Part shown: in pieces, positions 1 to 32,000 of the stretch | Position numbering within the stretch: the stretch's first letter is position 1 | Layout of the letters: the number at the start of each line of letters is the position of its first letter | Assembly (NCBI GenBank): GCA_016933055.1 | Contig: JAFGBS010000009.1 | Location: forward strand, 450,001 to 482,000 | Direction of reading: 5' to 3' | DNA from: Promethearchaeota archaeon | GTDB lineage: Archaea > Asgardarchaeota > Lokiarchaeia > Sigyniarchaeales > Promethearchaeaceae | Length of the DNA: 32,000 nucleotides | Notes under the pieces: generated by a model | Told to the model about the DNA's origin: nothing | Seen by the model: the letters and a program-made list of their open reading frames with translations, nothing else | Database searches by the model: none | Position numbers and translations under genes: made by a program

Positions 1-194
1 TGTATAAAAACATCTAAATCGTCAACACCATGAGTAACTAAGTTGTGAATGAAATCTTTTGGCGAGAAAATGCCTAATAAATGTGTAGGGCACACTACGA
101 GGCATTTCCCACATGAGTAACAATAATTTGCTAGCTCCTTTACACGTTCCAGTTTTTTTGAGAGTTCTGGTGGGACTTGTTGTGCTTGAGTCAT
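1..194 (-). CDS. 4Fe-4S dicluster protein, N-terminal fragment (HdrC/GlpC-like Fe-S oxidoreductase); runs off the left edge
   Basis: Not in the ORF track. Manual translation from ATG at 194 gives MTQAQQVPPELSKKLERVKELANYCYSCGKCLVVCPTHLLGIFSPKDFIHNLVTHGVDDLDVFI, which contains the ferredoxin motif CxxCxxCxxxCP. Confidence 0.8.
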   Translation of the reverse strand, partial: MTQAQQVPPELSKKLERVKELANYCYSCGKCLVVCPTHLLGIFSPKDFIHNLVTHGVDDLDVFI

Positions 195-379
195 GAAGTT
201 AACCTTTGAAAAACCAGTTCTATATCTAAAATCCTTAATTACATCAATTAAAGATTTCCACCTACTTCCCTCCAAATTCAAAAAATTTAGTAGTATTCAC
301 CGCAATTAATCTAAAGGTTTTTTCCCCATTTTTCTATTTTCTATATTTTTTTACGATAGGAAATCATACATAAAGTAAG

Positions 380-1714
380 GTGCACCCTATTCGAATTTTC
401 CTAGACCATCTTCATTACTATTTTGATATTATATTGAGAATTTTTCTTATTTTAACGGGAGTTGCAGCTATTTTTTACGTGTTAATCGCTATTATTGCAT
501 TTTTAACGACCAAAAAAAAGACAGTACAAGAAAAATCTCTCCAATTATCAGATTTACCCACAGTTACGGTTCAAATTCCAACTTATAATGAATTAGCTGC
601 ATTAAATTGCGTAAAACGATGCTTAAATTTTGACTATCCGATAGAGAGACTACAAATTATAATAGGAGATGATAGTTCGGACAAGAAAATTTCAAAACAA
701 ATTGATCTTTTTGCATTGGAATATCCAGATCAAGTATTGGTTACTCGTCGCGGAAATAATCTCGGTTATAAACCAGGAAATCTTAACCACATGCTACAAT
801 ATTCTACAGGAGAAATAATCGTAATTTTTGATTCAGATTTTCTTCCCAAAAAGGAATTCATGAAAGAAATTGTGAAACCATTTATTTTAAACCCTGAAAT
901 TGCTGCGGTTCAAGCTCGCTGGAGTATAAGAAATTTTGAACAAAGCCTCAGTTCTTTATTTGGAGGCACTATAGCTTATTATACACATTATGTATTACTT
1001 CCTTTTACACAAAACATCGGAGGAACTTGTTTTTTGTGTGGATCCGCCGAGGCTATCCGAAAGAGTGTTCTGATTGAAATAGGAGAATGGTCTGAACACG
1101 CCTTAACTGAAGATATTGAATACACCCTACGGTTAATGATAAATAAGAAAAAAATTCTCTTTCTACCCCATTTAAAATGTGAGGGGGAAGCCCCTTTTAT
1201 TCTTATAGATCTATGCAAACAGCAAATGAGATGGGCTTATGGGAATATAAATGCTCTCAAAAAATATTTTAAATCTATTTTCAGTAGAAAACGAAAAAAA
1301 AGCATTTCATTTCGTGATCGAATGAGCGTGCTCATTTTCCTAATTAGCTACTGTTTTAGCTTTTTTGTATTTTTTTCAACCATATTTGGGTTTTTAGGTA
1401 TAGTAACAATAAATTTTAAAGGGATAACTCTCAATTGGGATTTCATTCTTTCTCCGTCTATACTTAATATCGTCATTATATCATGTTTAGTTGTTGTGTG
1501 GATAATATTAATGATACTGACAAAAAATACTCGATCGATTTTCAGAGTAACCTTATCTATGCTTACTGTTGGATTGGTTGCGACCTATTTCATTGTTTCT
1601 GGTATCATAAAAGCGCTATTTGGCAAAAAAATGAAATGGTTTATGGTGAAGAAGAAAGGAAATGATACATACCAGGTTGCAGAAAAACTTTCGAGTACTT
1701 CGACTGGTTCATAA
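380..1714 (+). CDS. Processive family 2 glycosyltransferase (cellulose synthase-like), integral membrane
   Basis: N-terminal TM helix; QIPTYNE, DDSSD, YKPGNLN (KAG-like), DSD (DxD), TED and QQMRW (QxxRW) motifs; about three C-terminal hydrophobic helices. Confidence 0.9.
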   Translation: MHPIRIFLDHLHYYFDIILRIFLILTGVAAIFYVLIAIIAFLTTKKKTVQEKSLQLSDLPTVTVQIPTYNELAALNCVKRCLNFDYPIERLQIIIGDDSSDKKISKQIDLFALEYPDQVLVTRRGNNLGYKPGNLNHMLQYSTGEIIVIFDSDFLPKKEFMKEIVKPFILNPEIAAVQARWSIRNFEQSLSSLFGGTIAYYTHYVLLPFTQNIGGTCFLCGSAEAIRKSVLIEIGEWSEHALTEDIEYTLRLMINKKKILFLPHLKCEGEAPFILIDLCKQQMRWAYGNINALKKYFKSIFSRKRKKSISFRDRMSVLIFLISYCFSFFVFFSTIFGFLGIVTINFKGITLNWDFILSPSILNIVIISCLVVVWIILMILTKNTRSIFRVTLSMLTVGLVATYFIVSGIIKALFGKKMKWFMVKKKGNDTYQVAEKLSSTSTGS

Positions 1715-1723
1715 CAAGTTTTT

Positions 1724-4351
1724 TTGGTCAAAGAAATTGACATGATATATATGAATGAACGGGAGATCGGTAAACAGTCTTTAATTACATCCTTATCAGA
1801 GATAGGTTTTACTTTCCTCCCGAATACCAAAAATATATTGCAAAAAACGCTGGAATTACAAAAAGGAAAGAAAGTCACGTGGATCTGGAGTTTCTGTGAT
1901 CAAATAGACTGTATAACGAACTTAAATAAACATAATTCATCATATTTAATTATCCATATTAACAGAAGCCCCAAAAACATAATTGCGGCACTTTTTCACG
2001 CAAATTCATCTATAGAATTCTTTAATGAGGATCTAAATAGCAAGAGTACATCCTTTGTCAGATCAATCCTCAGATATTTCGCGGAATATCAGATACAATT
2101 AGACTCTCAATCCATTCAAAAAATTTTCGGATTAGATAGTTTCTTTTATCATTTAGCCCAAAAATTGATGGAAACTTCTGAATTCGATAAAATACGCTGG
2201 AAAACCCTCTTTATTCCCTATTATGATGAAGGCACAATAGATGATCTATTATTATTTTCTCATAGCTATTTGTCATTTTTGTTGAAGCTTTTTATTTTGA
2301 AACAGACAGAGAATACTGGCTTGACGACACAAAATTTGAAGTCGAAATTGCAAGCTTATCCATCATTTTGCGATGTCTTTTTTACTAAGGACCTCTTTTC
2401 TGGGATTCTTTATAATATTAAATTAACAACCATCTTTGATTGTTTAATACCTAAGCTAAATTTTCAGCAAGTAGATTTGTTTTCAATTATTTTCCAAGAA
2501 CTTATCTCCTTAAAAACACGGCAATCATTGGGAGAAGTGTATACTCCCTCCTCCTTAATACGTTTGATGGTCCAAAAGAAAATATCGGATCAAGAATCAT
2601 TTTTAGATCCTGCATGTGGGACTGGGTCCTTTCTAATCGAGATTTATAGCCATTTGAAAGAGACTGAGAAATTAACCGAAAATACTGAGTTATACGGGAT
2701 TGATGTGAATCCCCTCTCAGTAATGGCAACTATAACGAATTTTTATTTATTACAACAAGGGACTTTTCCCGAAAAGTGCCCTCAAATAAAAATTTTTCAT
2801 GCGGATGCATTGATATCTGAGGATAATCCATCAATAGCAAAAGTAATAGAAAAGAAAGTCGATTTTATTATTGGAAATCCCCCTTGGATTAACATTTCTG
2901 GAATATATCGGAGAGAATATAAAGAATTTCTGAAGAATTTGGCTAAACAGTTGAATATTCTTTATCCAATAGAGTCAAAAAACACAGAAATATGTACCAT
3001 TTTTTTCAATCAATCTAGAAATTTGTATTTGAAGAAAGGAGGGGAAATTTTTTTCATTTTTCCAGCATCCGTTCTTAATGGGAGACAACACGTGTATTTC
3101 CGATATTTTCCTGGTTTTAAAGATATTGAGATATGGCGCTTTAAACAGGACATCTTCAAAATCCATAGTATTTGTTTGTACGCTCGAAATTCGGGGCAAG
3201 ATCAAAAACCTTTTGAAAATAGAGAAGCTTTAAAAAAAAGATTGATCCTATCCAGTTTTCTTCTCTCCATCGATAATAACGGGGATATAATTCAAGATTC
3301 AAGAAAGAGAATTCCTTTGATCCCCATTTACATTAAAGATGCCAAAAACGGAAGTTTCCCATTGGTGGGAAGATACAATCCCCTTTCATTAGTTCCGAAA
3401 GAATTGCAGAGTGTTGTTCCAACAAGATCCCCTTATTATTCACAAGTAAAAGGGGGACTGCGTATTGTCCCCAGAAGATGGGTAGTTATCCAAGAACACC
3501 CTCCTTTTAACGAAACCGTAATCATCCATCCTGATATGTCGCAACAAGCAAAATCTCAATGGATTACGCCTCCATACAAAAAAGCGGAAGTGGAATCAAA
3601 ATATATCCATGAGTTTGTAAAATCCGAGTTTTTAATTCCTTACACTTTCGTGCAAACTAAATATGCATTTATACCAATTCGCCCCACTAAAAAAGCTATT
3701 CTAGAACGAAATGTTATAGAAACGAGCCATCTTCTTCCTTATGCTTCTAAATTCTACCGTTTTCTTGATGCCGAATATCGTAAACGTATTAAAAAATCCG
3801 CATCCATGCCAACTCTTGCAGATAATTTCACATATAATGGACGATTATTACCCACCAATGTAATTCTTCAATCGCACGAAGTTATGGTTGTTCATAATTC
3901 TATAGGTTCAATTGTTAAAAGTGCTGTGATCCGACACCCGCTCCTATTGGATAATTCCTTATATTATATCATCCTAGAAAATATTGAAGAAGCGTATTAC
4001 CTATGCGGCGTATTGAATTCAAATTTAATGACCAGTCTTGTTCGATTGATTGGAAGCACTGGATCTCGAGGAAGTCTGCGAAATATTCATAAAAATCCTT
4101 ATAATTTCTCTATCCCTCATTATTCGTCTTCTCCACTTCAGAATGAAATTGCCAATTTATGTAAAAAAATCGAACGTTATGTTCAGCGATTTGTATTAGA
4201 TTCACAAAAATCCACTTCACCGAGGTCAAATAAAACTGAACAAGTGATTATAAAACCTAGAACTATACAAAATCGACTTTTGACTGATTTAACATATAAA
4301 GAGTATACCTTTACCCTTGATTCATTAGTGAGAGAAATCTTGATCCACTGA
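1724..4351 (+). CDS. N-6 DNA methyltransferase, type IIG/Eco57I-like architecture (gamma-class MTase plus C-terminal specificity region)
   Basis: LGEVYTP (motif X), LDPACGTGSFL (motif I, ~2606), IIGNPPW (motif IV, ~2876) and C-terminal EEAYYLCGVLNS. The track start is TTG; ATG alternatives lie at about 1742-1751. Confidence 0.85.
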   Translation: MVKEIDMIYMNEREIGKQSLITSLSEIGFTFLPNTKNILQKTLELQKGKKVTWIWSFCDQIDCITNLNKHNSSYLIIHINRSPKNIIAALFHANSSIEFFNEDLNSKSTSFVRSILRYFAEYQIQLDSQSIQKIFGLDSFFYHLAQKLMETSEFDKIRWKTLFIPYYDEGTIDDLLLFSHSYLSFLLKLFILKQTENTGLTTQNLKSKLQAYPSFCDVFFTKDLFSGILYNIKLTTIFDCLIPKLNFQQVDLFSIIFQELISLKTRQSLGEVYTPSSLIRLMVQKKISDQESFLDPACGTGSFLIEIYSHLKETEKLTENTELYGIDVNPLSVMATITNFYLLQQGTFPEKCPQIKIFHADALISEDNPSIAKVIEKKVDFIIGNPPWINISGIYRREYKEFLKNLAKQLNILYPIESKNTEICTIFFNQSRNLYLKKGGEIFFIFPASVLNGRQHVYFRYFPGFKDIEIWRFKQDIFKIHSICLYARNSGQDQKPFENREALKKRLILSSFLLSIDNNGDIIQDSRKRIPLIPIYIKDAKNGSFPLVGRYNPLSLVPKELQSVVPTRSPYYSQVKGGLRIVPRRWVVIQEHPPFNETVIIHPDMSQQAKSQWITPPYKKAEVESKYIHEFVKSEFLIPYTFVQTKYAFIPIRPTKKAILERNVIETSHLLPYASKFYRFLDAEYRKRIKKSASMPTLADNFTYNGRLLPTNVILQSHEVMVVHNSIGSIVKSAVIRHPLLLDNSLYYIILENIEEAYYLCGVLNSNLMTSLVRLIGSTGSRGSLRNIHKNPYNFSIPHYSSSPLQNEIANLCKKIERYVQRFVLDSQKSTSPRSNKTEQVIIKPRTIQNRLLTDLTYKEYTFTLDSLVREILIH

Positions 4352-4439
4352 AATTTTTTATAGTTAAACATAAAGGTCCACATTTCGATATAAACATAGG
4401 AAACATAGCATCAAGTTACGAATTTTAAGGGTCAAGAAA

Positions 4440-6008
4440 ATGAACTGGCAAGAAGTGATCATCCTAATCGTATATAGTCTATTACTGGCGGGTATTATCG
4501 TTATTATCATATTCAGAGAAAAAATCTTTGAACGAATCGAACGACCAAAAGTGAGTGCACCCAGCCCCAGAGTTCAAAAGATCCTGCAAAAATATTTCAA
4601 AGAAAAGGAAGCTCAACAAAAAGAACTTGAAAAACTTGAAATAATTGAAGCAATGAAAGTAACTATGCTGGATGAGATTGAAACAAAAAGCACTGAGATG
4701 ACCGAAAAGGCTGAAGCTACCATCAGAACACTCGAACCCGAAGAAAAATTAATCGAACAAGGAGGGAAAATGTTCACCCAGTTCAGTATCGGTCTTGAAA
4801 ATGCTTTACCTCGTGATGAGAAAGAACGCGTTAAGGATATGGGTGATTTAATAGATGCTATCAAAATCTTAGAAAGCTTGGATAAGGACCATTATGAGCA
4901 AGAAATTAAGGATGATACTGGAAAAGGTATGTTTTTCGACCAGATCACTTCCAAATTATATCGTGCAATGAGGAAGGAAGAATTCACCAAAGATAAACTC
5001 TTTGTGTTTGATAAGTTGGTCACGCTTGGCTTGAAAACTCTTAAAAACACTACTCGAAAAGATTTGCATGATGCCTTGAATTTTATGAAAGAGGCTTATT
5101 ACATCAAAGATTATTTAGTGATAAACCCTGAGCTCACACTTATTTCAAGAAAGGGGGATATTCCTACATTTTCGAAATCGGAAACTGTTGTATTAGCATT
5201 AGCTTATGAAGAACATCCTTTACACTACAGTTTATTGCTAGAAAAATCCAAATGGTCTGAATCCTATGCAAATTCAGTAATTGATAACCTAGTTCAGAAA
5301 GAACTAGCAGAACGCCACAATGGGATCATTTCGCTTATTGGTTTTGAAACTCCGGAAGAAAAAGCAGAGAGAAAATTATTAGAAGAGAAATTAGAAGAAA
5401 ATTTGAAAGAAAAAGCACGATTACGCAAAGAACAACAACTACGTTTAGAACAAGAATTACGCAGCGAGACATACCCTAAGGAGAAATCCGAAGAAATTAA
5501 ATCGGAGTTTGAAGTAGATGAAGAAGAGTTTGAGGATATCATCGGTAGCGAATTTATTGAGGACAACACAGACTTCGAACTTAATGAGGATGCGATGATT
5601 GAGGGAATTATGACAATCTTTGAAAATTATGAACATATGAATGGAGGGCTGATGGACATACGTCTTATTCATCAATACCTATCGGAATTATATATTGAGA
5701 TAACCGTAGAGCAAATACTGAATACTTTGGATTCGTTAATGGAAATGGGTTTAGTCCGAGAAGTATTAAATTTATCCGGTGTCACCATAGTATTATTTAA
5801 AGAAATCCCTTTAGATGAAGAAATGAAAATTCTTTTAGGTACTATTTTGGAAAATGGATGGATGGATAAAACAGAAATTGGCTTGAAACTCGGATGGGAT
5901 GAGGAACAAACCCTTAATGTGATGAAACGACTGCAAGATGTTGGCTTGTTAAGATTGGATGAAAAAAATAGAGTTGTAATCCCGGGATTGTTCATCCAAC
6001 AGAATTAG
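4440..6008 (+). CDS. Membrane-anchored protein with two EAP30/Vps36-like (ESCRT-II) winged-helix modules separated by a coiled-coil and acidic linker
   Basis: TM at aa ~5-25 followed by basic residues. The C-terminal module (HMNGGLM...ENGWMDKTEIGLKLGWDEEQTLNVMKRLQDVGLLRLD...IPGLF) and the internal module (TTRKDLHDALNFMK...ETVVLALA...KSKWSESYANSVIDNLVQKELA) both resemble the Vps22/EAP30 pattern as remembered. Confidence 0.7.
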   Translation: MNWQEVIILIVYSLLLAGIIVIIIFREKIFERIERPKVSAPSPRVQKILQKYFKEKEAQQKELEKLEIIEAMKVTMLDEIETKSTEMTEKAEATIRTLEPEEKLIEQGGKMFTQFSIGLENALPRDEKERVKDMGDLIDAIKILESLDKDHYEQEIKDDTGKGMFFDQITSKLYRAMRKEEFTKDKLFVFDKLVTLGLKTLKNTTRKDLHDALNFMKEAYYIKDYLVINPELTLISRKGDIPTFSKSETVVLALAYEEHPLHYSLLLEKSKWSESYANSVIDNLVQKELAERHNGIISLIGFETPEEKAERKLLEEKLEENLKEKARLRKEQQLRLEQELRSETYPKEKSEEIKSEFEVDEEEFEDIIGSEFIEDNTDFELNEDAMIEGIMTIFENYEHMNGGLMDIRLIHQYLSELYIEITVEQILNTLDSLMEMGLVREVLNLSGVTIVLFKEIPLDEEMKILLGTILENGWMDKTEIGLKLGWDEEQTLNVMKRLQDVGLLRLDEKNRVVIPGLFIQQN

Positions 6009-6103
6009 ATACGTAGCATTTTTCTCTTTTTATTTTCATGTATGAAATAAGTAAAAACTGAATCTACACATTAATGAAAAAATAGGTAAAGTGTGAAAAT
6101 AAA

Positions 6104-6613
6104 TTACTTTTTCGATGTTAAAGCTCCTATCAGTCCGATGATTCCTCCACCTGCAGTCATGAATAATCCAATACCAAGACGCCATCTCACCCCAGTGAAT
6201 GAATCACCAATAGTTATTCCAGCACTATCCCAAAATATATTTGTATCAATATAACTGGCCCAAACTGCTGCTTCGGAGTCACCTAATAATACAAAGAATA
6301 CTCCCACACCCACAAGCACTAAAACACTTCCCAATAGAGAGAGAATTTTATTTCCGGGCAAGCAAAGTAAAGCTCCTACACCTGCGATAATTCCTGGAAG
6401 CAAGTAGGTAAATGTATCACTGAAGTAGGGGTCTCCATCCCCGAAAAAAGCAGATAAATAGTCATTATCAGTAACTTCATTTCCTAGAACAGTTAGAAAA
6501 TTCCACCATCCGAGTTCTTTGATAAAAATGCTCAGAACAACACCTAATAATGCAGCTATCCCACCTATAATTGCAAGGAAGGATCTTTGAGTTTTTTTTG
6601 TCATAAGAATCAC
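6104..6613 (-). CDS. Hypothetical Gly-rich integral membrane protein (about 4 TM)
   Basis: Four hydrophobic segments with two hydrophilic loops. ATG at 6604 is an alternative to the GTG start. Confidence 0.7.
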   Translation of the reverse strand: MILMTKKTQRSFLAIIGGIAALLGVVLSIFIKELGWWNFLTVLGNEVTDNDYLSAFFGDGDPYFSDTFTYLLPGIIAGVGALLCLPGNKILSLLGSVLVLVGVGVFFVLLGDSEAAVWASYIDTNIFWDSAGITIGDSFTGVRWRLGIGLFMTAGGGIIGLIGALTSKK

Positions 6614-6730
6614 TAATCAGATAATAATTGATATTCCATCTTTTAAAAATTAATTTTTTATTTTCCACTTATCAAATTTTGGATTGTTTAAGAAATCAGT
6701 TTTAAAAATGTTTAGTGGGAACAAGAAACC

Positions 6731-8137
6731 ATGAATGATCAAGAACTATTCCGTCTTTCGAAGAAAGAACGCTTTACTTATTCCCTTATGCAAATGCCTA
6801 ACACAATTTTAGGGGGGATTTTTAGTTTCTTGTTTGTTGATCAGTTTTGGGACAACTTACAGATGGATCAAACCTTATTTGTTATAGCACAAATTCTTTA
6901 TGCGGTTGTAAATAGTCTTAATGATTTTTATTTCGGCAGGATAAGTGACAACACCGACGCAAAGCGTTGGGGTAGTCGTCGTTTGATTTATATTAAATGG
7001 GGTGGTCCACTTTGGAGTTTGGTGTTTTTTTTAACATGGTTCCCATGGAGTTACACAAATCAGTGGATAATATTTTTTAATTTTTTAACAATCATGTTCA
7101 GTTTTGACTCGTTGTTATCCTTAGTATGGATCGTCTGGCTGGCTTTAATGTCAGAACTCACAGAAAATCATGAGGAAAGAAATAGGATGGGACTTTATAA
7201 TGCTTATTTTAACATATTGGGTGCAGTTTTTGTCGTGATTGCTTTTCTTCTTTTCCAAGCTCCCAACGGATTATTATTATTTCGAATATTTGCTGGATTC
7301 TGTTCTGTGTTATGTGCAATCTGTTATATCTATGTCGGTACTCATCTGAAAGAAAGACCTGAGTTATATGTAAACCAAGAGCATTTACCATTATTTAAAT
7401 CACTCTCTGAGGTATTGAAATCTCGTTCCTATATTACAATGACTGTATTTAGGGTTTTCAATCAACTTAATGGAGCTCTATCGACTGCATTTGCGTTCAC
7501 ATTCTTGTACTGGTTAGGAGATATTTATATACTCATTGCATTTTTGACTCCTATCGTAAGTATCTTGGGATCTTGGGTTTATAAGAGTCTCTCTGGTAAA
7601 TATGATGTTAAAATATTAGTAATATGGGGGAGAACTCTGCAAATCTTGTTGTCCATAGCAACCTTTTTTATTTTATACATTCCGGGTACGGAATTTATTA
7701 TATGGGGTGTTGTTTTCCTTAACGGTATATTCGGAGGTTATATGATCTTTGATGTACCAATTATGTCAATGGTAATGGATGAGGACGAAGTCTTCCATAA
7801 TAAAAGACGAGAAGGCTTGATCTTGGGTACTAATGCATTTTTTAACAAAATCGCAGAAAGTTCCGCGCCGATTTTGGGTACATACATCCTTCTACTATTT
7901 GGATTTATCCAAGGAGAAACACCAAGTACAGATGCAATTTTGGGGATAAAATTTCTGTTCTTAATTATTCCCGCAATTGTGAATTTTATTGCACTTCTTG
8001 GAATCGCGTTTTTCCCCCTATATGGAAAAAACCTAGAAAAACTACAAAAACAATTAAACGAATTACACACTGAAAAAAAAAGAGTGTATGATTCTTCAAA
8101 AGATACTGGAGATATAGAAAGAACAAATAAGCTCTAA
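6731..8137 (+). CDS. MFS transporter, glycoside-pentoside-hexuronide (MelB/MFS_2-like) family
   Basis: About 12 TM helices; NDFYFGRISD...RWGSRR loop 2-3 motif; SELTENHEERN; DEDEVFHNKRREG in the C-terminal half. Confidence 0.85.
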   Translation: MNDQELFRLSKKERFTYSLMQMPNTILGGIFSFLFVDQFWDNLQMDQTLFVIAQILYAVVNSLNDFYFGRISDNTDAKRWGSRRLIYIKWGGPLWSLVFFLTWFPWSYTNQWIIFFNFLTIMFSFDSLLSLVWIVWLALMSELTENHEERNRMGLYNAYFNILGAVFVVIAFLLFQAPNGLLLFRIFAGFCSVLCAICYIYVGTHLKERPELYVNQEHLPLFKSLSEVLKSRSYITMTVFRVFNQLNGALSTAFAFTFLYWLGDIYILIAFLTPIVSILGSWVYKSLSGKYDVKILVIWGRTLQILLSIATFFILYIPGTEFIIWGVVFLNGIFGGYMIFDVPIMSMVMDEDEVFHNKRREGLILGTNAFFNKIAESSAPILGTYILLLFGFIQGETPSTDAILGIKFLFLIIPAIVNFIALLGIAFFPLYGKNLEKLQKQLNELHTEKKRVYDSSKDTGDIERTNKL

Positions 8138-8184
8138 TGTGAAACAAAAATCGATTTCACTATTTTTCCCAATCAATCACACTT

Positions 8185-8198
8185 AAGAAATATATAAT
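8185..8198 (+). promoter_or_regulatory. Putative BRE plus TATA box for the HAD hydrolase gene (near-leaderless)
   Basis: AAGAAA followed by TATATAAT, about 28-35 nt upstream of ATG 8226, matching archaeal core-promoter spacing. Confidence 0.45.
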
Positions 8199-8225
8199 AA
8201 ACTACTAAGTAAGAAAAGTAAACTG

Positions 8226-8699
8226 ATGAAATTATATAATATACCTAACTATGGAAAATTCGAGATTCACAATATTCTTTTGGACCTTAATGGAACAATT
8301 ACTGCGTTCGGGAATATTCCTGCTGATCTAAGGTATCTTATCCAAGAAATGAAAAAACATTTTGAAATTTATGTGATCAGCGCAAACACCAGGGATACTT
8401 TGGATGAAATTGCAGAAGAATTGGATATTAAAGCAATTCACATACCAAAATCGAAAGCAGAATCACAGTCAAAACTAACTTCACTCCGAGTATTGGATCC
8501 CGACCAAACTATAGTGATAGGAAATGGAAATAATGACACCGAAATTATCACACAAGCTGCTATAGGTATTAGTGTTATAGGAAAAGAAGGTACATCCATT
8601 CAAGCGTTAATATCCTCAGATATGGTGGTACAGAGTCTAAGTGATGCATTTAAGATATTATTGGATGAAAAAGCATTAATCGCAACTCTACGAAAATAA
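8226..8699 (+). CDS. HAD-superfamily hydrolase, soluble P-type-ATPase-like (COG4087-type)
   Basis: Motif I LLDLNGT, motif II ISAN, motif III K, motif IV IGNGNND; about 157 aa with no TM. Confidence 0.8.
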   Translation: MKLYNIPNYGKFEIHNILLDLNGTITAFGNIPADLRYLIQEMKKHFEIYVISANTRDTLDEIAEELDIKAIHIPKSKAESQSKLTSLRVLDPDQTIVIGNGNNDTEIITQAAIGISVIGKEGTSIQALISSDMVVQSLSDAFKILLDEKALIATLRK

Positions 8700-8726
8700 G
8701 GAAAATATAAAAAAGTACCACTGATT

Positions 8727-11700
8727 TTATAGAGGAGGACCTGGATCTGATTCGTCACTAAAGGAAATTTCCTTCAGCGTTGTGTCTCTTGCTTTTTTTT
8801 TATACAGTACTGTTACAACACAAGCCAACGCGATCGCTAATGCAATTCCAATTCCTATGGTAATGTATGGTATAACTGTGGAATACACAATTACGGTTTG
8901 GATTGTTGAAGCTACAATATTCCCATATACATCCTGTACTTCCACAAAATAGTGTACTTTGGAATCCACATTTTCCAATCCAGATATAATGATATCAAAT
9001 GCATTTATGTCGTCAATAGAATATGTCGTTTGGGATCTCCACGAATCACCTTGTCGGAAGGTAAATCGAACTTTGTAAATCTGGTTGTTGTCAAAAGCTT
9101 CAACATGTAGGTTTAATTCTACATCTTCAATATGTTCGATTTGCGAAACTGCAACTGTGTTTATGGATGGGTAGACTAAATCTCTGTAAATACTCTGGTT
9201 TGCATAAAATAACAGTGGAAAATTCATTAGTGCGAACGGTTCTGAGCTTATCGTGAGGTTTTGATACATACCCCATAACTTTGACGAGGGAACAATAGAA
9301 TTTTTAACCGAGTCCACTAGTAGGTTGTAAGTAATAACTGTATCTCCATGCGGTAGTAATGGAATGAAGAAATGAATATCCGAGTAGATCGATTGATAAG
9401 TAATCTCTAGAGCATTTGATTCTATAGATTGTCCATTTACTTTGATAGTATCAGTCGCTAATATCATTCCCGCTGGAATCGAATCATCCAACGCAAAATA
9501 TTGCAATGAATCATTAGGATTTGACATAATAAGCGAAACAGAAACTAATTCTCTTGGAAGAATGTTTATAGTTTTTGAGAATTCTTTCTGTAGGGCAATT
9601 TCATAATCTAAATTTGCAGAAAGACTTTTGGAATTAAGTGGAGTTAATACTGCAGGAGATTGCTTGGAAATACTTGCCGATACATCTTCTTCCAACACAT
9701 TTATCTCTACAGGTCCAATCATTTTATGATATAGTAGTGGATCATCTAAATCTGAATTGATGAGTAATAACATTGACACATAAAAGCCATCAACAGAATA
9801 GGTTCCTAGTTCTGAGGGAGCATGTAGAGTAAAATTAACTGATTTACCTTCTGTAATCGTTGTAAAAGTTTTTGAATACTCGTATGCCGATACCTGAAAT
9901 ATCTCCGGAACATTTATCATGCTCAAAGAAACCTCTGATAATGTCAAATCTTCATAAAACGGATCAATATCCACTGTGACATTGAAAAATTCGTCTGTAT
10001 TAATTTCTATTAGTTCTGGTATATTGATTACTGGCACATAACGAATAATTTGAGTAGATGTAAAAATAAATGCAAGTTGTCCTGTCCCTATTGTCGTAAT
10101 ATTTATTTCATTTTGTCCATCTACTATATATCGGCTTATCTCAGTTAAGATTGATGATGGAGAGTAACTAGCATCAGTCAAATTATAAATTATTTGGGGG
10201 ATTTTTGAATTTACAGATATATTTACGGTTCCATTGAAATCTAATACTGGTAATGATTCTGAAAATTTCGTTAGTTCGGTTAAAGTATAAATTGCAGCCG
10301 AAGAATCTGCTGTTGACCACCAACCCCAGGTCGATTTCGAATCCAGTAAAAATTTTACGGCTTTTTGTATTATTGCATAATTTCCAAGATAGTCTTCTAA
10401 TGCTAATGCTAGTGTAGCATAAGCTGTAATTTCTACACTATTACCCAGGTTTCTCCAGTAATAAAAAGCATCATTTTCCCAATATGCAGTAGTTGCTGTA
10501 GATTTTCGCTCAGCTAGCAAATAGGAAAGCATGCTTGTCTTAATAGTATCATTCTCATAAGGAGTATTCCATGTAGATATTAAATATAGGGCTGCTCCAT
10601 ATGGACTTTGATGATTTACATTTAACCAATCCGCATTCAAAAAGTCTATGCCAGATTGAATTGCATTTTCCATTGCAGATGTTTTATTTGCAGATAAGAT
10701 TAGAGTTCTAAGGGTATAAATTGTTGCTTCAAACGCATTTGCAGAATAGTAGGGATACTCCCAACTTCCATCAGTCTTTTGTTCACTCACGACGTAGTTG
10801 TATGCTTTAAACATCACAAAATCATTTAATTCGAATCCAGACAGCTTAACTAGTTCTAGAGTAAATACTGTAATTACTGTCATTTGGAGATTGGATTCCC
10901 CATTTCCCCACCATCCCCAGCCTCCATCAGTATTTTGCAGGTTATATACTCTGCTCAATCCTTGCATTATCATAGGAATTAGTTCTTCGATCAATGCTTC
11001 GGTGAGTTGACCTATATCATTTAAATATCGATATATCATTGCAGTAGTTATCAGTTTGGAAGTAGTTTGTTCTATACATCCATGAGGATATCCTACTAAG
11101 CTTTGCCACCCCTCTATTGAAATCTCCATTACGTCTTTAAACAAAGAAAGTGTTTCCTTATGGAAAATACTCGAGGGATCGAGCGTATAATTGAAAACAT
11201 ACGATCCCATGGATTGATTCACATAAGCTGAGAACCTTTCGGTATATTCGTATCCATTTGGATAAGTGTTGGCTTGCATCTGTTTTGCATCTGAATATAT
11301 AATGTTCTCCTCTTCACTCAAGGCTAAAATGGTAATGTTATGGAGAAAAGGATCTCGTGCATAAAGTGTAAATTCGACTTCCGATACGTAATTATGCGGT
11401 ATTCGTATATTCTGAGTGGGATTGTTTAATATATCGAATCCAGGTGCATCAATTATGACATCTGCAGTAAGATCAGTGCCAGCATAATTATATATATACG
11501 CCTTTAAGGTCACAATTTCATCTTGTGTTATTGGTGATGGAGGTTCAAATTCGACAAAAAATGGTAAAAAGGCTTTAATCTCCACAGTTTGGGTTTGTCC
11601 CCATAAGATATTTGTTTCATCTATAGCATTCCCCACTAATCGAATAGTCCACTCACCGATATTATCAGGAAGATGAAATGTGAAGTTTGTCGGACCATTT

Positions 11701-14700
11701 ATTACCTTGGATGGGATCCAGTTAGCGGATTCAGTAATATTCTTGCGTATGTTAATATCATAGGATCTGACAATATCATCAAGAGATGGTGAATTTAGAC
11801 CTTCCAATCCGAATAAAGAAAATTCATCCCACCCTCCTCCTAGCTTTCTAACATAAAAAGGTGAAAACCAGAATCCCCCCGTAGGTAATTCATAACTTAT
11901 CCATGCGTAATTCTCCCAAAATACTCCGCTACCCCAACTACTTCCACTACCTATGTATGCATGATAAGAACTGCGTTCAAAATAGTTTAATTCGGAATCC
12001 TCTTCTGGTTCTACCGCAAGAACGGCACTGTCTATAAATGTAGTGGAAATTAGCATGGGATTATCATCATTCGGGGTAATTGTTAATGTAACCTTATCAC
12101 CTGGTTCATATACTTCTTTATCTGTGGAAATTTGAAATCCTGATTCAAATTCCACATGAACAATCAGATATATTTCATGAAGTCGACCAGATTCTGCGAT
12201 GGTGTAAATCATTATCGTAAAATCTGGTCCTAAATCGGATGTAATGGGTAAATTTTTCGTAAATTGATCTTCCACTATTAGTAATCTCTCGGAATACAGT
12301 ATTCCCCGCTTGTAGATTTCGAAATACAATGGTTGATTTGTCGACACATTGGTTACTCCGCAAATTTCTAAGGTGTCTCCAAGATCCACCTCAATTCTAG
12401 AATCATCATGAGTCATAATAGTAGCATTTGTGGTTATCCCGATAGTATTTACTGTACCGACAGAGAATTGTTTCGTGACAGAGTGATATAAAAATCCGCC
12501 ATAGTAATCGTTACGTCTGGAATACACATAAGAATATAGATAGTAAGTACCCTCAGGGGCAAATGTAGGAATGGTAATAGAAAAATCCCGTGTTCCATCT
12601 ATCTCGAAACCAGCACGTCCAAGTAAATTATATTCTGCATCATAGATGTAAATCCTTCCCTCTCCTTTCTGTGCTGTTTGAGTTAATGCATCTACATAAT
12701 TAGCAGTAAAATCAAGTGTATCTCCAGGATTCAACATGAGGTTTAGCAACTTAATATCCAATGCATATTTCCTATAACGATAATAGGTGAACCAATCCGT
12801 GGAACGTCCGTCTTCGAGTTCGATATCAAGCCGGATTTCAAATAAATTATAATTCTTCACATCTTCAAGTGGTAAAGCGAATTCTAATTTACCCGCACCA
12901 TATTCATTGGTTGTAGAATAGTAAGTTCCTAATAGAGTCCTTCCTCTTATGGTTGCAATATAAATAGGATATTCTTTAACTCCATACACTCGGATTTTCG
13001 CAGTGACATTTGCCAAAGGATTGTATTCATATGTATAATACCATTCAGAGGTGGATAGGATTTGAAATACATTAAAATAGTATTCTAAATTTTCATTTGG
13101 GGATGGAGCCCAATCGGATAAATATCCATACGCAAAAAGTTCCTCATTTCGTGTATATTTCTTTACTGCATCAGCAGTTCTTCCATAAGTATCAGTTACA
13201 GCTGCTTCTGCAGAAAATACCCAATCAATTCCTTCCAACCATTTTAAATCAATACTAAACGAAAATATACCTTGACCATTAGTTTTACCAGAAACTCGGT
13301 ATACTATCTCATCGTTATAATCTTTTAGAGTAAGAAATACTTCTGCATCCACTACAGGCTGTCCAAAATAGTATTCTACATCAACAGAGCCTTTAAACAA
13401 TTCCTGTTTGTACAATTTTTGTAATCCTCTGGTTTTAGGATAAAATTCTTGACCATTTGTATTTATTGAAACCCGGAATACAGGTTTTACATAAAAATCG
13501 ATGCGAATAGAATGCAAATAATAGATTTCACCAATTGAAAACTCAAATCCGAAGCTACCAGTTTCAGTTTCATAATCTAAAGGAAATTCCATAATAGCTA
13601 CTCCCTCTAAATCCGTTTCTATTTCCGTCCAAAAAACTGCAAGTTCGCTGGGATTGTAGATTGTTAACTGAACTTTTTGATTACTATAGGGAATTCGAGT
13701 CTCATTCAGATAATTATATTCAAAGACTAGTGCACGTAATTTAATTGTCTCACCTGGACTGTAAATAGTCTTATCTGTAGTAATTACAAATTGGTATTTA
13801 TCATAATTCATTTCCTGAGCACCTCCCCATAACGTATAATAATAATGTGACCAATCTTGATAGAGAAATGTGCGATAGGAAATGGATCCTTCAGTGGATT
13901 CAATGGTTAAACGCAAGGAATCACCGAAATAATTTTCATCTTTAAATAAAAGAATGGGATCAGTGTGAAAAATATCATAACCATACGTATCTGTCTGTCC
14001 TTCCCCATATTGAACAGTAATCCACTGTTCTGCATTATAATCATATGTATCAAGAAAATACTCATAATGATGGTTCGGCATAGGTGAAAAATCAGAAATA
14101 TTTACTAGATGCACTGCTGCATGATAATTTTGATTTTCTGTGTAATACATAGGTCCTTTCAGAAAAATTCCTGTCTCTGAAACGCTGAATTCTCGATATG
14201 TTGAAACATCTCGATCATTATAATAAGCCAGTACTGTATACGGTCCTGAATCCGAGGTATCCGAAAAAGTTAAAGCAACCTCTCCATTATCATCCGTGTA
14301 AAACTGATCAGAAAATATTAGCTCTGAATTGTAATAGTTTGAATACTGATAGTTATAGTACCTATAAAACCCTTTATAGATATGAACCGTAATAACGTTA
14401 TCCTCACTAGGGATAAAACTTTTTGTTAATCGTAATTTTAAATCAATGCTCTCGCCAGGTATAACAGCATATTTATTCAAATATAAGGTTAGGGAATAAT
14501 CCTGGAATGAATACCAATTTTGGGATGACTCGGGCAAGGTTTCTTTATTATTTTCATTCTCCTCCCCCTCCTCACTATACAATAAAGGGGATGTGCGGTT
14601 TACTTTAAAATAATAAGGTGAAGAATGTGGTGTAAAGGATTTTACTGGTTCTTCTTCCTCCAATTGGGGGGTAGCACCTGCAAAAGATACGTTCAACCAA

Positions 14701-14762
14701 AAATTGGACACCGGAAGTAATAGAAATAGTAATACAAAACTCATAACTTGACGTTTTTTCAT
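8727..14762 (-). CDS. Alpha-2-macroglobulin family thioester protein with signal peptide and C-terminal TM anchor
   Basis: MG-domain signatures TDKTIYSPGETIKLRAL and TDKEVYEPGDKV; LPDNIGEWTI; thioester GYPHGCIEQT (11067-11081); QNTDGGWGWW, SVEITAYATLAL and WWSTADS in the alpha/alpha barrel. The track starts at a TTG at 14864, but ATG 14762 (MKKRQVMSFVLLFLLL) yields a normal signal peptide. Confidence 0.92.
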   Translation of the reverse strand: MKKRQVMSFVLLFLLLPVSNFWLNVSFAGATPQLEEEEPVKSFTPHSSPYYFKVNRTSPLLYSEEGEENENNKETLPESSQNWYSFQDYSLTLYLNKYAVIPGESIDLKLRLTKSFIPSEDNVITVHIYKGFYRYYNYQYSNYYNSELIFSDQFYTDDNGEVALTFSDTSDSGPYTVLAYYNDRDVSTYREFSVSETGIFLKGPMYYTENQNYHAAVHLVNISDFSPMPNHHYEYFLDTYDYNAEQWITVQYGEGQTDTYGYDIFHTDPILLFKDENYFGDSLRLTIESTEGSISYRTFLYQDWSHYYYTLWGGAQEMNYDKYQFVITTDKTIYSPGETIKLRALVFEYNYLNETRIPYSNQKVQLTIYNPSELAVFWTEIETDLEGVAIMEFPLDYETETGSFGFEFSIGEIYYLHSIRIDFYVKPVFRVSINTNGQEFYPKTRGLQKLYKQELFKGSVDVEYYFGQPVVDAEVFLTLKDYNDEIVYRVSGKTNGQGIFSFSIDLKWLEGIDWVFSAEAAVTDTYGRTADAVKKYTRNEELFAYGYLSDWAPSPNENLEYYFNVFQILSTSEWYYTYEYNPLANVTAKIRVYGVKEYPIYIATIRGRTLLGTYYSTTNEYGAGKLEFALPLEDVKNYNLFEIRLDIELEDGRSTDWFTYYRYRKYALDIKLLNLMLNPGDTLDFTANYVDALTQTAQKGEGRIYIYDAEYNLLGRAGFEIDGTRDFSITIPTFAPEGTYYLYSYVYSRRNDYYGGFLYHSVTKQFSVGTVNTIGITTNATIMTHDDSRIEVDLGDTLEICGVTNVSTNQPLYFEIYKRGILYSERLLIVEDQFTKNLPITSDLGPDFTIMIYTIAESGRLHEIYLIVHVEFESGFQISTDKEVYEPGDKVTLTITPNDDNPMLISTTFIDSAVLAVEPEEDSELNYFERSSYHAYIGSGSSWGSGVFWENYAWISYELPTGGFWFSPFYVRKLGGGWDEFSLFGLEGLNSPSLDDIVRSYDINIRKNITESANWIPSKVINGPTNFTFHLPDNIGEWTIRLVGNAIDETNILWGQTQTVEIKAFLPFFVEFEPPSPITQDEIVTLKAYIYNYAGTDLTADVIIDAPGFDILNNPTQNIRIPHNYVSEVEFTLYARDPFLHNITILALSEEENIIYSDAKQMQANTYPNGYEYTERFSAYVNQSMGSYVFNYTLDPSSIFHKETLSLFKDVMEISIEGWQSLVGYPHGCIEQTTSKLITTAMIYRYLNDIGQLTEALIEELIPMIMQGLSRVYNLQNTDGGWGWWGNGESNLQMTVITVFTLELVKLSGFELNDFVMFKAYNYVVSEQKTDGSWEYPYYSANAFEATIYTLRTLILSANKTSAMENAIQSGIDFLNADWLNVNHQSPYGAALYLISTWNTPYENDTIKTSMLSYLLAERKSTATTAYWENDAFYYWRNLGNSVEITAYATLALALEDYLGNYAIIQKAVKFLLDSKSTWGWWSTADSSAAIYTLTELTKFSESLPVLDFNGTVNISVNSKIPQIIYNLTDASYSPSSILTEISRYIVDGQNEINITTIGTGQLAFIFTSTQIIRYVPVINIPELIEINTDEFFNVTVDIDPFYEDLTLSEVSLSMINVPEIFQVSAYEYSKTFTTITEGKSVNFTLHAPSELGTYSVDGFYVSMLLLINSDLDDPLLYHKMIGPVEINVLEEDVSASISKQSPAVLTPLNSKSLSANLDYEIALQKEFSKTINILPRELVSVSLIMSNPNDSLQYFALDDSIPAGMILATDTIKVNGQSIESNALEITYQSIYSDIHFFIPLLPHGDTVITYNLLVDSVKNSIVPSSKLWGMYQNLTISSEPFALMNFPLLFYANQSIYRDLVYPSINTVAVSQIEHIEDVELNLHVEAFDNNQIYKVRFTFRQGDSWRSQTTYSIDDINAFDIIISGLENVDSKVHYFVEVQDVYGNIVASTIQTVIVYSTVIPYITIGIGIALAIALACVVTVLYKKKARDTTLKEISFSDESDPGPPL

Positions 14763-14878
14763 TAAGTCCACCAAGAATTCAATATATGGTATACAGAATG
14801 ATACTATCATTATACCATACATTAGAACAGTAAATTGAAAGTGTTCTAAATTATAGATTCTCAAAAAAAAAACACCTG

Positions 14879-14910
14879 AAAAATATATCGAGATAGATAG
14901 ATATATTTTT
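14879..14910. promoter_or_regulatory. 11-bp perfect inverted repeat, candidate operator in the divergent A2M/AIM24 promoter region
   Basis: AAAAATATATC (14879-14889), a 10-nt spacer, then GATATATTTTT (14900-14910). Confidence 0.4.
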
Positions 14911-14973
14911 TAGTTCGCACCAAGGATATTTCTAAGAGACATCAATTCTCTCTTCATTAGGTAAACTAAAAAA

Positions 14974-15696
14974 GTGAATAAAATGGAACAAGGAATACAT
15001 TATTCGTATGAAATTGCTGATCGCCCCACCTTTTCTTATTTAAAAGTCCTTTTAAAGAAAGACCAAGAGATTAAGTCCGAACCCCAAAGTATGATGTTCT
15101 TCGAGCCTACTCTTGAATTGCGTACAGAACGAGCTGAAGGGGGTTTTTTTAAATCGCTAAAACGGACTCTAGCGGGTGAGAAGTTTTTTGCCAACGTGTA
15201 TTATGCCCATGATGACGGATGGCTAGCTTTGTGTCCTTCATTTGCCGGAGACATTCGCCATATAGCAATGCAACCGGGAGATTCGTGGATTGTTTTCTCT
15301 GGAGCTTATATTGCATCTTCTATGAACCTATCTCAGGACACACGCTTTCAAGGATTAGGGAAAGGTATCATGTCCCAGGAACGTCTGTTTATTTTAACGG
15401 TTATAGCGGATCAAGGTCCAGGAGACTTATTTGTTGGGGCAAATGGGGCTTTTATGGAGTGGACACTCCAGCCAGAACAAGTTCTGAATGTGGATAATGG
15501 TCATCTTGTTGCTATGAGTACAAGTGTAACCATGCAATTTCGCGCTGCAGGAAATCTGAAGACAACTCTCCTCTCTGGGGAGGGTTTTATGTGTAAACTA
15601 ACAGGACCCGGTAAGGTGATTATTCAATCAAGAAATCCGCGTGAATTTGCCATGTGGCTTTATCGCTTTATGCCAAAACCTAGCAGTACTTCTTAA
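14974..15696 (+). CDS. AIM24 / TIGR00266 family protein
   Basis: EPQSMM, GGFFKSLKRTLAGEKFF, DNGHLVAM and LLSGEGFMCKLTGPGKVIIQSRN. ATG 14983 is an alternative start. Confidence 0.9.
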   Translation: MNKMEQGIHYSYEIADRPTFSYLKVLLKKDQEIKSEPQSMMFFEPTLELRTERAEGGFFKSLKRTLAGEKFFANVYYAHDDGWLALCPSFAGDIRHIAMQPGDSWIVFSGAYIASSMNLSQDTRFQGLGKGIMSQERLFILTVIADQGPGDLFVGANGAFMEWTLQPEQVLNVDNGHLVAMSTSVTMQFRAAGNLKTTLLSGEGFMCKLTGPGKVIIQSRNPREFAMWLYRFMPKPSSTS

Positions 15697-15721
15697 ATTT
15701 CTACTCTCTCTCTTTATTTTA

Positions 15722-16246
15722 TCATATTGGTTTATTGCGAAAACGAATTATTACTTCAAACCAGAGATAGATAATAATAAGGCTACCAAATAAAATAACA
15801 AAAAATGAATCTTTTACCCAAATCGTATAGAAGAAGATAAGATAAATCAAGAAGAGTACGGTAAAAAATACAGCAAAAAATAGGATTAGAGGAATAAGAT
15901 TTTTTCCTAATAAAATCCAAGAGGTCAAGGAAGGAATATTTGCTTTTTTTATCAAACGATAATTACCGTTCCGATTTTCGGCGAGTCCCAGTTTTTCTAT
16001 TTTTTCCAAGTGATATTTTGCAACCGAGGGTGAGGACAAGGATAAATTTTTCTGAAGTTCTCTCACTCCGCATTCTTTTTTGTTTAGCAGTGCAAAATAT
16101 ACCATTAATGTTGTTCCTTTAAGATTTTTGATTACTTCAGAACGTTGAAGTTCTATTTCCGTGTCAGATGGTACAGTTTTTTTTCTAAACCGCTTTAAAA
16201 AAGATAAGCAGCTTTTATCTTTCTTCTGGGATATTTTTTCTGACAC
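15722..16246 (-). CDS. Winged-helix transcription regulator with C-terminal TM helices
   Basis: LKGTTLMVYFALL...GVRELQKNLSLSSPSVAKYHLEKIEKLGL HTH and wing, followed by two hydrophobic helices. Confidence 0.8.
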   Translation of the reverse strand: MSEKISQKKDKSCLSFLKRFRKKTVPSDTEIELQRSEVIKNLKGTTLMVYFALLNKKECGVRELQKNLSLSSPSVAKYHLEKIEKLGLAENRNGNYRLIKKANIPSLTSWILLGKNLIPLILFFAVFFTVLFLIYLIFFYTIWVKDSFFVILFGSLIIIYLWFEVIIRFRNKPI

Positions 16247-16301
16247 TGACGATCAAGACTCTTATGGGAATTAGATAAAAAAAACTTCGGGATTCTAATC
16301 C

Positions 16302-18029
16302 CTAAGAATTTTGCTTTACAAAGTCGACAACAGCTGATAGCTCTTGTTTCCAAGTATCTTTCGGTCCGAATATATATATCCGAATATTTGGACCAGTTCC
16401 TGAAGGTCTTACAAATAATACGCTCCTCTCCGATTGTAAATATATCACATCGACTCTATTCTGCATATCTGTAAACGATTTAACAGCAAATTCAAATCCT
16501 CTTATTGTGATTGTTTTTCCAATTATACTTGTTAGATTATCAATATACTGAATCTTTTGTTCATCCGTTGCTGACAAAGTTGTTCTCCCTCTTCCAATAT
16601 CTTCAATATAGGATGAAAAATCATATCCCATTTCTAATAGGGCACATAGACAAAGGATTGCTGGCGCAGGATACTTATCTCCCATTATAGGATATTGACT
16701 TGAAAGTTTACCGTTGAACCGGGTAAATATATTAAAGGTATGACCTCCGCTTTCCTCCCATAACACAAAAATAGTCTCACCTAAAATTCCTGAATTCTTA
16801 ATAATTTGTTGAATTTCATCCTTTGTGCGTATTTTCTCATATACATTATTTTTTTGTTGATATATCACCGCAAGATCCACTTGTGATTGTGGAACATCTA
16901 AATCCGCAGCCAAATATTGAAATATACCTAAATGTTTGTACCCTACTCCACAAATAAAATTAATTTTAGAAGATTTATCGCAACCGGGATCACTGGGTAT
17001 TGTCTTTGCATTGATGATATTTTTTCCCTTTTCGGTCGCCAAGATGTTATGCATCGCGGTATACAATTGGTTGGGTTCAAAATTATAAAATTTATCCCCG
17101 ACATGAATAATAAATACGATCCGATCTCGGTCAGCGTCCACCATTATAGAGATTTTTGCATTATGTTTAACCATTATTTGCTTTACTTCATCTTCTTCAA
17201 ACGGATGAGTAGGATCTGGGGGATTCATATTTTTATCGATGAGGATTACATTAGCTCCACATGCTTCTAGTAATTTAACCAATTCGGGAGCTGCCCCCAA
17301 AAAAGGCCACACTACGATATTTTTCCCCTCTAATACTTCCAGGTCCAAAATTTTGGAAACCAAGTCGAGAATGTAATGGTTATTAACTCCATCAGCATCT
17401 ACCATTATTGGAGTATAAGATTTAGAAACTGTGATTTGGTTTAATTTAAGAGCATATTGACTTACTTTTTTCATAATCTCGCCTGATATGGGGATGGGGC
17501 GTTGAATATAAAACTTTAAACCATTCCATTTTAACGCATTATGACTTGCCGTAATCATAAGTACAACATCGATTTCATCAAATAATGCTATTGAACCTGC
17601 AGCATAAGGAGTGCTCATCTTTGATAATCCTCGAATATAACTACTGTGGGGATCTTTTTCCCCTTCTCCTGATTGGTGGTAGATGGAATATCCCTCAAAT
17701 GTAAAAATTCGGCTAGATAAATCCAGTAATATATCCGCAGATGGACGATCATCCGTGACAATTAATACATTCGGTGAGGCTTTCTTTACTTCTTTTTTTC
17801 CTACAACGGCGATAGCCTTTATTACACGCAAAAAATAAAACATCTTTTTACGTGTTAAGGTATAAGTGCTATTTTTCACTTCAAAAATTTCCATTCGTAA
17901 CCCACTAGTAGGTGGCACTAATGGATCTATGATGGCTTTTTCAGAATCATCTAATTCATCAAGATAGATAATGTTGTAATTCTCCTTGGGATTTTCGGGT
18001 ATCTTCTCGAACTTATAGCAATATTCCAT
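16302..18029 (-). CDS. Alpha-D-phosphohexomutase (phosphoglucomutase/phosphomannomutase family)
   Basis: Catalytic TASHN, metal loop DADRDR, sugar loop EESGGH, phosphate loop VRPSGTGP. Confidence 0.88.
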   Translation of the reverse strand: MEYCYKFEKIPENPKENYNIIYLDELDDSEKAIIDPLVPPTSGLRMEIFEVKNSTYTLTRKKMFYFLRVIKAIAVVGKKEVKKASPNVLIVTDDRPSADILLDLSSRIFTFEGYSIYHQSGEGEKDPHSSYIRGLSKMSTPYAAGSIALFDEIDVVLMITASHNALKWNGLKFYIQRPIPISGEIMKKVSQYALKLNQITVSKSYTPIMVDADGVNNHYILDLVSKILDLEVLEGKNIVVWPFLGAAPELVKLLEACGANVILIDKNMNPPDPTHPFEEDEVKQIMVKHNAKISIMVDADRDRIVFIIHVGDKFYNFEPNQLYTAMHNILATEKGKNIINAKTIPSDPGCDKSSKINFICGVGYKHLGIFQYLAADLDVPQSQVDLAVIYQQKNNVYEKIRTKDEIQQIIKNSGILGETIFVLWEESGGHTFNIFTRFNGKLSSQYPIMGDKYPAPAILCLCALLEMGYDFSSYIEDIGRGRTTLSATDEQKIQYIDNLTSIIGKTITIRGFEFAVKSFTDMQNRVDVIYLQSERSVLFVRPSGTGPNIRIYIFGPKDTWKQELSAVVDFVKQNS

Positions 18030-18097
18030 ATTTACAGATGAATTCCTCTGGTATTAAAAGGTTTTAGAATGGATGTAGAAATTTAATTTAGGATGAC

Positions 18098-18982
18098 TTA
18101 AAGGAGTCCGTCTTCGTAATTGATCTTTGAAACGAGATCTTTGAGAATTTCGATGATTTTGGTTCGGTACTGTTGATTTATTGCGATCATCCCGTAAGTT
18201 TTAATTCCTAATAATTTTTGCACAAACTCGGGAGTTAAACGATTATTGAGATCTTGTTTATTGGCTATTCCCACAACAACGCAATCTTTGTAATATTTTA
18301 CCACTAATTCATTAATTATCTTTTTCGATTCGTTCACATTCTGAAAACTTGAATCGGTAACTAGTAGAGCAATGCGCGTTCCCTTTAACAAACTTCTCCA
18401 TAAATCCGAATATTGAATTTGTCCCGCAAAATCCCATAAAACTATGTTTCTTTTCCCTTTGGTATCCAATTCATCATATTTCGCGATATCTGCAGTGATA
18501 GTGGGTTGATATTCTAAATTCACTTCTTCTCCTACAATGAGTTTAAGTAATGAAGTCTTTCCCACGCCTGCAAAACCTATAATCGAAATTTTGATGGGAC
18601 CCAATACAATGCGATCGATAGTTTCCATAAAATCCTTGAAAACTTCACGTTCCCCATCATGTAAAAAATCGGCTATTTTATCCCCATATGCTGTTTCGAA
18701 TTGATTAATAATTTCCTCGAGTTTTTGAATTATTTGATCATTTTGGTCTTCTAAATCCGTACATACCGCTATAATTAGTTTGGGATTATCGATAGGTTTA
18801 AAGAAATACTTATTCTTTTCTGTTTGGGTTGATTTAATATCGGATTGTGCAATTTCCTTAAAAAAACCAGAAAACGCACTTAAAAATCCTGCTAGTAGAT
18901 CATGATCTATCTTAACTGGACCATATTCTCGGAATAGAATACTTTTACCATCTTGAGTTAAAATAGAAATGTGTTGAATCAT
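18098..18982 (-). CDS. Small Ras-superfamily GTPase with N-terminal longin-like domain
   Basis: G1 GFAGVGKTS (18554-18577), G2 YQPTI, G3 WDFAGQ, G4 NKQD. The N-terminal ~125 aa (ISILTQDGKSILFREY...LLAGFLSAF...F) fit a longin pattern. Confidence 0.88.
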   Translation of the reverse strand: MIQHISILTQDGKSILFREYGPVKIDHDLLAGFLSAFSGFFKEIAQSDIKSTQTEKNKYFFKPIDNPKLIIAVCTDLEDQNDQIIQKLEEIINQFETAYGDKIADFLHDGEREVFKDFMETIDRIVLGPIKISIIGFAGVGKTSLLKLIVGEEVNLEYQPTITADIAKYDELDTKGKRNIVLWDFAGQIQYSDLWRSLLKGTRIALLVTDSSFQNVNESKKIINELVVKYYKDCVVVGIANKQDLNNRLTPEFVQKLLGIKTYGMIAINQQYRTKIIEILKDLVSKINYEDGLL

Positions 18983-19007
18983 TATTAATTCTAACCTTTG
19001 ATTAGCT

Positions 19008-19026
19008 CAAAAATATATTTATTTTG
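19008..19026. promoter_or_regulatory. Quasi-palindromic AT element, candidate shared bidirectional TATA box
   Basis: CAAAAATATATTTATTTTG is centred about 30 nt from ATG 19047 (+) and about 35 nt from ATG 18982 (-). Confidence 0.4.
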
Positions 19027-19046
19027 CGATTGTCTCAAGATTAATC

Positions 19047-19610
19047 ATGGAGAGTAAAGTGAGTTCACAAGAAAAGGGAGACTTAGAAAAGAAAATTGAT
19101 ACAATTTTGGCAGCAGTTCAAAACTTCGGATTAAATTTTATACAAAAATTAGGAGAATTAAAGCACGCCATTAGCATACTATCGGATCAAGTCGAAAAAA
19201 TGAATAAAGCTCTTATTACAGTTAAGGGTTTAGAACCGAAAATAAATGAAATTACATCTATGAAACAAGATCTATTATCAGAATTGCATTATTTACAATC
19301 TCAAGTAAAAGTTTCCTCATTTAAGAATACAGAGGTAATCCAGATGAAGACAGATGATTCATCTCCTCAATATTTGGATTTGTTAGCGGGATTGCAAAAA
19401 CAATTAAAACAATATTCAGATTTGTCTATGCTAATTCATGATCTGGAAGAGATTAAAAAGAAGATATACGAAGTAACAGGGGGGCATCGGGTACTGTTTG
19501 AAATAGGGGAAACTATAAAACAACTTAATTCAGTTGAGACATTGACAGAATCTGAACTTCAAAATCTTAACGAAAAATTAACATTCTGGTCAAATAAATT
19601 GAAATCTTGA
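19047..19610 (+). CDS. Hypothetical all-helical protein (N-terminal coiled coil, C-terminal helical bundle)
   Basis: Heptad-like N-terminal half, no TM, ATG start; fills the gap between the GTPase and chelatase genes. Confidence 0.75.
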   Translation: MESKVSSQEKGDLEKKIDTILAAVQNFGLNFIQKLGELKHAISILSDQVEKMNKALITVKGLEPKINEITSMKQDLLSELHYLQSQVKVSSFKNTEVIQMKTDDSSPQYLDLLAGLQKQLKQYSDLSMLIHDLEEIKKKIYEVTGGHRVLFEIGETIKQLNSVETLTESELQNLNEKLTFWSNKLKS

Positions 19611-19680
19611 TTTTCAATGAATTACGAACCATTACATGGGTTAAACTCTAAATATGATCTCAATTTTGCAATGATGTATA

Positions 19681-21888
19681 ATGAAAAAGATCAACTTTCC
19701 TATAACTGGAATAATCGGTCAAGATAGAATGGTTCGAGCATTATTATTAAATGTCATTGACCCTACAATAGGTGGTGTTCTTCTCACTGGCAAGCAAGGA
19801 ACGGGAAAATCTACTGCCGTTCGAGCTTTAATAGATATTTTACCCGATATTGAAGTAATTCAGGGGTGTCCTTTTGCATGTAATCCTCATGATGAACCCG
19901 AAAATGTATGTGATTCTTGTCGTTCAATATTGGAAACAACAAAATTTACTCCTATTATAGAAAAAAAACCTATTGCTTTTGTTGATCTTCCATTAGGAGT
20001 GACAGAGGATATGGTCTGTGGATCCCTTGATCTAGAAAAGGTTCTTAAAGAGGGAATTAAAAGCCTTCATCCCGGACTACTCGCAAAGGCAAATAGAGGT
20101 ATCTTATATATTGATGAAATTAATCTCTTGCAAGATCATATCGTAGACATCCTCCTTGATGCAGCTGCTTCTGGAGTGAATATTATTGAACGAGAAGGTG
20201 TTTCTATATCTCATCCTGCTAAATTTATTTTAGTAGGTTCTATGAATCCAGAAGAGGGAGAACTTCGGCCTCAAATTAATGACAGATTGGGATTAGAAGT
20301 AAATCTTCAAGCTCCTTATGATCCTGAATTACGTGCTGAAATCACCAAAAGAGTGATTGAGTTCACGAATCATCCTAAGAAATTTGTTAAATCGTATGAA
20401 AAACTGCAAAATCAATTAAAATTCCAGATTAAACAAGCAAGAGAGATGGTATACTCGATTGAAATCCCTCGAGAAATCTATTCATTCGTTTCTAAATACG
20501 TTGCAGAACTAGGAATACCTTCCCAACGGGCGGACATTACCTTTATCCGATGCGCCAGAGCCAATGCTGCCTTTAGAAATTCTAAAATTGTTGAATTACA
20601 AGATCTCGATGCTGCAATTGATTTAGTATTCGAACATCGTATACGTGCATTACGGGATGAACTAGAACCGCAAGAAATCAAGGACAAGATCCGCGATATA
20701 TATGGTAAAATTAAGGAAGCATATGAAGGAAACGACGCTTATAAACCCAATAAAGATCAAGAGGGACCTTTAAAAGCTTCTGATGAAGCTCAATCTGAAT
20801 ACAAACAACAACCGTATGATCCCGATAAAATCAAAGGATTACCTGAAATTAAAGATCAAAGAATTCCAGATAATAAAGAGATCCAAGATTGGCTAAAAAA
20901 TCCCTCAGAAGGATATAAAGTATTTGATCTTCATCGTATCCGAAAATTTTCACCAAGCGAACTAAAACCTATCGCAGAATTACATGAACAACGCATATCA
21001 GATATTGAATCGATTTTTACACGAACCCGAAAAAAAGCGGATTATGGGGGAAAGGGCAAAAGAACTAGAATAACATCTTCCCAGAAAGGAAGATATATAG
21101 CTTTCAAGTATCCAATAGGAGTACCCAAAAATATTGCGTTTGATGCATCGATAAAAAGGTTTCTTGTGAGGAATTATTGTGGTTCGAATGGAGGTTATAT
21201 CAATAATTGCACTCCTCAATTTCCCATTCATATGAAAATGCCAGATATTATGGAAAAAGTATTTGAATTTAAAGCACCTCTTTCTCTGTATTTTATTTTA
21301 GACGCATCTGGTTCTATGGCAAGATATCTCACTCAAATGACCGACGTTATTCGCTCGCTTCATAGGGAAGGATATAAGAAAAAGGATAAAACTAGTATCA
21401 TCGTGTTCAAAGGTAAGAACGCACACATTCTTCAACGTCCTACTACGAATTTAAATCGAGTAATTGCAAAACTGCCTTCCATAGAAGGATTATCATATAC
21501 TCCTTTAGCTGAAGCTTTGGTCAAAGCGGAACAAATGATAAAAGCTGAACGCGTGAAAAACAGGGACTTAATTCCCGTTGTAGTGATTTTTTCTGATCTG
21601 GGAGCAAACATTTCGCGAAAAAATCCCGATTTGATGCCTCAATCACAAGAAGATTTCCAAATAATATCTAATGAATTAAAAGAAATATCCAAGAGATTTG
21701 GAAGACAAAAAATAAGAGTTTTAATAATGATGCCGAAGAAAGGACAAGCCATACAGTACTTGGGAGTCAATCCTTTCATAATGCAAGAAATTCGGGATAA
21801 TTTTAAGAGATATGCGAATGCAGAAATATTCATGTTCGATAGTTATAATCCAAAAAAGACACTTATTAAACTGAAAAAAGTTCTATAA
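19681..21888 (+). CDS. Magnesium-chelatase I/D-like AAA+ ATPase fused to a VWA domain
   Basis: Walker A GKQGTGKS, LLAKANRGILYIDEINLL Walker B, NPEEGELRPQ, a charged linker, MIDAS DASGS, and TPLAEAL. Confidence 0.9.
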   Translation: MKKINFPITGIIGQDRMVRALLLNVIDPTIGGVLLTGKQGTGKSTAVRALIDILPDIEVIQGCPFACNPHDEPENVCDSCRSILETTKFTPIIEKKPIAFVDLPLGVTEDMVCGSLDLEKVLKEGIKSLHPGLLAKANRGILYIDEINLLQDHIVDILLDAAASGVNIIEREGVSISHPAKFILVGSMNPEEGELRPQINDRLGLEVNLQAPYDPELRAEITKRVIEFTNHPKKFVKSYEKLQNQLKFQIKQAREMVYSIEIPREIYSFVSKYVAELGIPSQRADITFIRCARANAAFRNSKIVELQDLDAAIDLVFEHRIRALRDELEPQEIKDKIRDIYGKIKEAYEGNDAYKPNKDQEGPLKASDEAQSEYKQQPYDPDKIKGLPEIKDQRIPDNKEIQDWLKNPSEGYKVFDLHRIRKFSPSELKPIAELHEQRISDIESIFTRTRKKADYGGKGKRTRITSSQKGRYIAFKYPIGVPKNIAFDASIKRFLVRNYCGSNGGYINNCTPQFPIHMKMPDIMEKVFEFKAPLSLYFILDASGSMARYLTQMTDVIRSLHREGYKKKDKTSIIVFKGKNAHILQRPTTNLNRVIAKLPSIEGLSYTPLAEALVKAEQMIKAERVKNRDLIPVVVIFSDLGANISRKNPDLMPQSQEDFQIISNELKEISKRFGRQKIRVLIMMPKKGQAIQYLGVNPFIMQEIRDNFKRYANAEIFMFDSYNPKKTLIKLKKVL

Positions 21889-21932
21889 ACTCGTTATCCC
21901 TTTATTTTTTCCCCCTAAAAGGAAAGATAATC

Positions 21933-22862
21933 TTATAATTTTCGTGCAATAAGCCAGCTCTCCATCATTAATGATGTAAAGAACTTAATATGAAGATGAT
22001 CATTGCTAAATACTGCCAGATTACTTTTTTCTCCGATAGGTGCAATAAACATTTCTTCATTGTCCTTAAGACATATCCATCGGTCCTTCGAATCAAAGTT
22101 TCGGATTGTAATATTATCTAAAGCTTCGAATTCTTGCAATAATTCTTGATGTTCAGGATTTTGCTCCACACTACAAGCTGCTTTGATGTTTACTGAAGTT
22201 CTTGCATCATATAATCCAAGTTCTGCAAGATCAAGTATAGAAGGGGTAGTAACAACGAGATTATGAACAGATCTGGTTACCATATCTCTCATGAACTCCA
22301 AAATTTGCTCCCGAGATACGGTATTCATCATAATTTCTCCCTTTGCAGGAGCACTCTGGTTTCTCATTTTCTCCTTTAACTTTTCTACTTCATCATCAGC
22401 TCCTTTCAAATCCAAATTAAGAAGTTTGATCTCTTTTTCTAGTTCCTGTATTCTCTTGTTTTTTTCCTCTAAAAACGTATTAGATACCATACCCCGTGAT
22501 GCATCGGCTTTCTGTTGCAACATTTGCAATTCTTTTTCTTTTGCCTCGAGAGTTTCTTTCATAGAGAAGATTTGATCATCTTTCATTTTGAGTGAATGTT
22601 TAATTGTTTCGATTTGCTGATCTTTAGTCCGCATCAATCCCGATATAGTGTTAACTTGATCATCCTTCGCGTTTAAATTCGATTCAAGAGTTGTAATGAG
22701 ATTATCTTTACTTTGCAGTTGTGCTTTAAGTCCTTCGATAGAACTCTTTAATTCATTAAAAGTAGTAGTTATTTCAGCAATTTCTTCTTCTTTTTGTTCA
22801 AGTTTTTTCCAACATTCTTCAAGTTCCATTAGAGTTTCCACTGTACTATTGAGTTTATACAA
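21933..22862 (-). CDS. Long coiled-coil protein with C-terminal PLD-fold/TrmB-C-like domain
   Basis: About 170 aa of heptads, then SREQILEFMRDMVTRSVHNLVVTTP and a beta-rich tail with no HKD motif. The likely start is ATG 22829, since the track start is TTG. Confidence 0.7.
   Translation of the reverse strand: MYKLNSTVETLMELEECWKKLEQKEEEIAEITTTFNELKSSIEGLKAQLQSKDNLITTLESNLNAKDDQVNTISGLMRTKDQQIETIKHSLKMKDDQIFSMKETLEAKEKELQMLQQKADASRGMVSNTFLEEKNKRIQELEKEIKLLNLDLKGADDEVEKLKEKMRNQSAPAKGEIMMNTVSREQILEFMRDMVTRSVHNLVVTTPSILDLAELGLYDARTSVNIKAACSVEQNPEHQELLQEFEALDNITIRNFDSKDRWICLKDNEEMFIAPIGEKSNLAVFSNDHLHIKFFTSLMMESWLIARKL
22500..22793 (-). repeat. Seven tandem 14-aa (double-heptad) protein repeats
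   Basis: KEEEIAEITTTFNE / LKSSIEGLKAQLQS / KDNLITTLESNLNA / KDDQVNTISGLMRT / KDQQIETIKHSLKM / KDDQIFSMKETLEA / KEKELQMLQQKADA. Confidence 0.7.
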
Positions 22863-22960
22863 ATATTTGTAAATTTTTCTTAAATATCTTTAGACAGCTA
22901 TGAGAGGATCGCTAAAACAGTAATTATCTGCAGTTTCGATACCTCGATATTTCCAATTAA

Positions 22961-24076
22961 TTATATATTATGAGTTCTGTCGTTTTCCATTATTAAGGTA
23001 TCTTTAATAATTGTCATATCTGGAATTTCCACATTTCTGGCGATTATCGCATTCTCGATTCGAACATACTTACCGATCTTATTATTACCTAGAAGTACTG
23101 ATCGACTTATTTCAGAATAATCTCCAATATCACATTTCTCACCGATGTATACTTCAGGTCCGACTAGCACACTATCGCCAATTTTACATAATTTCGCAGC
23201 GACTGGCTCAATTAAGGTTGGATATTCTCCTTCATACTCGAAATCCTCCCCATGTAAAAATCTGAATGTCATTTTAGGAATATCAGAAATATGCGTTAGA
23301 TGAAATCGCCCTACACTTTCTAACGTAATTTTTTCATCCTTTAGTAAATGCACTCCCCGAACACAATGCTTATCCAAGAGCATTAGCTTTATTGCAGAGG
23401 GTAATTCCCACTCATTTCGAGTGGATTTTTCCACTTTAGGGAGATAATCGAGCATTTTCTGGGAAAAGATATATAATGGGATGGAGTAAAAATCATCGAT
23501 CTTTTTTTCCTCCCCTGGTTTTTCCACCATATCTAATACTAAGTTCTCCTTTAATTTGACATTTCCATGAGTTTCACTCATTTTACTGTCCGTAGAATAA
23601 TAAAGGGCAAGTGTACTCGAGGATTTTGTTTGAAGATGAGCAGTTATAAGTTGGGATAACTCAGAGGAATCCAATAGAATATCCACTGCAGAAAGAATGA
23701 AGAACGGTTCTATATTTTCCTCTTTATACTCTTGGGAGGTTTTGGATAATGCCTCTATAATCGATTCGGAAGCGCATAGGATGGCGTTGCCCATACCTAA
23801 AGGTTCCCTTTGTACACAATGTACAAATTTCATTGTATTTTGGTGTTTTGAAAGTGAATCTATATATTCGGTTAATTTGGGAGCATCTGGATTTGTAACA
23901 ATGATGAATTGTCTAAATCCCTCTAGAGAGAAAAGGTCAATAACACGTTCTATCAAGGGTTTCCCAGCAATTGGTATTAAAGCTTTTGGATAAACATCAG
24001 AAATTGGCTGTAATCGTGTTCCACGACCTCCTGCAAGAATTACTACAGGAATAATTTCCTTCGAAAATTTTACCAT
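22961..24076 (-). CDS. Sugar-phosphate nucleotidyltransferase (RmlA/GMPP-like) with C-terminal left-handed beta-helix
   Basis: VILAGGRGTRL...PKALIPIAGKP, QREPLGMG, EKP and STRNEWE; hexapeptide repeats (IGDSVL, IGEKCD, IGDYSE, IGKYVR). Confidence 0.9.
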   Translation of the reverse strand: MVKFSKEIIPVVILAGGRGTRLQPISDVYPKALIPIAGKPLIERVIDLFSLEGFRQFIIVTNPDAPKLTEYIDSLSKHQNTMKFVHCVQREPLGMGNAILCASESIIEALSKTSQEYKEENIEPFFILSAVDILLDSSELSQLITAHLQTKSSSTLALYYSTDSKMSETHGNVKLKENLVLDMVEKPGEEKKIDDFYSIPLYIFSQKMLDYLPKVEKSTRNEWELPSAIKLMLLDKHCVRGVHLLKDEKITLESVGRFHLTHISDIPKMTFRFLHGEDFEYEGEYPTLIEPVAAKLCKIGDSVLVGPEVYIGEKCDIGDYSEISRSVLLGNNKIGKYVRIENAIIARNVEIPDMTIIKDTLIMENDRTHNI

Positions 24077-24151
24077 AATACACCATTTTATCGGTTCTCA
24101 AAAATTTTTTCGAAAATGGGTATTTAGGCAATAATCAAACTTATTTTATAT

Positions 24152-24880
24152 ATGGCATTCGATAAGGGGATTGAAGAAATAGATAAATTGGTAACACAGA
24201 CCTTTTCTAAATACAGTGGAATTTTGGCATTAATAATTGCGAGTCATGAAGGAAAAAAAATATACACCAAATTCCGTGAGGTTCAATCGTTCAATGAACA
24301 TGAACTATCCGCTATTACCGCATCATTAATCTTCATTGCACGGACAATGTTCAAAAAGACTTTTGGATTGGAAATTGCACATGCGGAAGTAAAAGGAATT
24401 AAGGATATATTCTTCTCGGTATTAACTAAAGAAGTTACAGGATCGGTGATTTTTAATCGCAAAAACGTTGAGTTAGTAGGGCTGGCTGAACTTAAAGAAA
24501 CGGTTAATGAATTGTTTCTAAAAATTTCAGCAATTGTGGAAACTCTTGTAGTTAAAGAAGATTTATTCGTATTGATTAAACGAGCGATTCCTAACGCATT
24601 ATCTATAGTCATTATCAATAAGGAGGGTCTTCCAATTAAAGTAGAAAGTACTATGGAGGAGCCTAAAATTTCAGCATTTATTTATGCACTACATTCTCTT
24701 GCTACTACTCTCCTTAAAAATGAAGTCGAACACACCGTAATTTCTGGAGATTATGGATCTTATATTATCCAACAGATTGATGAGGAGCGCATTCTGGGAA
24801 TAGCCGTTCCGGAAAGTGAAGATGCTAGAATAAACAAATTCGTAGCAATACTGCAAGAAATAATGAAAAAATCAATTTAA
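24152..24880 (+). CDS. Tandem roadblock/LC7 domain protein
   Basis: Two similar halves: GILALIIASHEGKKI...HELSAITASL and NALSIVIINKEGLPI...EPKISAFIYAL. Its stop codon overlaps the kae1 stop at TTAA 24877-24880. Confidence 0.8.
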   Translation: MAFDKGIEEIDKLVTQTFSKYSGILALIIASHEGKKIYTKFREVQSFNEHELSAITASLIFIARTMFKKTFGLEIAHAEVKGIKDIFFSVLTKEVTGSVIFNRKNVELVGLAELKETVNELFLKISAIVETLVVKEDLFVLIKRAIPNALSIVIINKEGLPIKVESTMEEPKISAFIYALHSLATTLLKNEVEHTVISGDYGSYIIQQIDEERILGIAVPESEDARINKFVAILQEIMKKSI

Positions 24881-26592
24881 ACAGACCTACTCTTTCTCCT
24901 TTTATCTTTTTTGATATATCGTCCTCTTAAATCAACCTCTTCCATCAGATCAATAATAGAATTACCTTCTATCCCATATTCTTCCTTATATCCGGAAAGA
25001 AAATAAGGAATTATTTCTTCATAATATTCTCCATGAGTACTGGTTACCACTCTTTTGAATAAGTGTAAATCCACTGCTTTATCTTCATCAGAGGTCGACA
25101 TAAAGGATAAACCAAAATCTATGAAAAATAGCGTATTCTGCGGAGTCCAAATCATATTGGAAGTAGTAAGATCTCCATGGACTTGGTCGTTCTTATGTAA
25201 TTTTGCAACTAATTTTCCGATATGTACAAAAATTTTATGCAATTCGTCTTGCTTTAAATATGGGATCTGATCCTTTAATCGGTCTCCCTCAATAAAAGAC
25301 ATGGTGATTGCTGCATTTATTAGATCGATGTCCAGAATTATGGGAACTGGAACGCAAAATTGTTTAGCACGTATTATACTGCGTGATTCCGCGATCGTTC
25401 GTTGATTTCGTAGCGAAAAATCTAGCTGTTTGATACGATACGCTTTATTCACTCGATGTTTTATCAATATATTGTCTTTATCCCATCTGGATTTGATTAA
25501 TTCCGCTTCGGCTCCTTTTCTGTATACGTTAGTACGTTTTTTATCCGCAAGAGGCAAATTTCTTAAGGACACCCCTGGAAAATGAGCATCTGGGGCTCTC
25601 CAAGGGATATTTGCATGGTCCATTCGATATTTTGGTTGTATAATTGTATCTTCAACTTTCATTTCCCCGCTGTTGAGATAGTAAAGTACACCCGTCCATG
25701 CTATCATAGCCCCATTGTCTCCAGCTAATCGTAATGGAACTGCATGATAGAGTGCGTCATGCTCCTTGGCGATATATTCAATCATTTCTTGAAGTCTTTT
25801 ATTAGCCGCAACACCTCCCGTAAGTAATACTTCTCTCTTTTCTGTATGCGCTAAAGCGCGTTCTGTAACTTCAGTTAACATAGAAAAAGCTGTTTCTTGA
25901 AGAGAGAACGCAATATCTTCTTTAGTATAAGAATTACCGAATTCTGGAGACTTAATTAGTTTTCTACATGCTGTATAGATTCCGGAAAAGGAAAGATCCA
26001 TTCCTTTTACGATGTAGGGTAACTCAATATAATTTGAGGATTTCAAAGCAAGTTTCTCAATTTTTGGACCACCTGGATGAGCGAGATCTAGCTCTCTTGC
26101 GACCATGTCGATCATATTTCCTACTGCGATGTCCAAAGTCTCACCAAAAATTTGATAATGACCCGTTTCAAAAGCGCTAATAATTGTGTTTCCCCCGGAA
26201 ACATATAAGGTGAGAGGATCATAGGACTTACAGAATTTTCTACCAATTTCAATATGTCCAATACAATGATTTACTCCCACGAGAGGAATTTTTAATTTTT
26301 GAGCGAGAGTTCGAGCCACAGCTGCACCAATTCGTAAACATGGTCCTAATCCGGGACTCTGGCTGAAAGATATGAGATCTATTTGATTTAATGAAAGTGT
26401 TGCTATATCTAATGCAGAATTAATCACAGTCAAAAATACGTTATTATGGTGTTCCACGACCTTGCGAGGATGTAAACCCCCCTGTTTGGGAACATACGTA
26501 TCATTCACCACAGCAAGTACATCTCCTTCAAAATCAACAATACCTACTGAAAAAGTATGAGCTGTGCTTTCTATTCCGAGACAATAACGCAT
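24877..26592 (-). CDS. kae1: Bifunctional KEOPS Kae1-Bud32 (tRNA t6A synthesis N6-threonylcarbamoyltransferase plus protein kinase)
   Basis: LGIESTAHT, VNHCIGHIE, LYVSGGNT, GETLDIAVGN, GGVAAN and GDNGAMIA; then KGAEAEL, VHGDLTTSN and IDFGL. Confidence 0.96.
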   Translation of the reverse strand: MRYCLGIESTAHTFSVGIVDFEGDVLAVVNDTYVPKQGGLHPRKVVEHHNNVFLTVINSALDIATLSLNQIDLISFSQSPGLGPCLRIGAAVARTLAQKLKIPLVGVNHCIGHIEIGRKFCKSYDPLTLYVSGGNTIISAFETGHYQIFGETLDIAVGNMIDMVARELDLAHPGGPKIEKLALKSSNYIELPYIVKGMDLSFSGIYTACRKLIKSPEFGNSYTKEDIAFSLQETAFSMLTEVTERALAHTEKREVLLTGGVAANKRLQEMIEYIAKEHDALYHAVPLRLAGDNGAMIAWTGVLYYLNSGEMKVEDTIIQPKYRMDHANIPWRAPDAHFPGVSLRNLPLADKKRTNVYRKGAEAELIKSRWDKDNILIKHRVNKAYRIKQLDFSLRNQRTIAESRSIIRAKQFCVPVPIILDIDLINAAITMSFIEGDRLKDQIPYLKQDELHKIFVHIGKLVAKLHKNDQVHGDLTTSNMIWTPQNTLFFIDFGLSFMSTSDEDKAVDLHLFKRVVTSTHGEYYEEIIPYFLSGYKEEYGIEGNSIIDLMEEVDLRGRYIKKDKRRKSRSV

Positions 26593-26713
26593 TTTCGAAC
26601 TTTCCTATAGTATTATGAACAAAAGTAATGTACATTATTTGTTATTTTCGCAAATACAATAAAATGCCAGAAAATAATCGATAAAGAGAGAAAGATGAAA
26701 AAATATCAGATAA

Positions 26714-26989
26714 TTATCGTTGGATTCTTCTTCTGCGAGTGGTTCTTTTGACTCCACCAACTGTTTTGGTGCTTTTCTTATCTGTTGGAGTATCAAACTT
26801 TGTATATCCACATTTTCCACAACTCATTCGATTATAATGTCGTGCTAAAAACACACCCGCACCGCACCGCGGACATTCACGATTAGGACGTATCACCTTA
26901 CCGTCTTTTACTTCCCATAATTTAGTTTTGTTTGTACGATGTACTCTCTTGCCTTTTTCTTTTCGTTTTACTACCTTTTTCTTTGCCAT
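26714..26989 (-). CDS. rps27ae: 30S ribosomal protein S27ae (eS31)
   Basis: [27 protein letters not shown] zinc ribbon; position between rps24e and kae1 matches the usual archaeal gene order. Confidence 0.96.
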
Positions 26990-27000
26990 ATGTCAACACC

Positions 27001-27339
27001 CTATTGCTTTTTCCGTTTAGCATCACGGATTTTTTTCCTTTCATCCTCTCGTTGGTCTTTTGGCATATTCCTAATGATGATATATTTTGGTTCAAATTTT
27101 ATAGCCGTTTCATATTCTTCGTATATGTTTGCTTGGCATTCTACGTATCTATTCCCATAGCTTGTATGAATATTTTTAATGAACACTAAATTCTCATCAG
27201 CTGTCTCTAAGGCTGCGATTTTCTTTTTTAATTCTAGACGATTAGGTGTTCCTCCAGAATGATCTACCTTGAAATTCACTTCCCGCCTATTGATCAAAGG
27301 ATTGTGTTTTGATTCGATAATATTAATCTTGAAACTCAT
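27001..27339 (-). CDS. rps24e: 30S ribosomal protein S24e (eS24)
   Basis: NPLINRREV, TPNRLELKKKIA and ANIYE; directly upstream of rps27ae. Confidence 0.95.
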   Translation of the reverse strand: MSFKINIIESKHNPLINRREVNFKVDHSGGTPNRLELKKKIAALETADENLVFIKNIHTSYGNRYVECQANIYEEYETAIKFEPKYIIIRNMPKDQREDERKKIRDAKRKKQ

Positions 27340-27501
27340 GTTGCTTGAACTCTTTCGTTCAGTCGATTGTTAGGTGAACGAATCCAAATTAAAAAAATTT
27401 TCTATAGACATAGTTTATGTGAGTTCACTTTAATTCTATCAAATGCATCTGATCACTTTTATTAATCTATAAAAAGAAGTTGTAAACCACCAAGGAAAGA
27501 G

Positions 27502-28968
27502 ATGAAAAAAATGGACAGTATAGGAATAGTTCGTTATGGTGCCTACATGCCTAAATATCTGCTGGATCGTAAAAAGATAGCAGAGGCTTGGGATTTTCCT
27601 TCTATCCCTGGAGGCATTTCAGTCTCAAATAGTGATGAGGACACTATAACAATGGCAGTAGAGGCAGGTTTGGATTGTTTAGGAGAACTGAACCCTAGTG
27701 GTGTGGACGGATTATATTTTGCTACAACCACTCCCCCGTATACAGAAAAACAAAATGCCACCGTAATTGCCAACGCACTGGATTTGCGTAATGATATTAT
27801 CACTATGGATATTACAGATTCTACTAGAGGATCAAGTATAGCTGTAGCACGAGCCTATGAAACAATCCAATCTGGAAATGCTAATTTAATCCTAGTTATA
27901 GCAGCAGATACACAAAAACCCATGCCAGAATCAATGTTTGAATATCAATATGGAGATGGAGCCGCTGCCCTATTAATAGGCAATAAGGATGTAGTATTGT
28001 CTATTTTAGGATATGCATCAACAGCAGATAACGTAATTGGTCCATGGAAGCGCGCTACTGATGAGTACATACGGCAGTTTGAGGGAAAACATGAGGGATT
28101 GTATGGATATAGTCGAAATATGTTAGCAGCCTTTAAAGCATTATTTAAGAAATTAGAAATAGATCCGAGTACAGTTCGTAAAGCAGCGTTATATGCAACC
28201 GATCCCCGTATGGCGTCATCAATTGGAAAAAAAATCGGGTTTAAATCCAAAGCAATTGAAGGAGTTCCCTTTTTGGAATTTGGGAATACCGGTAATGCAT
28301 TTGCTTTGATGACATTCATGTTAGCCATTAAACGAGCCAGAACGGATGATTTAATAGCTTTTGGGAATTATGGGGATGGGGCAGATGCTATTTTATTTAA
28401 AGTATTAGATAAGACCGCTTTATTAGAATTAAGGAAATTCTCCCATGGAATCGTAGGTTATAAGAACACGATGATACCTCTCAAGAGTTATCCGGCATAT
28501 ATTGCTAAAAAGAAACTGCTCACTACGGACAGATACACACGTAAAGCTTCCCCAGTCCGATCATGGCGAGATGAAAAGTTTCTTTACCGATTATATGGTA
28601 TGAAGTGTAAAAATTGTGGGATCGTTCAATATCCCATCCAAAGAGCTTGTTTTGAATGTGGAGCAAAGGACAATAATGAGGAAATTAAAATGCAGCGAAC
28701 AGGTAAGATTTTTACTTATACACTAGACCATCTTGTTGGAGGGGTGTATTATGATACTCCCACACCCAGATGCGTAATTGATCTAGATGGTGGGGGGCGT
28801 ATTTTGTGTGATATGACAGATGTAGAAAATCCGGAGGAAGTAGTGCATATCGGAATGGATGTAGAATTATGCTTTCGATTTATGCATCCAGGAGCTAATT
28901 TTAATAATTATTATTGGAAATGCAAGCCAATTCGATTTCCAAACATTACAGAGGAGGATGAAGAATAA
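27502..28968 (+). CDS. HMG-CoA synthase-like (thiolase-fold) domain fused to DUF35 (Zn-ribbon plus OB-fold), catalytic Cys absent
   Basis: DEDTITMAVEA, YGDGAAALL, GNTGNA and NYGDGADA; DITDSTRG in place of DxxxACxA; C-terminal CKNC...CFEC, GKIFTYT and OB fold. Confidence 0.88.
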   Translation: MKKMDSIGIVRYGAYMPKYLLDRKKIAEAWDFPSIPGGISVSNSDEDTITMAVEAGLDCLGELNPSGVDGLYFATTTPPYTEKQNATVIANALDLRNDIITMDITDSTRGSSIAVARAYETIQSGNANLILVIAADTQKPMPESMFEYQYGDGAAALLIGNKDVVLSILGYASTADNVIGPWKRATDEYIRQFEGKHEGLYGYSRNMLAAFKALFKKLEIDPSTVRKAALYATDPRMASSIGKKIGFKSKAIEGVPFLEFGNTGNAFALMTFMLAIKRARTDDLIAFGNYGDGADAILFKVLDKTALLELRKFSHGIVGYKNTMIPLKSYPAYIAKKKLLTTDRYTRKASPVRSWRDEKFLYRLYGMKCKNCGIVQYPIQRACFECGAKDNNEEIKMQRTGKIFTYTLDHLVGGVYYDTPTPRCVIDLDGGGRILCDMTDVENPEEVVHIGMDVELCFRFMHPGANFNNYYWKCKPIRFPNITEEDEE

Positions 28969-30151
28969 AATGCCGAGACAAGGAATAAGAGATCGTGTAG
29001 CTATCATAGGGGTGGGATATCTTAAATTTGGAGAAAGCTGGGAAAAGAATGCTGAAGATCTCTTAATAGAAGCGGTATATAATGCGTATAATGATGCGGG
29101 TATAAAGGAACCACAAGAAGAAATTGATGCGGGATGGGTGGGAATCCAGTATTATTTTACGGGACTTTCTGGTTCAACGTTAGCTGACTATATCAAACTT
29201 TATGGAAAACCCATGACTCGGGTGGAAAATTTCTGTGCCTCGGGTATGGATGCATTTCGTAATGCTGCTAATTCAGTAGCTGCGGGAACTGCGGATATTG
29301 CATTAGCATGCGGAGTTGAAAAACTTATGGATGAGGGAGGATCGGGTCTACCTGGATTTCGGGAATTTGGACATCCTGTATTGCCGTTACCCTCTGCACC
29401 AGCCATGTTCTCAATGGCAGCAACGCGTTCATTTCATAAATGGGGATGGACAAAAGAGGATATCGGACGAGTAGCTGTAAAAAATCATGCCAATGGTGTA
29501 CATCATCCTATGGCTCACTTCCGAAAAGCAGTGGATTTAGAAACCGTTCTAAGTGCTCCTATGATATCTGATCCCCTCGGTCGGTTTGATTGTTGTGCAA
29601 TGAGTGATGGAGCAGCAGCTCTGATCTTAACCACTCCCGAGATTGCAGAAAGTTATGCTCATGCGGGTGATTATGTACTAGTTAAAGCAAATGCAATTGC
29701 GGTGGAGACGATGACACCGTGGTATAAACCCTCTTATACATTTACTGAATTTAATTCCACAGTGAAAGCAGCAGAACTTGCATATAAAGAAGCAAAAATT
29801 ACAAATCCTAAGAAGGAGATCTCTTTTGCAGAAGTACATGACTGCTTTACTATAACTGAATTAATTGATTGTCAAGATTTACAATTCAGTGATCCGGGTA
29901 AAGCTGCTGAAGATCTCAAAAATGAAAGATTCAATGCGGACGGAGAGCAACCAGTGAATATAAGTGGAGGACTTAAATGCTTTGGTCATCCAATAGGCGC
30001 AACGGGATGCAGAATGCTCGTGGAAATCACTAAACAACTTCAAGGACGAGCCGATGGATTGCAGGTAAAAGATCCCGAATTGGGTTTGGCTCATAACCTG
30101 GGGGGCGCTTTCACCGTAGCAGCTGTGACAATTCTTGGCAAGAAAGAATGA
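28958..30151 (+). CDS. Acetyl-CoA acetyltransferase, SCP2/non-specific lipid-transfer-type thiolase
   Basis: VENFCASG, DCCAMSDGAAA, EVHDCFT, GGLKCFGHPIGATG and HNLGG. The likely start is ATG 28970, behind the SD-like GAGGAGG at 28951-28957. Confidence 0.92.
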   Translation: MKNKMPRQGIRDRVAIIGVGYLKFGESWEKNAEDLLIEAVYNAYNDAGIKEPQEEIDAGWVGIQYYFTGLSGSTLADYIKLYGKPMTRVENFCASGMDAFRNAANSVAAGTADIALACGVEKLMDEGGSGLPGFREFGHPVLPLPSAPAMFSMAATRSFHKWGWTKEDIGRVAVKNHANGVHHPMAHFRKAVDLETVLSAPMISDPLGRFDCCAMSDGAAALILTTPEIAESYAHAGDYVLVKANAIAVETMTPWYKPSYTFTEFNSTVKAAELAYKEAKITNPKKEISFAEVHDCFTITELIDCQDLQFSDPGKAAEDLKNERFNADGEQPVNISGGLKCFGHPIGATGCRMLVEITKQLQGRADGLQVKDPELGLAHNLGGAFTVAAVTILGKKE

Positions 30152-30183
30152 TCACCCTACGTTATTAAGTTAAAATCCTCATC

Positions 30184-30193
30184 TTTTTTTTTT
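30184..30193 (+). terminator. Oligo-T tract, putative archaeal intrinsic terminator of the HMGS-like/thiolase transcript
   Basis: A run of about 10 T lies roughly 33 nt after the thiolase stop. Confidence 0.4.
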
Positions 30194-30291
30194 CACATTT
30201 AATTAACATCCAATTTGGAATCGAGAGTATATCTTTCATTTAATGCTAAATAACGTAATGTTAAAATTTTCAGCGTAAATAGAAGTAGTAT

Positions 30292-30447
30292 ATGAAATAT
30301 TCTAACCACAACCACCAAAAAAGTGCGGATAGTGACGAAATTGTGGTAGATTTACAACTCGCAAGCGATTCGAACACAATAAGGGGATTGAAAAATCTTG
30401 AATTCTTTATACGTAAACCATTTTGCGGTAGTGGAAGAGCTTGCTAA
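30292..30447 (+). CDS. Possible 51-aa small protein with two C-terminal cysteines
   Basis: Manual translation: MKYSNHNHQKSADSDEIVVDLQLASDSNTIRGLKNLEFFIRKPFCGSGRAC. It is below the track cut-off and ends 4 nt before the convergent CoA-transferase stop. Confidence 0.3.
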   Translation: MKYSNHNHQKSADSDEIVVDLQLASDSNTIRGLKNLEFFIRKPFCGSGRAC

Positions 30448-30451
30448 ATAA

Positions 30452-31651
30452 CTAGCGAAATATACCCCTTTTTTTCATTTCATTTATTTCATCGTTGGAA
30501 TATCCAATTGAAATAAGTAGTTCGTGAGTATTTTCTCCGACTTTTGGTGCGTTTCTATTAATTTGAAGGGAACTGGATCTAAATTTGATGGGACTTCCAA
30601 TCGATTTTATTTTTCCTGCTTTAGGATGGATTTCTTCTTTTATCATTTTCCGATCAATATAATGAGGTTCTTTTAGCGCTTCCCCAAAGGATTGGATAGG
30701 AGTAACACATGCTTCAAATTTTTCAAAAATCTTAATCCACTCTTTTTTGGTTTTGGATAGAAATTTCTTCCTGAATTTTTCATAAATTTCCTTTCTCTCC
30801 TCCCCACGTGCATACTGCTTCGGGATATATTGGGGTAATTCCAAAGCATTGCATAGATTTGTGTAAAATTTCATCTCGATCGCTCCTACTGCCATGAATT
30901 TACCATCTTTTGTTCGATATATGGAATAGTAAGGGTGATTTCCTCCATGAAGAATATTCTCCTCTTGCGAGGTATTTGTGAATTCGAAAGCAGCAACCAT
31001 TGGATTCATGGATAAAACACAGTCTGCCATGGAAATGTCCACATGATCCCCTTTCTTATCTGGGGCTCCCTCCCGTTTTTTTAATGCAGCAAGAATACCA
31101 ATCACCGCATATAAGGCCCCTCCTATATCTGCTACTTGCACACACGGAATAACGGGTTGGGGATCCTCATGATCACGATGGATATTTAATCCTAGCAATC
31201 CACTTAAACTTAAATAATTAATATCATGTCCTGCTTCTTTGCTTTTGGGACTCGTTTGTCCGTATCCCGTAATTGAGCAATAAACGATCGAAGGATTGAT
31301 TTGTGACAGAGAATCATAATCAATTCCCAATTTCTTTGTTACACCGGGTCGAAAACCTTCCACTATGATATCAGCTTTTTTTACAAATTTTTGCACAACA
31401 TCTAGAGCACCTTTGCTTGCTTTTTTTAAGTTAAGGCTAATAGATTTTGAATTACGATTCAAAATTGCATTAAAAGCACTAATAGAGGTACCCTCATAGA
31501 AAGGAGGGGGATTACCCCAAAGAAAATTCGGATCTTCAATGCGGATGACTTCTGCTCCCAAATCTGCAAGGATCATACTGCAATAGGGTCCTGGGAGCAT
31601 GCGTGAAAAATCAAGAACACGGATACCTTTGAGCGGGAGTGACTTACTCAT
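30452..31651 (-). CDS. CaiB/BaiF (family III) CoA-transferase, alpha-methylacyl-CoA racemase-like
   Basis: GIRVLDFSRMLPGPYC...LADLGAEVIRIE, LNRNSKSISLNLK, EGFRPGV, SITGYGQT, GHDINY and QVADIGG. Confidence 0.92.
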   Translation of the reverse strand: MSKSLPLKGIRVLDFSRMLPGPYCSMILADLGAEVIRIEDPNFLWGNPPPFYEGTSISAFNAILNRNSKSISLNLKKASKGALDVVQKFVKKADIIVEGFRPGVTKKLGIDYDSLSQINPSIVYCSITGYGQTSPKSKEAGHDINYLSLSGLLGLNIHRDHEDPQPVIPCVQVADIGGALYAVIGILAALKKREGAPDKKGDHVDISMADCVLSMNPMVAAFEFTNTSQEENILHGGNHPYYSIYRTKDGKFMAVGAIEMKFYTNLCNALELPQYIPKQYARGEERKEIYEKFRKKFLSKTKKEWIKIFEKFEACVTPIQSFGEALKEPHYIDRKMIKEEIHPKAGKIKSIGSPIKFRSSSLQINRNAPKVGENTHELLISIGYSNDEINEMKKRGIFR

Positions 31652-31713
31652 ACTTAGTGTTGAGGTTAGATGGTTAAAAAAAATTAGGAAAAAAACTTTG
31701 GAAAAAATTGAAT

Positions 31714-32000
31714 TTAACTCTGTTGATCCTCATCTCGTAAAACTCGTCTCAGAACTTTACCCACTAAAGTCTTTGGAAGTTCTTTTACTATAGTAATCTC
31801 TCTTGGATACTTATACCAGCTGAGATTCTCTTTACACCATTCTATTATATCTTCTTCCGTAATTTTTCCGACATATTCCGGTTTTAATGATACAGCAGCT
31901 TTTATAGTCTCTCCTATTTCGGGATCATCGGATTTTGCTCCATAAACCCCAACTTCGAGTATAGGTTCAAATTGGTATAAGAGATCTTCAACCTCTCGTG
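31714..32000 (-). CDS. Acyl-CoA synthetase (AMP-binding enzyme) C-terminal fragment; runs off the right edge
   Basis: Not in the ORF track. Manual translation: REVEDLLYQFEPILEVGVYG...GETIKAAVSLK...WYKYPREITIVKELPKTLVGKVLRRVLRDEDQQS*, containing the A10 motif PKTxxGK. Confidence 0.88.
   Translation of the reverse strand, partial: REVEDLLYQFEPILEVGVYGAKSDDPEIGETIKAAVSLKPEYVGKITEEDIIEWCKENLSWYKYPREITIVKELPKTLVGKVLRRVLRDEDQQS

What the first reader, a model, noticed from the sequence alone, without database searches (positions are those of the whole stretch)
4440..6008. Membrane-tethered, internally duplicated ESCRT-II (Vps22/Vps36-like) protein
Seen: an N-terminal TM (aa ~5-25) followed by R/K residues, suggesting a cytoplasmic C-terminus, then two related helical/wing modules (aa ~163-301, nt ~4926-5342; aa ~384-520, nt ~5589-5993). 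Compared with human EAP30/SNF8 as remembered: NGGLM matches NGGLI; ENGWMDKTEIGLKLGWDEEQTLNVMKRLQDVGL matches KNGYVTVSEIKASLKWETERARQVLEHLLKEGL; IPGLF matches LPALF; and in the internal copy ETVVLALA matches HTVVLQLA and TTRKDLHDALNFMK matches VSQDDLIRAIKKLK. Established: eukaryotic ESCRT-II pairs Vps22 with Vps36 as soluble subunits recruited via the GLUE domain and ESCRT-I, and Asgard archaea have a soluble Vps22/36. Inference: a single chain supplies both halves of the Vps22-Vps36 core plus its own membrane anchor, so it could nucleate ESCRT-III without ESCRT-I or ubiquitin. No Vps25, Snf7 or Vps4 gene is in this window.
Basis: partly seen in the sequence, partly recalled or inferred. Interest (0 to 1): 0.85.

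Follow-up and report, generated by a model that had tools for sequence, protein, structure and literature searches.

The report
Membrane-anchored double Vps22-like Asgard protein
This gene of a Loki-type Asgard archaeon encodes a membrane-anchored cytoplasmic protein carrying two copies of the double winged-helix module of the ESCRT-II subunit Vps22; the databases leave it unannotated, I found it in no paper, and it could tether eukaryote-like membrane-remodelling machinery to the cell membrane.

Summary
ORF 4440-6008 (+, 522 aa) has one N-terminal membrane helix. Behind it lie a conserved helical region and two Vps22-type (EAP30) modules, each a helix plus a tandem winged helix. A long charged helix and an acidic disordered linker separate the modules.

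The modules are each other's closest relatives (hhalign 99.2%), and a tree shows an intragenic duplication. So this is not a fusion of a Vps22 with a Vps36.

The full architecture occurs only in the window's own order: about 58 of 154 genomes, and none of 246 others in the phylum. Both cultured species carry it: Lokiarchaeum ossiferum NEF87_000714 and Promethearchaeum syntrophicum DSAG12_03078. Public records call it hypothetical, 'TrmB' or 'TolA'.

No ESCRT gene lies beside it in ten loci, so an ESCRT role rests on homology alone.

This scan has already reported the same family on other DNA (e1-2469543, the P. syntrophicum orthologue). I reached the same reading independently. New here are the duplication history, the phyletic range and the neighbourhood.

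Verdict: a real new architectural variant of a known family; its function is untested.

The parts
4440..6008 (+). Whole gene: 522-aa membrane-anchored double EAP30 (Vps22-like) protein
   Evidence: ORF list. Orthologues of 72-76% identity with the same length and start. 62 cluster representatives at E<=1e-10.
4455..4514 (+). N-terminal transmembrane signal-anchor (aa 6-25); predicted N-out, C-in
   Evidence: KD 3.32 over 19 residues, a short acidic N stub and K/R after the helix. It is conserved in 45 of 47 family members, and no other hydrophobic segment exists. AF2 helix 3-34, pLDDT 85-94.
4566..4886 (+). Conserved helical region (aa 43-149) holding the family's invariant P124 and D133. Its last two helices align with the N-terminal helices of SNF8.
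   Evidence: Invariant and near-invariant columns. AF2 helices 43-52, 56-97, 99-117 and 127-149. AFDB SNF8 matches cover model residues 2-205, i.e. aa 101-304.
4917..5342 (+). Module 1 (aa 160-301): helix + WH1 (187-236) + WH2 (246-299), Vps22-like and divergent (NGG motif lost)
5352..5471 (+). Long charged helix (aa 305-344), a possible coiled coil
   Evidence: AF2 helix 305-344, pLDDT about 90. Conserved E/K/R pattern.
5475..5576 (+). Acidic disordered linker (aa 346-379), variable in length across the family
   Evidence: pLDDT <50. pI 4.05. About 190 residues longer in P0010 and P0011.
5586..5984 (+). Module 2 (aa 383-515): helix + WH1 (404-452) + WH2 (460-513), Vps22-like; keeps the NGG motif and the C-terminal 'RLDE...IPG' motif
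4354..4395 (+). A/T-rich TATA-like boxes in the 88-nt upstream spacer (TTTTTTATAG at 4354-4363, ATATAAAC at 4388-4395)
   Evidence: Read from the sequence. Not tested.
6019..6037 (+). T-rich run after the stop codon, a possible archaeal terminator
   Evidence: Read from the sequence. Not tested.

Best explanation
The gene encodes a single-pass membrane protein whose N-terminal helix anchors it in the cell membrane and whose whole remainder faces the cytoplasm. The cytoplasmic part carries two Vps22-type (EAP30) modules, each a leading helix plus a tandem winged helix. They arose by duplication inside this gene after it split from the canonical soluble Asgard Vps22. A charged helix and a flexible acidic linker separate the two modules. 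Shown here: the architecture, the homology to Vps22, the duplication, the conservation within one Asgard order, and the cytoplasmic orientation by the positive-inside rule. Inferred: it works as a membrane-resident protein-protein scaffold of the ESCRT-II type. Through its winged-helix surfaces and its conserved N-terminal hairpin it would hold partners at the membrane, such as Vps25 and through it ESCRT-III, or proteins with a Vps28 C-terminal domain or a steadiness box. The anchor would take the place of the lipid- and ubiquitin-binding GLUE domain of eukaryotic Vps36. The confidence given is for this whole statement. I put the architecture and homology part alone at about 0.95 and the ESCRT-linked role at about 0.45.
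Against: No ESCRT gene is adjacent in any of ten loci. The conserved neighbours are a PGM/PMM-like enzyme, a longin-plus-small-GTPase protein and a 187-aa coiled-coil protein, on the other strand. The family is missing from about 96 of 154 genomes of its order, including 53 of 54 genomes of one well-sampled genus that still has canonical Vps22, so it is not a core ESCRT part. Module 1 sits on a long branch and has lost the NGG motif. The protein itself scores below Pfam's EAP30 cut-off (21.9 against 26.8 bits). The AF2 whole-chain pTM is 0.39, so the model gives no confident packing of one module against the other.
Confidence: 0.5

Rival explanations
1. The protein descends from Vps22 but has left the ESCRT system. 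It would be a membrane-resident scaffold for another process, for instance small-GTPase signalling or envelope and sugar metabolism, and its winged helices would be re-used as general protein-binding modules.
For: There is conserved synteny with a longin-plus-Ras/Arf-like GTPase, a coiled-coil protein and a PGM/PMM-like enzyme in 8 of 10 loci, and never with ESCRT genes. Its distribution within the order is patchy while canonical Vps22 is kept. Module 1 has a long branch.
Against: The neighbours are on the opposite strand and are absent in the most distant family of the order (L027), so the synteny may simply be inherited. Module 2 keeps the Vps22 motifs (NGG, and the conserved Asp after the last helix) and remains the closer relative of canonical Vps22. 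Tandem winged-helix EAP30 modules have no known role outside ESCRT-II.
Confidence: 0.35
2. It is a membrane-tethered nucleic-acid-binding wHTH regulator of TrmB/MarR type, as the UniRef name suggests. It would be released or activated at the membrane, or would tether DNA to the membrane.
Against: All these hits are below their Pfam cut-offs and cover only one winged helix of about 60 residues. With family profiles, Vps22 wins by 4 to 7 orders of magnitude and covers both winged helices plus the leading helix. The WH2 domains are acidic (pI 4.8 and 5.5). In the own genome the module-2 profile finds no transcription factor.
Confidence: 0.08
3. The hydrophobic N-terminus is a cleaved signal peptide, and the protein is secreted or surface-exposed.
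For: There is a single N-terminal hydrophobic segment.
Against: There is no positively charged n-region (the stub is net -1, and 0 or negative in nearly all members). The hydrophobic run is about 20 residues and K/R follow it, which is the pattern of an N-out/C-in anchor. The rest is an acidic, coiled-coil-rich homologue of a cytoplasmic family.
Confidence: 0.03

Closest known systems
Eukaryotic ESCRT-II subunit Vps22 / SNF8 / EAP30 (PF04157; PDB 2zme_A, 3cuq_A, 1u5t_A)
   Same: Each module has the leading helix plus two winged helices of Vps22. The alignment runs in register, including the NGG motif (module 2) and the conserved Trp and Asp of WH2. Vps22 is the best sequence and fold match for both modules.
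   Different: There are two modules in one chain and an N-terminal transmembrane anchor. A roughly 110-aa conserved helical region, a long charged helix and an acidic linker are added. Sequence identity is only 15-20%. Binding to Vps25 is not shown.
Canonical soluble Asgard Vps22 (about 240 aa; asCOG cog.002769 of Makarova et al. 2024, PMC10936438); in this genome G000:C16:37253-37924
   Same: It occurs in the same genome and lineage and shares the EAP30 core (hhalign 98.6% for module 2 and 96.4% for module 1).
   Different: The canonical protein is soluble, has a single module, is basic (pI 9.1) and is found throughout the phylum. The new family is anchored, doubled, acidic and confined to one order. 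In the tree the two are split with 100% support.
Eukaryotic Vps36 (and the OB-fold 'VPS36' of P. syntrophicum in 10.1101/2025.11.01.685982)
   Same: It is a tandem winged-helix ESCRT-II core joined to an extra N-terminal part that brings the complex to membranes.
   Different: There is no GLUE/PH, zinc-finger or OB domain; a transmembrane helix stands in that place. Vps36 structures rank well below Vps22 (ranks 15, 22 and 29; 3cuq_B at E 0.024).
VIA1, the thylakoid and envelope membrane protein that binds VIPP1 (10.1101/2023.10.10.561251)
   Same: It is a membrane-anchored protein with an ESCRT-II-like winged helix, proposed to recruit an ESCRT-III-superfamily protein. This is the working principle proposed here.
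   Different: VIA1 has three transmembrane helices and one winged helix, with no detectable sequence relation to EAP30, and it is bacterial or plastid in origin. I did not test homology.
CdvA of Thermoproteota
   Same: It is a membrane-associated recruiter upstream of archaeal ESCRT-III, acting through a winged-helix contact.
   Different: CdvA has a PRC barrel and a coiled coil, and it binds the winged helix that sits on CdvB. It has no EAP30 module and no transmembrane helix. This is recalled knowledge and was not tested here.

Membership tests
EAP30 / Vps22-Vps36 superfamily (PF04157) | Leading helix followed by two consecutive winged-helix domains (fold) | tested here: met
EAP30 / Vps22-Vps36 superfamily (PF04157) | Significant and specific sequence-profile similarity to known members | tested here: met
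   Profiles against PDB SNF8: E 5.7e-11 (module 2) and 7.9e-7 (module 1). hhalign against canonical Loki Vps22: 98.6% and 96.4%.
EAP30 / Vps22-Vps36 superfamily (PF04157) | Single sequence reaches Pfam's gathering score (26.8 bits) | tested here: inconclusive
   The window's protein scores 21.9 bits, below the cut-off. Relatives P0010 (28.6) and P0011 (31.1) pass, P0010 with its best stretch on module 1 and P0011 on module 2. Only 8 of 47 members match at E<=0.01.
EAP30 / Vps22-Vps36 superfamily (PF04157) | NGG motif at the start of WH1 | tested here: inconclusive
   It is present and nearly invariant in module 2 (N401 G402 G403) and absent from module 1.
Functional ESCRT-II complex subunit | Binds Vps25 through the C-terminal winged helix | not testable with these tools
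   This needs a pull-down, a two-hybrid test or a solved complex.
Functional ESCRT-II complex subunit | Gene linked to ESCRT-I, -III or Vps4 genes, as canonical Asgard vps22 and vps25 usually are (PMC10936438) | tested here: not met
   There are no ESCRT genes within about 9 kb in ten loci from this order.
Vps36 | N-terminal GLUE/PH (or, in P. syntrophicum, OB) domain before the EAP30 core | tested here: not met
   Pfam finds no such domain. The N-terminus is a TM helix plus helices.
TrmB/MarR-type wHTH transcription regulators | Family score above the cut-off, with a DNA-binding winged helix as the core of the protein | tested here: not met
   TrmB scores 22.8 (cut-off 25.6) and MarR 17.3 (cut-off 24.6), each on a single WH. 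The WH2 domains are acidic. With profiles these families fall 4-7 orders of magnitude behind Vps22.

The most novel reading that the evidence does not exclude
The protein is a constitutively membrane-anchored, single-chain ESCRT-II core. Its two Vps22-derived modules pack like the Vps22-Vps36 pair, in an independent, convergent re-invention of that heterodimer by intragenic duplication. Each module binds a Vps25, so ESCRT-III is nucleated directly on the Lokiarchaeial cell membrane without ESCRT-I, ubiquitin or phosphoinositides.
Probability: 0.2. Interest if true: 0.85.

Novelty: new variant of a known kind. Interest (0 to 1): 0.6.

Why it matters
How Asgard ESCRT machinery is brought to membranes, and what it does in these cells, is an open question. 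Archaea lack the phosphoinositide that eukaryotic ESCRT-II reads. The published inventories I could read list only soluble ESCRT-II proteins (PMC9192718, PMC10936438, 10.1101/2025.11.01.685982). A conserved protein that puts two Vps22-type modules on a membrane anchor is a concrete candidate for such a link. It is present in both cultured Lokiarchaeia, so it can be tested directly by localisation and binding assays. It also shows a doubling of the EAP30 module within one gene. That parallels, without being homologous to, the Vps22/Vps36 duplication that built the eukaryotic complex. Public annotation ('hypothetical', 'TrmB N-terminal domain', 'TolA') currently hides it.

Tried and rejected
1. 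Complex prediction of module 1 + module 2 + the genome's Vps25 C-terminal domain gave no verdict (score 0.00, controls not run). It counts neither for nor against binding.

2. With only ten close sequences, module 1 against module 2 looked weak (probability 8%). With 47 diverse sequences it is 99.2%. The shallow result was a depth artefact.

3. A link between EAP30 proteins and longin-GTPases was considered. In this genome a 294-aa longin-like GTPase sits beside the canonical Vps22 and a paralogue (29% identity) sits near the new gene. The Vps22-side adjacency is absent in five other genomes, so I dropped it.

4. The short proteins P0070-P0087 were first taken as canonical Vps22. The tree shows they are module-2-type sequences, either fragments or single-module variants. 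I rebuilt the canonical set from a separate search.

5. A MIM1-type Vps4-binding motif in the conserved helix 127-149 was checked by eye and did not fit.

6. No paper holds the locus tags or accessions of the cultured-species orthologues. The two ESCRT surveys and the 2025 preprint do not mention this architecture in the text held. The supplementary tables were only partly held.

8. The weak third EAP30 hit in the genome (L003) is a different protein, a UFL1/DDRGK/PCI-like winged-helix array with a Vps28 C-terminal domain.

Full report
**The gene.** ORF 4440..6008 on the + strand (522 aa, ATG start) is the only long frame in the region. An 88-nt A/T-rich spacer with TATA-like boxes lies upstream, and a T-rich run follows the stop codon, so it probably forms its own transcription unit. 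The window is G000:C17:450001-482000 of a 3.76-Mb Asgard genome. That genome also has a canonical 240-aa Vps22 (EAP30, 40.8 bits), a Vps25 next to Vps4, and two Snf7-family genes, all outside the window.

**Anatomy.** An AF2 model built on 47 family members (mean pLDDT 81, pTM 0.39) gives the following parts:
- A helix at aa 3-34 that contains the hydrophobic anchor.
- Helices at 43-52, 56-97, 99-117 and 127-149.
- Module 1: helix 160-179, WH1 187-236, WH2 246-299.
- A long charged helix, 305-344.
- A disordered acidic linker, 346-379.
- Module 2: helix 383-401, WH1 404-452, WH2 460-513.

The hydrophobic segment (KD 3.32) follows a 5-residue stub of net charge -1 and is followed by K/R. The same pattern holds in 45 of 47 members, and no second hydrophobic segment exists. 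This is the signature of an N-out/C-in signal anchor, not of a cleaved signal peptide.

**What the modules are.** The single sequence alone is ambiguous. EAP30 scores 21.9 bits, below its cut-off of 26.8, although it spans profile positions 96-219, which is both winged helices. TrmB scores 22.8 bits on one winged helix. Family information resolves the ambiguity.
- Relatives of 41-43% identity pass the EAP30 cut-off, P0010 with its best stretch on module 1 and P0011 on module 2.
- The module-1 profile (A5) hits human SNF8 first in the PDB at E 7.9e-7; the next hit is at 0.006.
- The module-2 profile (A6) hits SNF8 at 5.7e-11 and yeast Vps22 at 2.9e-6; the next hit is at 2e-4.
- Foldseek puts the three Vps22 chains among the top four hits of the whole model (ranks 1, 2 and 4) and at the top three of a separate model of aa 100-305.
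- Against Swiss-Prot models, the nine best hits of module 1 are all SNF8/Vps22, from animals, Dictyostelium, Arabidopsis and yeasts. Vps36 appears at ranks 15, 22 and 29.
- In the window's own genome the module-2 profile finds only itself, the canonical Vps22 and module 1, and no transcription factor.

**The duplication.** Module 1 against module 2 gives 99.2% probability, E 2.7e-19, over 136 columns. That is stronger than either module against canonical Lokiarchaeial Vps22 (98.6% and 96.4%). In a maximum-likelihood tree of 129 module sequences, canonical Vps22 is split from all modules with 100% SH-aLRT support. Module 1 is one clade (99%) on a long branch, nested with only weak support among module-2 sequences (quick search, 148 columns, all rows kept). 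The two-module chain therefore arose once, by intragenic duplication of a module-2-like unit, and module 1 then diverged quickly and lost the NGG motif. It is not a fusion of a Vps22 orthologue with a Vps36 orthologue.

**Distribution.** A direct search of 1.8 billion cluster representatives finds 85 relatives, 62 of them at E<=1e-10, mostly 500-770 aa with the same layout. A scan of 400 genomes of the phylum with the module-1 profile finds full-length matches (E<1e-55, frames of about 290-800 aa, the shortest apparently truncated) only in the window's own order:
- Family f1: 10 of 13 genomes, plus the window's own.
- Family f3: about 43 of 135. One well-sampled genus has it in only 1 of 54 genomes.
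- Family f4: 4 of 4.

Everywhere else the profile hits only frames of Vps22 size, at 1e-6 to 1e-14. Some genomes carry tandem paralogues (G174, G175). Variants with an anchor and a single module also exist (P0077, 268 aa).

The orthologues in the two cultured species are NEF87_000714 of Lokiarchaeum ossiferum and DSAG12_03078 of Promethearchaeum syntrophicum. They are annotated as hypothetical, as 'TrmB N-terminal domain-containing' or as 'TolA'.

**Neighbourhood.** In 8 of 10 loci the gene lies close to three genes on the opposite strand or divergent from it: a PGM/PMM-like enzyme, a 294-aa longin-like plus Ras/Arf-like GTPase, and a 187-aa coiled-coil protein. An acyl-CoA dehydrogenase lies upstream in six loci. 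In the window about 10 kb of other genes (6104-16246) separate the gene from this block. Upstream stand a glycosyltransferase and a type IIG-like methylase instead. No ESCRT gene is adjacent anywhere, and the most distant family of the order shares no neighbours at all. The context therefore gives no support for an ESCRT role and only weak hints at anything else.

**Function.** The modules are acidic to neutral (median pI 4.8 and 7.0; WH2 domains 4.8 and 5.5). This argues against DNA binding and for protein scaffolding, the only known role of EAP30 modules.

The most conserved part of the whole protein is the hairpin at aa 99-150, with P124 and D133 invariant in 47 sequences. It aligns loosely with the N-terminal helices of SNF8. 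In Asgard Vps22 that region has been described as steadiness-box-like (PMC10936438).

My best reading is a membrane-resident ESCRT-II-type scaffold that holds Vps25/ESCRT-III, or Vps28-C or steadiness-box proteins, at the cell membrane. I put this at about 0.45-0.5. The main rival, at about 0.35, is an EAP30-derived scaffold that has left the ESCRT system. The complex prediction with Vps25 returned no verdict and is not used either way. The AF2 pTM of 0.39 means the relative position of the two modules is unknown.

**Literature and earlier notes.** The Asgard ESCRT surveys (PMC9192718; PMC10936438 and its preprint PMC11188069) and a 2025 preprint on P. syntrophicum ESCRT-II (10.1101/2025.11.01.685982) list VPS22, VPS25 and an OB-fold VPS36. 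None describes a membrane-anchored double EAP30 protein in the text held. No paper holds the orthologues' tags.

This scan has already reported the same family from the P. syntrophicum genome (e1-2469543). I saw that note only after reaching the same conclusion, and it agrees. Other notes describe further Asgard EAP30 paralogues tied to membrane scaffolds (SPFH partners, a flotillin-NfeD-OB fusion). That fits a wider pattern of Vps22-type modules coupled to membrane proteins, but I did not test those notes.

**Verdict.** The mechanistic inference remains open. This is a new architectural variant of a known family, directly testable in cultured organisms.

Noticed in passing
window 16302-19610: This block is conserved next to the double-EAP30 gene in 8 of 10 related loci. 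It holds a PGM/PMM-like protein (16302-18029, -), a 294-aa protein with a weak longin-like N-terminus (Fuz_longin_1, E 3.8e-4) and a Ras/Arf/Roc-type GTPase domain (18098-18982, -), and a 187-aa coiled-coil protein with no family (19047-19610, +).
   Followed up: partly
window 6104-16246: About 10 kb lie between the double-EAP30 gene and its usual neighbours, which abut it in relatives. The stretch holds a small multi-pass membrane protein, an MFS transporter, a HAD-like protein, a 2045-aa alpha-2-macroglobulin (MG2, bait region, TED domains), an AIM24 protein and a TrmB-like regulator. It looks like a local insertion or rearrangement.
   Followed up: partly
window 1724-4351: An 875-aa protein has an N6-adenine DNA methylase domain of Eco57I/MmeI type (type IIG-like) directly upstream. 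The P0010 locus (L007) also carries a large N6_N4 methylase next to the orthologue, probably by coincidence.
   Followed up: no
L003:523-2877 (G000:C17:628197-630551): A 784-aa protein carries a run of winged helices resembling UFL1, DDRGK and PCI domains and a C-terminal Vps28 C-domain (36.7 bits). It belongs to the class of Vps28-C adaptor proteins noted by Makarova et al. 2024.
   Followed up: partly
L004:1357-2331 (-) and 2349-3299 (-): This genome's Vps25 (325 aa) has a roughly 145-aa coiled-coil N-terminal extension and lies directly downstream of Vps4.
   Followed up: partly
L001:507-1391: A 294-aa longin-like plus GTPase protein sits just upstream of the canonical Vps22 in this genome only. 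It is a paralogue (29% identity) of the GTPase near the double-EAP30 gene. The adjacency is absent in five other genomes.
   Followed up: yes
P0077, P0065, P0070, P0075 (proteins): The module-2-type EAP30 unit also occurs in other layouts: anchor plus one module (P0077, 268 aa), behind a multi-pass MFS-like region (P0065, 393 aa), and in apparently soluble proteins. Some of these may be truncated gene calls.
   Followed up: partly
G174:C211:36677-39844 and G175:C208:334-3509: Two full-length copies of the double-EAP30 gene stand in tandem in some genomes of one genus.
   Followed up: no
L036 (G137:C1:1036081-1036368): Lokiarchaeum ossiferum has a further EAP30-like stretch inside a 464-aa frame (E 1.1e-12 to canonical Vps22). 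I did not examine it.
   Followed up: no

Follow-up and report, generated by a model that had tools for sequence, protein, structure and literature searches.

What does a surface protein of the alpha-2-macroglobulin (A2M)/complement family do for an Asgard archaeon, and does the way it is held at the membrane tie it to animal rather than bacterial relatives, as the preliminary description of this locus had proposed? The gene in question lies on the minus strand of the window (the whole 32,000-nucleotide stretch of a Promethearchaeota contig that was analysed), and the ORF list and translation give a 2,011-aa protein of this family. Every sequence feature listed in the preliminary description was found where it had been placed; positions are collected in Table 1.

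Table 1. Features of the A2M-family gene, its product and its upstream region (nucleotide positions refer to the window).
Feature	Residues	Nucleotides	Strand	Basis
CDS, A2M-family protein, 2011 aa (stop codon 8727-8729)		8727..14762	-	Translation, four Pfam domains
Signal peptide (MKKRQ, hydrophobic core, SFAGA)	1-30	14673..14762	-	Translation; n-/h-region layout in homologues
Array of ~7 MG-type beta-sandwich domains	89-911	12030..14498	-	AF2, Foldseek, Pfam
Bait region	953-1009	11736..11906	-	Low pLDDT, low conservation, variable length
MG7 (Pfam A2M)	1015-1102	11457..11720	-	Pfam
CUB, first half	1103-1209	11136..11456	-	Beta strands before TED in AF2; Foldseek
TED, alpha/alpha toroid	1211-1500	10263..11132	-	Pfam TED_complement (1.8e-20); twelve helices in AF2
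GCIEQ thioester motif (Cys1229, Gln1232)	1228-1232	11067..11081	-	Translation
CUB, second half	1510-1573	10044..10235	-	AF2 model
Extra beta domain X1, canonical MG8 position	1578-1690	9693..10031	-	AF2
Disordered Ser-rich linker	1695-1719	9606..9680	-	pLDDT <50; sequence
bMG10/MG8-like domain	1723-1846	9225..9596	-	Pfam bMG10 in family
Membrane-proximal Ig-like beta domain X2	1866-1959	8886..9167	-	AF2
C-terminal TM helix, IPYITIGIGIALAIALACVVTVLY	1964-1987	8802..8873	-	Translation, AF2, homologues
Cytoplasmic tail, ARDTTLKEISFSDESDPGPPL; KKK stop-transfer and ISFSD-acidic motif (8754-8768)		8730..8801	-	Translation, homologues
Candidate operator, inverted repeat TTAGAACA-N12-TGTTCTAA		14822..14849	.	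Conservation across loci
Linked gene, 174-aa membrane-tethered wHTH with two C-terminal TM helices		15722..16246	-	Synteny in Loki-type loci

The longest open reading frame (8727-14864, minus strand) opens at a TTG. The true start is the ATG at 14762 and not this upstream TTG, because all homologues begin there with an M-K/R-rich and hydrophobic region and because a conserved promoter element falls within the TTG extension. The gene is single-copy in its 3.76-Mb, 91%-complete genome, and the organism is an Asgard archaeon; the neighbours include genes for a Roc/Ras GTPase, a Roadblock protein, an EAP30-like protein, a Kae1-Bud32 fusion and S24e.

The translation starts with a secretion-signal layout whose n-region and h-region, as read from sequence, are common to all full-length homologues, in agreement with the signal peptide described earlier. 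The N-terminus MKKRQVMSFVLLFLLLPVSNFWLNVSFAGA has no lipobox Cys, and the only cysteines of the protein are at positions 801, 1229 and 1981. Four Pfam domains score above their gathering cut-offs: MG2 (residues 325-411, 9e-20), A2M_BRD (803-916, 1.3e-11), A2M (1015-1102, 2.3e-11) and TED_complement (1208-1496). The first three, the last of them being MG7, stand in canonical order and bear out the MG domains of the preliminary description. Modelled with AF2, residues 28-1105 (pLDDT 78.7) show about seven beta sandwiches ahead of the bait, and this N-terminal half obtained its best Foldseek E-values with ECAM and SaA2M (3e-33).

The bait is an exposed segment in its canonical place between MG6 and MG7. 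Its pLDDT stays under 50 (residues 926-982 in the numbering of the model), its conservation is the lowest in the protein (0.21), and both its length and its sequence vary between conserved flanks among 59 homologues. A predicted disordered, hypervariable bait in this place is what marks a substrate open to a broad spectrum of proteases, as far as sequence and model can tell.

In the AF2 model the TED is inserted in the CUB domain in a beta-toroid-beta arrangement. The thioester motif was rightly described as intact: GCIEQ is read directly from the translation, Y-P-x-G-C-x-E-Q-T is invariant across the 59 family members and CxEQ is present in every full-length one. The predicted fold of residues 1100-2011 (pLDDT 84.9) is native-like. 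It superposes on native C3, C5, CD109, TEP1 and A2M with a query TM-score of about 0.5 (for CD109, rmsd 6.7 A over 790 columns), with the best Foldseek E-values for native C3 and C5, but fails to fit activated C3b (0.27); the first half of the CUB by itself matches native C3, C5, CD109 and TEP1 in Foldseek.

A catalytic His located about 110 residues past the thioester gives C3, C4B, TEP1 and CD109 their hydroxyl reactivity. In the profile alignment the loop bearing this His in C3, TEP1 and CD109 is shortened in the Asgard protein and has no conserved His, the CD109 'rvihselq' and A2M 'gsllnn' segments being insertions relative to the Asgard profile. This makes a complement-like reaction with hydroxyl groups less likely than an A2M-like reaction with amines.

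Three beta domains follow the CUB in the model, which agrees with the extra Ig-like C-terminal domains noted before. X1 has an ESM-feature lead to the A2M_recep/bMG10 clusters (score 0.85, a lead only) and X2 has weak leads to Big_7/Big_13. Pfam bMG10 matches 54 of the 59 family members (best E 4.6e-9), while the match of the window's own protein (19.3 bits, E 0.0014) is below the 26.2 cut-off. In agreement with the preliminary description, the polypeptide then enters the TM helix and ends with KKK and a short tail, which extends 24 aa beyond the helix; about 59 homologues likewise combine a signal peptide with one TM helix at the C-terminus. N-x-S/T sequons are indeed present (23), though not enriched: composition alone gives 19.3 +/- 3.9, and 20% of 2000 shuffles reach 23.

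For a full-length A2M with CxEQ, a secretion signal and a TM anchor, a cell-surface thioester protein is the natural reading, and in this respect we agree with the preliminary description. We consider that the protein is probably a surface-tethered covalent trap for foreign proteases on a Lokiarchaeia-type Asgard cell. The signal peptide would route it via Sec until the C-terminal helix halts transfer, so that about 1,930 residues face outward and 24 remain in the cytoplasm. At rest, the TED with its Cys1229-Gln1232 thioester would be packed on the CUB and MG8-type domains. An attacking protease would cleave the exposed bait, the MG ring would rearrange and expose the thioester, and the reaction of the latter with a lysine amine would fix the protease to the cell's own surface protein, barring it from reaching the membrane proteins. 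The presence of all A2M-defining Pfam domains in canonical order speaks for this trap, as do the invariant thioester motif, the disordered and hypervariable bait, the native-like model, the shortened loop that has no conserved His, the C-terminal anchor and the age of the family. Against it, the gene occurs in only 29 of the 251 sampled Asgard genomes and so is dispensable, a simple trap has no use for the three C-terminal beta domains and the conserved cytoplasmic motif, and a protease once caught would remain at the surface of the cell.

Among the closest known counterparts are the bacterial type-1 proteins ECAM/YfhM of E. coli and SaA2M of Salmonella (PDB 5a42, 4ziq, 4u48), which are of the monomer type and have additional N-terminal MG domains. 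They share with the Asgard protein the bait, the CUB-TED unit with CxEQ and an outward-facing membrane tether, and their bMG10-type domain has a putative counterpart in it. However, the tether is an N-terminal lipobox Cys in ECAM and SaA2M and a C-terminal TM helix here. The Asgard protein also has two extra C-terminal beta domains, and its sequence similarity to the two is very low (18-20 bits in phmmer). ECAM and SaA2M are paired with pbpC, whereas no PBP is found among the neighbours of the Asgard gene and the transglycosylase domain PF00912 was not found in its 91%-complete genome by a search that registered in 10 control genomes; the absence of an adjacent pbpC had been pointed out earlier.

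Complement and TEP proteins share this architecture although they work as opsonins, and architecture alone cannot tell a trap from a tagging protein. The Asgard protein could be a complement/TEP-like tagging protein or a covalent adhesin whose thioester, after an activating cleavage, attaches not to the protease but to a foreign surface, be it viral or that of a predator or syntrophic partner cell; owing to the membrane anchor, the Asgard cell and its target would become joined by a covalent bond. The domain plan of C3 and TEP1, the top Foldseek E-values of native C3 and C5, the membrane tether and the obligate syntrophy of family-carrying cultured relatives are all consistent with this. We nevertheless regard it as rather unlikely: the conserved His needed for the hydroxyl reactivity of C3, C4B, TEP1 and CD109 is missing from the loop, a long, disordered and hypervariable bait suits many proteases better than one dedicated convertase, and no convertase-like protease gene is conserved beside the A2M gene at the compared loci.

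The upstream region and the tail bring up another function. A TATA-like GGTATAAT adjoins the inverted repeat of Table 1, which lies just upstream of it. The GTTCTA box and GTATAAT precede the A2M gene in 11 out of 11 loci of both clades of the family, and the perfect repeat is unique in the genome. In all six Loki-type loci the wHTH-2TM gene is the same-strand upstream neighbour of the A2M gene. Its strict orthologues (240-311 bits) are limited to the seven genomes that hold a Loki-type A2M, and within genus g3 neither gene occurs without the other. A conserved I-P-Y entry opens the TM helix, with the Pro invariant in 42 Loki-type members, and the helix shows a small-xxx-small pattern. The cytoplasmic SF(L/I)D-acidic motif is conserved in the Loki-type clade, where its Phe is invariant in 42 sequences, and none of the other single C-terminal anchor helices in the genome is followed by it. 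Together, the tail motif, the co-inherited wHTH protein and the conserved GTTCTA element suggest dedicated control of the Loki-type A2M gene, which may respond to the condition of the cell envelope.

We speculate that the macroglobulin and the wHTH-2TM protein may form a circuit sensing surface attack: bait cleavage would alter the TM helix or the tail with its SF(L/I)D motif and thereby reach the wHTH protein, which would switch genes, including the A2M gene itself, via GTTCTA. Trapping may then be secondary. If true, a protease trap would double as the receptor of one-step transmembrane signalling in the closest archaeal relatives of eukaryotes. We hold this unlikely, as binding of the wHTH protein to either GTTCTA DNA or the A2M tail is putative, and Hod/Heimdall-type loci keep the element but have no adjacent wHTH gene and a tail of only 5-10 residues. 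Besides, wHTH-2TM proteins form a large family with many paralogues (153 of 251 genomes), any of which might be the operator binder, and in the window an AIM24 gene stands between the wHTH and A2M genes.

It is very unlikely that the C-terminal helix is a cleaved Loki-CTERM/archaeosortase sorting signal and the mature protein is lipid-linked or released. In all family members the helix is indeed entered through an I-P motif and followed by a basic cluster, in the three-part layout of such signals, and the Hod-type member P0067 passes the NCBIfam Loki-CTERM model (20.2 bits against a cut-off of 19.9). But neither the window's C-terminus nor any of the 42 Loki-type C-termini matches this model, and in the Loki-type proteins 24-60 residues with a conserved motif follow the basic cluster, a feature lacking in sorting signals. 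A search for the exosortase/archaeosortase domain PF09721 gave no match in the 91%-complete genome and registered in the M. jannaschii control, though a Loki-specific enzyme of another kind may exist. Since neither this domain in the genome nor a Loki-CTERM match in the Loki-type C-termini was found, and the helix is conserved among the homologues, the TM helix is taken to be a stable anchor of the proposed protease trap.

Among solved structures, the best sequence matches are with CD109 (GPI-anchored; PDB 8s3o, 9fx2), A2ML1 and insect TEP1, CD109 being the first (6.8e-24; 117 bits with the family profile). Animal monomeric TEPs combine a C-terminal membrane tether with thioester trapping of proteases, which is only predicted here; the tether is a GPI anchor in CD109 and a TM helix in the Asgard protein. 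The kinship to animals that the better PDB scores of CD109, A2M and TEP1 seem to indicate is an artefact of having two divergent bacterial references, ECAM and SaA2M. PVC-bacterial and other archaeal A2Ms reach 150-212 bits against CD109/A2M. The window's protein has a best score of 86 bits against animal chains, compared to 212 for the PVC-bacterial P0136, 181 for P0195 and 159 for the archaeal P0123, so the animal proteins are far nearer to P0136 and P0123 than to the Asgard protein. As other prokaryotic A2Ms score higher, the sequences give the family no specific kinship to animal TEPs. That the animal TEP/complement proteins might have their archaeal root in this family is improbable, much more so than the sensing circuit, because these bit-score comparisons argue against it.

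The animal-like character of the anchoring did not hold up either. Archaeal A2Ms of Thermoplasmata (P0141), Altiarchaeota (P0139, P0208), Micrarchaeota (P0168) and Gugararchaeum (P0138) likewise carry a signal peptide and YPYGCxEQT within their A2M core, and have one TM helix at the C-terminus followed by a basic tail. These proteins differ from the Asgard family in belonging to other branches of the A2M tree and in their lengths (about 1,050-2,500 aa), and their last 25 residues show no SF(L/I)D motif. C-terminal TM tethering is thus an archaeal habit, convergent with the GPI anchor of CD109.

A recent transfer of a bacterial A2M into one archaeon is hardly credible: although the nearest characterised prokaryotic relatives are bacterial A2Ms and the MG array is closest to ECAM/SaA2M by Foldseek E-value, it is refuted by about 70 Asgard homologues (27-70% identity) spread across Loki-, Hod-, Heimdall- and Kari-named lineages, by a score gap (at least 420 bits within the Asgard family, at most 226 bits for anything else), by monophyly of the family (SH-aLRT 99), by its archaeal nearest outgroups (Nanoarchaeia and contigs with archaeal marker genes) and by the lack of a C-terminal TM helix in any bacterial A2M match. 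The protein therefore falls outside any group of bacterial A2Ms transferred recently. The family, whose members bear names including Promethearchaeota and Lokiarchaeum, has two deep clades, the window's protein falling into the Loki-type subclade (99), and is, on this phylogeny, old within Asgard archaea. Its members have about 1,950-2,080 aa, a signal peptide, YPxGCxEQT and three beta domains after the CUB, and all full-length ones have the C-terminal TM helix.

A role in defence or in conflicts between microbes was proposed earlier for archaeal A2Ms that likewise possess a signal peptide, Ig/MG domains and intact CxEQ in a TED (Makarova et al., 2021; PMC8416519). The 27 proteins of that survey came from 24 arCOG genomes, mostly of Halobacteria and Methanomicrobia, and we found no mention of Asgard members in it. 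Compared to the proteins surveyed, the Asgard family is distinguished by a fixed architecture of about 2,000 aa with the C-terminal TM helix, the tail motif and the candidate operator, and its loci examined here showed no shuffled Ig-gene neighbourhood; new here are the SF(L/I)D-acidic tail motif, the wHTH gene travelling with the Loki-type gene and the candidate GTTCTA operator.

Judging by the homologues, the true start of the A2M (alpha-2-macroglobulin) gene is the ATG at 14762, which gives a protein of 2,011 aa, because every homologue opens at this point, its basic n-region followed by a hydrophobic core. In the ORF listing this region carries a single long minus-strand ORF (8727-14864) opening at TTG. 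This longer start at 14864 was ruled out, as the conserved promoter falls within the TTG extension: the element is held by the 102 nt upstream of the ATG. The signal-like N-terminus, the GCIEQ motif, the hydrophobic helix and the KKK with its tail, all listed in the preliminary description, are present in the translation, so its observation is confirmed, while its interpretation is partly supported. The many N-x-S/T sequons it mentioned do exist (23), but they are not enriched (19.3 ± 3.9 in shuffled sequence). Cysteine occurs just three times, at 801, at 1229 (the thioester Cys) and at 1981 within the membrane helix. NCBIfam search with the whole protein returned squalene-cyclase noise only, coming from the common toroid fold.

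Features of the window and of its A2M-family protein (TED, thioester domain; wHTH-2TM, membrane-tethered winged-helix protein)
Feature	Position	Strand	Evidence or remark
522-aa protein, weak EAP30/Vps36 and wHTH matches	4440-6008	+	eukaryote-signature, typical of Asgard
KKK, then tail ARDTTLKEISFSDESDPGPPL	8730-8801	-	translation
Hydrophobic helix IPYITIGIGIALAIALACVVTVLY	8802-8873	-	translation
GCIEQ thioester motif	11067-11081	-	translation
Signal-like N-terminus MKKRQVMSFVLLFLLLPVSNFWLNVSFAGA	protein start	-	translation
Candidate operator, perfect inverted repeat TTAGAACA-N12-TGTTCTAA	14822-14849		adjoins TATA-like GGTATAAT
AIM24-family gene	14974-15696	+	Pfam 1.3e-53; between wHTH and A2M genes
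wHTH-2TM gene, 174 aa	15722-16246	-	N-terminus basic; HTH weakly matching TrmB/ArsR; two TM helices at the C-terminus
Roc/Ras/Arf-type small GTPase, 130-aa N-terminal extension	18098-18982	-	eukaryote-signature, typical of Asgard
Roadblock/LC7-domain protein	24152-24880	+	eukaryote-signature, typical of Asgard
About seven MG-type beta sandwiches	residues 89-911		AlphaFold2 model
MG2	residues 325-411		Pfam, above cut-off
A2M_BRD	residues 803-916		Pfam, above cut-off
Predicted bait region, 57 residues	residues 953-1009		pLDDT < 50, then MG7
A2M	residues 1015-1102		Pfam, above cut-off
TED_complement	residues 1208-1496		Pfam, above cut-off
TED	residues 1211-1500		AlphaFold2 model
CUB second half	residues 1510-1573		AlphaFold2 model
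Beta domain X1	residues 1578-1690		AlphaFold2 model
Disordered Ser-rich linker	residues 1695-1719		AlphaFold2 model
Second beta domain	residues 1723-1846		model; Pfam bMG10 match in 54/59 members
Third beta domain X2	residues 1866-1959		AlphaFold2 model
Long helix	residues 1966-1993		AlphaFold2 model

Two AlphaFold2 models were built from a 59-sequence family alignment, covering residues 28-1105 (pLDDT 78.7) and 1100-2011 (pLDDT 84.9). The disordered stretch in the first model is also the least conserved part of the protein (identity 0.21 vs 0.4-0.58 in the flanks), and across all 59 homologues both its length and its sequence differ, with strongly conserved residues on either side; alignment and model together identify it as the predicted bait region. 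ECAM and SaA2M gave the lowest Foldseek E-values for this N-terminal model and share its extra N-terminal MG domains. In the second model the first half of CUB precedes the TED, and the extra domains noticed earlier are seen as beta domains following CUB. An ESM-feature look-up (score 0.85 in both cases) suggests, as a lead only, that X1 is of the A2M_recep/bMG10 kind and X2 is Ig-like. Compared by Foldseek with native C5, C3, CD109, TEP1 and A2M, this model reaches a TM-score on query of about 0.5 (rmsd 6.7 Å for CD109), and activated C3b does not fit it (0.27).

About 70 Asgard proteins of this family (1,943-2,129 aa, 27-70% identity) emerged from a word-indexed search, their source names including Promethearchaeota, Lokiarchaeota, Hermod-, Hod-, Thor- and Heimdallarchaeota and Kariarchaeaceae. 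Proteins from cultured organisms are among them, namely from Promethearchaeum syntrophicum (P0008) and Lokiarchaeum ossiferum (P0033). The family is sharply delimited: when 1.84 billion cluster representatives were scanned exhaustively with HMMER, its full-length proteins scored at least 420 bits and all others at most 226 bits. Full-length members all carry a signal-like segment at the N-terminus, CxEQ and one TM helix at the C-terminus, and Y-P-x-G-C-x-E-Q-T is invariant across the family. For the MG7-CUB-TED core, a maximum likelihood tree from 137 rows (LG+C20, quick search) recovers it as one clade among prokaryotic A2Ms (SH-aLRT 99), with the Loki-type subclade (99), which includes the window protein, nested among Hod/Heimdall-type branches. 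One supported half of the tree (100) unites the Asgard family with A2Ms of Nanoarchaeia, Bathyarchaeota and Thermoplasmata and with a bacterial group, without resolving the sister; taxonomy of the nearest outgroups was deduced from contig context and named genome loci. In a phylum sample of 251 genomes, 29 had a match, including 4/4 genomes of the window's own family, 4/18 of one sister-family genus and 14/16 of another family. The gene is old in Asgard archaea, but its distribution is patchy.

A few Asgard genomes (G028:C391, G222:C19, G148:C291, G092:C155) encode a second, distant A2M type of about 1,550-1,650 aa and 20-24% identity. One protein of this type, P0174 (named Freyarchaeota), shows no evident TM helix at its C-terminus, and the tree places it with an A2M of Bathyarchaeota. 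P0093, a 1,666-aa A2M-family match, has at least six hydrophobic helices at residues 647-882, close to the usual bait position.

Passages in Makarova et al. (2021; PMC8416519) list archaeal A2M homologues with CxEQ, chiefly from Halobacteria and Methanomicrobia. Our literature search found no paper bringing together macroglobulin and Loki- or Heimdall-type archaea; the few papers containing both "Asgard" and "macroglobulin" bore titles on other subjects, and one of them mentions macroglobulin as a mere fold example. The anchored Asgard A2M branch is new and undescribed, the A2M kind itself being known.

The preliminary description held that the anchoring resembles animal rather than bacterial forms. 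This has to be rejected, since A2Ms of Thermoplasmata, Altiarchaeota, Micrarchaeota and Gugararchaeum end in a TM helix too. Among the matches listed, all nameable non-family A2Ms with a terminal TM helix are archaeal, occupying at least two other tree branches, and none of the bacterial ones has such a helix; the combination of signal peptide and C-terminal TM helix thus recurs in archaea as a way to tether an A2M. CD109 has a GPI anchor, and the archaeal tether is convergent with it.

The window protein scores 86 bits against CD109, 63 against A2M, 50 against TEP1 and only 18-20 against SaA2M and ECAM, but the better animal scores show merely that those two bacterial proteins are divergent. 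Its best value against animal chains, 86 bits, compares with 212 for P0136 (of a Planctomycetota/Verrucomicrobiota-type group, by named relatives), 181 for the prokaryotic P0195 and 159 for P0123, which lies on a contig with archaeal-type genes (Wyosine_form radical-SAM gene). The best 120 matches in a search from P0136, the most animal-like prokaryotic A2M, were all bacterial. Judged by bit scores to PDB chains, the Asgard family has no special kinship with animal TEPs (thioester-containing proteins).

In a profile alignment, the Asgard profile lacks the loop that holds the catalytic His in CD109 and Asn in A2M, these residues falling in an insertion, and no conserved His is found in this loop region. 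We therefore predict direct attack by amines, placing the window protein on the side of A2M and not of C3 with its His-assisted hydroxyl reaction.

Sequence and models establish the architecture, the conserved motif, the topology and a native-like predicted fold, and we consider the window protein to be probably a surface-tethered covalent protease trap. It would be exported by Sec and anchored in type-I orientation by its C-terminal helix, and the thioester, once formed, would be buried in the native state. A foreign protease would cut the disordered bait, the cleavage would cause a rearrangement of the protein, and the protease would be captured covalently via a lysine. A complement-like tagging protein or a covalent adhesin seems rather unlikely to us; native C3 and C5 are among the structures matched by the C-terminal model, and the predicted amine preference is that of A2M.

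The upstream same-strand neighbour of the A2M gene is a wHTH-2TM gene (170-188 aa) in all six Loki-type loci examined, its products sharing the basic N-terminus, the winged helix (weak TrmB/ArsR matches) and the two TM helices. The two genes are directly adjacent in the other five; AIM24 intervenes in the window only. The wHTH-2TM family is large (153/251 genomes), with strict orthologues (240-311 bits) confined to the seven genomes that have a Loki-type A2M, where the two genes always lie side by side. In one of the genera, the strict orthologue and the Loki-type A2M are present or absent together. It is conceivable that the protein is a protease-sensing receptor coupled to this regulator, a role that could supplement the trap instead of replacing it. 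This co-inheritance speaks for such coupling, a complex prediction of the A2M TM helix and tail with the wHTH-2TM protein (score 0.00) carries no weight either way, and we regard the receptor reading as improbable. PolB, found upstream of Hod-type genes, was ruled out as a functional partner: it is a housekeeping gene, and the synteny is within one genus.

Alignment of upstream regions and anchoring on GTTCTA revealed a candidate operator, gTGTTCTAAt..tT.GTATaatA, which precedes the A2M gene in 11/11 loci drawn from both clades. Proteins of the two clades are only about 30% identical. In each, the GTTCTA box lies 5-7 nt from a TATA-like box. A second arm follows 12-14 nt further upstream; the window and all five Hod-type loci carry it in inverted orientation, the remaining Loki-type loci as a direct copy. 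A shared k-mer search of the upstream regions was empty because the reference window carries this distal arm inverted. The perfect repeat in the window is unique in its own genome.

The C-terminal helix of Loki-type proteins, which shows a small-xxx-small pattern and whose entry is marked by an invariant Pro, is read as a stable predicted type-I anchor. Processing of this helix, which would touch the anchor and not the trap itself, is very unlikely: the Hod-type member P0067 barely passes NCBIfam Loki-CTERM (20.2 vs 19.9 bits), neither the window C-terminus nor any of the 42 Loki-type C-termini matches it, Loki-type C-termini run on for 24-60 residues past the basic cluster, and no exosortase/archaeosortase domain was found in the 91%-complete own genome. 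The 42 Loki-type tails share the motif (I/V/T)-S/T-F-(L/I/S)-(D/E/N) followed by acidic residues, its Phe being invariant; the window tail has ISFSD-ESD, beside the Loki-type form (I/V)SF(L/I)D-acidic. Hod/Heimdall-type tails are 5-10 residues long and lack the motif. We surveyed the pattern SF[LIVSM][DEN] in 494 own-genome ORFs with a hydrophobic stretch in the last 110 aa. It follows the stretch in three, so a general sorting signal was ruled out: only in A2M does it stand in a tail after a lone C-terminal anchor helix, and the other two are short multi-helix membrane ORFs.

A2M/TEP proteins are a pillar of animal innate immunity and serve as periplasmic guards in bacteria; to our knowledge, the archaeal ones have only been catalogued. 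A large thioester protein would be present on the wall-less surface of several Asgard lineages, including both cultured species, making it a candidate extracellular defence in the cells nearest to the eukaryotic ancestor and one directly testable in existing cultures. The conserved candidate operator and the co-inherited membrane-bound regulator offer a concrete handle on archaeal control of surface defences. This testability and these control elements are the main interest of the system. The negative finding counts as much as the positive ones: having no special kinship with animal TEPs, the family gives no evidence for an Asgard origin of animal complement and should not be cited as such.

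The neighbourhood marks the host as an Asgard archaeon, with the Roc/Ras/Arf-type GTPase, the Roadblock/LC7 protein, the EAP30/Vps36-like protein, a Kae1-Bud32 fusion and ribosomal protein S24e. The genome (3.76 Mb, 36 contigs) has one copy of the A2M gene and belongs to the same GTDB family as that of Candidatus Harpocratesius repetitus. At 1724-4351 (+) lies an 875-aa N6-adenine DNA methylase of Eco57I/MmeI type that may be a type IIG/IIL restriction-modification enzyme; in one Hod-type locus a relative (L020, 12552-14879) adjoins the A2M gene. In a 735-aa protein at 19681-21888 (+), a ChlI/MoxR-type AAA+ ATPase is joined to a von Willebrand A domain at the C-terminus. Two metatranscriptome runs of the probable source study yielded nothing for window positions 8000-16400, which says nothing about expression either way. 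A 2017 "hot springs metagenome" run (X2) contains contig fragments without differences from window positions 8000-16400; as its study differs from the probable source study, a "sediment metagenome" (X1), a near-identical strain was sampled twice.
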